Positions 1-64,000 of a stretch of DNA of 64,000 nucleotides are shown here, in pieces. Source of the stretch: Tubulanus polymorphus (Eukaryota > Animalia > Nemertea). Each line of letters begins with the position of its first letter. Within the stretch, counting starts at the first letter, position 1. The stretch covers positions 10,914,088 to 10,978,087 of the forward strand of contig NC_134031.1 in assembly GCF_964204645.1 (NCBI RefSeq), in the 5' to 3' direction. Below the pieces are notes generated by a model. That model ran no database searches and had not been told where the DNA came from. It was given only the letters and a program-made list of their open reading frames with translations. A program made the translations under genes and the position numbers.

Positions 1-103
1 AGAATTCTTACTTTCTTACTTTCTTAGCAAGAATCTTGGATTCTTACGTACGTCTAGTATATAGAAATATAAATTAGTTTCTATAATATTCCAAATTAGG
101 ATT

Positions 104-715
104 TTATTTTATAAATTTATATTCATAGCGAAATTGTAGTCTCAGTAATAATTTTGAACCTTTATTATTCTTTAATTTATTCATATATTCATCATGTAAT
201 TCAGTAGGTATAATTTGATTTTATTCAAATGATTGTTGCATAGATTTTCTATCTCTATTGTAGAATAAAACTAGAAATCTTATATTCTCCCTAAAGTCTT
301 TAACAATTGAATTATATTTTTGATTTAAAACCCATGTTGTTATCCCAAAATGTCTCCCAGAGAAAGCTAAGTAACATAACTCACTTTCTCTCACTTTTGA
401 ATCATGTAAATTAGCGCAATCATCTACAATGAATAATGTATTTGATCCTTTATAAGTATCAATTGCTATTTTTATGCAATTATCTAAATTTTCTTTTACT
501 GTTTTAGGATCTAATATAATAAACTTTTTTATTTTAACTATATCTCTATTATATGTTTTATTCATTTCATAAGTAGGACAGAATAATATTATATTATCAA
601 AATGATTCTTATAAATAGTTTCTAACAAATCTAATATGAAATGTGTTTTACCACAGTTTGTTACCCCAGTAACTAACATATTATGCGGTTCAAATATAAA
701 TAAATCTTTATTCAT
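104..715 (-). pseudogene. A32/FtsK-like DNA packaging ATPase (element 1), in-frame stop at 221-223
   Basis: Walker A GVTNCGKT, Walker B FIVDD, A32-type SGRH motif. The frame continues past the stop to 104, matching the element-2 C-terminus. Confidence 0.88.
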
Positions 716-1550
716 TTATTCTTTTAATTTTACTAGATAAAATCCATTCATTAAATTTATCATCATATCCTTTATATTTCACCAAAGAATACTTTTTTCC
801 TTTAAGAGTTTTTGTTTTCAATACCTTTTCTATTTTGTATTCTATTTCATCTGGATTTGGTACTAATGATAATTCTTGTTCATAGAAATAACCTAATATT
901 TCTTCATCTTTTAGATCTTCTAGTTTATAAACAAATGGTTTAGTTAATATTATCTTTTTAATCTTGAATATTTCTTCAGTAAAATTTGGGGTATAACCTT
1001 TATAAAATGTTTTTCGATATTTAGAAATTCTAACATGTTGTCCTATTTTAAATTTAGGTTCTCCAAAATCATGTGTAACAAATGCTCCATATAAATTATT
1101 CCAAACTATTTCTGAATTTTCTTCTTTTCTAGCTTGTATAGGTTTCATATTTATAGAACTATGTTTAGAATTATTATAACCTTTAACTAAATCATCTAAC
1201 ACATTGATATATTTATATGTTTCATTAGCAGTGGTTCCACATTCTAGTTTTCAATGTTTTATTAAATCTTTCTATAATAGATGCTTTTTTATCTGAATGT
1301 GTTGAAAAATAATCTACATTGTTATCAGATAATAGTTTTTTTAAATGTTTATTATAGAATTCCTTACCTTCATCAAATTGTATCTTATCTGGAATAGCTT
1401 CTTTAAATATTGATTTAAAAGCATTTGTCATTTCTATACCAGTTTTATTTTTGATTGGAATTGACCATGCGTATCTACTGAATATGTCTATAACATTTAA
1501 TATCCAGAAATATCCTTTGTTGTATTCCTCTAAGTTCTTCATGTCAATTA
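708..1550 (-). pseudogene. Duplicated, N-truncated rve integrase with chromodomain (element 1, copy A), frameshift at ~1230
   Basis: IDIFSRY, QFDEGKEF and ERFNKTLK DDE motifs; C-terminal IEKVL..YSLVKYKGYDDKFNEWI chromodomain. Confidence 0.88.
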
Positions 1551-1607
1551 CCACAGTTTGTTACCCCAGTAACTAACATATTATGCGGTTCAAATATAAA
1601 TAAATCT

Positions 1608-2700
1608 TTATTCATTTATTCTTTTAATTTTACTAGATAAAATCCATTCATTAAATTTATCATCATATCCTTTATATTTCACCAAAGAATACTTTTTTCC
1701 TTTAAGAGTTTTTGTTTTCAATACTTTTTCTATTTTGTATTCTATTTCATCTGGATTTGGTACAAGTGATAATTCTTGTTCATAGAAATAACCTAATATT
1801 TCTTCATCTTTTAGATCTTCTAGTTTATAAACAAATGGTTTAGTTAATATTATCTTTTTAATCTTGAATATTTCTTTTGTAAAATTTGGGGTATAACCTT
1901 TATAAAATGTTTTTTCTATATTTAGATATTCTAACGTGTTGTCCAATTTTAGATTTAGGTTCTCCAAAATCATGTGTAACAAACGCACCATATAAATTAT
2001 TCCAAACTGTTTCCAAATTATCTTCTTTTCTAGCTTGTATAGGTTTCATATTTATAGAACTATGTTTAGAATTATTATAACCTTTCACCAAATCATCTAA
2101 CACATCGATATATTCATATGTTTCATTAGCAGTAAAATATTTCCACATTCTAGTTTTCAATGTTTTATTAAATCTTTCTTTAATAGATGCTTTTTTATCT
2201 GAGTGTGTTGAAAAATATTCTACATCGTTATCAGATAATAGTTTTTTGAAATGTTTGTTATAAAATTCCTTACCTTCATCAAATTGTATCTTATCTGGAA
2301 TAGCTTCTTTAAATATTGATTTAAAAGCATTTGTCACTTCTATACCAGTTTTATTTTTGATTGGAATTGACCATGCGTATCTACTGAATATGTCTATAAC
2401 ATTTAATATCCAGAAATGTCCTTTGTTGTGTTTTTCTAAGTTCTTCATGTCAATTAAATCTGCTTGCCATTGTTGATCGATATATGAAACCATAACTTTT
2501 CTTGTTAAATAAGTTTTATCCATTTTCTTGTGGATTTGATATGTTGGTTGATTTTGTAACCATAATCTTAGTTCACTATATTTTATATTACCATTTTCAT
2601 TATCAGATTTAATTTTATTCCATAATTCTGAAACGTTAGAATACGATACTTCACTTTCTGGGTTGTAATATAACTCTCTTAAATATTGTTCTTTTTTCAT
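1608..2700 (-). pseudogene. rve integrase with chromodomain (element 1, copy B), frameshift at ~1910
   Basis: WQADLIDM, DEGKEF and ERFNKTLK motifs. ORFs 1900-2700 and 1608-1991 join across an A/T-run frameshift. Confidence 0.9.
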
Positions 2701-2706
2701 CTTATT

Positions 2707-3075
2707 TTAATCCATTAATAATAATTTAGATTTAGTTTCAATGACTTTATGATTTGACTTATTTTCTGGTATGATAGGTTTATTATCATTGGAATAATCT
2801 TTATCATCAGATTTGAATTTTGATTTATACATTACACCGGATAATATAATAATTGTGATTAACCCAATTGTAATATATAAGTAATTATTTCTTCCACTAT
2901 TAGAAGAATTAGATGGGTTATTATTTGAATCAATAACAGATAATTTCTGTGATTCATTTATATCAGTTAATTTCTTTTTCTTAGCTTTTTTTAATTCTGA
3001 AGATCTTTTACCTAATTCCTTTGCCCACTGTATTTGTTTCTCAGATCTAGGCTTTTTCCTAACGCCATCACTCAT
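2707..3075 (-). CDS. Small basic protein with one TM helix (homologue of 9591-9974)
   Basis: Lys-rich N-terminus, hydrophobic YITIGLITIIILSGVMY, TAAATG start. Confidence 0.7.
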   Translation of the reverse strand: MSDGVRKKPRSEKQIQWAKELGKRSSELKKAKKKKLTDINESQKLSVIDSNNNPSNSSNSGRNNYLYITIGLITIIILSGVMYKSKFKSDDKDYSNDNKPIIPENKSNHKVIETKSKLLLMD

Positions 3076-3136
3076 TTATTTTAGTTAATTTTTGTTCTGG
3101 TTCATTTTCTGTTTCGACGTTTGGTTGTAGTACATC

Positions 3137-3676
3137 TTATTCGTTCTTACCTGATTTATATTCCATAGGTTTGATATTCGGAAATGTTATGACGCCAGTA
3201 GAAATTAATGTCATAACCGATCCTAATTGGAATGAAGCATATCCAACCCATTTTTGTAATTCAGTCATAACTAAGTAGTCATTTTTCAAATAACTATATA
3301 ATTTATTTTCATCATCAATTGGTATTAACTGGTTACATAACTTAGAATAACATTTGACAATACCATCTGAAATAGAATCATTTATTCTAGCTAATCTAGC
3401 TTCTTCATAAATCTTAAAATATTTTATTACTTTATCTGGTTTCATAGCATCTAATTCTTGAAAAGTAATGGTCTTAGTTAAAAATTGTTTACACTTTCCG
3501 CTAGCAATTAATAGTTCAAGATGGTGTTTACAATATAAGTAGTATTCATAATCTATATTGCTATTAACTTGAATATTATTTTCAATTTTGGTTGGAATAT
3601 CCTTATTATCACTAATACCTAAATCATCTAATGTTTTTTCAATATCAATACTATTCTTACTCGATTTCTTTGACAT
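3137..3676 (-). CDS. Conserved Polinton hypothetical protein (homologue of 8996-9598)
   Basis: Highly similar to the element-2 ORF, stops earlier, TAAATG start. Confidence 0.7.
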   Translation of the reverse strand: MSKKSSKNSIDIEKTLDDLGISDNKDIPTKIENNIQVNSNIDYEYYLYCKHHLELLIASGKCKQFLTKTITFQELDAMKPDKVIKYFKIYEEARLARINDSISDGIVKCYSKLCNQLIPIDDENKLYSYLKNDYLVMTELQKWVGYASFQLGSVMTLISTGVITFPNIKPMEYKSGKNE

Positions 3677-4245
3677 TTATATTGGAGAAATTTAATAAGA
3701 AAAATATTATAAGTATTATAAAATTATACTAGTCTCTCTTTAGGTTAAGACTAAATTGACTAGGTTAGTTAAAGTTAAAGAATTTCTATTCAAATCTTTT
3801 CAAAATCTATTCAATCAAATGTCAATTAGAATTACCAAAAGAAAATATTAAAAATATAATAGAATTCACTAGCAGTTGAAGTTATTGTTTTTTATTATAT
3901 TTTATTTAAATTAGGATTTAATATCTCACTACTATTGTCTATCTATTAGGAGCAGTAATTATAACTGTCCAGATAAGTCATTTCGGATTCTCGATAATAA
4001 ATCCTAAAACTGAAAATAAATTCAAAGAAACGACTGGTGGAAATACTATTTCATAAACACATATATTTTATTCTACAATCATTAACGATGTCCACATTCC
4101 AAGCCGCTCGGCAGCCGAGCGGTAAGGTATGCGCGGAATGCGGAAATCAATAAAGTATAATACAACATCTGTCACTGTGTGTGACATTAACAACAGCTGA
4201 ATGACGCAATTGAAATTCCGGCAAACGTAATATGAATATTTTAAG

Positions 4246-4439
4246 AGTAATAGGGATAATATGCTTTCAAGCTAAAGGTCGAGAGGTTGAGAAATTTTAC
4301 AAATATGAAAATAACAATAATTTCTAGTTGAATTAGGAGTGCGCGCGACTAATTCCACTAGAAATTATTGTTATTTTCATATTTGGAAAATTTCTCGACC
4401 TCTCGACCTTTGGCTTGAAAGCCTATTATCCCTATTACT
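4246..4439. repeat. Terminal ~194-bp imperfect palindrome (hairpin) of element 1
   Basis: AGTAATAGGGATAAT...ATTATCCCTATTACT; arms pair up to a central GAGTGCGCGCGA loop. Confidence 0.92.
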
Positions 4440-5955
4440 CATGACCTAACCCTAGATCAAATTTCAAATAGATTGAAATATATTGATAAATCTTCGATAA
4501 AATTACATATGAAATCTCAAGACGAAATACCTATTCTAAGTTCTGATTGGAGAAATACTGAAAAATTATTAGAGGGTAACTATGAATCTGTCCTTTTATT
4601 TCAACGAGGGGATGCCACACTCAAACGTAATTATCACATTATTCTCTCTGATCCTCGTTCTCTGGAACATTTATCCAACTTTGGACAATCTGTCATTGGT
4701 ATTGACGTGAAACATGATTTCAATTCGTGGAAATTTAAAACTTCATTTGTAACTTTTGCAGACCACAAAAATGAAGGACGTATTGCTGCTGCATCAATTA
4801 GTAGTGATGAAGGGGGGGGGGGCTACTCATGCAACTACCATCCAGTTAGTTCTAGCCAATACACCATGTACAGACGAAAAATGTAATCATCCATCTGAAT
4901 TCTATATATTTAATAATGGCAATGGTTTTTTCAGAATCAAGCCATGTTCATCAACATCTAGATTTTGTCCTTTTGTACAACATGTTAAAGACGCAAGTCT
5001 AAAGCAAGGAGCATCTGACAATAATCTTAAATCAGTACTATGTAATTTTCATGTCCTGCAGTGTATTCGTCGCTTCATGAATGTAAATCAAGAACTTCGC
5101 TTATTTTGCAAGCCTCTAGAAACTGGTTTCAAATGCATTATGAGATCATGGGATGCTTCATCTAGAACTGATATAGCCAATTCATTTATTAGTTTTATTG
5201 AGAATGATATTTCTTTAGACCTTATGTCGCAAGATACAAAAACATTATTAATTGATTACCTAAAGAAGAATTGGTTTAATTCCCAAATTTGGTCTGATGC
5301 ATTCAATGCTGAATCAATTTATCAGTCAGACCAATCTAACAGAAATAACCCTTTGCTATTAACTGATAATATTACTGAGCGCAAATTCAAACAAATAGAT
5401 GATGTCTACTTAAGTGAACACCTAAATAAACTGATATCATCTTTTGTAGGATTACTGTTTGAAAATGCTTTTAATGATGAGATAAAAGCGACAAATAAGA
5501 ACAATCTCCAATTTAAGCAACTTGACCAACGAGTTAGGAATATACGTCACCTTGAAAAGATAGAAAAGTGTTGCAAAAGAGCCTTTGATTTATTACAGAA
5601 TAATGAGATTTTAAGATATGATGAAGAAACTAGTTGGTTTGTTGTGAAGAGTTCTTCACGAAAGAACTTAAATAAGTTAGAAGATAATGATAATTTTTTC
5701 AATGGTGATACTCAATATACATTCAATCAAAAGAGCCTTTGATTTATTACAGAATAATGAGATTTTAAAATATGATGAAGAAACTAGTTGGTTTGTTGTG
5801 AAGAGTTCTTCACGAAAGAACTGAAATAGGTTAGAAGATAATGATAATTTTTTCAATGGTGATACTCAATATACATTCAATCAGCTTGATGTTTTAGAAG
5901 AAAGATTCCCCGATAAAGTATCAATATCCGAGGAACATTCATATGACATTTCAAA
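4440..5955 (+). pseudogene. Mutator-like (MULE) DDE transposase, catalytic part
   Basis: IGIDVKH (D1), LCNFH (CxxH), TDNITERKF (E). Frameshift in a G11 run at 4812-4822 and a 154-bp tandem duplication (5574-5883). The frame is open from the element-1 junction. Confidence 0.72.
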
Positions 5956-6980
5956 CAAGAAAATTAATTTTAGAAAATTATTTGACGCCTGCGAAAAAAA
6001 TGTAGAATTTCTGGGCTAAGCTAATGTGGAATTGCAAATTTGAAATCGAAGTTTTAAGAAATTTGGGGAATGATGAGATTTGGCGATTGGGTAGATGATA
6101 CAGGTCTTCGACTCTAGTAGTAGTTTAAATTTTTTTTAATGAAAATTCTCAATAATTGATCGCGAACTTGCGACCGACTTCATTTACTTATGCCTCTAAG
6201 CTGGTCTGCAACTTCATAGCCTCCATGGTTGAAGAGAGAGCTCTTCTGATGTCTGCTTCATCATGACTTCGAGCATATCGTGTGGCCTAGCCAGCCGGCC
6301 CGGGCCACGGGTTTGGCTGTCACTCGATATCCTAGAGTTGAGTCTGGGTGGGTTGAGGTAGACATTGTCATTTAAAATAACATGCTTATGTTGTTCTGTA
6401 TGAATTACCCGTGTGTCATGTATGTTGTATTAATTTATTTTAAAATTTGTATTTATTGAATTTGGGAATTTTATCCCGGAATTTCAATGTAATAAGGATC
6501 AATAAAGAATTGAATTGAATTGTCACCTAATTCACATGCCATCAGAGGACGCGGAGCCGTATATGACAGCTATGCTATTATAAATTGCTAATTTCACGAA
6601 ACCTGCATACTCCTAATATCAAACATATTTTCTAAAACGTTTGAATATTGAAATTATATGTTTACACATTTTCATATTGACCGCTTGTAGCCGCTGATGA
6701 AATTCACGCCGGCCCTACACACATCGTAAATAGCTTCGTCATTCCACCGGCATGCCCACGTCAGGGTCTGACTTTTATATCAGACTTCCAAATCGTGTAT
6801 ACATCCGCCATTTAACCGAATAATCCGATTTACTTATCATTTCTATTTATGCCTGCCGCTTCTGATATAATCATACATCCTTCACTATTACAATACGTCT
6901 TCTAATGATATTCAATGCAATATAACATTTCGACGTTCAAATATAGGTCATTACATAATCACAGGAAGCCATTCTACATC

Positions 6981-7769
6981 AGTAATAGGGATTTAGTTGT
7001 TCTATACCAAAGGTCGAAAGGTCGAGCCCGAGAAATTTTCCAAAATGTTAAAATAATAATAATTTCTACTTGAATTAGTCGCGTACACTCCTAATTCAAG
7101 TAGAAATTATTATTATTTTAACATTTGGAAAATTTATCAACCTCAACCTTTCGACCTTTGATATAGAACAACTAAATCCCTATTACTCTATCTAATCACA
7201 AGTCTCATAATTTACAAGCCTCAACATGTTGAGTATTGCGTATTACATGTTGATTCTAGAACAACCCATCTAGAAAACTACATTAGCCAATCACAGTTGA
7301 GTATTACGCTAGCCAATCACAGTTGAGTATTTCCAGCCAATCACAGTTGAGTATTTTACTATTAATCTATCCAATCACAGTTGAGTATTTCCAACCAATC
7401 ACAGTTGAGTATTTTACTATTAATCTATCCAATCACAGTTGAGTATTACTCTATCCAATCACAGTTGAGTATTCCCTATTACACTAGCCAATCACAAGCC
7501 TCATAATTTACAAGTCTCAACACGCAGCTGGGTTTTCCCCACTGTTGAGTAGTATAAATAGGTGGGACTCACACGCGGTAGGACTCATACGTGGCGGCGG
7601 GACGCGTTGAGAGGTAAGTGTTATGTTCAATTTTAATAAAAAATATAGTATTAAAATGGAAGCAAATAAGTACTACTGTCCAACATGTAATATCGATATA
7701 GATAAATCCCAAAAAGCAAGACACAATAAAACTAAAACACATTTAGAGAATAAATTGAAACTAGAATAT
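6981..7769 (+). repeat. Left TIR of element 2; first 207 bp (6981-7187) form an imperfect hairpin
   Basis: Reverse complement of 23869-24657 (one mismatch seen near 7364). Confidence 0.95.
7287..7619 (+). promoter_or_regulatory. TIR-borne Pol II-type promoter: CCAAT array, TATA box, 5' splice donor
   Basis: Seven CCAATCACAGTTGAGTATT units plus an eighth CCAAT, TATAAATA at 7553-7560, AG|GTAAGT at 7612-7619; mirrored at ~24019-24351 upstream of pPolB. Confidence 0.65.
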
Positions 7770-7892
7770 TCACAGTTATATTCAGAACAGTTAACAAAGG
7801 GAAAGAAATTTATTGAATTATGGAATAATGATCCAAATAATGAACAATACGTTGAGGATCCGATGTTTATACTAGAACATGATTCTATTTGA
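7623..7892 (+). pseudogene. Chimeric ORF: pPolB N-terminal zinc finger fused to a copy of the HNH C-terminus
   Basis: First 49 aa identical to the start of 22168-24015; the rest resembles 8581-8665. Confidence 0.7.
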
Positions 7893-8018
7893 GCCTATAT
7901 ACATTCCATGTAAAGAGCTATGGAATTAATCTATAAATTCACAGCTGTTACAGCTGTTACTATGACGCTGAGATATTATAAAATGTTAACCAATTTAGTA
8001 AAAAAATACGTATAATAA

Positions 8019-8691
8019 ATGGAACCAGAACAACCACAAACTATCAATATTACAAATAACACTGGCGTTATAAACATATATTACAAGAAGTGTTCTAAAT
8101 GTGAATTAAATAAATCATTAACAGAATTTAGTAAGCGTAAGATTAGCAAAGATGGTTTTCAATATTACTGTAAAACTTGCATTAAACTATATACCAAACA
8201 ATATCGAGAAGATAATAGAGAATCTTATAATGATTATGACAGAATATATGAGAGAAAGATATCAAACAGATCTTAATTTTAGATTGAAACAATGTTTACG
8301 GTCTAGATTAACACAATTATTTAACAAAGAAACATATTCAGAAACACTATCTAATTTATTGGGTTGTTCAGATGAATTTCTCAAATCATGGATTATATTT
8401 CAATTCGATGATAAAATGAATATAGATAATTATGGGGATTATTACCATATTGATCACGTGTTACCAATATCTAAATTTAACATGAATGATGAATACAATA
8501 AAAAACTTATTTGGGGTTGGAAAAATTTAAGGCCTTTAGAAAAGAAAGAAAATCAAACCAAATCTAATAAACTAGATTTACAGTTATATTTAGAACAGTT
8601 AACAAAAGCAAAGAAATTTATTGATCAATGGAATAATAATCCAAATAATGAACAATACGTTGAGGAATTTGATATCAAGGATCCGAAATGA
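8019..8691 (+). pseudogene. Zn-ribbon plus HNH-like endonuclease, frameshift at ~8240
   Basis: KKCSKC..CKTC ribbon, then YHIDHVLPIS..WKNLRPL..EN..KSNK; resembles HNH nucleases of large DNA viruses. Confidence 0.7.
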
Positions 8692-8995
8692 CTTATCTGG
8701 ACAGTTATAGTTACTGCTCCTAATAGATAGACAATAGTAGTGAGATATCAAATAGAATTTAAATAAAATATAATAAAAAAAACAATAACTTCAACTAGCT
8801 AGTGAATTCTATTATATTTTTAATATTTTCTTTTCAAAAAGAGAATACTTTATATTTTGAATAGATCCGAATAGAAATTCTTTAAATTCAAATAGCTAGT
8901 ATCAGTAGTCAATACTAGAATTCTTTAGCTTTAACTAGCTAGTATCATTTGAAGAATACTTATAATATTTTTTTTGCTTTTTTTCTCTAATATAA

Positions 8996-9598
8996 ATGTC
9001 AAAGAAATCTAATAAGAATAGTATTGATATTGAAAAAACATTAGATGATTTAGGTATTAGTGATAATAAAGATACAGTTGTTTCTAATTCTATTCAAGTT
9101 AATAACAATATAGATTATGAATACTATTTATATTGTAAGCATCATCTTGAATTATTAATTGCTGGCGGGAAATCTAAGGACTTCTTAGGAAAAATAATAA
9201 CTTTTCAAGAACTAGACTCTATGAAACCCGATAAAGTAATAAAATATTTTAAGATTTATGAAGAGGCAAGATTAGCTAGAATAAACGACTCTATAAGTGA
9301 TGGTATTGTCAAATGTTATTCTAAGTTATGTAACCAGTTAATACCAATTGATGATGAAAATAAATTATATAATGATTTGAAAAATGACTATTTAGTTATG
9401 ACTGAATTACAAAAATGGGTCGGTTATGCTTCATTCCAATTAGGATCGGTTATGACATTAATTTCTACTGGAGTTATAACATTTTCGAACATCAAACCTA
9501 TGGAATATAAATCAGGTAAGAACGAAACAGATATACTACAACAAAACGTCGAAACAGAAAATGAATCAGAACAAAAATTAACTAAAATAAATGAGTGA
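8996..9598 (+). CDS. Conserved Polinton hypothetical protein
   Basis: Intact 200-aa ORF with a homologue in element 1. Confidence 0.72.
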   Translation: MSKKSNKNSIDIEKTLDDLGISDNKDTVVSNSIQVNNNIDYEYYLYCKHHLELLIAGGKSKDFLGKIITFQELDSMKPDKVIKYFKIYEEARLARINDSISDGIVKCYSKLCNQLIPIDDENKLYNDLKNDYLVMTELQKWVGYASFQLGSVMTLISTGVITFSNIKPMEYKSGKNETDILQQNVETENESEQKLTKINE

Positions 9599-9974
9599 TG
9601 GAGTTAAGAAAAAGGCTAGATCCGAGAAACAAATTAAATGGGCAAGAGAATTAGGTAAAAGATCATCAGAATTAAAAAAAGCTAAGAAAAAGAAATTAAC
9701 TGATATAAATGAATCAGAGACTTTATCTGATGGTGCCGTACGGCACCCACATGGTGGTATTGATTCAAATAATAATCCATCTAATTCTTCTAATGCTGGA
9801 AGTAATTATAAATTATATATTACAATTGGATTAGTAACAGTTATTATATTATCCGGCGTAATATATAAATCAAAATTCAAATCTGATGATAAAGATGATT
9901 CCAATGACAATAAACCTATCATACCCGAAAATAAGTCAAATGAAAATAAATCTAAAATATTATTAATGGATTAA
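9591..9974 (+). CDS. Small basic single-TM protein
   Basis: 127 aa, hydrophobic LYITIGLVTVIILSGVIY, homologue in element 1. Confidence 0.7.
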   Translation: MSDGVKKKARSEKQIKWARELGKRSSELKKAKKKKLTDINESETLSDGAVRHPHGGIDSNNNPSNSSNAGSNYKLYITIGLVTVIILSGVIYKSKFKSDDKDDSNDNKPIIPENKSNENKSKILLMD

Positions 9975-9977
9975 AAT

Positions 9978-11061
9978 ATGATGAAAAAAGAACAATATTT
10001 GAGAGATTTATATTATAACCCAGAAAGTGAAGTTTCATATTCAAGTGTTTCAGAATTATGGAATAAAATTAAATCTGATAAAGAAAAAATAAAATATAGT
10101 GAATTAAAATCATGGTTACAAAATCAACCAACATATCAAATCCACAAGAAAATGGATAAAAAATATTTAACAAGAAAAGTTATGGTTTCATATATTGACC
10201 AACAATGGCAAGCTGATTTAATTGATATGAAAAACTTAGAAGAATATAACAAAGAATATTTTTGGATACTAAATGTTATAGATATATTCAGTAGATACGC
10301 ATGGAGTATCCCGATTAAAAATAAAACTGGTATAGAAGTTACAAATTCTTTCAAATTAATATTTAAAGAAACTATCCCAGATAAAATACAATTTGATGAA
10401 GGTAAAGAATTTTATAACAAACATTTTAAAAAACTATTATCTGATAACGATGTAGAATATTTTTCAACACATTCAGATAAAAAAGCATCCGTTATAGAAA
10501 GATTTAATAAAACATTGAAAACTAGAATGTGGAACCACTGCTAATGAAACATATAAATATATCAATGTGTTAGATGATTTAGTTAAAGGTTATAATAATT
10601 CTAAACATAGTTCTATAAATATGAAACCTATACAAGCTAGAAAAGAAGAAAATTCAGAAATAGTTTGGAATAATTTATATGGAGCATTTGTTACACATGA
10701 TTTTGGAGAACCTAAATTTAAAATAGGACAACATGTTAGAATTTCTAAATATCGAAAAACATTTTATAAAGGTTATACCCCAAATTTTACTGAAGAAATA
10801 TTCAAGATTAAAAAGATAATATTAACTAAATCATTTGTTTATAAACTAGAAGATCTAAAAGATGAAGAAATATTAGGTTATTTCTATGAACAAGAATTAT
10901 CATTAGTACCAAATCCAGATGAAATAGAATACAAAATAGAAAAGGTATTGAAAACAAAAACTCTTAAAGGAAAAAAGTATTCTTTGGTGAAATATAAAGG
11001 ATATGATGATAAATTTAATGAATGGATTTTATCTAGTAAAATTAAAAGAATAAATGAATAA
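9978..11061 (+). pseudogene. rve integrase with C-terminal chromodomain, frameshift at ~10535
   Basis: DDE motifs as above. TGGAACCACTGC replaces TGGAAATATTTTACTGC seen in element-1 copy B. Confidence 0.92.
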
Positions 11062-11669
11062 AGATTTATTTATATTTGAACCACATAATATGTTAGTTAC
11101 TGGAGTTACAAATTGTGGTAAAACACACTTCATATTAGACTTGTTAGAAACTATTTATAAGAATCATTTTGATAATATAATATTATTCTGTCCTACTTAT
11201 GAAATGAATAAAACATATAATAGAGACATAGTTAAGGAAGATAAAAAAGTTTATTATATTAGATCCTAAAACAGTAAAAGAAAATTTAGATAATTGTATA
11301 AAAATTGCATTAGATATTTATAAAGGATCTAATACATTATTTATTATTGATGATTGCGCAAATTTACATGATTCAAAAGTTAGAGAAAGTGAGTTATGTT
11401 ATTTAGCTTTCTCTGGTAGACATTTTGGGATAACAACATGGGTTTTAAATCAGAAATATAATTCAATTGTGAAAGACTTTAGGGAGAATATAAGATTTCT
11501 AGTTTTATTCTACAACAAACATAGAAAATCTATGCAACAATCATTGGAAGAAAATCAAATTATACCTACTGAATTACATGATGAATATATGAATAAATTA
11601 AAAAATAATAAAGGTTCCAAATTACTTATGAGATTACAATTTCCATATGAATATAAATTTATAAAATAA
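11054..11669 (+). pseudogene. A32-like packaging ATPase, frameshift at ~11245
   Basis: GVTNCGKT, IIDD and SGRH motifs; extra A in an A-run. Confidence 0.9.
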
Positions 11670-11685
11670 AATCCTAATTCAAAAT

Positions 11686-12063
11686 ATTATAGAATTCACT
11701 GTATACTAATGGATGAGTGGATGAATTGGATGAATTGGATGAATTGGATGAGTGGATGAATGGATGAGTGTAATAATATATATATTTTACTTTTTAACAC
11801 ATAAATTGGAAGAATAGTATGAGTATAAATATAATATTTATATTCTTTATTAAATTTAACACAATATATATATATTATTAAAATAATATTTAAATATAGT
11901 ATAAAATTGATAAAATAACTTCAAATCAAACTCTTACTGTTTAAAAAATAAAAAACATATGTAAATTATATATTATTACACTCTTCCACTCTTCCACTCT
12001 TCCAACTCATCCAACTCATCCAACTCATCCATTCATCCATCAATATACAGTGAATTCTATAAT
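11686..12063. repeat. Inverted-repeat cassette between the convergent gene blocks
   Basis: ATTATAGAATTCACTGTAT...ATACAGTGAATTCTATAAT; ~100-bp arms made of GGATGA(A/G)T(T) units. Confidence 0.85.
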
Positions 12064-12067
12064 CTTT

Positions 12068-13099
12068 TTAATTTTCATTTTCATATTTTTCTTTAAGCTT
12101 ATTGTATTCTAAATATATATCCCTTTGCATTTTCTTTGGTATAATTCCTAAATAATTCTCGAGTTTATATTTCCTGAATGTTTCTCTTGAAAATATTTTT
12201 GGAATATAATTTTCGATTTCAGTTTTAGATGGATGTTTATTTAAAAATTCTCTAAAATCATCATATTTAAGTTCAAATAAGTTCATTGCATAAGTAACAT
12301 TTGGTTTAAAGTTATCTAACTTTTTCAATATGGTAACTATATCATTACTCAATAAATAATCTATAAATGTTTTTCTATACCACCGATAATCTAATATATT
12401 CTTATTATTAAATTTTGGATTTATAACTGTTGGATTTTCTATTACATTATCTGTACCAATATGTTTAATTGAGTATTTATGATTCAATTGTTTATCATAT
12501 ATTACATATTCTTTACATTTTTCACACCAAGATTTAAATACTTGTATTGCATGGGCTGAATCATTTCCACCTTTTGTTTTTAATTTATAATGTTTTGCCC
12601 AATTAGCCTTTGTTATACATTCATTACAGAAGGCACAATAATTCTGATCCTCTTTGCATTTATCTTTATATATATTGGCATATGTTTTTACTAATTGTAA
12701 AATATGTTCATCTTTTTTGATGTGTAATAAATAATCATTATAATTATCAAAATCTTCTTCACAATACATACATCTAATGTTATCTTTTGGTTGAACATTT
12801 GATTTTTCTATTTTAGGTTCAATATTATATTCTATTTTTGTTTCAATCTTATCATCATTCGATGTAGAAGGTATAACATTATCTTCTATTTTATATTCAA
12901 TATCATTCTTATCTTCTATTTTAGGTTCAATATTATCTTCTATTTTTGTTTCAATATTCTTATCTATTTTACTTATTCTATATTTGAATTGATTAAAGTA
13001 ATCTCCAAAATACTTACTGTATTCATCATAAGGTAATATTTAATATATATCTGATATCATTTCACTTGGAGATTGTATTTCATATATTCCACCTTCCAT
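12068..13099 (-). pseudogene. Zinc-finger protein with IE(T/P)KIED repeats, frameshift at ~13040
   Basis: CxxC..H..H motifs. The frame of 12068-12769 stays open upstream to ~13040; TAAATG start at 13099. Confidence 0.6.
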
Positions 13100-13131
13100 T
13101 TAATATAAGATTTTTTATTAAAGTTAAAATT

Positions 13132-14379
13132 TTAATACATAACACTATCTAATTGTGAATTTACAATATTTAATTGCGCGTCAGATATAATATAAATGTG
13201 CATTTTAAAATTTTTGATTCCTTTTTTCTTTGTTATGAATAATTGTATTCCATCTTTTGTATTTTGTAGTTTTTTCCCAGAACCATGTAATGAATTATCT
13301 TCAGTTGTTCTAAAATCTAACCATAATGCATATTTATTACCGGTATAATAATCAATTTGATTAATGTTACAATTTTCAAATGATTTCACTTTTTCATTCA
13401 TAAAATGTTTTTTAATTTCTACCCATTGATCAATCATTCTCATTCCTTGACAGAATATTTTATTCGCTATTCCTTCGATAGTTATTTCTACTTTTGTTAT
13501 TTCGGGATTATAATAATTATCAACATTTATTGCACCATTAGTATACGTTCCAATGGTAAAAAATATTAATATACCTTTAATAGATCTTCTAGGAAAGTTA
13601 ATATTCTCATTAATTATTTCATCATTTGCATTAATAGTTACAGTTTTAAATTTATCAATATAATCATATAATAATGAAAACCCTTGATTATATTTAGTTT
13701 GAATTATACTTGAAATATTTTCATCAGTTACTGTATCATATTCTAAACATATATTCGATAATTTATAACTCATATCTTTAACAACACTAGATAATACAAT
13801 TTCATTTACAGGAGCAAGTGTTATCTCAAATATAATATCTTCTTGAATTGCGTATTTATATAAAGGTGCATTATTATTTATCAATTCAAAGTCTAATGGA
13901 ATTTTATATTTGCTTCCATATATACTTTTTATCAATTTATCTACATCATTTGTTAATATTGCGCTATTAGCTTCTGATCTTAATTTATTTTGGTTTTCTG
14001 ATTGAATTCCTTGAAATATCATATTATTTCTATTTTCTTTAGTTAACCATAAATCTTTATAATGCATAAATAAATTATAATCATCTAATGAGAAAACTGT
14101 TTCTGGACCAATCTTTATTGTTAACTTTTTAATCAAATATCTTCCAACATTATCAACAACATAATTATTATTATTACCGATTACTTTTATATCAGCTGAT
14201 AAATAAATACTATTTGGAACATAAAAAGTATTTTGTGTTAATCTAGGAATTCTAACATATAAAGTTTCATCGGGATTAATATTTGAAGGGTTATGAGTAA
14301 TTATATGATGTGATCTTTCTGCTTTAATAGCATTAGATATTCTATGATTCTTCGAAGGACTTATATAACTCCCACTCAT
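13132..14379 (-). CDS. Major capsid protein (double jelly-roll, hexon-like), intact
   Basis: 415 aa, beta-rich; size, context and sequence pattern match Polinton-like MCPs. Confidence 0.8.
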   Translation of the reverse strand: MSGSYISPSKNHRISNAIKAERSHHIITHNPSNINPDETLYVRIPRLTQNTFYVPNSIYLSADIKVIGNNNNYVVDNVGRYLIKKLTIKIGPETVFSLDDYNLFMHYKDLWLTKENRNNMIFQGIQSENQNKLRSEANSAILTNDVDKLIKSIYGSKYKIPLDFELINNNAPLYKYAIQEDIIFEITLAPVNEIVLSSVVKDMSYKLSNICLEYDTVTDENISSIIQTKYNQGFSLLYDYIDKFKTVTINANDEIINENINFPRRSIKGILIFFTIGTYTNGAINVDNYYNPEITKVEITIEGIANKIFCQGMRMIDQWVEIKKHFMNEKVKSFENCNINQIDYYTGNKYALWLDFRTTEDNSLHGSGKKLQNTKDGIQLFITKKKGIKNFKMHIYIISDAQLNIVNSQLDSVMY

Positions 14380-14423
14380 TTATTTAACAAAAAAATTAAT
14401 TATTTATTTTTTGATATCATGGT

Positions 14424-15899
14424 TTACTTGATATTTTTTGATATCATATTCACTAACCCAAAAATAATTGCACTTACAACTGTAATTAAAAATAAAATAA
14501 TATGTTCAGCAGCAAAGTTAAGAATATTACCTGCAGATTTCAATATAAAACCAACAATTGAAGCAATAACTCCTGGTAAAGCTGCAGCAGATTTTTTAGA
14601 TAGTTCCCATAAATATTTTGCTAATTTCTTTAAACCATCTTTAACTTTATCTTGTATAGAATTATTACCTGGAGGTTTATCTGGTTTATTGGGAGTAGGT
14701 GTAGATTTCAAAGCATTTGATATTGCTAAACCAATTGTTGTAAATAACATAGTTACAGCTGTTAGAATTGAAAGAATTGTTATTCCTTCTAATTTAAATA
14801 ATAACTTTATTCTGTCTTTTAATGATATTTCAGAATTTGGTTTAATCAACAAATCTTTAAAAATAACTTTTAATCTATTTATATTATAATCATATGATTT
14901 TAATAATAATTTAATTTCTTCTTTTTGTAATTCTATGTTATATTCTAAATCATCAATTTCTTTTTCTAAATATGCATTTCTTTTTTTAAATTCAATTTCT
15001 TCAATAACTTTATTATCTCTATCTAATTTTAATTGTTCTATTTCTTTATTTTTATCAGTTCTTTCTTTTTCTAAAGTTCTAATTTTAAAATCTCTTATAC
15101 TTTTATCATGCGCAATTTTATCAGATGCAAGTCTTATACTAATAATTTCTCTAATTGCTTTATCAGAAAATATATCTAAATCTTCTAATTCTTGATCTGT
15201 TGCATCAAGTAACCCATTCGGTAAAAGTTTTTCAATTGGAACTTTATTTGATTTAAGTTTACTAGTTTTGGAAGTTATATTCTGTTCAGAAGTTGTTTCT
15301 GTTTCTAAATTATTATCGATTGTTTCAAATAATTCATTAATTCTTTGTTTAAATACTCTTTCATTTTTAATAATTTCTTCTTGTGTTACATCTTCTGGTT
15401 CATTACTATTTCTTATTCTTTTAATTCTAGATAGGTCTAACTTAAGCAAAGTTGATTCTGCTAATATTTTTTCTTGTTTTTTATAAGAGATATCAATATA
15501 ATAATCATCTTTCAAACGATAATAATATTCACCATCTAAAAACTTTAATTCTTGTACTAAAAGTCTAGCGCCTCTGGTATTGATATTATATCCAGATTTT
15601 TCAAATATAGGTTTGAAATTATAAATATATTCATTATATTTTTAATTTTGTTTTACTAAATCTGGATTTTCATTTTCAGGATTTATTCTCGATCTAGTTC
15701 TTCTATCAAATTCATCTGTTGATTGACCTTTAGAACCACTATCTGCTAAATTAGAATTATATGCTGATTCATCATCATTATCAATATTAGTTTCATTAAA
15801 TTAGTTTCATTTATTAGGTTGTGGTTCATCATCAATATATCCTTCATTATTATTTCCCATTTCTCCCATTTCATAATCTTCTCCACCTTCTACATCCAT
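14424..15899 (-). pseudogene. Coiled-coil protein with C-terminal hydrophobic/amphipathic helices; frameshift from a short duplication at ~15790-15810
   Basis: Acidic N-terminus from TAAATG at 15899, coiled coil, GITILSILTAV.. and AAALPGVIASIVGFIL.. segments. Confidence 0.65.
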
Positions 15900-15915
15900 T
15901 TACATAATAAAAAAA

Positions 15916-17304
15916 TTAAAATTTAAAATATAATATTCCTCCGATTACAATTCCTATACAAGTTATAGCTAATTTAGTATTTTCATGGGATTTATTATCA
16001 TCATTTAGTTTAATTATATCATGTTGAATTTTATCAGTTTTTATATCTTCTGATGTATTGTAATCTTTTATTTTAGAATCATTAACCAATTTAATATTCT
16101 CAGTTTTAGTTTCAGTTGATTGAATGTGTTTTTTATTTTTTTCACCTTCCATTAATTTTGGAGCAGTAATAATCTTTTTATTTATATCATTCAATCCAAA
16201 TGAATTATTTATTGTTGCAGTTTTAATTAGATTATTATAACCAATTATGTTTCCCATCTTTAGTACTAAATCATTAGAAATAATTAATAGATTAGGGCCT
16301 ATACAATAATTAAGTCTTACATGAGATTTATCTAAATAATTTTGATATCTTATAATGTTTTCTGGAATCGATCTATTTTTATCATTATGTATGGAATCTT
16401 CAAATAAAACTTTAAATTGTTTTTGTGTATCGAATGATGTATTCAAATTTCCAATTATTGGTGATCTTGTTTCAACTTGTGATCCTAGAATACAAATCAA
16501 ATAAGTTCTAATAGATTGATTTATTCTTTCTATACCTGATTTAGTAAAACCTTCACTATTTTCTAAAATAAAATATACCCAACCATTATTGTTTTCTTGT
16601 TTTAAATTATCATAAAATTTTGGTAATTTATTGAAATTTAATGTTTCTAAATCCTTTGTTTCTATTTTACCATAACCTAATTTTTTATTATAGATACTAT
16701 AAAAACTATTAGATGGTATAGGAAGTGCACAATATTCTGCAATCTTTCTAGGGCAAGGAAGTGATCTTATTGTTCCAGTTTTTGTTCTAAAATCAGAATT
16801 ATTTATATCTATATTAAATTCATTACAAATTTTATAAAACTTTGATAAATTAATATTATTATCTAATTCTTTAAAATATCTAGATCCTGGTAAAGCGCAC
16901 TCTAATTCATTTAATATTATTCTGATTTGAAAGTATGTATGAAATCTAAATAAACTTTGAATTAATTTATATTTAGAATTATTCAAATGATCATTCCAAC
17001 TAATTCCACATCCTGTTGTTGCACAATAAACAGCAAAATTTAATTGATTCTGCCAATACTTCATATTAGATTTTAATAACCATTGTTTTTCATCTTTCAA
17101 TTTTTTAAAATTAATTAAATATACATGAAATATATTTTCCATTTTTGCATTAAAATTATTAGTTTCAGTAACATAAATATATAAATCAATTAATGAATCT
17201 AAAACTTCATTTCTATATGTAATATCTTTATTAAAATCTATTGCTGGAATATTATATTTAATTGATTTATTATATTGGAAAGCTTTTGGAAAACTATCTA
17301 CCAT
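15916..17304 (-). CDS. Polinton-associated protein with C-terminal TM anchor
   Basis: Intact 462 aa, WQNQLNFAVYCATTGCGIS motif, hydrophobic C-terminus. Confidence 0.7.
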   Translation of the reverse strand: MVDSFPKAFQYNKSIKYNIPAIDFNKDITYRNEVLDSLIDLYIYVTETNNFNAKMENIFHVYLINFKKLKDEKQWLLKSNMKYWQNQLNFAVYCATTGCGISWNDHLNNSKYKLIQSLFRFHTYFQIRIILNELECALPGSRYFKELDNNINLSKFYKICNEFNIDINNSDFRTKTGTIRSLPCPRKIAEYCALPIPSNSFYSIYNKKLGYGKIETKDLETLNFNKLPKFYDNLKQENNNGWVYFILENSEGFTKSGIERINQSIRTYLICILGSQVETRSPIIGNLNTSFDTQKQFKVLFEDSIHNDKNRSIPENIIRYQNYLDKSHVRLNYCIGPNLLIISNDLVLKMGNIIGYNNLIKTATINNSFGLNDINKKIITAPKLMEGEKNKKHIQSTETKTENIKLVNDSKIKDYNTSEDIKTDKIQHDIIKLNDDNKSHENTKLAITCIGIVIGGILYFKF

Positions 17305-17321
17305 TTATATAATTAAAAAAA

Positions 17322-17756
17322 TTAATAATTTATTAATTCTTTTAATAATTTATCTTGTTCTTCAACTGTTATATGACCATTTAAACTTATTATATAATCT
17401 AGTGTGTTCTTTAATTTATTAATTTCTTTTATATTAGATTTTATTTTTTCTTTATTACTTTTTATATTTAATTTTGAACTTATACCAGTTAAAACACTTG
17501 AACTTAATCCTAATACACCAATTGATATAGCTAAAGGTGTTAATGGACTGAATATTGCTAAAAATGTTATTACAGAACTAATTGTAACCGAACCACTAAT
17601 AATAAGATAATATATAATTTTACTTTTTAAATATTTTTTCTTTTTTATCTTTAAGTCACTTTCAAATTCTAATATTTGTTTTTCTAAATATGTTTTTAAT
17701 TTAGTTTTATTTATATCATGAGGAATAATATCAATATTATCAACTTTATCTTCCAT
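17322..17756 (-). CDS. Two-TM membrane protein
   Basis: 144 aa, two adjacent hydrophobic helices flanked by basic segments. Confidence 0.68.
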   Translation of the reverse strand: MEDKVDNIDIIPHDINKTKLKTYLEKQILEFESDLKIKKKKYLKSKIIYYLIISGSVTISSVITFLAIFSPLTPLAISIGVLGLSSSVLTGISSKLNIKSNKEKIKSNIKEINKLKNTLDYIISLNGHITVEEQDKLLKELINY

Positions 17757-17775
17757 TTATTTAGAATAAAAATTA

Positions 17776-18198
17776 CTAATTAGTAAACTTATAAGCAATA
17801 AATATAACAATAACTGTTCCACCTAAAATCCATATTATTTCATATTTTTGTTGTTCTTCACTTGGGGTATAATAATCAGATAATTTAGGTTTGTATAGAT
17901 GTAATTTTTCTTTCTTTGTTACCGCGTTATATAAACTCATTGCATCATCAACTGATTGAAAATCTCTGTGTGAAATCTTCTGATCATATAATTCTTTATT
18001 GATGTAATCCATATAGTTTTGTCTCTTTTCTCTATATTCTTCTGCAGCTTTATTGTATTTCTCTAACGCTAAGTTATGTCTTCTTTGTTCTCCTAATGAA
18101 CTATTTTTATCAATATGTTTAAATAAATAACCACCACCAGTAAATGCTAAAGCGTTAACAATTGCCGATCCTATAATAGTTATAATTGCAGAAGCCAT
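17776..18198 (-). CDS. Membrane protein (hydrophobic N- and C-termini)
   Basis: 140 aa, MASAIITIIGSAIVNALAFTGGGYLF, C-terminal TM segment. Confidence 0.68.
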   Translation of the reverse strand: MASAIITIIGSAIVNALAFTGGGYLFKHIDKNSSLGEQRRHNLALEKYNKAAEEYREKRQNYMDYINKELYDQKISHRDFQSVDDAMSLYNAVTKKEKLHLYKPKLSDYYTPSEEQQKYEIIWILGGTVIVIFIAYKFTN

Positions 18199-18223
18199 TT
18201 ATTTAGCAAAAAAAATTATGCAT

Positions 18224-18445
18224 TTATATGGGAGGAATATATTTTTGTTTTTCCAAATAATCAATTGTTAAATTAGATAAAGTAACTGCTAATGTTAACT
18301 TTAAAATATCATTTATATCAAATCTATCAACATTAACACTTCCCATTTTGAATACTTTTTTTAATACCATTGAATAACCAACAGTTCAAACTGATAGTAA
18401 TGCTCCATTATATAATCCAGTTATTATCCACTTATTATCACTCAT
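18224..18445 (-). pseudogene. Small hydrophobic protein with internal TGA (absent from the ORF track)
   Basis: MSDNKWIITGLYNGALLSV*TVGYSMVLKK..DYLEKQKYIPP; TAAATG start; fills the gap in the gene array. Confidence 0.55.
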
Positions 18446-18787
18446 TTATTTATCAAAAAAATTACTATCATCAAAATATTTAGTTAACTTATTTATGATT
18501 AATTCAACATTTATTTCATTACTAGTTTTATGATTATCATATATTTTGGTTAATATGTTTTTAATATCTTCAATAATTCCATCTTCATTTAATTCATAAT
18601 ATTCTAAAGGTGATTTAATTAAATCAAATACTTTTTCTATATTATACTTTTCTTTATCAATCATTGACGCATTGTTAAATGATTTACTTTTTATATCAGT
18701 AATTACGTCATTTAGTTTAATTCTCATTTCTTTACCATGTTTAAAATCAAACCCAAAACATATACTCGGTCCAACAGTAATATTCAT
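18446..18787 (-). CDS. Hypothetical protein
   Basis: 113 aa, TAAATG start, tightly packed in the array. Confidence 0.6.
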   Translation of the reverse strand: MNITVGPSICFGFDFKHGKEMRIKLNDVITDIKSKSFNNASMIDKEKYNIEKVFDLIKSPLEYYELNEDGIIEDIKNILTKIYDNHKTSNEINVELIINKLTKYFDDSNFFDK

Positions 18788-18804
18788 TTATATAGTGAAA
18801 AAAA

Positions 18805-19563
18805 TTACTCTTTACATCTTATAACTAATTCATAAATTACAGGGAAATTATTTAAATCAATTAAGTATCCATTATGATTTCTAATTTCTAATCTAAAATT
18901 ATTAAAACTAGGAATGCATGGTTTGAAATCACATTCTGTTAAATTATAATTTATTTGCGTTCCAAATTCTTTAACATTTTTTAATGGTAAAATATTTAAT
19001 ATACTAGAATTACATGTTGTATCTTTAGTTGCTTCAAATGTTTTTGTTGGGTCAATTAAATTGCAATAAATATAAAAATGTGTAAAAGGTATTATATTTG
19101 AAATACCTTCTACGTTTACTGTAACAACATCTGGTTCAATTCCTAGCAATTTAGCTATAGGTTTTTTTACCATAAATGCATGTTGACTTTCATCAAATAC
19201 CTTTATTTTAATTCTATTTGAGCTATCACTTTTTATAAATCTTATTGAAAATTTATCATCTTTTCTAATTTTCAACCGTGCTCTACGATTAATTTCTTGA
19301 GATAATGTTTCTAAATTATATAATCCTGGTCTTAGAAATAGATGAAACCATTTATTTATATTTCTAATATGAATTAAAAAAGTATTATGTTCAATAGTTT
19401 TATTCGATATATTGTAAAAAGAATTACATAAACTTATATTTACTAATTTTAAATCAACACAATTCTTAAATTCTCTATCTAATTGAACTAGTAAATTATG
19501 TGATTTATAATTTGTAAGTTTTCTAGAATCAACAAATATTCTGTATTCTTTTAATTCCACCAT
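18805..19563 (-). CDS. Minor capsid (penton-like) protein
   Basis: IFVDSR, NSFYNIS, PGLY, IYCNLI and LEIRNHNGYLIDLN patterns typical of Polinton/virophage single jelly-roll pentons. Confidence 0.72.
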   Translation of the reverse strand: MVELKEYRIFVDSRKLTNYKSHNLLVQLDREFKNCVDLKLVNISLCNSFYNISNKTIEHNTFLIHIRNINKWFHLFLRPGLYNLETLSQEINRRARLKIRKDDKFSIRFIKSDSSNRIKIKVFDESQHAFMVKKPIAKLLGIEPDVVTVNVEGISNIIPFTHFYIYCNLIDPTKTFEATKDTTCNSSILNILPLKNVKEFGTQINYNLTECDFKPCIPSFNNFRLEIRNHNGYLIDLNNFPVIYELVIRCKE

Positions 19564-19580
19564 TTATTTTACATATTTTC

Positions 19581-19922
19581 TTATTCGAAATCTATTTCAT
19601 GGTGCCCTTTTTCATTCTTACCTTTATATATGAAATAGAAATCACCAGAATATAATTCTTCTAGATCTTCACTTGATAATCTATGAAATCTATCTGGTAA
19701 ATAAGTTCTGAATTTATATTTATTTCCTTTTAATCCTTCATATTCTAAATGAATTACTAATTTATCTCCATATTTATTAGTAATTGTTTCAATGTTAGTT
19801 ATTAAATATTTCTTGTGAATTGTTAACTCAGTTAGTTTTTTAAATTTATAATCTACAGATTTGACGCTTGAAGTATCTTTAATTCTATCTAAGAATTCAC
19901 TGTGTACTTGTTTACTCTCCAT
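19581..19922 (-). CDS. Small protein next to pPolB, possibly an OB-fold ssDNA-binding protein
   Basis: 113 aa, beta-rich (YLITNIETITNKYGDKLVIHL..TYLPDRF). Function inferred only. Confidence 0.45.
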   Translation of the reverse strand: MESKQVHSEFLDRIKDTSSVKSVDYKFKKLTELTIHKKYLITNIETITNKYGDKLVIHLEYEGLKGNKYKFRTYLPDRFHRLSSEDLEELYSGDFYFIYKGKNEKGHHEIDFE

Positions 19923-19950
19923 TTATTATACAAATTTTTATTGAAATTGA

Positions 19951-22900
19951 TTAACACGCTAGAATCCTTTTCATAATCTCATTTTCTTTTGTTTCTTCTC
20001 TTTTGAATTTTATATATTCATCTAAATTGCAACCATAGGCGACTGTGTGGATTCCATCATCTAAAATATATCTTTTATCATCAAATGGATTCAAACTTAT
20101 CTTCTCTATCTCTTCAATATACATTTCATGATCTTCAGATCTTAAACATTTCATCTTATGTTTTCTAACTTCTTCTTTGAATATACAATTGATGTAATCT
20201 TTAAAATGAATATTCTTTTCAACAACGCTTTTGGTAATTCCTTTTAACTTTTTAGCTTCATGTTCTTTAGTTTTATATGAATACATTTTAGATCTAATAC
20301 CTATGAACTCTATCATTTCTTCACCACCTAATTCATCCTTAAACTTCCCAGGAACTTTTTTATTATCATTGGTAAACAATTCATGATTTTTTGGATAGTT
20401 ACTGAAATCAAAATGGTGTTTTAATGTTTTTAAATCATCAGTTATGTTATCAGTTTTTATCTTTAATATGTAACTGTCAGTATCAAAATATAATATTTCT
20501 ATATGTTTTTCTCCAAAAAGTGGTTGTAATATATTATAATAGAATTCATACATTAGTAATTTTGATAATTCTAAAACTGAAGCGCCAACATAGATTGGTT
20601 TATTAAATTTCATAGACGTTCTCCTCATTTTAACTGCAGCTAAATTTTCATCAAATATTCTGTTACCAATGAACTTAGGATATGATTGTAAATGTCTAAT
20701 TCTTTTACCATTACTAACTAACTCAATATCATTTCTATTTCTAATATTTTCACAAGTCTTACCATAGAATGCATTATTCATTAGTTTGAAGAAATCTTTC
20801 TCAAAATCAGTTTTAGCTTCAGTTCTCTGTTTGGTGTTAAAATCTATATATTTTTCTAACCACTTCGATTGACTAAATGAAATATATCTATGTACTTTTT
20901 TTAGAACCATTCCTTGTTTTAGATAAAACTTCAACATTCTATAATGAACAACGTAATTATATTTATCTTCTTGAGTTACCATTAACTTTTCTGTATGAAT
21001 ATGATTTTCGGGTTTAATTCTTTTTTGGTAATTTGATAATTCTTCATGTTTAACAGTTTTATGTTCGGGACAATATGCTAGATTTCTAGATTTGAATTTA
21101 ATACGTTCAGGATATTCCAAGTCTACAACGAAGAAGTAACCAATATCTGAATCATCTGCAATATCTAGAATTCTTTTCTTCCAATCAAATTTATCAATTT
21201 GTAAAACTTCAGTTATTTCAAACATCCCATAAGGTTGTGGTTCCATCATTGCCCAACCATAAAGATTATTTGCATCTATGTATAATAATTTATATCCAGG
21301 ATTATCATTTACATTGAAATATCTATCACCCAATACACCTGAAACACCTCCTCTTATAGATTTTTCAAATAATAATAATTGATCTATATTTGTTAACAAA
21401 TCCATTTTTATATCTGTAAATTTTAAACCACAATCCCATGTTAATCCTGGTGATGAATAACAATGACAAGGATCAATGTTAAAATATTTTAGGTTTACAT
21501 CTCTAAACCTTTCAAATATATCAGTTAATAATAATACATCTGATTTTAAATATAAATCTACTAATTGACCATGATTTTCTATTTTGAAATGATTCCAAAT
21601 ATTCAATGTTCTATTATATACTTCATCTTTAACATATTCATTTTTTAATTCATCATAAAATTGTTCTTTTAATAATTAAGTTATGTTAAAATCATTATGT
21701 GATTTATAAAATGAATATGGAATTGCTCCTTTATATCTCATTAATTGAAAATCATCATTATTTGGGTAATGTTGCTTTAATATCTTTAATTCATCATCAA
21801 CTAATGATTTTGATAAGTTATCTAATGAACTATTTAAAAATCTATATGAATCTATAAATCTTAGACAACCAAATTGGAATGATATATAATTCTCAGATGT
21901 TTTAGCTAACATTCTAAATTTATAAGTTGGTATTTTATCTTTTGATCTATTTGAATTTAATATTTCTATTTCATTATTGATTTCTTCTATTTTATAGCAT
22001 AACTGTTTGATGAATAAATGTGCATCATATCCTGATAGATTATGAAATATAACTGGTACAAAGTTAATTTTCTTAGCTTGTAAGTTACAATTCTCATGCG
22101 CTGCACCTCTAAACTTTCCATTCAAATGATCATGGTCTCTTACTTTTTTATCTCTATAATTAAATATCTATTCACAATAATAACATTTATCTGAAAACTC
22201 AAATTCTTCTTTATCTTCTTCTGTCATAATTATTTCTTTATTTGTATTCAATAATTTACTAAATCTTATTTCATATTCAACTAATAAGTCACAAAAATGA
22301 TTAATAACATTTTCATTTCTGTAATCATAATATTCACTCTTAATTAGTTCTGGATAATTAGATTTAATATATAACCCGAAAGCTGCAGCTGATTGATGAA
22401 TCTTTTTAATTGTATTTGTTATTGGTGGTTCTTCTGAATAATCACTTTCATTAGAATTTAATTTCTTTCTCTTATAATATATTTCTTTTCTATCTTGATC
22501 AGTTAGTTCTTTATTTAATGATTCAAAATCTCCATATATTACAAATGGTACTTTATTTTTGTAATCATATTTTTTGAATTCTAATATTTTATCCTTTTCA
22601 TTTGGTAAAACTAATTTACAATAATCATGATTTTCACATAATTGTTTATGATTTAATAATGTACTTTCAGTTCTGAATTTATGTAAACATTTTCTACATA
22701 GATATATTTTATTATCAAAATCATTTTCTGATTTAAAAAATAAATCAATTCTTTTAATCCACATATAATGATTCTCATAATATAGTATATCTATAACATC
22801 ATTTGAATCATAATCTTTTGATAGGTATAAAGGTTCTAATGTATAATGTTTTATGTTGTTACCTTTTGTATTTGGTAATTTGATTAAATCAAATACATTT

Positions 22901-24015
22901 ATCTTTATATTATTATCTCTTTCTATTTTTGGGATGTCTTTAATTATAACAGGATACTTATCTATCTTATAATTATTTTCAAATGGTTTATAATGAGTTA
23001 ATCTAAAACTATGTGTAATATCTTCTGTTGGATGTAAACAACTTATTATAGCCCATAGAAAACATTTATCATCTTCATTTTGTACATTTATTACAGCATT
23101 AGTTTTAAATGGTAGTTTAATATAACTTGATGCTTCAATATCTGGTTCTTTATAATATGATAAATTATTTTCATCAATTGGTTTTGATTTAGTTAACTTA
23201 TTATATTTTGTGTTATAAACATGTAAAGTTATAAATATTATCTCATCAAATATTAAACCAGATCCTTCAAAATATTTCTCTTCTATTTTAGTTTTTACTT
23301 CATTATAACATTTATCTAATTTATCATCTATATGTTGTTTAGATATAATATGTTGTGAATGAGAATTTATATTATATATTGGTTTATCTTCAGATTTTAT
23401 GAATTTAACTTTAGAAGATATACTTATTTTAGGATATTCAACATCAGTTATTATTTTTATTATTTCTTTCATATTTTCTAAATGTTTTTTATTTTCTTCT
23501 AATGTTTTACCTTTATGAAATTTAAACTCGATAGCTGCTGGACCAATATCACTTTTAAATGCTTCGGTTATCTCTATATCTTTTTTATTATCTAATGAAT
23601 TAATATAATTTCTTACATCTTCCATGTATGGTCTTTTATTGTTTAATTTATTTTTTATTCTTTTAATTGTCTTCTGTTTCTTATCGTTATCATTATCAAA
23701 ATAATCTTCACCTAAAATATCATTATTCTTATTTCTAATATGACTTATAGATTTTAAATGTTCTTTATAATATCTTTTATCACTGAATGATTGATTACAT
23801 GTATCACATTTGTATGTTTCTTTTTCATCCTTTAATTCTTCTAATTTATTTTCTAATATATCATCTTCATATTCTAGTTTCAATTTATTCTCTAAATGTG
23901 TTTTAGTTTTGTTGTGTCTTGCTTTTTGGGATTTATCTATATCGATATTACATGTTGGACAGTAGTACTTATTTGCTTCCATTTTAATACTATATTTTTT
24001 ATTAAAATTGAACAT
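19951..24015 (-). pseudogene. Polinton-type family B DNA polymerase (~1350 aa), in-frame stops at 22168-22170 and 21676-21678
   Basis: Exo motifs (YGDFES, FHNLSGYD, YLKSDV) and Pol motifs (YIDANNLYG, KLMNNAFYGK, YFDTDS). The three ORFs share one frame. Confidence 0.95.
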
Positions 24016-24657
24016 AACACTTACCTCTCAACGCGTCCCGCCGCCACGTATGAGTCCTACCGCGTGTGAGTCCCACCTATTTATACTACTCAACAGTGGG
24101 GAAAACCCAGCTGCGTGTTGAGACTTGTAAATTATGAGGCTTGTGATTGGCTAGTGTAATAGGGAATACTCAACTGTGATTGGATAGAGTAATACTCAAC
24201 TGTGATTGGATAGATTAATAGTAAAATACTCAACTGTGATTGGTTGGAAATACTCAACTGTGATTGGATAGATAAATAGTAAAATACTCAACTGTGATTG
24301 GCTGGAAATACTCAACTGTGATTGGCTAGCGTAATACTCAACTGTGATTGGCTAATGTAGTTTTCTAGATGGGTTGTTCTAGAATCAACATGTAATACGC
24401 AATACTCAACATGTTGAGGCTTGTAAATTATGAGACTTGTGATTAGATAGAGTAATAGGGATTTAGTTGTTCTATATCAAAGGTCGAAAGGTTGAGGTTG
24501 ATAAATTTTCCAAATGTTAAAATAATAATAATTTCTACTTGAATTAGGAGTGTACGCGACTAATTCAAGTAGAAATTATTATTATTTTAACATTTTGGAA
24601 AATTTCTCGGGCTCGACCTTTCGACCTTTGGTATAGAACAACTAAATCCCTATTACT
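23869..24657 (-). repeat. Right TIR of element 2; hairpin at 24451-24657
   Basis: Inverted copy of 6981-7769. Confidence 0.95.
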
Positions 24658-24817
24658 TACATCTATGTCAATAATATTTTGCCAGAAAGCTTGTTTGTGT
24701 ACACATAGACCTGTGACGTTTTTCACATCGATTTACGGCTGTCGTTTGTAAAATGACGCTGAATGGTTAACATTGTTTAGGTTTCATAATGGTAACGTTT
24801 TATAAGGCGTCAAAAAA

Positions 24818-26284
24818 TGCCGAAGGTACATAGGAAATTTAGATTCAATATCCAGTCGTATCTTATTCAATTACGTTATTACAATCGTTCCTGAAAATTG
24901 TCTTTCATACGTAGATGGTAATTGCCATTTAATCAATTTGAAACTAGGTATATGTACTTGTGAAGCTTTTATAATGATTGGACAACCATATTTTTGCAAA
25001 CATCTTTTTGCCTGTTTTGCCCAAAAAAACAATATAACCTCAACGAAGGCTTTAATTGATGCATATAAATTCCACATTGTGGAGCCTCTGCCAACTTACA
25101 ATTTTACTCGACAAAATAGTTCTGTTTCATCTACCCTCATTGATAAGTTAAAAGATCATTCCCACATTGCTAGCTCGAATGATATCAATGCTGCTCGGAA
25201 AGGGCACATTCTAAGTATTTTACATAATGAAAGCCACTGTGGAATTAAGTTAATAAGCGGACGACCTGCCAAACGACAACCTCACAATATGGCTCATAGG
25301 CGTGCTGAGGGTCCAATCAAGGACAATCAGGTTGCCATAAACCTTCCTGAACTTGAAGTGATAGACTCTTACTGCCCTAAGGTTACAATGCCTAAAGATG
25401 CTGAGAATGCAAGACACGGAGGGCGAAAGATAATTAGACCTGCTAACAGAGGTGTATCCTTTTCTGCTATGGTTGAAAATGCTGCTATCAAACTAGGTAA
25501 AAAAGCTAAAATATCAGAAATTGAAACCATAGACTCCACTGATCCAGATCCTGGCAATGATATCAAATTTTCAGCAGATATTTTATGCCAGAATAAATCA
25601 TCCTTACCGAAAAAATCAAAAGATACCAAACCAAAAGATATTAAGTCAATACCAGTTGTTAAAAATGACTCGAAGTCTGTTTTATTTGAAAAAAGTATTG
25701 TCTGTTCCTTTTATATTAAAGACAAAATAAATCCTCCATATCTTTGTTCATGTCGCAGGGAACTAGATAGGCATATATCCACTTCTCATTCATCTTTGAA
25801 ACCTATCTCATGTGCTATTTGTTGGGCAGATGGGGTTATTAATTCATATGCAAGTGAAACATTCCTTCAAAAGCACATTCGTATTGAACATAATCATCAT
25901 AAGAAAAAATGTATTGTAATCGATTATAATAAAAGAGATGATTATCTCAACAGTTCTCCTATTACAGAAATCAATAATTCCAATTCTGAAAAAGAATTAG
26001 AAATTCTTATAGATCAACCTGGAAATGCAGGCCTCCAAAACCTAGCAAAATTGAAACTAAATAATCTTTTGTCATCAAAAGTTGAAAAAACTCCTTCTCA
26101 GTTAGTTGCTGAAAACTGCCATGTCTGCCACAAAAACTGCAAAGCTAATCCTAAGAAAAAGTCCACATTCTCAAATGAATGTGATAATTGCCATAGATGG
26201 TATCATTGGAAATGTGCTCCAATCAATGAGGCTCCTCCTGAACATATCAGGTGGTTTTGTTTTCATTGTGACCCGATTTCCTAA
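24818..26284 (+). pseudogene. C-terminal part of the MULE-like gene: SWIM finger, C2H2-like finger and PHD finger
   Basis: CTC..FCKH (SWIM); CHVC..CDNCHRWYHWKC..WFCFHC (PHD). The frame is open from 24818 and joins 5955 in frame once the insertions are removed. Confidence 0.8.
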
Positions 26285-26856
26285 ATAGTTTGTATTGAAT
26301 ATTATTGATCAGGTTTCGAATGAATCCCTGACGTTAGAAATATTTGCATTTCCCATGGTGAACGTAGAAGCCTATAATGACCGTCACTTAGTATATATTT
26401 ACTCGATTATATATAAGGTTAAGAAGCAATGTATATGCACTGGTGTTTATAGTGCTCTATTTCAGGTTTTTTCTTTCAGGAAAATATATTTTGTGAATAG
26501 ATTACCGCTTGATTTTTTATGTTACAGGTTACTGCAAAATCATCAGTTATTGTGATGCGTGCCGATGTCTCTGGATGATTCTGACCATGTCTAGAACTTC
26601 AACATCCTTGACTTATCATCAATTGGCAGCAGTATACATACATGCATGTTCAGAGAGTGTATGAAGAGAGTGTATGGACACATCAACCTCGGTTCAAAGC
26701 TGTCCCTGATTAAATTGTATAATCCATATATAATATATATAGATTGGTCCCATTTTATATATAATTTCGGAAGAGTATCCAGATAGTTAAATAATAATAA
26801 GAACGCAACTATCACAATCTTCATGATGATAATGAGTTTATTTACATTTTCAAACG

Positions 26857-26900
26857 TTTCGATCGATTTCGACCCATCTCTTCGAGTCCTTTTCAAGAAA
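26857..26900 (-). ncRNA. Minimal hammerhead ribozyme variant (U3-A8) in the Penelope pLTR
   Basis: Inverted copy of the motif at 28540-28583. Confidence 0.6.
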
Positions 26901-28539
26901 TGACATGAAAAGATACAAACTATGTATAGTATACTGTTACTAATTACAGAGAATATCATGCAGGCGTGAAGTGGCCTAGTTTACAAAGTACAAATGGATT
27001 ATAAACATATCGAAATACGTTCAGTAAAAATGAGACACCATGTGTGGAGAGTTGTTTGTTAATACTTGGTTTTTTGGATTTTATATATAATGCCTCTTTG
27101 ATGGTGATTTCAAAGTCACTTTTTGTCCAGAATCAGCGATTGAAAAGTTGTTTTTTAAAGAAAAATTTGATGCACAATTTTTACATGATGTTAAATGTTC
27201 CTTAATTGCTGAAGGCGAAGTTCCATGCTCCTTTACCCTTGTGGCCAAATGTCGCATTGTTTTACCAATGTATGTGTTATTTGCATCACGCAAACATTTG
27301 AATTTATAAATTACATTGGCCAACAAGGGTGAAGGAGTATGGGACTTAAGTGAAAAGTAGTTCCTAATTTTGAAAGAAGTAAAGACAATACGAATATCCA
27401 CGTTGTAATATTGTTTGAATAGACTCTTGAGTTTTCTGCTAAATATAATTGAAGGGAGGCCTATGTAAGGAACGAAAAAAAGTGTTTCGACCTTATCTTC
27501 CCTGACCATACTAGCGGGAGTATCATCACTACATTTACTATTCAAAAATCTTCTAAGACACGAATTAAACAAATGTTGTGGGTAGCCATTTTTGTGGAAA
27601 ACGATTTTTAGGAAATCAATTTCTTGTGAGAAAACAAACCAACTACTGCTTATGGTATATGCTCTATGGAGCAGACATTGGATTAAGCCAAATTTCCATT
27701 TGTGCGGACACATAGCTGAAAAGTTTAGAATCAAGCTAGTGTAAGTTGATTTTCTAAATACATGAGAAGTGAAGGTACCATCATCCGTTGTTGGGAGCGA
27801 AATATACGTATCTAGAAATGGAAGTGTAGACGGTCCTATTTCTGAAGTAAATTTAAGATTTGAGTGTAGCGCATTTAGTTTCTCCAGGAAAGATGCATGT
27901 ATTGAATCACGTCTGAATACACAGAAAATATCATCAACATAACGTAGGTATATCGATGGCGCGAAACTTTTCCCTGAACAATCATCTAGCAGCTTAGATT
28001 CAAAATAAGCCAGACAGAAATTAGCCATAGTGGGCCCTAGAGGGCTGCCCATTGTAACTCCATCTACCTGTCGAAAAAAATCTATCGCGATACATAAAGA
28101 TTCCACTTGTTGCTATTTTCATAAGTTGTTTAAAGGTAGCCTTATCAAAATCTGGTTTAGTAGTCGATCCATAGATATGGTCTGCTATAATATCGATAGT
28201 TTGTCCCAATGGTACATTAGTAAAAAGTGACACGACATCAAAGCTGATCAGTATATCAGTAGGTTTGAAATAGAATTGTTTCAATCGCTCCAAAAAACTG
28301 GAGGTACTGTCTAGCATGTAATTAGAAGGAATATGTGGTTTGATAATATTGTCAAGGTATTTAGCCAAATTATACTCTGCTGTGTTTAACATTGAAACTA
28401 CAGGTCTGAAAGGAACTGAACGTATTTTGATATGTTTATAATCCATTTGTACTTTGTAAACTAGGCCACTTCACGCCTGCATGATATTCTCTGTAATTAG
28501 TAACAGTGTACTATACATAGTTTGTATATTTTCATGTCA

Positions 28540-28583
28540 TTTCTTGAAAAGGACTCGAAGAGATGAGTCGAAATCGATCGAAA
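28540..28583 (+). ncRNA. Minimal hammerhead ribozyme variant (U3-A8)
   Basis: tttc-TTGAAAA-G-gactc(gaagagat)gagtc-GAA-ATCGAT-C-gaaa. Confidence 0.62.
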
Positions 28584-28944
28584 CGTTTGAAAATGTAAAT
28601 AAACTCATTATCATCATGAAGATTGTGATGGTCCCATTTTAACTAACTCAACTGCTTGAATGTCTTGTTTCTTATTCGTAAATGTTCACTTATTCATTGA
28701 TTGTTTCTGTAGAATTTTATATGTGATATATAAACGTGGAAACCAGGGCCCATTGCACTAAGAAAGACACTTGACATTTTTTTGGGACAGATCTTTCTAT
28801 ATGTTTATGTCCTCGAGGCATCTGAAGTAAAGAAAATTCTCTTTGAAAACTGGATGTGACATAATGAAATAAGTTGCGGAATGTTTAAATTCGACAAAAT
28901 GAATGTATTTTGCATTCCTAAGGCCCTATATATTTACTGCAGTT

Positions 28945-29340
28945 AAGCCTGTATGTCTTTTTTATCGCAATTTACTGTGGTTTATTCCTGTTTGTCCTGT
29001 ATGTCTTTGTGATCGCGATCGCAATTCATTGGTTGCATTGTTTATTGTTAGTCCTGTATGTCTATCGCAATTAAGTTAGTCCTGTATGTCCTGTATGTCT
29101 TAGTTAATCGCAATTCATTGGTTGCTTTGTCTACTGTTAGTCTTGTATGTCCTGTATGTCTATCGCAATTAACTATCGCAATTAAGTTAGTCCTGTATGT
29201 CCTGTATGTCTTAGTTAATCGCAATTCATTGGTTGCATTGTCTACTGTTAGTCCTGAATGTCTATCGCAATTAAGTTAGTCCTGTTTGTCCTGTATGCCT
29301 TAGTTAATCGCAATTCATTGGTTGTTGAAATGTCTACTGT
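28945..29340. repeat. Composite minisatellite
   Basis: Recurrent GTCCTGTATGTC and ATCGCAATT units in ~110-120-bp blocks. Confidence 0.8.
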
Positions 29341-32300
29341 AACTTCCGAGTCGAGATCTAGAATCATTATAGTTAGTGATTTTCTAGGTTTATATCGTTT
29401 GTGAGCTAGGAATGATTAAATTTTAACAAAAGAGAGTCGCTTGATGAAACTAAGACTAGGAATCAACTATTCTCAGATTTCAAAAGTTATCTTGATCGCC
29501 ATCGTACGCCACTTAGCACAACATTTTTCCTCGGTTTATTCCGAGTGAAATAGGAATAAATTCCACTATTGCTATTTTCGGTATGATTCCAAGTCTGTGA
29601 GCTATTCGACTAGGGAAAGTTGGACTTAAATGCCGATACTAGGAAATTATCTGACCACTGATTTTTGTCCCCGAAATGTTTGTATGATCGTCGAATTTAT
29701 TCATCACATCGGCATACCAAGGACTGCAGTTGTCACCTTGTTGTGTTTAAATATGCAGTTGAGGTTCGGTCCACTTTTTCCGTCTGGATTATTTAGACGA
29801 ACGGCTTTATGATAACCCAATGAACGAAGTACATGGTACAGGCTTACTAACGAGGATATCATCCACCCGCTAAGCAGTCTATTACTACGTGATACTAAAC
29901 TATAAATACGTACTACTAATACCGGTACCATTCTATTCTCACAAGATTGATTTTTCAAAATCCCAATCACATCATAACTGGGAGATATAAATTGTATTAA
30001 TTCCAACGAACGAATTGGCGGTTGCGGGGCCGCCCAGCGTGGCAAAAATTCAAAAAACAATCGGATCCACCCGCTCGTAATAAATGATTAGGCTTCCGTT
30101 TATATAATTACTTAATCTTCTACTTCATATGAACTATTTTTCTTCTTTTCCTGGAGAGAACGATGATTTGTGCCACCTCTCATCGTGCCACCTCTGAAAT
30201 CTTCAATTTATAATAGTTTGAATACGGGGTGATTGCCACTTGGGTCAAGTTCAAGTTCAAGTTCAAGTTCAAATTTATCGTTAGACTGGTTGCCTGTCCC
30301 ATTCAATATGGGACAGGGTCTGACTATTTCAGATGGCTGGTAGTCATAGTGCATACGGTGCAGATGATGTTAGGTGACATTGAGTACAATATGGTGAATA
30401 TTACAAGTCATTGATATACAAATATGGTGATTGTCAAACATTTCTCTACAACGATCGGGTTACTAAGATATAAGAAATTATTATGTGTAAAAAGTTAAAA
30501 AGCAAACCAAAATGGCCAAATTAGCTCACCTGTTGCCGAAGTGTGCAGAAAATAGATGTTATCAAATTACCGCCCTCCAATTATTATATACTAATATATA
30601 TATATACCGGTATATATATGCCAATGAGTCCACACATTTACAATGGACAAAAATTGTCCACAACTTTAAATGTTCCTATATTCAAATAATTAGCATATTT
30701 TTTATGTGAACTAATCGACACCACATTTGTGCTGTGTAATGATCCCAATAACCTTTATCAAAAATACATCATATATATGTTATATGGAGTATTAGACAAA
30801 AACATTAAGTCAAAAAGCAATAAGTGAAAGAGAAAAAAAGCATGTTGCACACCCACCAAAATATGTTTTGGTATTAAGTATGCAGTCGGAAAGTCCAGAC
30901 GGACTTTCAGACTGTATTAACATAAAATACTACTACATTAAAAGCAGTTCAGTGATAGAAGAGTTTCGAAAGTAAATACTACAGTAGACTCCGCCTATGT
31001 CGGATCCATATCAGTCTCGGATTCATTTAGCTCGGATTGAATTTCTGGTCTCTTTGCTTCATATTTCATTCAAAATAGCCTTGCTTATGTCGGAATATGT
31101 GATTTCGCTGAAATGAATTGATGTGGTTTGCCCCAATAATATCTGTAATTCCGGTGACGCGCGCCTGCATGTATTAGTCTATAGGCATACGATCATATCG
31201 AAAAACAGTACATACAGGAAGACTTATTCATACTCGTGTATATATGCTGTTTGCGAGGCCATATGTCAACACAACACTCATCAGCGTATACGTTATTATA
31301 CTGTACTATAGGTCTAGATAGATAGAACAGAAAACAAGACTAGGGAAGAGAGACATTAAAATTACGGTAAAAGATAAACATACCACCACTATATTCAGAT
31401 AACTTGTCCTTCCACCAGACGCACCACGTAGTTCTTGACTTCAATTCGTGTTCATTGATGAGTGCTGACACTTCCATAAAATCATGACAATCATGTAAAG
31501 AATAAGACGGATCGGAAGAAGATGAAGTTGAATCGTCCGCCATTTTAGGTACGTAGGTGAAGTCTAAATGTATAATTCGTTGACCGAAATGAAGGTGACT
31601 CCCAGCCATCTGAAATAGTCAGACCCTATGGGACAGGTTTTGCCCGTCCGCCATCTTCCGCGGATTTTACGGATCCAATCAGATTTCAGTATTTCATCAC
31701 GTGAACAATGTAACATGGCCGCCTACACTGTGTCTCGATTTACGTTCCATGGACCTCTTTAAAGTCATTTTTATACCAATGAAGAAAGAAATTCCATTAA
31801 AACTGCCAGGTAACGCTTTTGCAGGCACTTGTTTAGCGTGTGGTACCGAAAATATCGGTATTCAATTCAGGATGGCTGTGTGACAGCGCCGTCAGAACCT
31901 ACAGGTCGTCAATCAGCAATTTGGACTGTGTGACACTGTGTGTGTGGAGGAAACAATAATACATACAATACTACTATACCACTACTGACATACTCAACCT
32001 TGCAGCAGAGGCTACTTGTTTGTCCACTCGAGGCGATTGATTGATTACCGATTGTTCTTAATGTGACATTGGATATCAGCAGTTGATCCAGTGAAAATAA
32101 TGATATCAACAAGGTTACTTCACCTACTTACTTACTTCTTCATAAAAATGTGAACATTGAATATGAGTGCTATTCCACAAACACTATGTTGATTATCTAT
32201 TGTAGATTATTGTGAGCGTTTTAGTGATGATTTTGTGAGTCACAACTCGTAGGATGTTTTAAGAAATTGAAATAATGCATATCAAATTAGCTCAACATGA

Positions 32301-32792
32301 AAAGAATAGATTGCAATGCATCAAGGTAAGTTTGAAAAATGGATTCTGAACCATTAATTGTAAAGTCAATCCAGGTTTAATTGTAAGTAAGATATGTATT
32401 TTAATTTCAGAATGATAACATCATGCAGTAATCAAAGAGAATAAAGAATCAGCACTAGCTGTCATGAAATGAGATTCCAAATAACAGGCGGTGAAACTCT
32501 TGATTCTTGATTCTGATAAACTCATCATCATCAGTTACATCAGCAAGCGCCGCTGCGCCAAGATGTTGTGTACTGTATTTCTCCACTGCTCACGATCTGA
32601 TAAACTGATGAGGTTTAAAGAGCTGGATTCTGTGAATAACTGCACTAGCGAGCCTTCAATTTGAATTGTGATTGGATTATCTGTCTGGTCGAGACATGGT
32701 CTTTATGATTCTAAAGACACTATCATTCAAATCGGGGATAGCAGAATCGTCCCAATTTGTCGATGAAAAAAAAACTACTGTTTTATGTCATG

Positions 32793-33761
32793 CAGGGCTG
32801 CCAACCAGTACGATATCGTCGTATTTTCGTACGATTGGTGCGTTGAACGTACGACGATACGCTGAACAACAAATCAATACGACCGGGAGCTAGTAACTGT
32901 ACGATGATACGCTGTACGGCAAACTAATTCGACCCGGTCGTTTAATGCATACGATAATACAATGAATTGTCTTTTAGTACGATAATATATCAAGATATGT
33001 TGTTAAAGTAAATAAATATTACGTATTTTCTATCGTTTCTTAGACATTTGATTTCACGCCGCAGTATTGCGACGGTTGTGTTCGCTACTTAGGACGTCTG
33101 TCGATTGACGGTATCAAAGATGGCGGCTTCCTGTTCGCGGCGTGTGCCGGCTCGTTCTTTGAAATTTTAACAATAAAAGTGAACAATATGTCCGATTCAA
33201 ATGACGGAGAGGAGCGTGCTGATCATGCGGCGGCAGCTGATGCTGGTAACGAAGGATCTTCGGCAAAAAAACGAAACGTAGTGGAACCGGACCGGAGATA
33301 CGTAAACAAACGTTCTTAAATGTCTATACGTAGAAATTCCCTTGCAATGCATCACAAGGTCAAAATCGTCTCGGTATTTTGCTTATTGTAACATTTGCGG
33401 GATTGATGTATCAGTATCCCATGGTGGGAGTAGTGACCTTGTAAAGCACTTTGGTACTACTGGCCACAAAGATAAAGCTAAGTTTAGGAAAATTTCCCAC
33501 TTCTTGCGTCCTAGCCAGAAAGAAGATGATGATTTGTCAGTGATTCGTACAGAAGTATTGTTCACATACTTCTTAGTTGAACATAATATTGCTCTCATGG
33601 CTAAAATGTTGTCGTGAATTACAGAAATAAAGATTTCAATATTGATTTTCCGGTTTATGTTTTCTTGATTTTTGGAAACCAAAAATAGGATGTGATCTGA
33701 AAAAATAGGATGAAACATGGATATGAGTAGGATGAGAGAAAACTATGAGTTGGCAGCTCTG
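32793..33761 (+). mobile_element. hAT-like internally deleted transposon with a BED-type finger remnant
   Basis: TIR CAGGGCTGCCAAC/GTTGGCAGCTCTG, TSD GTCATG, peptide AYCNICGIDVSVSHGGSSDLVKHF..EHNI. Confidence 0.78.
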
Positions 33762-35726
33762 GTCATGGAATACGTAGTGTCATTGCTTATTCTCTTGTCA
33801 ATTCCTTATTCTCTTGTCAGGGGCTGAACAAGATATTGTACCAGAAGTGAACAATAAATATTGAATTCAGTGAAAAAGAATTGGTCGTGATGAATTTTAT
33901 AATCTATTTCTAGCAAAGTCAACATTGACATTGTGTGGTCCATGAGGAGAGAGGATATTGCGAATTTCCAGTGTGATCTGAGTGACTTGTCTTGACCAAG
34001 TCTCTTAATTTGACTGTGCCAACTTGCTGTCTGTATCAGGAAATCAGTAGGCTGAGGTGGATCCAAATATCTGATCTCACAAAGCGCTAAGGAGTTCAAC
34101 AATTGTAAACTTTATTCAGATACTAAATATAGTCAACAGTATTAAAACATCAATTCACTAAATACATACATCTCAGAAAGGATGTCCCCTGTTCCTTCAA
34201 TGTTCCGTATTCAGTGACGGTCGCGGCAGAGCTCACCTCGCATTAGATTTCGATAGTTAATTTGTATTCCGAGTACCAGGTAAATTATCAGTGGATTTAT
34301 CTGATACTAACAGCAATTAATGTCTTTCCGTCCATTGTAAAGGGCAATTTTGATATCGCTCGAAGCTAAGCAAATTCGAAGAGACGCCATCTTAACCAGG
34401 AAGTAACTTGCTACTTTACATGTTTGACCTTATTTGACATGCATCAAAAATGTAAAATGGAGGATATGCACAACCGGTCTCTAATTGAAGATAGACTGGT
34501 TGCCTGTCCCATTCAATATGAATCTAATTGAAGATAGAACCCAGTAACCAGTCTATTGGGTCGTGACATCTCTAACTGAAGGTAGAGACCGGCAACCAGT
34601 CTACTATCGGATAAGCCGAGGACCTCATCCTCGCTTGCCAGGGGTCCAGTATCACTCCCAAACTCGCTTCCACCAGCCCCCTGGCCTCACGAAGCGTGAT
34701 TTCATTACTGGCGCTGTTGCGCATGACGTCATATATCGATTTGCGTCATACTTCCTTTTTCGCTAAAACGTTCGCTGATTGGTCCATTTAACGGGAAAAC
34801 CAACAGAAGTCTACTGTCGGTTTGTTACAAGCGCTGAGATTGGTACGACCGAATTCTGGTCGGCTAGTAACGACTCCAACGACTCGTGAGGTCAAGGGGT
34901 TCGGGGAACAGCTTTAGCGTAGTGGGTTCGAATCCCTTGGCGGGTGAAGATGCGAGGACCTGTGCATCTGAGTTAAACTACAGCGTCCCGTGAGAGTATG
35001 AGTCAGTCTATACACAAAAAAATTGAAATTTCGATAGCTGTGGTTCTGTCTTCTCTTGATCCGATCTTCATTATCACATTTAATGTTTCGAATTGATGAT
35101 ATCATTGATCTGAAATAAATAAATTACGAATAAATTTCGATTATTAACATGTTCTTAACATTATTCTGAGTGTATATAGTAAATAATCGAGTGCGGTTAC
35201 TTTCGACATTTCGGCTATGAAATGCAAAGTTTTCATTTTCACAGGCCCCAGGTCCTCTCTCGGGACATGCTGCATTGCTGCAGTTTAACCTGTTTCGACC
35301 TGTGACGCCTTGTTTTGCTGATCGTTAAGATCGATCGACTACGGTACGCACGGTTTGTTTGAATTCAGATTTCTCATACCGTATTGACACATAGCCATCG
35401 GTGAAGCACTTGCTGGTGGATTTGTTTCTGTCCCATTTAATAATTAGGCCATAAGGCAATAGCCAACTACTCGTTGACGTTGTAAGTAAGACAGTGTTAG
35501 GTAACGAAGTAAAGTCGTTTTTTCCTGTTCTCCCCCACGAAAATTTTTTAATCTAACAACGCCACCTCAGAGTGAGAGTGTCTGAGACAGAAAATCACAC
35601 TGGAATTTGTGAAAAGTTGATGCCAAGCCAAATATCACTATAGAAATAAATAAATAAAATCTATCATTAACGAAAACTGGGTGAATGGTTCAGTTACTAA
35701 GTCTATTTTTAGAGAAACTGACGACA

Positions 35727-36165
35727 GGTCATCCTTATTACCGAGATGACGTATTTTACCGAGATGTTCCGAGATGAACCGTGATGAAATTAAATATAGC
35801 ATATTTATTTATTCCTTATCGATTTTAACACTTGAAATCATGTTATATCAGTAATAAATACCTTCTAGAGTCATATTTTACATATTTTTTTTATTAAAAA
35901 AAATTTTGACTTCAAATACGTAAACTTGGTTAGCAATAAAATTTCATTGAATTTGATTGATCGACGATCTCATCTCGGTAAAGTTAAGTTATTTTTCTAC
36001 AAAAATATCCGACAAAATATGTAAAATATGACTCCAGCAAGTATTTATTACTGATATAATATGATTTCAATTGTTAAAATCGATAAGGAATAAATAAATA
36101 TGTTATATTTCATTTCATCTCGGTTGATCTCGGTAAAATACGTCATCTCGGTTATAAGGATGACC
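35727..36165. mobile_element. Fold-back MITE (GGTC termini, ~9-10-bp TSD)
   Basis: Almost wholly palindromic; flanked by CTGACGACA repeats. Confidence 0.75.
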
Positions 36166-36206
36166 GCTGACGACAACCTACGCACTCAGAATGAATCGCA
36201 TGAACC

Positions 36207-37055
36207 GGTCCTCCTTATTACCGAGTTGACAGGAAATATAGCATATTTATTTATTCCTTATCGGTTTTAACACTTGAAATCATATTATATCTGTAATACG
36301 GGATATCGACAAATTCAAGTTCTTTAATTACTCGTTTGATGGCGCTAGTCAGAACCGGAATTGGAACATAAATCCGCCATGTTCTAGTTCATTTGCAATA
36401 AAAATCTCTCGCTTCAAGTTTTTAGTTAGTGATATTTTACTTACTATATATCGTCACGCGTAATCCTTTGAGTATGATATCCTGACAATCTGTAAACGAT
36501 AAAGATTACTAGAAATGTAAAAAAAACTACCAAAAATAAATTTAGCGATGACGCTCGAAGCATATAATGGAAGTAATGACTGGTGCCGGGTGTCATCACT
36601 TTGTTGTTGAGTTCAAGACTCTAAGGTTAATTTATTGCAGGCAACACTGATAAACACTGATAAATATGAAATAATATTATGAAATAAAATTGATTTTAGA
36701 AGGACTAAACTCGTAGATTCATAATAAAAATATGAAATGCACCAGGACTCGAACCAACAATCGAAATTGGGCCGTCAAGTGCTGCCACCATGTGATACCT
36801 GGCAACCAGTCATTACATCGTCAGCCGTTGCAAAATGTTTTTTGATAATTTTAGGACATTTATAGTGATTTCTAGCCTTTGCAGTGAGGTTTTATCATAT
36901 CCAACGTAGCGGTAGGATAACATATTTCAAGGTATTTAATACTGATATAACATGATTTCAAGTGTTAAAATCAATAAGGAATAAGTAAATACGTTATATT
37001 TCATGTCATCTAGGTTGATCTCGGTAAAAACGTCATCTCGGTAATAAGGAGGACC
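36207..37055. mobile_element. Second copy of the same MITE, interrupted by a truncated CGGG-terminus MITE (~36299-36920)
   Basis: GGTCCTCCTTATTACCGAG TIRs, CGCATGAAC flanks; the insert matches 55177-55945 inverted. Confidence 0.72.
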
Positions 37056-37334
37056 CGCATGAACAAACACTTACATGCAATTTTTTTAGAAAATAAAGCA
37101 ATACGATTATGAAGCATAAAATATATTTTGATGAAATCAAATATAACATATAAGATAAGATATTTCATAGGCAACAGCGCTGAGGCAGCGTGGCGTGTTG
37201 CGAGAAGAACATGCCTCAACACGAGGTCTAGTTTTAGTTTTCCAGGAAACCAGGTAGGCCTACTTGGCACTTGGCCAGGGATATCAATACATTATCACAC
37301 TCGCGTTGAGGCTGACGATCATCGCTACATATCA

Positions 37335-40300
37335 CTTTTTAGCCCACTTGTTGGGACTTCAGTCCCAGCGGGCTATTGCGTTCACTTTTCATCCATCTGT
37401 CCTTTCATCCGTTGGCGTTATAGTGTCCGTCCGTAGACGGAATCCAGTTATTTTGGGTAGTTTTGAAGACGCTTCAAGGTCATGTCTTGATATTTGGTTC
37501 ATACATGTATCTACTCTAGACACATCTTCAGCCCAAAAACTGGCCCTTTCAGATTCAAGATGGCCGACTGGCAGCCATTGTTGTTTGCCAAAATTAGCAC
37601 TTTTTACACGTTTTTGAACTTTTTGAGGGAAATTTAGAAGACGCTTTGATCAATTACCTTGATCTTTCGTATATATGTGAATCCCCCAAGGGCCCATCAT
37701 AAGAAGAATTGGGTTGATCAGACTCAAGATGGCCGTACTATGACCTTTTTAGTGCTCAAAAATGTAAATTTTTGCCCGAATTCTTTAGTCCTTTAGTTTC
37801 CTACTGGTTTGCCATTTTTCATTGCAATTTGTGATGGGTATTCTTTGAAAAGAGATCTTTTATACCCGAGACAGGTATTTTTGATCAGGCAATTATGACG
37901 CAATTGGCGGCCATCTTGGTGTCATCAGTACTCATTCATTGATGGAAAAAAGTTTTCCCACATTATATTGATACTTAAGCATATTTTGTTACCACAATCG
38001 ATTGCAAAGTTGTAGCTCATGACATGTTCTATAATTGTGATGAGTTTCAAGCCCATCAGTTTTTAGCCCACTTGGGACTTTAGTCCCAGCGGGCTATTGC
38101 GTTCACTTTTCGTCCGTCGTTCGTCCGTCCGTCCGTAGACGGAATCCAGTTATTTTGGGAAGTTTTGAAGACGCTTCAAGGTAATGTCTTGATATTTGGG
38201 TTAGGCCTACACATGTATCTACCCTAGACACATCTTCAGCCCAAAAACTGGCCCTGTCAGATTCAAAATGGCCGACTGGCAGTCATTGTTGTTCGCCAAA
38301 ATCAGCACTTTTTACACATTTTTTGAGGGAAATTTTGAAGACGCTTTGATCAATTACCTTGATCTTTTGGATTTATATGAATCCCCACAGGGCCCATCAG
38401 CATAACAAAAATTGGGTCGATCGGACTTAAGATGGCCGTCCTGTGACCTTTTTAGTGCCCAAAAATGTTAATTTTGGACCGAATTCTGAGTCCTGTAGCT
38501 TCCTACTGGTTTACCATTTCTCATTGCAATTTGTGATGGGTATTCTTTGGAAAGGGATGTTTTATACCTGAGACGGGTATTTTTCATCAGCCAATTATGA
38601 CCAGCAATTGCGGCCATCTTTGTGTCACCAGTACTCATTCGTAAGTGGGAAAAAGTTTTTCCACATTATATTGATACCTAAGCGTATTTTGTCACCACAA
38701 TCATTTAGAAAGTTGTAGCTCATAACGTGTTCTATGATTGTGGTGAGTTTCAAGGTCATTGGATTTTGTATATGGCCACCAGGGGGCGTTGAATAATGCA
38801 ATATCTTAGCATTTCTATATTATATTCGTACCTATGCATATTTTGTAACCACAATCAATTGGAAAGTTGTAGCTGATGACATCATCTATAATTGTTGCGA
38901 GTTTTAAGGACATTAGTTATTCTATATGGTCACCAGGGGGCGTTGAATAGTAGAATAACTTAATATTTCCTTATTATATTGGTACCTAGGCATATTTTGT
39001 TACCATGATCAATTGCAAAGTTGTAGTTCATGACATGTTCTATGATTTTGGTAAGTTTCGAGGTCATTTGATTTGAATATGGTCACCAGGGGGCGTTTAA
39101 TAGTAGAATAACTTAGTATTTCCATATTAAATTGGAAACCAGGCATAGTTTGTTATCACAATCGATTACAAAATCGTAGCTGCTGACATGTTCTATGATT
39201 GTGATGAGTTTCAAGTTCATTGGTTTTTGTATATGGTCACCAGGGGGCGTTGAATAATGCAATATCTTAGCATTTCTATATTATATTCGTACCTATGCAT
39301 ATTTTGTAACCACAATCAATTGGAAAGTTGTAGCTGATGACATCATCTATAATTGTTGCGAGTTTTAAGGACATTAGTTATTCTATATGGTCACCAGGGG
39401 GCGTTGAATAGTAGAATAACTTAATATTTCCTTATTATATTGGTACCTAGGCATATTTTGTTACCATGATCAATTGCAAAGTTGTAGTTCATGACATGTT
39501 CTATGATTTTGGTAAGTTTCGAGGTCATTTGATTTGAATATGGTCACAAGGGGGCGTTTAATAGTAGAATAACTTAGTATTTCCATATTAAATTGGAAAC
39601 CAGGCATAGTTTGTTATCACAATCAATTACAAAATCGTAGCTGCTGACATGTTCTATGATTGTGATGAGTTTCAAGTTCATTGGTTTTTGTATATGGTCA
39701 CCAGGGGGCGTTGAATATTGAAATTGTTAAATTGTTAGATTGTTGAGCATTTGGAACCACTTCCCAAGTGGGCATGGTGTCCCTGGACCCCTAGTTGTAT
39801 ATGGCCATCAGACCACAATAACTTAGTATTTCTATATTATATTCATATGTATGCATATTTTGCTACCAGAATCGATTGGAAAGTTGTAGCTCATGACACG
39901 GTCTCTGATTGTGGTAAGTTTCAAGGACATAAAATTATTCTATATGGTCACTAGGGGGCGATGAATAGTAGAATAACTTAGTATTTCCTTATTATATTGG
40001 TACCTAGGCATATTTTGTTACCATGATCAATTGCAAATTTGTAGCTCATGACATGTTCTATGATGATGGTGAGTGTCAATGTCATTGGGCTTCGCGTATG
40101 GTCACCAGGGGGCATTAAATAGTAGAATAACTTAGTATTTCCGTATCGTATTGGTACCTAGGCATATTTTGTTACCACAATCAATTACAAAATTGTAGCT
40201 GTTGACATGTGCTATGATTGTGGTGAGTTTCAAGGTCATTAGATTTTTTCAAGGTCATTGGATGGGGCGTTGAATATTGAAATTGTTAGATTGAGCATCT

Positions 40301-40343
40301 GAAACCACTTCCCAAGTGGGCATGGTGTCCCTGGACCCCTAGT
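37335..40343 (+). mobile_element. Tandem HINE family A copies carrying a ~154-bp satellite array
   Basis: TTTTTAGCCCACTTGGGA start, (CGTC)n, subterminal TCCCAAGTGGGC, 3' stem-loop then CTAGTT. Starts at ~37335 and ~38060, ends at ~39797 and ~40343. Confidence 0.8.
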
Positions 40344-41071
40344 TTGATGTGTTACCTTTACTGTTTAATCTCAGCTCAAAGAAAACCCTACTAGATATAT
40401 ATGACACAATATCAATGATGCAGTCAACAAAAATGTATATAAACTTCATTTGCGCATACATTTATTGATGATCCACAGACGCCAAACGAACATTATTGAT
40501 CAGTGGCACGTGCCATATGCAGGGTGAGCTCTCGTAGATACTGAAAAGGCTCCAGACACTGAGCTGCCAATCATTCTTGTGACCGCCGTTATCTTAAAAG
40601 TTGGCTAAGTCCAAGTACTAGAACAATTCACGCATCTGATTTCACAACTTAGTAGGTACATCGTGATTTAGCTTCCCGTAAATACGACAACGAAAAAAAT
40701 TTAAGAAGGGCAGTATAACCATCAGGCAGGGCGCTGAGTTTTTAGCATGGTGGCATATAATTTTAGCAGGGCGGCTGGCCCTGCTAAAACAGCCCGTGGA
40801 GAACACTGATACGTTTAAAAGATAATGGCCTCTGACTCCACACATGGCGACCTCACAAAATACTGAAGAAACTTCGTTTTTCAATCTAAAATCAAAACAT
40901 TTATTTTATACGACACTTACTAGTGATATAACAGTTATATATCCTATTATTCCATCCGACTGTGAGACACTATGAATTTTTGAAACGTCTTGAGTAATAT
41001 AAAAGAAAAGGTAGTTGACGAAGCATGAACGTATTGGAAAAACTTTACAGGCGTTGAGATGGCAACACTGA

Positions 41072-41369
41072 AGTCTATTTTTTTTTGATTGTCCACCATC
41101 TTCATGGGATATTTCGCTTAATTTTGGGTGTGCATGCCTCAAATAGGCCTAGGTCTTAATCAAATCAGTAGGGTGGTGCAGTCCAGATAAATCATCGTTT
41201 TTATATCCATTTTGTACCGAAGTCTATTTTTTTTTTATTGTCCACCATCTTCATGGGATATTTCGCTTAATTTTGGGTGTGCATGCCTCAAATAGGCCTA
41301 GGTCTTAATCAAATCAGTAGGGTGGTGCAGTCCAGATAAATCATCGTTTTTATATCCATTTTGTACCGA
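41072..41369. repeat. 149-bp tandem duplication
   Basis: 41072-41220 is repeated at 41221-41369. Confidence 0.85.
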
Positions 41370-41444
41370 GTTGAAATATTGATGAATATTTTTGAAAATT
41401 GAGCTTTAAATCGGTAAGAAAGACTTGAAATCATCAGTCAGAGA

Positions 41445-41756
41445 TCACCAGGGGGCGTTGAATAGTAGGATAACTTAGTATTTCCTTATTATATTGGTAC
41501 CTAGGCATATTTTGTTCATGATCAATATTGTTGAAGTTCATAAGTTCAGTATTTCCATATTAAATTGGTAACGAGGCATATTTTGTTATCACAATCAATT
41601 ACAAAATCGTAGTAGTATGTTCTATGATTGTGGTGAGTTTCAAGGTCATTGGTTTTTGTATATGGTCACCAGGGGACGTTGAATATTGAAATTGTTAGAT
41701 TATTGAGCATTTGAAACCACTTCCCAAGTGGGCATGATGTCTCTGGACCCCTAGTT
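41445..41756 (+). mobile_element. 3' fragment of HINE family A
   Basis: Satellite units plus TCCCAAGTGGGC..CTAGTT end. Confidence 0.75.
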
Positions 41757-42362
41757 GTACAGGTATTTGCGTTGAATAGCACCTGGCCTCCCATTCCTAT
41801 AATCCTATTAGTGACAGTAACTTTAACTGACTGGAAAATGCATTTAAATGCTTAAGTGTTCAGAATTCCTAGACTAACCACACCCCCATCAGTATATCTG
41901 TCTGTGGTTTAATTTCATAACCAGATATCATAACAAAGCCTATCCAATTATAAATGTTCACCACCAACATCATAAACTATGCATACATCGGCATGAGAAG
42001 CATAAATCAGCATCAGAGAACTGTGCCATGCATTATTTTGATATTGTGTATGTAACCTAAGTTGGTCAGTAAATCACTGTAGTACAGTACTTAGCTGTTG
42101 ATGGCAAACACCTTTTTAACCAAATTTTAACCCTGGCTTAAAATGAATATTGCAACTTCCTCAGATCAACAATCTTTTTAAAACATGTAACTTAACGGGA
42201 AAAATTTGAGTTCAGCAACGATGAGTGGGTACATTAATTGCAGCCTTCAACGCAGTATTTTATTGTATAGATGATATTGTTGAACATTTCATGAAGTAGG
42301 GATGGTGTAGCTGAACCCCTAAAATTCATCACTACTATTACATGTAATTTTGTTTCAGGGAA

Positions 42363-42418
42363 ATGATTGAGGTCACTTGTAATGATCGATTGGGAAAAAA
42401 AGTAAGAGTCAAATGCAA
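42363..42418 (+). CDS. UBL5: Ubiquitin-like protein 5 (Hub1), first coding exon
   Basis: MIEVTCNDRLGKKVRVKC(N), preceded by a TTTCAG acceptor and followed by U12 donor GTATCCTTT. Confidence 0.95.
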
Positions 42419-42604
42419 GTATCCTTTTAAATAGTACAATATAGAAAGATAAGTTTTGGGCGTATGCGCCTGCTGCCAAATAAGTACAATTTTGTTGTAT
42501 TTCACGATGTCCATTAGCTTAAAAAGATTGAAACCCACTATCTACAGATTAAAAGAATTTAAAATCAAGAATTTATTAATTCGAACAATTTGAAATATAT
42601 AATA

Positions 42605-42648
42605 AACACGACGTTTCGATCTCACCCTAGAGATCATCGTCAGGTGTG
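42605..42648 (-). ncRNA. Canonical-core minimal type I hammerhead ribozyme
   Basis: acac-CTGACGA-T-gatctc(tagggt)gagatc-GAAACGTC-gtgt. Confidence 0.75.
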
Positions 42649-42898
42649 AGGATGGACTAAAAACAGGGGTATATATACTTAGGAGAACAGGTTAATTGAG
42701 AATACATGTTTGTCTTATTTTTACCAGCCAACAGGCTTCCAAAATTCATCCGTTCAATGTTTATGTTTGATGATTTTCAGATATTTGTCTTTTTCGACAT
42801 TTTTCAATGAGTTTAATTATATGAATAGAATATATTTAACGGATATGAGCTTCCTTGTTTTCTTTAGAAATCCAAATTCAAAACGAACCAGTTATCTG

Positions 42899-44082
42899 AA
42901 ACAAGAAAATTAATTTTAGAAAATTATTTGACGCCTGCGAAAAAAATGTATAATTTCTGGGCTAAGCTAATGTGGAATTGCAAATTTGAAATCGAAGTTT
43001 TAAGAAATTTGGGGAATGATGAGATTTGGCGATTGGGTAGATGATACAGGTCTTCGACTCTAGTAGTAGTTTAAATTTTTTTTAATGAAAATTCTCAATA
43101 ATTGATCGCGAACTTGCGACCGACTTCATTTACTTATGCCTCTAAGCTGGTCTGCAACTTCATAGCCTCCATGGTTGAAGAGAGAGCTCTTCTGATGTCT
43201 GCTTCATCATGACTTCGAGCATATCGTGTGGCCTAGCCAGCCGGCCCGGGCCACGGGTTTGGCTGTCACTCGATATCCTAGAGTCTTGAGTCTGGGTGGG
43301 TTGAAGTAGACATTGTCATTTAAAATAACATGCTTATGTTGTTCTGTATGAATTACCCGTGTGTCATGTATGTTGTATTAATTTATTTTAAAATTTGTAT
43401 TTATTGAATTTGGGAATTTTATCCCGAAATTTCAATGTAATAAGGATCAATAAAGAATTGAATTGAATTGTCACCTAATACACATGCCATCAGAGGACGC
43501 GGAGCCGTATATGATTGCTATGCTATTATAAATTGCTAATCTCACGAAACCTGCATACTCCTAATATCAAACATATTTTCTAAAACGTTTGAATATTGAA
43601 ATTATATGTTTACACATTTTCATATTGACCGCTTTTAGCCGCTGATGAAATTCACGCCGGCCCTACACACATCGTAGATAGCTTCGTCATTCCACCGGCA
43701 TGCCCACGTCAGGGTCTGACTTTTATATCAGACTTCCAAATCGTGTATACATCCGCCATTTAACCGAATAATCCGATTTACTTATCATTTCTATTTATGC
43801 CTGCCCCTTCTGATATAATCATACATCCTTTACTATTACAATACGTCTTCTAATGATATTCAATGCAATATAACATTTCGACGTTCAAATATAGGTCATT
43901 ATATAATCACAGGAAGCCATTCTACATCTATGTCAATAATATTTTGCCAGATAGCTTGTTTGTGTACACATAGACCTGTGACGTTTTGCACATCGATTTA
44001 CGGCTGTCGTTTGTAAAATGACGCTGAATGGTTAACATTGTTTAGGTTTCATAATGGTAACGTTTTATAAGGCGTCAAAAAA
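42899..44082 (-). mobile_element. HINE family B, intact copy (empty site for element 2)
   Basis: Equals 5953-6980 plus 24664-24817, with a single TACATC at 43923-43928. Confidence 0.85.
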
Positions 44083-45518
44083 GTCTGCACAATATGATTC
44101 CTCACAGCATTGCCAATATCTCGTCCTTCATGCGGCTCCAACCAAATTGGAATTTATTGTTGTGGCTCATATTCCATGTCGGGTTCTCCAAATTCTATAG
44201 CTAGATTATGTAACACAAAGCACGCCGCAATTGCATGACAACAACATTTTGGTTTCAATTGCAGTTCACCATGAAGAACCTGAAAATTATGTATAGAAGA
44301 ATTAGTATCCTATTTCTCTATAGTTGATTTGATTGTTTGATAGATTCTCAATCAGTTAATCAGCTGCAATTAATTGTTTATCCCCTTGAAGTATGTATCC
44401 GTGTTTTTAAAGAGTATGGAAAATCGCGATTTAATCGATGCATCCTAAAAACCTAAAAGAAATGTAGTTCTTGAATAGTGGAAGTTGAATTCTAGTCATA
44501 GTTGCTTCCCAGCAATTGGGTAATTTGATAATTACCAATAAACGTTTTTTCAATTCCCCAAAAGCCATTTCAATTCGTACTCTTGATGATATATGCGCTC
44601 GGTTGTAACGCTCCAGTCCTAGATTACTTGGCCGCAAATAATGTGTCATTAGGTATGATGAGCAACCGTAGCCACTATCACCAATAATCAATCCGTCTTC
44701 AAGGGTTCTGTAATTATCTTCTCAATATCTTCAATACAATTTTCAGACAATATATATGAATTAATTCAGACAATATGAATTTAAACTAGGTACCAATTTT
44801 TTATCTCTTGAGTGCCGAGTTGCAGAAAATATGTCAGTCATGGTCATGGCAGGAGCCTGGTCACTTTGCTACAACATTGATTAATTTACCTATTTAAAAG
44901 AAAGTTGATTTACTGATAAACTCGATACTGACAGAATAAACCAACAAACAAGAAGCAAAACTTACCTGTATGGTCCAATACTGCCTGGGTATTTATTGAA
45001 TGAAATCCTTTTCTATTGACATATGCATTTTCATTCTCTTGCGGGCCCTTGATACGAATCTGCGTACAATCAATTGCACCTAACCAATACAATCAGGAAA
45101 ACCTCCAAAATCGTAGAAACCTTGTAGTATTCGATTTTTATCCTGATCTGTGGTCAGACTATATATTCGTTACTTTTCCTGGCAAGCGCCTCTGATACTC
45201 TATGGACACATTTCCAAACAGTTGATTTAACAAGACCAAATGTATCACCCAGTGCTTCCAAATAACTACCCGTTGCGTAATATCGGAGAGCAACCTTCAC
45301 TTGTAACTCAGCAGAAAGTGCTTTGGAACGTTATGTATCATACGTTATATCTTCTCGAATTAAATCTGATATACGTGTGATATTTTCGGGACTTAATCTA
45401 TTCTTCTGTCTCACTTCATTTTCTGAATAATCATTAATTGCAAATTTAACTGTTTCGTGATATCGATATCGGTGTGTCTGTAAATTCGTTCTTGATAGAT
45501 ATAAAAAATGGCAGCCAT
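44083..45518 (-). pseudogene. PIF/Harbinger (HARBI1-like) transposase, intron-containing, degenerate
   Basis: ALRYYATG, GAIDCTQI..YVNRKGFHSINTQ, GDSGY, RIEMAFGELKKR and VLHN motifs. The last codons (FR*) lie beyond the HINE at 42892-42900. Confidence 0.88.
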
Positions 45519-45821
45519 TTTGATGATTTATCCTGGTGATAGTGTTGCTATCACCACGTTGGAGGTGTGGTGACTTTATCACTGGGATAGCTGATTTTAT
45601 CCCGGTGATAAAGTTAACACAGGTTTGAAGCACGCACTATCCCATTGATGAAAATATTTAACTCCGGGATAGTGATTTATCATCGGGAAAACGCAGTCCC
45701 GGGCAGTTGTTAAAGCAAACAGATCTGCATAATTTAAAGAGTAGTAGAATGAACAATGTAATATGTTTTAATTGATATTATAGAAAAACTTTACCTCGAG
45801 AACGCAGGACCTTTGGTCCTC

Positions 45822-46490
45822 CAGAGCTGCCAACCCATACAGTTTCTCCGTATTTTCATACGGCAGTGGCCTATTGTGTACGGTGTTACGGTCGCTCTCT
45901 ATGTAGTAAGGGTCTTGAATAGAATTCTGAAAATTGATAAAATAATTGACTCAATAGTCAATAGTGGGCCTACAATTAGTAGTGGAACCCTATCAGCTAT
46001 TCATCTTATCAACGTCAGTATTGTTTCATCTTTCAACACCTGTTGGCATGCAGCCAGAGCAGCCTATGCTTTCGTAATACTATAGTCTCACACACAGACA
46101 CACTTCCCTGCTGTAGTAGCAGTGATCAATAGAGAACATATATAGCTATTAATACATGCCCTGTATTGTAACACTACTGAGACGCACCCGGAGAGCTCTG
46201 GCACGCGTCTTATGATTTAATTCAATGATAATAAAAGCTTTAAATTACGAGTAAATTAAGACCTTTATGAATCATAAACTGTAATAAGGGGCTATGAATT
46301 AATAAAGCAATTAGATTTAGAATAAGAACCGCTATCATTAGAACCAAAAACTCCAGAATCTTTGATGATCATAAAAACATCAGCTTTTTTCGTGTCGCGT
46401 TATTCTTGGAAAAATACTGACAACCTCAAGAAAATACTGACAAACTCAAAAAATTGTACTGACAACATCTTTCTGAGGTTGGCAGCTCTG
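45822..46490. mobile_element. hAT-like MITE, 6-bp TSD GTCCTC
   Basis: CAGAGCTGCCAACC/GGTTGGCAGCTCTG TIRs; empty-site-like sequence at ~63105-63138. Confidence 0.8.
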
Positions 46491-48290
46491 GTCCTCTAGT
46501 TAAGAAAAGGGACTGTGGATACGGCTACGATTTAGGAATTACGAAGTACCTATTATCCAATGGAAATTGGAGGGAATAACGATGAAGGAAAAATTGGGAT
46601 CTTTCGTAAAAATTAGGTGGTTATACAAATTAATCGACATCGAATTAAGCGAGTCAACCTCTGAGGCTGTATGCACAATATCCGTATATTCATGTAACAA
46701 AAACAGAATATCGATTTTTAATGCTTTCATTGAATTATGAATTTGATAAGGAAATAATAAGTAGTGAATGTAGCTGTAAAGCAGTGATAATGGGTTTCTG
46801 CCTTGCTGGACGTATCGGCCCCACTCCGCGCGGTTGCGCCACCGCGCGGTATTTACGTGAAGCAGCAGAACACAAACATGGCCACTCTCTCAATTTTCAA
46901 TGATAGAAATCGTGTGTGCATTTCAATTATTTCGGCTGTTAGGGTTTTAAGACACAATATAAGTTGATGATGTGATATGGCGATGTTAATTAATGATAAT
47001 TCCGCAGTGAAGCTAGTCACGAACGGTGCCAATTGAGTGTACAGCTGCAAAAAACACTGAAATGTGCGTAGTTGCGTAACTATTTGCAGTGAATTGCAGA
47101 CGAAACATGAGGCCTTAACGGCCGTTTAAAAGAAAAATTATACCAATCGCAATTGTAAAAATATAGCAGCGATGACGGGTTTTCTGCAAAGCCATTCAGA
47201 ATGATGGGAATATTAGTCAATTGAAATATCGATACATAGAATAAAATGCATTGACAGATTCGAACCTATTATACAACCACTGTGTAAACGTCAAATATGA
47301 TTCAGCTTTGAAACCAAACATACGCGTACGTACAATCAACAAATATTAATTGTGTTTCCTAATAAACGGGAGAGTCACTCTTGATCTGAGTTATTAGAAA
47401 AATAATGTTCATTTAGTTATAGAAATTCATTGCCTTTTTGGAAATTCTGTAATAATATTTGTTCTGTCCTAATTTTTATTACTGTATGAACCAATGATAT
47501 GCTTTGTAAATATGATGTAATAAAATAAATTTGAATTTGAATTAAAATTTGAACATGAGAATCAAGCATTACTTGTGTTTTTTCAACTTGTCTTACTTGT
47601 CTTTTGTTAACAGTTCCAGAGTTTCAATTACGATCAAATCCAAATTGGCTAAAAAGTACATAGGACTAAATCAAATGAACTGTTAGTTACTGCAAACCTA
47701 TTCCAGTGTTATGTCGATCGTGTTGAATCACTTTCCTTGAGTTGAAAGAATCAGATCTTTTATTGCGCAACATCGGTCGAAGAGAGATATTTTGGTGTTG
47801 ACTGTCCTTGACCATCTAACTTCATGCGTTTGACATTGGAATCAGCATCATACCCATTTGAACTGCAAAATATTCACACAACATGAAAACCTACAGTACA
47901 TGTATACAGTAATCAAACTTTCACCGATGTTGGATGTTTGAATGAACGTTTGGCTTATTTCAGTATTCTAAAGCAGGAAATAATAAGCCCAATCAATAGG
48001 CCCTATTCCCATTGGAACAATTGCATAATGCGTACAGCTGTACCGTACACTTATCAGTCAAGAATGGAGAAATCGGTATACCAAACCTACGAACAGCAAA
48101 ATGTACATACCTACAATGATTTCTGGTATACAAGCCATGACCACATGAACGTTTTGGTTTGACTATTAATGTCAGCAGGTCAGAGGAGGCTTGGCCAAAT
48201 TTAATCACATGGCTCAAATCAATTAGCCTTTCTGCCTGTGAATACTTCACTGTATTGTTTTAAAAATAGGCCTATCGAGTGAATTAGTAC

Positions 48291-49340
48291 CAGTGCTTCA
48301 ACTAGCCAAAAATGGAGGGGCGGTCCGCCCCGCCCCCGAAAATAGCCGCCCTTGTGCCCTTCAGATGTGTCCCATGCTCGCCCTTGTGCCCTCATCACTT
48401 GCCGTAGGTCTGCCCTCGAGTCACGAGTAATCAGTCAGGGCTTTCAAAATAGGCTTTCACACCCGACTGTTAGTAAGAATCGTGCGACGGCTATGAAATA
48501 TCTCGTATGATATCAACGATAGTAGCTCATGTGATCAGTGATTATATTTAAATGTCCTGCAGTCAGTGTGCATCGTGTGAAAACGTGCCTCAGACGCGTG
48601 GCCTAGTTTTAGTTTCCAAGAAATTGGCTGCCTTCCAAACTACTGCCAATCATTCTAGCGACTGCCGTTGTAAAGCTGGTAGTGTATATTCGATGGATTG
48701 TTTCGTTTTGAACACATCGTGATGCTCTGGATCTTTGTATCTAGACTATTAGACAAATTTTATATACACAAGGTGAAAAACTTTTTGCAGTGAACTCACA
48801 GAGAGACTTGCAGAGACAATTTAGTTTGAGTGGCCTAATAGCAATATTGTGTTCTTAAGCTGGCTGCCTACCAATTATCAACAGTCACTCGCCAATCACT
48901 AACACTATCAATTTAAATCAATTAATTTGATATTTCTAACATTAAAAAATGCAATTTCATGTAGGCCTATACACTATTGCTGGCTTTTTTTCGCTGTATC
49001 ATTTGCTTTTTGAGATTGCTTTTTTCTGCCATTTTTGTCTGCAACTGGTTTTCCAAATAATTTTGAAAGCCCTATCTGATTATTTTTCTTCATTGACAGA
49101 CATAGGTGTAAGGATGTACTGTGGTCAAGTGTGTCACTCATGGCAAGAGTTAAACATAGTTTCTAGTCCTCAATTGTAGTAGGGGGTACCTCGATTCTAT
49201 GCAATAGGGAACATTGCAGGTTGCCCCTAAAACGGACGTGAGTGCGTTATTATGTGCCCTTGCTCCAATGGAATCACGCATAAAAATGCCCTTATTTGAA
49301 ATCAGCACCCTGCCCTTTTTTAATGCTAGATGAAGCACTG
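48291..49340. mobile_element. CAGTG-terminus non-autonomous DNA transposon, 6-bp TSD TAGTAC
   Basis: TIR CAGTGCTTCA.CTAGC; second copy at 60703-61811. Confidence 0.82.
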
Positions 49341-49749
49341 TAGTACATAGACTGAATTAGACTTTAGGCTAGTCCTGACCAAATCCTATCCATGTTATAA
49401 TGGCACCAGTTATAGTAACATCACTGTAGGGCCGATAAGAGGGAAAAAGTGTGTCTATATAGTACATAGGCATGGTAGGCTTGTCGTACTCACTTAATAC
49501 TTAAAACGCTGTTGTAACCTGTATGTGACTGTACGGTGATTTCTACAGGTTAGCCGTATGTGAGTACGTTGACGCTCAGACTTGCAATATTGGGATTCGA
49601 AACCAAACGAAAAAAAATCCAGTAGTAGTCCAGTGATTTACTCACTGTGCCACAGAACGTAACTGCATGGTGGATGAAATTTGATTTACAAATAGCCTCG
49701 CCTCACCTAACCCAAACTCTATTCTTTCACGCATGCGCGTTTGCAGATT

Positions 49750-49970
49750 ATAGGAACTCACGTACGGCGTTTTTAGGGAACTCACGTACGGTTAACCTGT
49801 GGATATCACCGTACAGTCACGTACGGGTAACAACTTCGTACCAAAATGGTATTGGCTACTAGGAACTCACGTACGGCGTTAGTAGGGAACTCACGTACGG
49901 TTAACCTGTGGAGATCACCGTACAGTCACGTACCGGTAACAACTTCGTACCAAAATGGTATTGGCTACTA
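49750..49970. repeat. ~110-bp tandem duplication
   Basis: TAGGAACTCACGTACGG..ATTGGCTACTA occurs twice. Confidence 0.8.
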
Positions 49971-51129
49971 TATAATAGGCCTGCTATAGACATATAAATA
50001 CCGGTAGGCTTTCTTAGCTTCCACACTTCACAACCGAACCAACCGACCAACCAGTATATTCAGTCCCAGTAGGCACCAACCGGCGCAGGCCTAACACTGT
50101 TTGTCAACTGTGTGTACCGTAGTAGGCTATCGATAATCACCTGATACTTTTCTGTCATTTGTTTTCTCTCTGAGATGAATGTAAGTCTAGTAGCCTTCCG
50201 CGACTCAACGACCTTGATTTATACTTGATCAATTCCAAATCTGTTTATTGACGCTTTTGGTTACATGAACTGATCAGCAATATACTTAAATAAAATAACC
50301 GGAATAACAAGAAATCAAAAATATTAAAGAGGTAACAAACAAATGCCCGTAAACCTGTCAGACACGCGAACGCCGGACTCGTTAACTCTTGGACTCAGAC
50401 CCGCTGAGCAATAAATTCATAAAATTGACTTTGAAATTGATTGTTGAGAAGAGAGGGAATTATTCGATAGCTCTTCCTCGAAAAGAAGAGAGAAATATCG
50501 GAAAGAAAACACAACATGGCTACTAATTGAACGGAGCCAAATTTCCGATGTTTACGGCTCGACAGTGCCTTTATAACGTGGATTTATCAAAATTCCCATG
50601 CAGTATCTGGAGATTGAAGTGAGCTGAAGGATATCATACGGATTGTATCGGCGACAGCGGTAAGGTTAAGGAAGCCTTTACACTTTTAACAAAAACTATG
50701 AGGAAAAGGGAAAAAAAAAATAAATATAGCTGCAAAGCAGCGATAACGGGTTTTCTGCTGTCTTAGAATCCTGTTCATCGGAGGATTTCGACAAAGCATT
50801 TGATAAGGCACAACATCAGCCATTACTAACTAAACAGGCTATTAGGAAACAGTATCAATGATAGGTCGCCAAAATGGCTCAGCAGTTTTCTCTGAACGAA
50901 AACTTATAGCCAAAATCAACGGAACGCCTCATCTTGGAAAAAGTCGGTCTAACTAGTGGAGTCACGCTAGGTAGTATTCTAAGTGGTGTACTGTTTAATG
51001 TCCTGACAAATGACATACACAGTAATCCAAAATATACCGCAAATCAATTGTGACAAAGTATTGATGCGAATGACCTATTTAGTTCATCGACCATGTACCG
51101 AACACTATTATTGTGCCTCAGCAACAGAT

Positions 51130-51745
51130 ACAAGTCGCCATATCTATGTCGATATATCGCATCAAGTCGACATGGATATGTCGACATATCGTGACGTTTT
51201 CACGACAAATTTCGCTTTTTTGCTCATTTTCCACGGGACAAGCCGTCATTTGAAGACATGTCTAAATGTAAGATGAGGATGCCAGTAATATGACGACTGA
51301 GTTTCAAGTCGTCATGAATATGTCGACATGTCGTGAGGAAAATGGTCGGGAAAACGAAATATGTCGTCAAAACGTCACGATATAGCGACATATTCGTGTC
51401 GACTTGACGCGATATATCGCGGTATGTCGACATAAATATGACGACTTGTCGAGTTGGAACGCGACATCTCGAGGCCCCTTATCGCTTCCGTACAAAATGA
51501 CCTTAATATTCGACACTATATCTACGGAAGCGATAAGGGGCCTCGAGATGTCGCGTTCCAACTCGACAAGTCGCCATATTTATGTCGAAAAAAAAGCGAA
51601 AAGCGAAATTTGTCGTGAAAACGTCACGATATGTCGACATATTCATGTCGACTTGACGCGATATATCGCGATATATCGACATAGATATGGCGACTTGTCG
51701 AGTTTGAACGGGACAACTCGAGGCCCTTTATCACTTCCGTACTAT
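51130..51745. repeat. CpG-rich fold-back repeat cluster (MITE-like)
   Basis: Inverted units such as CTCGAGGCCCCTTATCGCTTCCGTA / TACGGAAGCGATAAGGGGCCTCGAG. Confidence 0.6.
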
Positions 51746-51830
51746 ATCAGATTAATCGACTTGTAAATAGGCGAAAGCATAAGTCTTTATTACGTTATTA
51801 ATCGGCCTAATTATTCAAAAGCTAATAAAG

Positions 51831-52330
51831 TGGGCGACAAAACCAAAAAAATTAATTGTCGCGGGCGATAAAACCAAAATAATCGATTGTCGCGGGCGAT
51901 AAAACCAAAATAATCAATTGTCGCTGGCGATAAAACCAAAATATTGAATTGTCGCGGGCGACAAAACCAAAAAAATAAATTGTCGCGGGCGATAAACCAA
52001 AATCTTGAATTGTCGCGGGCGACAAAACCAAACTAATGAATTGTCGCGGGCGATAAAACCAAAATAATGAATTGTCGCGGGCGATAAAACCAAAATAATG
52101 AATTGTCGCTGGCGATAAAACCAAAATAATGAATTGTCGCTGGCGATAAAACCAAAATATTGAATTGTCGCAGGCGATAAAACCGCGCCAAAAAAAAAAT
52201 TGTCGTGGGCGATAAAACCAAAATAATGAATTGTCGCGTGCGATAAAACCAATATAATGAATTGTCGTGGGCGACAAAACCAAAATATTGATTTGTCGCG
52301 GGTGACAAAATCAAATTAATGAATTGTCGC
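51831..52330. repeat. ~31-bp minisatellite
   Basis: About 15 units of AATTGTCGCGGGCGATAAAACCAAAATAATG. Confidence 0.92.
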
Positions 52331-54421
52331 GTTATTTTAGTTTTGTCGTTTTTTCATAATGTCGCCCTCATTTGCATATACGTGTTTTTTTTACGCATGG
52401 CCCTTATCAGCCACCATACTAAAGCCTTAAGGTCGCGTAAACTCGATAAACACTTCAAGCGACACAGCGAACGATCTCCTTTCCCCCACAGCAAACACTT
52501 AACCTAGTAGAGGCTACTAGCCTATGTATATGCGTAGGCCTAACATCCGGACAGATTGGTCGTAGGCCTATTGAATAACAACCCACCTAAATATCCTAAA
52601 TTTTGTTATGAAGTTCAATCCAATGAGTCCGTTAATAAACGCAACAATTATACTGTGTTTGTTTGAGACAGTAAAGCTCAGTACCGGTAGGCCTAAAGCC
52701 GCGTCAAACTCGATAAACACTTCAAGCGACACAGCGAACGATCCCTTTCCCCCACAGCGAACGCTTACTCCGAATGTCAAGTGTGAGTCCAGCATACGGA
52801 AAGGATTGTGTTATATACTTGTGTTTAGTAAATACCTTGTGCATTTGACAATGATCGGTATGTACTGTAGGAAATATAGAGTATTGATGGTATTGATATA
52901 GAGGTTGAAGCGGCCGAATAAAATAATATATTCTTTTATTTTGATACCTCGTCGACATAACAGCTTTTCTCCGCTATATCTCTTCGGCGTGTTTCCTTTA
53001 GGCCTACGACTCCCCGGTACACTTATGATTTATCTTAGTAAATACACGGTTAATTTGATAAAGAAAAATAGGTATTGCTAAATTAACTGCTTGACGCCCG
53101 CAGCCAAATCACTGGTAGTAATAAATTAATTTGTACTCGATTTGATTCTCATGATGAGGTGAAACTCGCAGCTGATCCACGGAACGACGATGTAGTGACA
53201 CACGTCGATTCGTCGATGTTTACGGCTCGACAGTGCTTTTAAAATCTCAAGTAGTAAATTTGCTGTATATCGGTAATGCGATTTGATGAGGAAAATGGGC
53301 TATTGTTAAAAGTAGTTTTTTAAAACCGCGACAGAATGTGCAATCTTTGGGTAATAAATTTGTTAATTTATGCTTGAATTGATAATTGATGTGACAAGAA
53401 ACGTGCGGTAGATTTCGGAAAGAGGACTTAGAAAAACATGTCGGCTCTTTGAATGGGGCTCAATTTTCGATGTTTACGGCCCGACAGTGCTTTTGTAACG
53501 ATGATTCTTCAAAATACGCACGGGGTATTTGTAGATCGAAGTGAGCTGAATGATATCAGACGGATTGTATCGACAACAGCGGCAAGGTAACAAAGCCTTT
53601 GTTATTTTAGTAAAAATAGTGTGGAAGAAAAAAATAATAATAATCACGCAGATATCAATAGGGTTTTCTGTGAAATAACTAAAAACCTTAATAATAATCA
53701 CGCGAATTTCTATAGGGTTTTCTGTGAAGAAACAGAAAACCCTAATAAAAATGATATAGAACCTAAGTTAAAATTCTGGCCATTTCTGAAATGTTATTAC
53801 TAATTTTTAGTCAGTGCGGAACGTTTAGTTTTCCAACAATAATGAGGGGTGGTAGGTAGTCATGCAATTCAGGTCATCATTTATTACACGTTATTTCCGT
53901 GAAAACCTCGCTAGTCCTAGACCAAACCCCAATGAACAATGTGATCTGTGTGCTGGCCACAAATGCACACAGATCACACTACACTACCCATTACACACTC
54001 AAGTACCCACAGCTTTCATATATCCATCCAAATATTTAGTGTCTTTCTTCCTGGATAAAATGTTGTACTTGGAGGTGTACTAAGATTTCATCAAAATAAG
54101 TTCATAATATCCGTTTTTTTAAGGACCACCTCCAAGCAGTCAACACATACTAAAGAAATGCTATGAAAATTCTTCGGCTCCATTCACTCAACAGGATAAC
54201 CTCATTTAATGCGCTAGGCAGTTGATGCATAGAAGAGAAAAATACCACTGCTAGGTTCACTACTGATATGTGCCATTCACAATATAGCCTCATTAAACAA
54301 ATGGATGATATGGGGTACTTTCAGTAGGATACAGTGTGAAAAAGAGGGAAAGCAGCAGAAACCCTGATAACAAAGGTACACTGATTCAAATGTTTTGAAT
54401 TTGTCCTTAACCAAGCTACAG

Positions 54422-54505
54422 TGCTGATGATACAGTAGGTGATTTGAAAAAATTAATTGCTGCACAGACTGGAACTCGACATGATAAAATTGTCTTGAAA
54501 AAATG
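54422..54505 (+). CDS. UBL5: UBL5 second coding exon
   Basis: (N)[27 protein letters not shown](W); U12 branch site TCCTTAAC at 54404-54411; GTAAGT donor. Later exons not found in the window. Confidence 0.95.
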
Positions 54506-55176
54506 GTAAGTTATGATATTATATGTATTATACAACATTGGGATAACATGTAACAGGGACTTCCTCCAATCTAATAAATATCCTTCAGTGTTGCCAGACT
54601 TTAAGAAATTTCCGAAGTTCCAGAAATCGAAACTTTCAAAAACAAATAATAAACGATTTTTACTGAAGTTGCTTTTGTTATCATTTATGACTGATAGTTT
54701 CGCAGCATACGGCTCCAGTAATGCTGAAAAAAAAACCACTCTCGTGGAGAGATGTTGCTATGACGTCATCACCTATTCATTAGCATAACAAAACAATGTA
54801 GGTGGTGCCACATTACAGGCTGTGAAAGCCGTTTTTCAGCATAACGAAAGCGTATGCTAGGTAAACTAATGCTGATAGATGAAAACGCAAACAAATTTAT
54901 GCAAATTCATTTCTGAATGCAAATTCCTTACTGAACAAATTGATGCATAATATTCACAGATAAATTGATTATAAATGAATTACGGACCATAATGTCACAC
55001 GGAGAGCATATGTGACGGATGGTAGTGATTTTTGTTTGCCAATTACTAAGCGATCCGAATCCAAGCACGCTACCAGACCTGCCAACTCTTACGGTTTCTC
55101 CTTATTTTCATAAGGCTGTGGGCTTTTGTGTATGGTGTTTCGGTCAACCTCTATTTAGTATATATTGAATAGAATA

Positions 55177-55945
55177 CGGGATATCGACAAATTCAAGTTC
55201 CGGAATTACTCGTTCTAGTTCATTTATAATAAAATTCTCTCGCTTCAAATTTTTAATGAGCGTTTTTTTTACTTACTATGTATTGTTATGATTGATCCTT
55301 CAAATATGATATCCTACAATTACGTTGGATACGATAAAACCTCACTGCAAAGGCTTGAAATCACTATAAATGCCTAAAATTATCAAGAAACATTTTGCAA
55401 CAGCGGACGATGTAAAGACTGGTTGCCAGGTATCACATGGTGGCAGCACTTGACGGCCCAATTTTGATTGTCGGTTCGAGTCCTGGTACTTTTCACATTT
55501 CTATTATGGATCTACGATTGTAGTCCATCTAAAATCAATTTTATTTCTTAATATTATTTCATATTTATCAGTGTAGCCAGCAATAAATTCACTTTAGAGT
55601 CTTGAACTCAACAACAAAGTGAGGACATCCGGCACCAGTGTTTACTTCCGTTCTGCCTCGAGCGTCACCGCTAAATTTTTGATTCTTGGTAATTTTTTTT
55701 GACATTTTTAGCGATCTTTAGCGTTTGAAGTGAGGTTTTATCGAATCCAATATATTGCCAGGACATCATACTTAAAGGATTATGCGTGATGACGTATAGT
55801 AAGTAAAATATCGCTAACTAAAAACTTGAAGCGCAAGATCTTTATTGGAAATGAACTAGATCATGGCGGATTCAGGTTCCAATATCCGGTTCTGACTAGC
55901 GCCATCAAACGAGTAATTCCAGAACTTGAATTTGTGGACATCCCG
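55177..55945. mobile_element. MITE with TA flanks (Tc1/mariner-like)
   Basis: TA-CGGGATATCGACAAATTCAAGTTC...GAACTTGAATTTGTGGACATCCCG-TA. Confidence 0.7.
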
Positions 55946-56221
55946 TATTCTGAGCTGCTAAAATAATTGACTCAATAGTTCATGGGTTCAAGAACGCTCT
56001 AAGTGCTCGGAAAACCCTTTTAATTTCTGAAATTATTGAAATTGTGTTACTTCTGACTAAATTCTAGGCCTTTTTTATATCCAGTGAATTGTTGTAACCG
56101 AGTTTGTGGCAATAGGGTTCCACTGTACTATGTTCGAACCAATCTTGGTCACTTATTAGCGAGGACTGTCTATTGCAATGGCTTTGAATTGCGATGGCTT
56201 TGAACTGTCTATTGCAATGGC

Positions 56222-57129
56222 TTTTTAGCCCACTTGGGACTTTAGTCCCAGTGGGCTGTTGCGTTCGCTTTTCGTCCTTCGTAGCGTCCGTCCGTAGACG
56301 GAATCCAGTTATTTTGGGAAGTTTTGAAGACGCTTCAAGGTAATGTCTTTATATTTGGTTTATACTGGTATCTACCCTAGACACATCTTCATCCCAAAAA
56401 CTGGCCCTGTCAAAATTAAGATGGTCGACTGGCAGCCATTGTTGTTCGTCAAAATCAGCACTTTTTACACTTTTTGAGGGAAATTTTGAAGACGCTTGAA
56501 TCAATTACCTTAATCTTTCATATATATTTGAATCCCCCAAGGGTTCATCACCATAAGAAAAATAGGGTCGATCGGACTCAAGATGGCCGTCCTATGACCT
56601 TTTTAGTGCCCAAAAATGTCAATTTTGGCCCAAATTCTGAGTCCTGTAGCTTCCTACTGGTTTGCCATTTCTCATTGCAATTTGTGATGGGTATTCTATG
56701 GAAAGGGTTGTTTTATACCTGAGCCAGGAGGTATCTTGGTATCATCGGTACTCATTGGTAGGTGGGAAAAAGTTTTTCCACATTATATTGATACCTAAGC
56801 ATATATTGTTACCACAATTAATTGCAAAATTGTAGCTCATGACATCATCTATGATTGTGGTGAGTTTTAAGGACATTAGTTATTCTATATGGTCATCAGG
56901 GGGCGTTGAATAGTAGAATAACTTAGTATTTCCTTATTAAATTGGTAACGAGACACATTTTGTTATCACAATCGATTACAAAATGCTGACATGTTCTATG
57001 ATTGTGGTGAGTTTCAAGGTCATTGGTTTTGTATATGGTCACCAGGGGGCGTTGAATATTGAAATTATTAGATTGTTGAGCATTGGAAACCACTTTCCAA
57101 GTGGGCATGGTGTCCGTGGACCCCTAGTT
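56222..57129 (+). mobile_element. HINE family A, short full-length copy
   Basis: Same ends as 38060-39797 but only about 2 satellite units. Confidence 0.82.
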
Positions 57130-58020
57130 TGTCTATGGCAATTGCTTTAAACTTCTGAAAGAAGTTAAATTTCAAACACGCATTTTCATCTTTAACTAGC
57201 GATCCTTCAAATCTTTGGACTAAAAATTTGCCCAAGGTCGATAACCTCGATAAATGAGCCGTGTTCATGCAATTTTCAAAATTAGCCAAAATAGCAGTCT
57301 TTTCGCTGCAAGTGGTTTTTATCCTGTAACATGTGCAAGCCTGTAAATGATTTTTTTGCGAGTACCTGCCACATTTCAGCCACCAACTATAATGCTGCCT
57401 GACATTAATGAGTTGGTGCCTGCCATTTACATTGCAGGCACCAACTGTATGGTGCCTGACATAAATGATTTTGGTGCCTGCCATTTAGCAAAGTACTACT
57501 GTTTTATAGAGAATTTCCTAATTACTAACTTTAAAAATATATGAAGAATTAATATTGGAACTTCAACATTAAAATTTACTTTCACAATACCATAAAATCT
57601 CTAACAGCAATCAGGATGAACCTTACCAACTATACCATAAAATAAATCTCTAATAGCAGCAAACAAAACCGGAACCAACAACAAGCGATAGAATACATTC
57701 ATGATTAAACTTACAGGGTGTCACTTGACTTTGACTGATTACAATATTTTGTTTCTTATATATTTACATGTGTGTACGATATATCGTGATCGGCTTATTG
57801 GGCGGATATGATCTGACATAAAAAATCACTTCCCGATCTATGCCACTCTAATGCTCTCAATGATCGTCAAAATCAAGAAAAGTGGTCGATATTTATTTGA
57901 GGTCATTATTTACTACCAATTATAATCTATTTTGAACTATTTTATTTTTACTTTGATTGTTTCATCACGGCACAGCGGCAATGGTATACATTTATATAAC
58001 GCGCGAGTTCATCGTACTAC

Positions 58021-58757
58021 GATAAGGTCGAAACACTTTTTTTCGTTCCTTACATAGGCCTCCCTTCGATTATATTTAGCAGAAAACTCAAGAGTCTATT
58101 CAAACAATATTACAACGTGGATATTCGTATTGTCTTTACTCCTTTCAAAATTAGGAACTACTTTTCACTCAAGTCCCATAGTCCTTCACCCTTGTTGGCC
58201 AATGTTATTTATAAATTTAAATGTTTCCGTGATGCAAATAACACATACATTGGTAAAACAATGCGACATTTGGCCACAAGGGTAAAGGAGCATGGAACTT
58301 CACCTTCAGCAATTAAGGAACATTTAACACCATGTATAAATTGTGCATCAAATTTTTCTTTAAAAAACAACTTTTCAATCGTTGATTCTGGAAAAAATGA
58401 CTTTGAAATCACCATCAAAGAGGCATTATATATAAAATCCAAAAAACCAAGTATTAACAAACAACTTTCCACACATGGTGTCTCATTTTTACCGAACGTA
58501 TTTTGATATGTGTATGATGCATTTGTACTTTGTAAACTAGGCCACTTCACGCCTGCATGATATTCTCTGTAATTAGTAACAGTATACTATACATAGTTTG
58601 TATCTTTTCATGTCATTTCTTGAAAAGGACTCGAAGAGATGAGTCGAAATCGATTGAAACGTTTGAACATGTAAATAAACTCATTATCATCATGAAGATT
58701 GTGATAGTTGCGTTCTTATTATTATTTAACTATCTGGACACTCTTCCGAAATTATAT
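58021..58757 (+). mobile_element. Penelope-like 3' fragment (GIY-YIG plus pLTR with hammerhead variant at 58616-58659)
   Basis: Near-identical to the reverse complement of 26760-27497. Confidence 0.9.
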
Positions 58758-60372
58758 CATTGTACTACCACGTGTCAGTTCATACGTATGCAAATCAGCA
58801 GTGAGCCGCGTACTGCGTCTATGGCTGTGTGTATAGTAATCAGCTGAGTGAGTCTATATATAGCACAGTCACTCGGCGATGATAGTATACACAGCACTCT
58901 CACACATCGGCGGGCGCTATTGTCAGCCTCTTAAATCATCAATTAAGACGAACTAATTGACAAATCAGTGAATTAAAATCTCTGATGAAGGGCCCCGGCT
59001 TATTGGGCGAAGCTTTATGAAATCCATGTATTTTAGGCTAAAAAACTGCCCTCGGCTTATTGGCCGAGTCGGCTTATTGGCCGGAAAATACGGTAGCGCG
59101 ATTTCACCGCAATAAGCAACGGAATTGATCAGAAGACAACTGGCGCGATTTATCGCAATAAACATCAGAATTAATTGATCAGTGATAGGAAACGGCGCTA
59201 TTTATTTTCATATCGGTTCAAAAAAGCTAAAACTATTAGAACCATGAAAATTTTCGTGCCGGTCAGCGTGACAGGCAGGAGCGATTTTGCAACGGACATC
59301 GTAGGGTTTTTAGCCGGCCAATGTCCGTGACCGGCCGCTTATTTACAGCCTCGATGTGCACGTCATTACATGTACATGTAAATGTCGACGCACCTTTGAT
59401 CCATTAATGAGTGTTTAACGGGCTCATCGGAAGAAAAGATTGGGGCCCAAGATTGGTTGGGTAGGCCCAGACATGATTATTTATGGTAAAATGGCACAGG
59501 TTCCACATGTGAAAGTGAAAATATTGAGGCAGCATATTTTCTCCATGTGTAAACCTTAGTGAAGTGTGTTAGAGAAATCCACCCCAAGTAAGCGCCGGGG
59601 CTAAATATCTTTTAATGTGCGCTGATTGGCTAAATAAACAAATATGTTGAAATCTAAAAAAGGGGCAGTGAATCTTGTTAATTGTTCATTTTATACAGTA
59701 AAAACTTCATTTTATTATCATACACAGTGTAGGCCTATGTTATGTTTATGGTGCGTCAAGTTGAAATTCGTTGGTTTCATATTTTTTGGGAAAGTTACCA
59801 AAAAGGTTAATAAATCTGATTTATTTGAGCACGGTTTTTTGTAGCATCTTTAACTGTCCAAAATGACACATGTGAAAATTCAATGATATTTGCTATCTCG
59901 TGCTATTCGCTATCTTTATCTCGTCAAAATCCGATGCTTTGTTCGGTGGTTATGGGCTTTCAAAGACAAAACCCCTCAAAATATCAGTTATTATGGACTT
60001 TCGCTTTAGCGAAGTCCATTTTGTTATCGCATATGAAACTTTCTTCCTTTGGTACAAAATAACTGTAATGCATGAGATGCTGAATGTCATCGAATGAGGA
60101 TGTACCACATTGGAACTAGCCATTACCTTCCAAAATATAATAGTCGTTCATGGGTTCAAGATCGCTCTAAGTGCTCGGAAAACGCTTTTAATTTCTAAAA
60201 TTCCGGATTTTTCAAGTCCGAGGTCATTTTTCTGAAAATCCTAAAAACGATGAGAAAATGTGAGGGGGTATGGCTTATTCGAAAGTTTGTTGGTACTGGT
60301 GGTCGTAAAAGGGCCACAGACCGGACAACATTTATTTTAGTTTTACGTTTAGATTCTAATACTGACGTTTAA

Positions 60373-62459
60373 CCCTTAGAAATCCACTACTGTATGGCAT
60401 ACGGTACAAATTGGCAAGCTAGCATACCCATACCGTATGTTATACGGTATCGCTTAACCCTTCTTCTAGAAGGGCATATCTATCAGTATCAGCCGGTGCT
60501 GCTATCTGCATAAAATCCAAGATGGCAAAAGCCAGGAAAAAACAATTTGGCTGGATGAAACGGTTCAGCAGCTTGTATATGATGCTGACAGTGATGCTGG
60601 TGACTTGGAATTTGGTAGTGAACAAATTGAGAGTGACAACGCATATGACAGCAGCAGTTCAGATGATGAGACTTAGTCAGAAAATAGGTTTATAGTTCCG
60701 GCCAGTGCTTCATCTAGCCAAAAATGGAGGGGCGATCCGCCCCGCCCCCGAAAATAGCAACCTTCAGATGTGTCCCATGCTCGCCCTTGTGCCCTCATCA
60801 CTTGCCGTAGGTCCGCCCTCGAGTCGTGCCCTCGGTCCGCCCTCGAGTCATGCCCTCATCACTTGCCGTAGGTCCGCCCTCGAGTCACGAGTAATGAGTC
60901 AGGGCTTTCAAAATAAGCTTTCGCACCCGACTGTTAGTAAGAATCGTGCGACGGCTATGAAATATCTCGTATGATATCAACGATAGTAGCTCATGTGATC
61001 AGTGGTTATATTTAAATGTACTGCAGTCAGTGTGCATCGTGTGAAAACGTGCCTCAGACGCGTGGCCTAGTTTTAGTTTCCAAGAAATTGGCTGCCTTCC
61101 AAACTACTGCCAATCATTCTAGCGACTGCCGTTGTAAAGCTGGTAGTGTATATTCGATGGATTGTTTCGTTTTGAACACATCGTGACGCTCTGGATCTTT
61201 TTATCTAGACTATTAGACAAATTTTATATACACAAGGTAAAAAACTTTTTTCAGTGAACTCACAGAGAGACTTGCAGAGACAGTTAGTTTGAGTGGCCTA
61301 ATAGCAATAATGTGTTCTTAAGCTGGCTGCCTACCAATTATCAACAGTCACTCGTCAATCACTAACACTATCAATTTAAATCAATCAATTTGATATTTCT
61401 AAGATTAAAAATATGCAATTTCATGTAGGCCTATTGCCTAAAAGCCAGCACTATTGCTGGCTTTTTTTCGCTGTATCATTTGCTTTTTGAGATTGCTGCC
61501 ATTTTTTGTCTGCAACTGGTTTTCCAAATAATTTTGAAAGCCCTATCTGATTATTTTGTTCATTGACAGGCATAGATGTAAGGATGTACTGTGTTCAAGT
61601 GTGTCACTCATGGCAAGAGTTAAACATAGTTTTTAGTCCTCAATTGTAGTAGGGGGTACCTCGATTCTATGCAATAGGGAACATTGCGGGTTGCCCCTAA
61701 AACGGACGTGAGTGCGTTATTATCTGCCCTTGCTCCAATGGAATCGCGCGGAAAAAATGCCCTTATTTGAAATCAGCACCCTGCCCTTTTTTAATGCTAG
61801 ATGAAGCACTGAAAATATGTCTCGTGATTCTCGGCAATGATTTTGATGATGAAAATGAAATCAGTGACAATTTTTTTAGACCCTGTTGATACAATTGTCA
61901 TGGCAACGGACACCAATAACAATAATGAAAAACCAGAAACTGTCCATCCTCAAGGTCACATATATCCAAATAATTTGTCTTATTAGTAAGCCCAATGGTT
62001 ATCAACACCATGGTATACAATGTATCAGTGTCAAATACATAGGTTACTATTTTCTGAGGCCTGAAATTATACCCCAATGAAACCCTTACATCCGGCCTTC
62101 CGACATATTGGTGGAGAAGTTGGTAAATGAGTGGAAAAATAAATTTTTTAATTGTTCTATTGCTTTGAAATTTTTACTACATAAAGTAAGGATATATGGC
62201 ATACAATTTCAGTTGGAATAGATCAGTGCATTTTGCTGGGAGACAGAGCAGTTTATCTGAAACTTTCTTGGATTATGTAACCTTGACCTCAAGTTCATTT
62301 ATATCTACATTGTTGGCCCAAAAGTTATCAACAACATGGTATATAAATTTTCTGTGTCGGATACCTTGGTAACTATTCTATGAAGTTTCAAATATACCCC
62401 AATAAACCCCTAAATTCCCTCCGGTACAGCAGCAGAGACACTATGTGGTATTGAAAGGG
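60373..62459 (+). mobile_element. piggyBac-like deletion derivative hosting the 60703-61811 element
   Basis: TTAA|CCCTT...AAGGG|TTAA; acidic N-terminal transposase-like remnant at ~60522-60675. Confidence 0.7.
60703..61811. mobile_element. Second copy of the 48291-49340 element
   Basis: High identity and same TIRs; no TSD visible. Confidence 0.82.
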
Positions 62460-63344
62460 TTAAACAGTGTATTAATTTCCTTCTCTTTCAATAATCGATC
62501 TTTGGGCGATAGCTGTGCACCTGTGTGACGTGACCTCATTTGTACGCGTAGGCTATTTATAGCGACCTCTTCTGCTTGAGATCCTGATTGTTAGTGAAAT
62601 ATGGATGTGCCGCATTGGAAATTGACATTACTTTTCAAAATATGGTGATCGTTCATGATGGGCTTAAGATCGCTCTGAGTGCTCGGAAAACGCTTTTAAT
62701 TTCAAATAATTTTCTAAATCCACCCCCCCCTTGCGTTTATTCATTTACTGCAGACGTTTCATTTACTGCTTAGCAACAGTACTACGCGAGGCGGGCGCCT
62801 GTTGGCAGTAGTGTCTCACACTGCACACACTACAGTGACAGTTATGAATACGCGCGGTTCATACAGTGAAATAAGTTGTTTTGAATGAAATAAACTTTAT
62901 CATAGATTTTCATTTAAATTATCATCGGTCCAATTATTATTAAAAAGACTTTGAAAGTGGTACGCATTGGTCTGTCAGAACGATCTGACGTATGACATAT
63001 TTGTTCCTGCCTACCACTGTCTGAGGCGTCCAGTCTCACCATATTGCCCATGGCAGTTGTTAGAGTAGTGGAATAAACAATTTAAATGTTTTCAAAAAAC
63101 TGTACCTTGAGAGCACAGGACCTTTGGTCCTCTAGTTTATAGAAACTGAAGCATAAACCACCCTTTTGTACTGGGGAATAAAATGATAGATGAATAAAGT
63201 GAGTAGAAACATGAATTATGAATTAGAAACATCAATACGTAAACATATTTGCTGCAACTGATTTCTGCTGCTATTTTGATGTGAAATTCAATAAATTACC
63301 AAGTTATTAATGATAGACTGGGACTTTTTTCCTACGTTACAAAT

Positions 63345-63460
63345 GGGACAATTTTTCCGGGGACATTTTTTCCAGGAATATTTTTTCCCTGGGACATTTT
63401 TCGGGGTCATATTTTCCGGGACATTTTTTTGGGGACATTTTTTCCTGGGACATCTTTACC
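63345..63460. repeat. GGGACATTTTTTCC minisatellite
   Basis: About 7 degenerate 13-15-bp units. Confidence 0.75.
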
Positions 63461-64000
63461 GTATACTGGGAAGGAGCGGCTTTACTTGGTGTACTACAGT
63501 ACGATGTTCTGATTGAAAAGGGTGACAAGTCTCCTGGGGATACGAGGTTTTGAAAGAAATAACAATAAAGGCCTGTCAGATAAGGTACATATACCATGTT
63601 TATTCAACATAGATTAGTATAAAAAGGATATTTTGAGCCCACGTGTCTGCAACAATTTGTTTTATGACAAAATTTGCAGACCCTATATACCTCGGAAATC
63701 GCATACCTCAGAAAAAATTTTGCAGTCCCAAGAATTCTGAGGTAACAAAGTGTGCCGTATTTCCAAATCGACTGGGAATTGACCAACATATACATAGCCT
63801 ACATGCTGCTGGATGCATAGCGGTCCTTGAAAGTCATGGAGACTATGAACCCTGTACATTTATATCTTAGGTGTATCCGACTTACGCTTATACTATAGCA
63901 ACTCGGTTTTCCTAAGTTGAAAGGGGAACGTAACTGACGGCAATTAACAACCAGACAACCGATGTAGAATATTCGATATAGCAGTTTTATTAGGCCAGCC

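Follow-up and report, generated by a model that had tools for sequence, protein, structure and literature searches.

Long, strand-polar terminal fold-backs in a Polinton with a predicted terminal protein from Tubulanus polymorphus

Both ends of an integrated Polinton in the DNA of Tubulanus polymorphus (element 2; 6981..24657, no strand assigned; 17,677 bp) are imperfect palindromes of about 200 nt that fold better on the 3'-terminal strand. This is a real feature and a type of Polinton end that differs from the known ones; hairpin priming as such is already in print for related viruses (available passages of 10.64898/2026.07.28.741278). The explanation that we prefer, with a probability of about 0.5, is that replication is primed by a terminal protein (TP), and that the fold-back, formed on the single-stranded 3' end, would act as a local panhandle, rebuilding the duplex origin and shielding it. 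Positions refer to the window, the whole stretch of 64,000 nucleotides that was analysed.

Anatomy of the element and its terminal fold-backs

The assignment to the Polinton-class viruses, made in the original prediction, was borne out by the presence of a protein-primed family B polymerase (pPolB), an rve integrase, an A32-type ATPase, a double-jelly-roll capsid protein, terminal inverted repeats (TIRs) and a target-site duplication (TSD). Polintons end in AG...CT and generate TSDs of 6 bp. Element 2 has TIRs, AG...CT ends and the 6-bp TSD TACATC on its left (6975..6980, + strand) and right (24658..24663, +). Its TIRs of 789 bp each (6981..7769, +, and 23869..24657, -) differ at only two positions (384 and 747), and at none in the first 207 bp.

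The coding body has a GC content of about 20-26%. The pPolB gene (19951..24015, -) is a single frame with two stops and the order TP-vOTU-exo (with an endonuclease VII-like insert)-palm; Pfam matched pieces of the pPolB, whose TP domain is a prediction. The integrase carries a chromodomain and is split into two frames (9975..11061, +; Pfam, PF00665, E 3e-9), as is the A32-type packaging ATPase (11054..11669, +; Pfam). A His-Me finger (HNH/endonuclease VII-like) nuclease gene consists of two overlapping frames (8019..8691, +; phrog_1035, E 1e-5 and 8e-12). Integrase, ATPase, nuclease and polymerase genes are thus all interrupted in this copy. The capsid protein is encoded by a 415-aa ORF (13132..14379, -), the model of which (pLDDT 88) matched the PBCV-1 capsid (E 6e-17, TM 0.64). 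A frame at 18805..19563 (-), without Pfam or PHROG match, is possibly a minor capsid protein, a label that we assume from the look of the sequence; a 113-aa ORF lies at 19581-19922. No adenain or other protease family was found by Pfam among 21 frames of the element, a search that could miss a divergent protease.

The left TIR holds a copy of the region upstream of pPolB and of its first ~50 codons. An array in the subterminal DNA (7287..7560, +), with eight CCAATCAC units, a GGGTTTTCCC motif (7530) and TATAAAT (7553), may serve as a promoter. In the left TIR region (7600-7892), a chimeric frame (7611..7892, +) joins the start of pPolB to a copy of the 3' end of the nuclease gene, the segment 7758-7858 being 89% like 8569-8666 in the tail of that gene. 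This chimeric frame suggests that the left end was rebuilt from the right end. Further inside, an imperfect long inverted repeat (11668-12081; RNA fold -152 kcal/mol, z -19) lies between the convergent ATPase and 323-aa genes, and a related contig (L004) has a perfect 30-bp stem directly after its ATPase gene; the repeat is possibly a bidirectional transcript-end signal.

The visible part of a related Polinton (element 1; 1..4439, no strand assigned) lies inverted with respect to element 2, with 88-95% DNA identity in the genes and a tandem duplication of ~900 bp (641-2599) that covers pieces of integrase and ATPase. No TSD partner is visible, as position 1 of the window already falls within the element. 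The host ORFs that flank the elements (4509-5742, 24974-26284 and 26591-28446), of which one encodes a PHD finger and another a reverse-transcriptase fragment, probably belong to other transposons. The host DNA also contains fold-back elements that are probably MITEs (51427-51588, with a 66-bp stem, and 35769-36133, with 120-nt arms) and satellite arrays with units of 154 bp and 31 bp (37421-41756, 51770-52371 and 56282-57129).

Long imperfect palindromes had been predicted at both ends of element 2 and at the visible end of element 1, and folding supported all three (194-207 nt, z about -23 to -26, each against 200 shuffles). The left fold-back of element 2 (6981..7187, -) has arms of 98 and 97 nt and a 12-nt loop, and a CT at 7188-7189 continues its inner arm; read forward it folds at -83.3 kcal/mol (z -24.8), less well than its minus strand, which is the 3'-terminal one. 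The right one (24451..24657, +; -90.2 kcal/mol, z -25.8), with an AG extension at 24449-24450, is an exact inverted copy of the left, mismatches included. The fold-back of element 1 (4246..4439, +) has 91-nt arms, a 12-nt loop and an AG extension at 4244-4245, and its two strands fold at -81.8 and -86.9 kcal/mol (z -22.6 and -22.5). None of the 200 shuffles was as good in any case. As a single TIR sequence makes up both ends of element 2, the window holds two independent hairpins, not three.

At either end, the element 2 hairpin has the same six mismatches and one bulge, which are therefore older than the integration, and an assembly artefact is excluded because the loop is conserved in the diverged element 1. 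The loops read TCGCGTACACTC and TCGCGCGCACTC. The original prediction that the elements share both the loop and an arm asymmetry stood for the loop and for GGTCGAG (outer) against GGTTGAG (inner), the single asymmetry strictly common to both, but not for a second C/T asymmetry, which is offset by one base between the elements.

Arms within an element are 93% (91/98) and 95% (86/91) alike, compared to 75-79% between elements 1 and 2. As had been predicted, segments differ between the elements on both arms together: in 17 of 98 columns both arms carry a letter specific to the element, and 15 of 97 pairs changed on both sides, compared to 0-2 in slid controls (two distinct rows only). Blocks of 14-15 nt have been replaced on both arms, which points to copying from arm to arm; as such copying can also yield paired changes, these alone are no proof of selection on pairing. 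Both arms end in CCCTATTACT, the most conserved block between the elements, so that each end carries an inner att-like copy, in agreement with the two att-like sites per end of the original prediction.

The DNA next to the element 1 hairpin (4003..4245, no strand assigned) has no significant match to the element 2 TIR, although the adjoining hairpin is conserved. This region, which lacks a counterpart in element 2, contains short palindromes and has a higher GC content (37%). The control regions near the ends seem to differ between the elements. Retention of the hairpin while the subterminal DNA became unalignable favours a function for the hairpin.

Strand polarity, the inner extension and relatives

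The 3'-terminal strand folds better than the other strand in element 2 (-90.2 vs -83.3 kcal/mol), in element 1 (-86.9 vs -81.8) and in a third hairpin, that of the distant locus L111 (-42.2 vs -33.3), compared to strand differences of just 0.4-2.8 kcal/mol in five control palindromes. In these three, the 3'-terminal strand has 5, 3 and 5 G·T pairs and the other strand has none. All five distinct transition mismatches in the two stems of the window are T·G on the 3'-terminal strand, the other five mismatches are non-wobble, and the outer arm carries G or C at 11 of 11 substitution mismatches. With the five wobbles of L111, 10 of 10 favour the same strand (sign test ~0.002, for sites that are not fully independent). 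The polarity hypothesis was formed before L111 was found; a strand-biased mutation could mimic the pattern.

The loop has the same orientation at the three ends of the window, two of them independent, which alone is weak evidence, with a 1-in-4 chance even under flip/flop. In parvoviruses and poxviruses, hairpin transfer and resolution of dimer junctions invert the hairpin in half of the progeny, asymmetric resolution being the exception. Such transfer would erase the strand polarity of the wobble pairs, which argues against flip/flop here.

The inner arm, which reads ...ACT|CT in element 2, element 1 and L111, exceeds the integrated tip by 2 nt. At the four outer flanks the ACT|CT is never completed, and CT makes up 3-5% of the nearby dinucleotides. 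Retroviral integrases trim two bases from the ends of their DNA. The simplest reading of the inner extension would be that the integrase removes two bases from a free AG-AGTAAT end.

The relatives compared were 80 capsid loci (the best 80 of 117) and 41 polymerase loci. Among these best 80 capsid loci, the five closest metagenome contigs (L001-L004 and L009; major capsid protein (MCP) 70-76%) stop before any terminus, and the MCP of element 2 has no loci in the viral_contigs or phage collections. Seven of the 41 polymerase loci, short or of giant viruses, were dropped; an inverted inner copy of the AGTA[GA]T start was found in 2 of the remaining 34, most of which have no demonstrable terminus. 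One is L111, where a fold-back of 129 nt starting AGTAGTTAGGG (z -10.3/-12.0, 3'-terminal strand better) lies where ORF-poor DNA gives way to an intact pPolB gene of 1248 aa; its terminus was judged by this position, with no TSD. L111 is a distant Polinton with the same plan, that is, the polarity, the 2-nt extension and an intact pPolB.

On the question of other copies, raised by the original prediction, L111 thus has a fold-back with the same polarity and 2-nt extension, but five distant candidate ends lack a long one: L020, L027, L103 and L125 gave z scores of 0.5, -1.1, 0.2 and -0.4 in their first 150 nt, and L088 has just a short imperfect stem. Therefore, the fold-back is dispensable in the wider group, and the feature is patchy and recurrent, not universal. 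L020 has a 24-bp stem 134 nt inside its end. In a quick tree, L111 and element 2 fall in different supported clades; on that tree, their fold-back ends may still have a single origin. Only three independent hairpins are thus available overall, those of element 2, element 1 and L111.

Hairpin motif scans of viral_contigs gave 0, 5, 1 and 1 matches, none with the genes of element 2; L127 was rejected as a hairpin-ended relative, being a tailed phage. At L124:428-2176, two adjacent palindromes of ~830 nt with mutually inverted centres lie upstream of tandem repeats and a broken pPolB. They were rejected as a terminus: being flanked by TA runs, they are in our judgement probable MITE or foldback insertions; they may also represent a flip/flop-like terminus. 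Ten contigs from G002-G006 yielded one usable TIR pair (that of L125) and no clean TSD-bounded element. The polymerase piece matched 103 times in G002 (C315, C493, C581, C606 and others), where several partial copies lie inverted; this record, catalogued as bacterial, looks like mis-binned eukaryotic DNA rich in Polintons.

The priming machinery and known systems

The pPolB N-terminus of element 2 was aligned with those of 43 of 99 longer homologs (44 rows). The predicted TP domain (23215..23577, -; residues 151-271 of the frame 22171-24027) was modelled as beta0-beta1-alpha1-beta2-beta3-alpha2-loop-beta4, a four-stranded sheet plus beta0 and two helices. The candidate linking residue, Ser256 (23260-23262, -), lies in G-S256-G within the alpha2-beta4 loop and is Ser in 44 of 44 proteins; the vOTU protease domain (22738..23130, -) has its Cys322 and His420 equally invariant (44/44). 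In the passages available from PMC11161782, the linking Ser or Tyr of the TP/D1 fold is found close to Gly or Pro in the stretch that joins alpha2 to beta4, and the TP domain is related to the little finger of Y-family polymerases such as PolIV. The same relationship was found here: in the PDB, the model matched Y-family polymerases best, the PolIV little finger among them, though each match alone is weak (E 4e-3 to 3e-2). The closest polymerases (67-72% identity) are themselves of full length and have motifs A, B and C.

Judged from this predicted TP domain and active vOTU, protein priming appears intact in the lineage. A lineage that had switched to hairpin priming would be expected to lose the TP Ser and the vOTU residues; their invariance makes such a switch less likely. 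In addition, no Rep/HUH or resolvase family was matched among 24 ORFs (Pfam), no HUH Rep nickase or helicase in Pfam (21 element 2 frames) or PHROGs (10 frames), and no protelomerase in Pfam. Priming by hairpins of parvovirus or poxvirus type with resolution, proposed in the original prediction, is therefore disfavoured by the intact predicted TP Ser and vOTU, the lack of a Rep or resolvase match in these searches, the single loop orientation and the polar wobbles. Hairpin priming is a possible interpretation, less supported than TP priming.

Two nucleases were considered as partners of the hairpin. A link to the endonuclease VII-like motif in pPolB was rejected, as the motif occurs in 87 of 99 homologs, in plain-ended L027 and, in the passages available from PMC5803895, in moth Mavericks. 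HNH-type genes are carried by both element 2 and L111, but the separate His-Me nuclease gene is found at varied positions in 4 of the 80 capsid loci (best 80 of 117) and is absent beside the end of element 1. A regex search for HNH motifs misses the gene of element 2 itself, which makes it uninformative on plain-ended loci. Neither nuclease is tied to the hairpin by these data, and either may act as a nickase.

The genome plan is that of the Polintons/Mavericks (adintoviruses) in the available passages of Starrett et al. (PMC8502044) and Krupovic et al. (PMC11161782), with TP-vOTU-pPolB, rve integrase and chromodomain, A32 ATPase, double-jelly-roll capsid, TIRs, AG...CT ends and a 6-bp TSD, but terminal fold-backs of ~200 nt are not mentioned in those passages. 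An adintovirus in the sense of Starrett et al. (same passages of PMC8502044) has an adenain cysteine protease, which was undetected in element 2 and in the 14 ORFs scanned, out of 25 listed, of the complete relative L027, where a divergent protease could be missed. Fold-back ends were not found described for pPolB Polintons in passages of PMC8502044, PMC11131425, PMC11296320, PMC4046053 and 10.64898/2026.10.13.758929 (open full text); casposon TIRs with internal palindromes do occur there.

As regards novelty within the clade, which the original prediction had left conditional, hairpins are already described for virophages and one PLV subtype, but for no pPolB Polinton in the literature passages searched. 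The passages available from 10.64898/2026.07.28.741278 describe, for four subtypes of virophages and a single one of PLVs, palindromes within TIRs that adjoin the TSD, preferentially in elements that lack pPolB, and propose hairpin priming. The Halocafeteria seosinensis virophages and PLV subtype 4 of that preprint share with element 2 the TIR palindromes next to the TSD and integration by rve, but theirs measure 52 nt (example) and belong preferentially to non-pPolB elements, although its supplements may list pPolB cases. Those studied here measure 194-207 nt and come with a pPolB with predicted TP, covariation, strand polarity and the 2-nt inner extension.

Streptomyces telomeres, according to the available passages of PMC4513846, also combine a 5' terminal protein with palindromes folding on the single strand at the 3' end, of which the terminal one pairs with another further inside, and this coexistence supports the TP-primed reading. 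They differ in their internal origin, end patching by Tap/Tpg, several short hairpins and unrelated proteins.

The terminal hairpins of parvoviruses/AAV and poxviruses are likewise imperfect fold-backs of 100-200 nt. Unlike element 2, in which terminal hairpins were found but no HUH Rep (Pfam, PHROGs), these systems need a Rep or resolvase, usually show flip/flop isomers and have no protein primer of the pPolB kind.

Explanations of the fold-back ends

From the observed anatomy, fold-backs, polarity and 2-nt extension, together with the predicted TP domain with Ser256 and active vOTU, we infer the following course. The free genome would end in 5'-AG-AGTAATAGGG, the full end being preserved in the inner arm, and pPolB would initiate on Ser256 of the TP, displacing a strand. 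The 3' end of the displaced or excised strand would then fold over ~200 nt and recreate the terminal duplex without the far TIR. As only the 3'-terminal strand would have to pair, G·T wobbles would be tolerated, and occasional copying from arm to arm would keep the drifting arms matched. Before joining, the rve integrase would trim the terminal CT from each 3' end, giving an AG...CT provirus with its 6-bp TSD, and the terminal protein would be lost as well when the unjoined 5' dinucleotide is repaired. A counterpoint is that the paired 3'-OH is a ready primer, so that self-priming must be suppressed or tolerated; the polymerase could also have retained its TP through inertia, or prime in both ways.

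Self-priming with fixed polarity is the first alternative, and rather unlikely. The folded 3' end would prime pPolB, an asymmetric nick by the integrase or the His-Me nuclease would restore one orientation, and the TP would be retained or serve only in patching ends. The left end of some parvoviruses provides a precedent for such a nick. In the fold, the 3' end is indeed paired precisely where the genome body begins, on the best-folding strand, nuclease candidates exist in the HNH-type genes of element 2 and L111 and in the endonuclease VII-like motif of pPolB, and the model has been proposed for protist virophages (available passages of 10.64898/2026.07.28.741278). Against it stand the invariant TP Ser and vOTU residues, the spread of the endonuclease VII motif to plain-ended relatives and moth Mavericks (PMC5803895, as above), the mobility of the free HNH gene among relatives together with its absence beside the end of element 1, and the preference of the palindromes of the preprint for non-pPolB elements.

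A role in integration or excision is clearly unlikely. Here, the two att-like sites per end would receive staggered integrase cuts, the outer on one strand and the inner on the other, possibly in a cruciform, leaving folded 3' overhangs for TP-primed patching. The CCCTATTACT block at the end of both arms, most conserved between the elements and alike in L111, would fit such sites, and the geometry would give a fixed orientation and use the 3'-terminal strand only. The window shows neither an excision footprint nor a solo hairpin, the host chromosome would be broken, and excision by retroviral-type integrases is not known.

We also doubt that the fold-back is a neutral by-product, in which fold-back repair or a template switch duplicated the end inverted and gene conversion between the arms keeps the match with no function. 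The replacement of 14-15-nt blocks on both arms points to copying, the left end of element 2 has undergone another rebuilding event, and most of the distant ends sampled have no fold-back. Against this, the hairpin persists over 21-25% arm divergence while the neighbouring subterminal DNA was wholly turned over, one mismatch and the loop flanks are kept beside converted blocks, and L111, placed in a different supported clade, has the polarity and the 2-nt extension again.

Covalently closed telomeres of poxvirus type, resolved from concatemers with flip/flop isomers, would fit the long AT-rich stem with few mismatches, and mismatches matter in vaccinia telomeres (available passages of PMC8956199), but the single orientation at all three ends, the strand-polar wobbles, the intact predicted TP and the lack of a resolvase or protelomerase match in the searches above make them very improbable.

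A hybrid end in some Polintons can be put forward tentatively and is not likely. Two integrase sites ~200 bp apart at each terminus would allow staggered cuts to free the provirus with folded 3' overhangs, the fold-back then being a primer or a Streptomyces-like template for TP end patching. If true, it would explain how a provirus becomes a free virus, a route missing so far, and would link the DNA viruses primed by protein with those that end in hairpins.

On the preferred, TP-primed reading, the unprocessed tip of the virus, which exceeds that of the provirus by 2 nt, seems to be preserved in the inner arm, and the strand polarity tells which strand folds. How Polintons shed the TP before integration is unclear according to the available passages of PMC11161782. 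The occurrence of long fold-backs together with a predicted intact TP tests the hairpin-priming model proposed for related viruses and argues against generalising it. The fold-back ends offer testable handles on three steps of the Polinton cycle: the start of replication, the exit from the chromosome and the shedding of the terminal protein.

Follow-up and report, generated by a model that had tools for sequence, protein, structure and literature searches.

Structure and gene content of the element

The window analysed here, the whole 64,000-nt stretch of Tubulanus polymorphus DNA (GCF_964204645.1 NC_134031.1:10914088-10978087), contains a partly decayed Maverick/Polinton of 17.7 kb. The element shows the Maverick hallmarks: terminal inverted repeats (TIRs), a 6-bp target site duplication (TSD), pPolB, an rve integrase, an A32 ATPase and a double-jelly-roll capsid. 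Its TIRs are 789 nt each (left, 6981..7769, + strand; right, 23869..24657, - strand) and identical at 787/789 positions. They are flanked by the TSD TACATC (6975..6980, + strand; second copy at 24658-24663), 6-bp duplications being a feature of Mavericks/Polintons, and DNA contigs aligned to the window connect 6974 directly to 24658. The left TIR contains a terminal hairpin, the first pPolB codons and a Pol II-like layout of eight CCAAT copies (7287-7488), TATAAA at 7553 and a donor-like GTAAGT at 7614. The right TIR carries the same layout, facing pPolB; with its donor at 24024, a 35-nt intron ahead of the likely pPolB start at 23982 is possible. The element family is multi-copy and dispersed in the genome, 5726 of the 19803 aligned contigs of run X1 being at least 99% alike and the others less.

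Two converging gene blocks are separated by an imperfect inverted repeat with GGATGAAT-type repeats (11661..12080). On the + strand lie an HNH/endonuclease VII-like gene split over two frames in the window copy (8016..8691), a conserved Maverick ORF of 200 aa (8993..9598), a basic ORF of 127 aa with a hydrophobic stretch (9588..9974), an interrupted rve integrase with a chromodomain (9978..11061; match to PF00665 in a profile search, E 3e-9) and an A32-like packaging ATPase in two frames (11051..11669; match to PF04665). The - strand carries a variable zinc-finger-like gene with an early stop codon in the window copy (12068..13102), the intact major capsid protein (MCP) gene of 415 aa (13132..14382), an interrupted coiled-coil/membrane gene (14424..15902), a conserved Maverick gene of 462 aa that we take to be PZ (15916..17307), four small genes (17322..18790), a probable minor capsid protein of 252 aa (18805..19566), a 113-aa protein that is possibly ssDNA-binding (19581..19925) and pPolB in three in-frame pieces (19951..23985). 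A second, partial and inverted copy of the left gene block is found at 68..4002 (- strand).

The structure model of the MCP (pLDDT 86.7) resembles the double-jelly-roll capsids of PBCV-1 and iridoviruses (Foldseek E 1e-16); by sequence, the protein had no relative in IMG/VR, none among phages and no PDB match. The putative minor capsid protein gave a weak profile match to PBCV-1 P1v1 (E 0.14), with a single-sequence structure model of pLDDT only 32. The ssDNA-binding assignment is a lead only, as the nearest named cluster lies at 0.85 and 44% of its members belong to the phi29 SSB family. The middle piece of pPolB matches PF03175 (E 5e-4), and pPolB is 42% identical over 458 aa to a protein of L024 that itself matches PF03175 at 6e-19. 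Distant Mavericks (L017, L019, L023-L028 and others) have homologues of the capsid, ATPase, integrase, pPolB and small genes.

Inside the TIRs, no stretch longer than about 280 nt lacks an open frame of 55 codons. Profile search of the element's frames gave no match to RNAP, TBP, TFIIB or VLTF, of which a very divergent copy could escape, nor to an adenain-type protease gene. Assignment to Adintovirus sensu Starrett et al. or to Lavidaviridae, which takes the adenain-type cysteine protease as a criterion, was consequently not made.

TAAATG at the gene starts

The initial annotation had placed TAAATG across the start codon of every viral gene except the integrase and pPolB, and the sequence reads so at 8019, 8996, 9591 and 11054 on the + strand, at 13099, 14379, 15899, 17304, 17756, 18198, 18445, 18787, 19563 and 19922 on the - strand, and at 715, 3075 and 3676 in the partial copy. 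The two exceptions were also correct, the integrase (9978) having TAAAAT-ATG and the likely pPolB start (23982) TAAAATG, with a T at -12 (A of ATG as +1). TAA precedes 14/16 starts and only 23/383 other sense-strand ATGs (Fisher p 2.8e-14), or 23/232 when the comparison is with other first-ATG-after-stop sites (p 2.3e-11). The ORFs from four of the 14 starts (8019, 13099, 15899, 18445) are broken soon downstream in the window copy; the last three were accepted as starts mainly by position and by their intact counterparts in L001, L004 and L009.

The upstream T tract that had been ascribed to many of these starts is clear before 8 of the 14, while the other six have an A-rich run, which ends about at the -12 T. 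A T is present at -12 in 13 of the 14 TAAATG starts.

The motif among related and distant Mavericks

The TAAATG start motif is a clade-wide mark that is not tied to AT content. Among ORFs of at least 100 aa in 16 clade loci, TAA precedes 54/64 starts and 39/932 internal ATGs, counts that overstate independence because several clade loci are near-copies (L001/L002, L007/L008/L011, L013/L015). In 66 more distant Mavericks the corresponding count is 7/323 starts, and the seven AT-rich ones among the non-clade loci gave 1/22. The two relatives with 40-44% GC (L005, L006) have TAA at 5/7 starts and at none of 76 internal ATGs. Capsid-gene starts tell the same: of the 14 loci whose MCP identity is at least 50%, 13 have TAA, vs 1 of 41 more distant loci (57 rows were examined, two without a nearby ATG, and the distant class comprises readable starts only). 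A quick MCP tree, from which six short rows were left out (L057, L061, L066, L070, L077, L079), placed the 13 TAA-clade rows inside one branch free of non-TAA loci (SH-aLRT 94). Several clade loci derive from environmental metagenomes.

The second element is also shared. In the relatives alone, a T is found at -12 in 49/54 starts (91%) vs 11/34 internal TAAATG sites (p 1.3e-8), and at -13 in 42/54 starts (78%; p 2.5e-6 against internal sites). Divergent gene pairs with TAAATG at both ends are separated by gaps of 19 (L001), 24 (L007), 24 (L008), 28 (L013), 28 (L015), 30 (L014) and 72 nt (L009). L086, from a separate lineage, has TAAATG at 7/7 starts and a T at -12 at only four of them, which would point to repeated origin or transfer of such a promoter among Polintons.

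A putative poxvirus-type late promoter

The initial annotation had compared TAAATG with the poxvirus late initiator. This reading is strengthened by the clade-wide and AT-independent occurrence of the motif, by the second fixed element at -12/-13 and by the divergent pairs. In vaccinia and other orthopoxviruses, as described in PMC11980589, PMC11423596 and PMC5294985, late promoters are short and AT-rich, with TAAAT(G) overlapping the start codon, and a conserved T stands about 10 nt upstream of TAAAT (PMC11980589), that is, about one helical turn away and among weaker T's, as in the clade. The match is not exact: the vaccinia late consensus in Table 1 of PMC11423596 is T-N9-TAAATG, whereas the clade peaks at -12 (T-N8-TAAATG), one base closer. 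Moreover, the clade motif precedes nearly all genes, while the vaccinia late promoter serves one kinetic class; and, unlike vaccinia, the Maverick encodes no recognisable RNA polymerase, its putative promoter being known from sequence. Our literature search found no published report of a poxvirus-type late promoter in Polintons.

We think that the T about 12 nt upstream and the TAAATG fused to the ATG probably form (we would put it at about 0.6) a late promoter for the polymerase of a co-infecting cytoplasmic virus of poxvirus type and not for host Pol II. The late machinery of such a helper would start in the AAA and add untemplated poly(A) at the 5' end; this stretch would serve as a leader and put a purine at -3, where the DNA has T. 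Before helper infection the integrated copy would show little expression, except perhaps for some nuclear pPolB made from the Pol II-like TIR promoter. The element could then replicate and package at the expense of the helper, as mavirus does with CroV. Clade elements thus likely wait for a pox-like virus to switch them on.

An autonomous nuclear programme, in which a factor encoded by the element (or by the host) recruits Pol II to a motif peculiar to the clade, the poxvirus likeness being convergent, is unlikely. Pol II uses a box about 30 nt before its start site, a geometry that suits neither the overlap of the motif with the ATG nor a pair of promoters within 19-30 nt. In addition, a T at -3 is unfavourable by the Kozak rules, whereas most starts of distant Mavericks have a purine there and lack TAAATG; and the frames gave no TBP, TFIIB or VLTF match, although a very divergent one could escape a profile search. 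The ORFs at 8996 and 9591 and the zinc-finger gene carry no assigned function and could hold such a factor, and hallmark genes of a coral polintovirus are expressed in untreated samples (PMC11131425), as this explanation would have it.

The promoters could also be relics of a helper-dependent ancestor, left unused in a family that now spreads solely by nuclear transposition driven from the TIR promoter. The many diverged copies, the several interrupted genes of the window copy, the Pol II-like TIR and the fact that the integrase and pPolB are the exceptions would agree with this. We nevertheless regard it as rather improbable, given that all 14 motifs are in place, 13 of them with the -12 T, that the capsid gene is intact and that the motif is kept across relatives at only ~50% capsid identity.

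A signal acting after transcription is more doubtful still. TAA could be an in-frame stop (termination-reinitiation or insulation), as at 18445, where it is the stop of the upstream gene, or the hexamer could be a poly(A) signal that serves the preceding gene and overlaps the ATG, since AATAAA or TATAAA occurs at 53/63 sites and ATTAAA at two more. However, a real upstream ORF ends at only 1 of the 14 window sites, and the triplets directly ahead of the ATG comprise 63 TAA, one TGA and no TAG, so that TGA and TAG do not substitute, in contrast to gene ends (TAA 56, TGA/TAG 20; p 2e-5). The variants TTTAAATG, GCTAAATG, TCTAAATG and CATAAATG also occur, and AATAAA is not avoided inside ORFs (observed/expected 1.01 in the window and 0.99 in close relatives); the ratios of 0.85 in farther clade loci and 0.78 in AT-rich non-clade loci form a weak contrast. 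Divergent pairs 19-30 nt apart have no same-strand upstream gene; they speak against splice acceptors and poly(A) signals as well as against stop-start coupling. The fixed -12 T would be left unexplained as well. Stop-start coupling, one of the alternatives raised at the outset, is thus disfavoured. A splice-acceptor model was rejected: all 14 TAAATG starts lack a YAG in the 19 nt that precede them, and seven lack one over 40 nt.

Finally, an artefact of composition in an element of 23% GC with 52 TAAATG sites on both strands is refuted by the enrichment over internal ATGs in the window, by the GC-richer relatives and by the AT-rich non-clade Mavericks. The TAA share also stayed at or below 36% of starts among the 80 IMG/VR loci listed with flanks, which were picked for holding the motif.

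Other known systems and the search for a helper

The late promoter proposed here has partial parallels. The mavirus promoters match the late motif of CroV according to 10.1101/068312, and mavirus resembles the clade in being integrated, in having pPolB and an rve integrase, in having no polymerase of its own and in promoters resembling the late motif of a large virus. It differs in its protist host, its mimivirid helper, its late motif TCTA (as given in PMC5294985) and an activation shown experimentally, where the clade combines a pox-type motif with the gene set of a Maverick and probably has an animal host. PLVs occur in entomopoxvirus occlusion bodies (PMC11296320). Compared by their description there, AHEV_PLV1/2, CBEV_PLV1 and Ca_PLV1 have an adenovirus-type protease and no reported rve integrase; the word 'promoter' is absent from the text and supplement of that paper.

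Linear elements with similar initiators also exist in yeast. To our knowledge, pGKL1/2 have no capsid and no integrase. As described in PMC6211774, slippage at the TAAAN initiators of these cytoplasmic plasmids produces 5' poly(A) leaders, but the plasmids carry genes for an RNA polymerase and a capping enzyme of their own, along with an early-type upstream element, whereas the window Maverick encodes no recognisable RNAP. Since such initiators occur in plasmids with their own polymerase (PMC6211774), the motif, which matches poxviruses generally, does not name the helper family.

No helper appeared among the IMG/VR motif-scan matches listed (at least 120 stretches, 80 of them with flanks). 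Four giant-virus bins gave no clear excess of the motif over a reversed control (21 vs 16, 10 vs 7, 21 vs 8 and 72 vs 96). L083, a giant-virus-like contig, has one TAAATG start among the 14 ORFs listed. Cargo genes, the dNK of L009 and the HNH of L006, gave unnamed or generic matches.

Possible satellites of pox-like viruses in animals

Animal Mavericks may be autonomous viruses, transposons or hyperparasites, and their gene regulation is barely described. The signature reported here splits them into Kozak-type and poxvirus-promoter-type lineages, so that their nature becomes testable, and it indicates the helper family that should be sought. It is tempting to propose, though only tentatively, that a widespread clade of integrase-bearing Mavericks consists of endogenous satellites of poxviruses or pox-like viruses in animals, that is, of germline provirophages switched on by the late machinery of the helper. 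If so, the mavirus model of endogenous virophages would carry over to animals, and clade elements would mark hosts harbouring undescribed pox-like viruses. They could also act as heritable antiviral defence, host protection being a further step beyond helper exploitation. The share of starts with T-N8/9-TAAATG is a statistic applicable to all known Polintons, including the entomopoxvirus-associated ones, whose genomes are KJ683044-KJ683046.

Integrase, pPolB and the upstream runs

A two-tier programme had been suggested, with structural genes read by the helper and pPolB from the TIR promoter. The Pol II-like layout of the TIR fits the second half of this claim. The split itself is weakly supported, because relatives use TAAATG at the integrase (L001, L003 and L009, not L004, among the four related loci with a readable start) and probably at pPolB, where the probable N-termini of L008 and L009 begin with it, as does the entire pPolB of L086. 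The HNH, ATPase and SSB-like genes, which are non-structural, likewise start at TAAATG. Nevertheless, given the layout of the TIR, the element family may have a nuclear route for pPolB. The two exceptions in the window copy are the genes that nuclear transposition requires; with its many scattered copies in the genome, the family may thus be able to spread independently of a helper.

The early terminator T5NT is depleted in clade ORFs (ratio 0.33-0.45); this was discarded as evidence, since T runs are depleted in all groups. A division of genes into A-run (intermediate-like) and T-run (late-like) promoters was likewise abandoned, being unstable for other orthologues; the upstream run is A-rich at all six starts of the ATPase, and capsid starts mostly have a T-rich one.

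Results

The element is a Maverick/Polinton at window 6981-24657, as indicated by its terminal inverted repeats (TIRs), TSD and gene set. Its 789-nt TIRs are identical at 787/789 positions, TACATC is duplicated at both ends, and a junction of both flanks free of the element is present among DNA contigs. It encodes an rve integrase, an A32 ATPase, a pPolB with 42% identity to the PF03175 protein of the related locus L024, and an intact capsid of 415 aa, which is predicted to adopt the double jelly roll fold. The genes for integrase, ATPase, pPolB and HNH, plus three more, are interrupted in this copy. GC content is 23% in the element versus 37% in the flanks, which contain repeats and retroelement-like frames. 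The host is presumably eukaryotic and probably an animal. The TIR terminus (window 6981-7188) is a hairpin of roughly 207 nt, 90% self-complementary; a solo palindrome at window 4244-4440, with a likeness of about 75-79% to the initial 209 nt of the TIR, is possibly a non-autonomous relic.

The initial annotation placed TAAATG, the poxvirus late initiator core, over the start codon at 17 sites of the window, all of which we confirmed. In this copy, TAA precedes 14/16 starts versus 23/383 other sense ATGs (p 2.8e-14), and is also enriched against other first ATGs after a stop (23/232, p 2.3e-11). The signal is real, strong and conserved in the clade, and two of its elements agree with a poxvirus late promoter.

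Relatives were retrieved by capsid alignment (best 80 of 126 confirmed metagenome loci, and 2 from genome bins), and 57 capsid starts were examined, 2 of them with no ATG nearby. The capsid gene starts at TAAATG in 13/14 loci with at least 50% identity versus 1/41 more distant loci, where a purine at -3 is most common. Considering every ORF of at least 100 aa, TAA precedes 54/64 starts and 39/932 internal out-of-frame ATGs in 16 clade loci, which include near-copies and thus represent fewer independent cases than these counts. The other 66 loci have TAA at 7/323 starts, and the seven AT-rich ones among them at 1/22, while in the clade L005 and L006, at 40-44% GC, retain the motif. In a quick capsid tree (68 rows) the 13 clade rows gathered in one branch without non-TAA loci (SH-aLRT 94, under the starred level of the tool). 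The TAAATG start motif is a clade trait. L068, with TAAATG at 2/2 starts (L068:721-1891), falls outside this branch, on a distant one.

Aligned on the ATG (A as +1), 49/54 distinct relative starts have T at -12 versus 11/34 internal TAAATG (p 1.3e-8), and 42/54 have T at -13. The vaccinia late consensus is tabulated as T-N9-TAAATG (PMC11423596, Table 1), with the conserved T described as the tenth base upstream of TAAAT and weaker T's around it (PMC11980589); the T peak of the element lies one base nearer to TAAATG. TAAATG is also marked ahead of many conserved genes in the salmon gill poxvirus article (PMC4542343), and promoters of other large-virus families are treated in a review (PMC5294985). 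T5NT depletion turned out to be unspecific as evidence.

Divergent gene pairs in the clade carry TAAATG at both ends in 7/10 cases, 19-72 nt apart (6/7 at 30 nt or less); the remaining 3/10 include one window overlap, probably no gene pair. These spacers contain no same-strand upstream gene, and are too short to accommodate a leader or a Pol II core promoter.

Discussion

We give a probability of about 0.6 to the reading that a poxvirus-type helper would transcribe the element genes with its late machinery, transcripts beginning within the AAA and slippage yielding a poly(A) leader. Such an AAA start with slippage-made leader is described for vaccinia and yeast linear elements (PMC6211774). 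This would make the element an endogenous satellite similar to mavirus: its putative promoters resemble a large-virus late motif, just as mavirus promoters are reported to fit the late motif of CroV, its helper giant virus (10.1101/068312). Here we infer where transcripts start, that a helper is needed, what kind of helper it is and any host benefit. Among the matches listed, no large virus shared this start signature. Polinton-like viruses are reported from entomopoxvirus occlusion bodies, and two of them adjoin the mavpol 2 capsid clade (PMC11296320).

The motif could instead be read by a factor encoded by the element, which may be a divergent gene; no such gene was detected among the element frames, and 19 ORFs and 37 further frames gave no match to protease, RNA polymerase, TBP, TFIIB or VLTF families. 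That the hexamer is a poly(A) signal would agree with AATAAA, TATAAA or ATTAAA at 55/63 sites, but other variants also occur, the register with the ATG is fixed, and divergent pairs offer nothing to polyadenylate. Stop-start coupling, with TAA as the stop of an upstream gene, fits poorly: among window starts a real upstream ORF precedes only 18445 (-), and TAA is almost never swapped for TGA or TAG, yet these end 20/76 genes. Splicing from a TIR donor onto gene starts also fits poorly, as acceptors are lacking near them.

The preferred helper reading had been proposed as one of two tiers, with pPolB driven by a Pol II-type TIR promoter. The TIR does contain 8 CCAAT copies, TATAAA and GTAAGT, and integrase and pPolB are indeed the exceptions to TAAATG in this copy. 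However, TAAATG opens the integrase gene of L001, L003 and L009, though not that of L004, and also the probable N-terminal part of pPolB in L008 and L009 (assigned by weak homology, E about 1e-3), and the window pPolB, at TAAAATG, retains T at -12. In L086, a different Polinton, TAAATG is found at 7/7 starts including pPolB, and at 0/95 internal ATGs, possibly the same promoter type of independent origin. The motif is thus element-wide, and a Pol II tier would at most be an addition to the TAAATG programme. L086 (L086:1-9034, GC 38%) carries a probable protease-integrase fusion, and 34 nt separate the two genes of its divergent pair.

Promoter mimicry is known from virophages; here it would occur in Mavericks of probable animal hosts. 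The word 'promoter' is absent from the main text and supplement of PMC11296320; the main texts of the papers on adintoviruses and coral polintoviruses, and of a 2026 preprint dealing with such viruses, also lack it. We found no report of TAAATG promoters in Polintons in a literature search that covered subscription journals thinly.

Other features were observed. A possible 35-nt GT-AG intron (window 24024-23990 (-) / 7614-7648 (+)) lies between the TIR donor-like site and the likely pPolB start, and in the left TIR (window 7623-7892) the pPolB start and a copy of the HNH gene 3' end are fused, yielding a short chimeric ORF. At window 11661-12080 one common sequence terminates both converging gene blocks, an inverted repeat with GGATGAAT-type arrays and a candidate 3'-end signal for both. 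Among clade members, L009 has a deoxynucleoside kinase gene (PF01712; L009:10340-10981) with TAAATG start; clade capsids of the P0045 cluster, entered in Bartonella assemblies as hypothetical proteins, are probably contamination from host DNA. The Maverick-type locus L025 (L025:9967-13596) has a helicase-like AAA protein in place of pPolB. In the flanks, reverse transcriptase and GIY-YIG-like frames at window 27081-28470 and 58000-58586 may belong to Penelope-like elements, and tandem arrays of 154-nt and 31-nt units lie at 38-40 kb and 51.8-52.4 kb.
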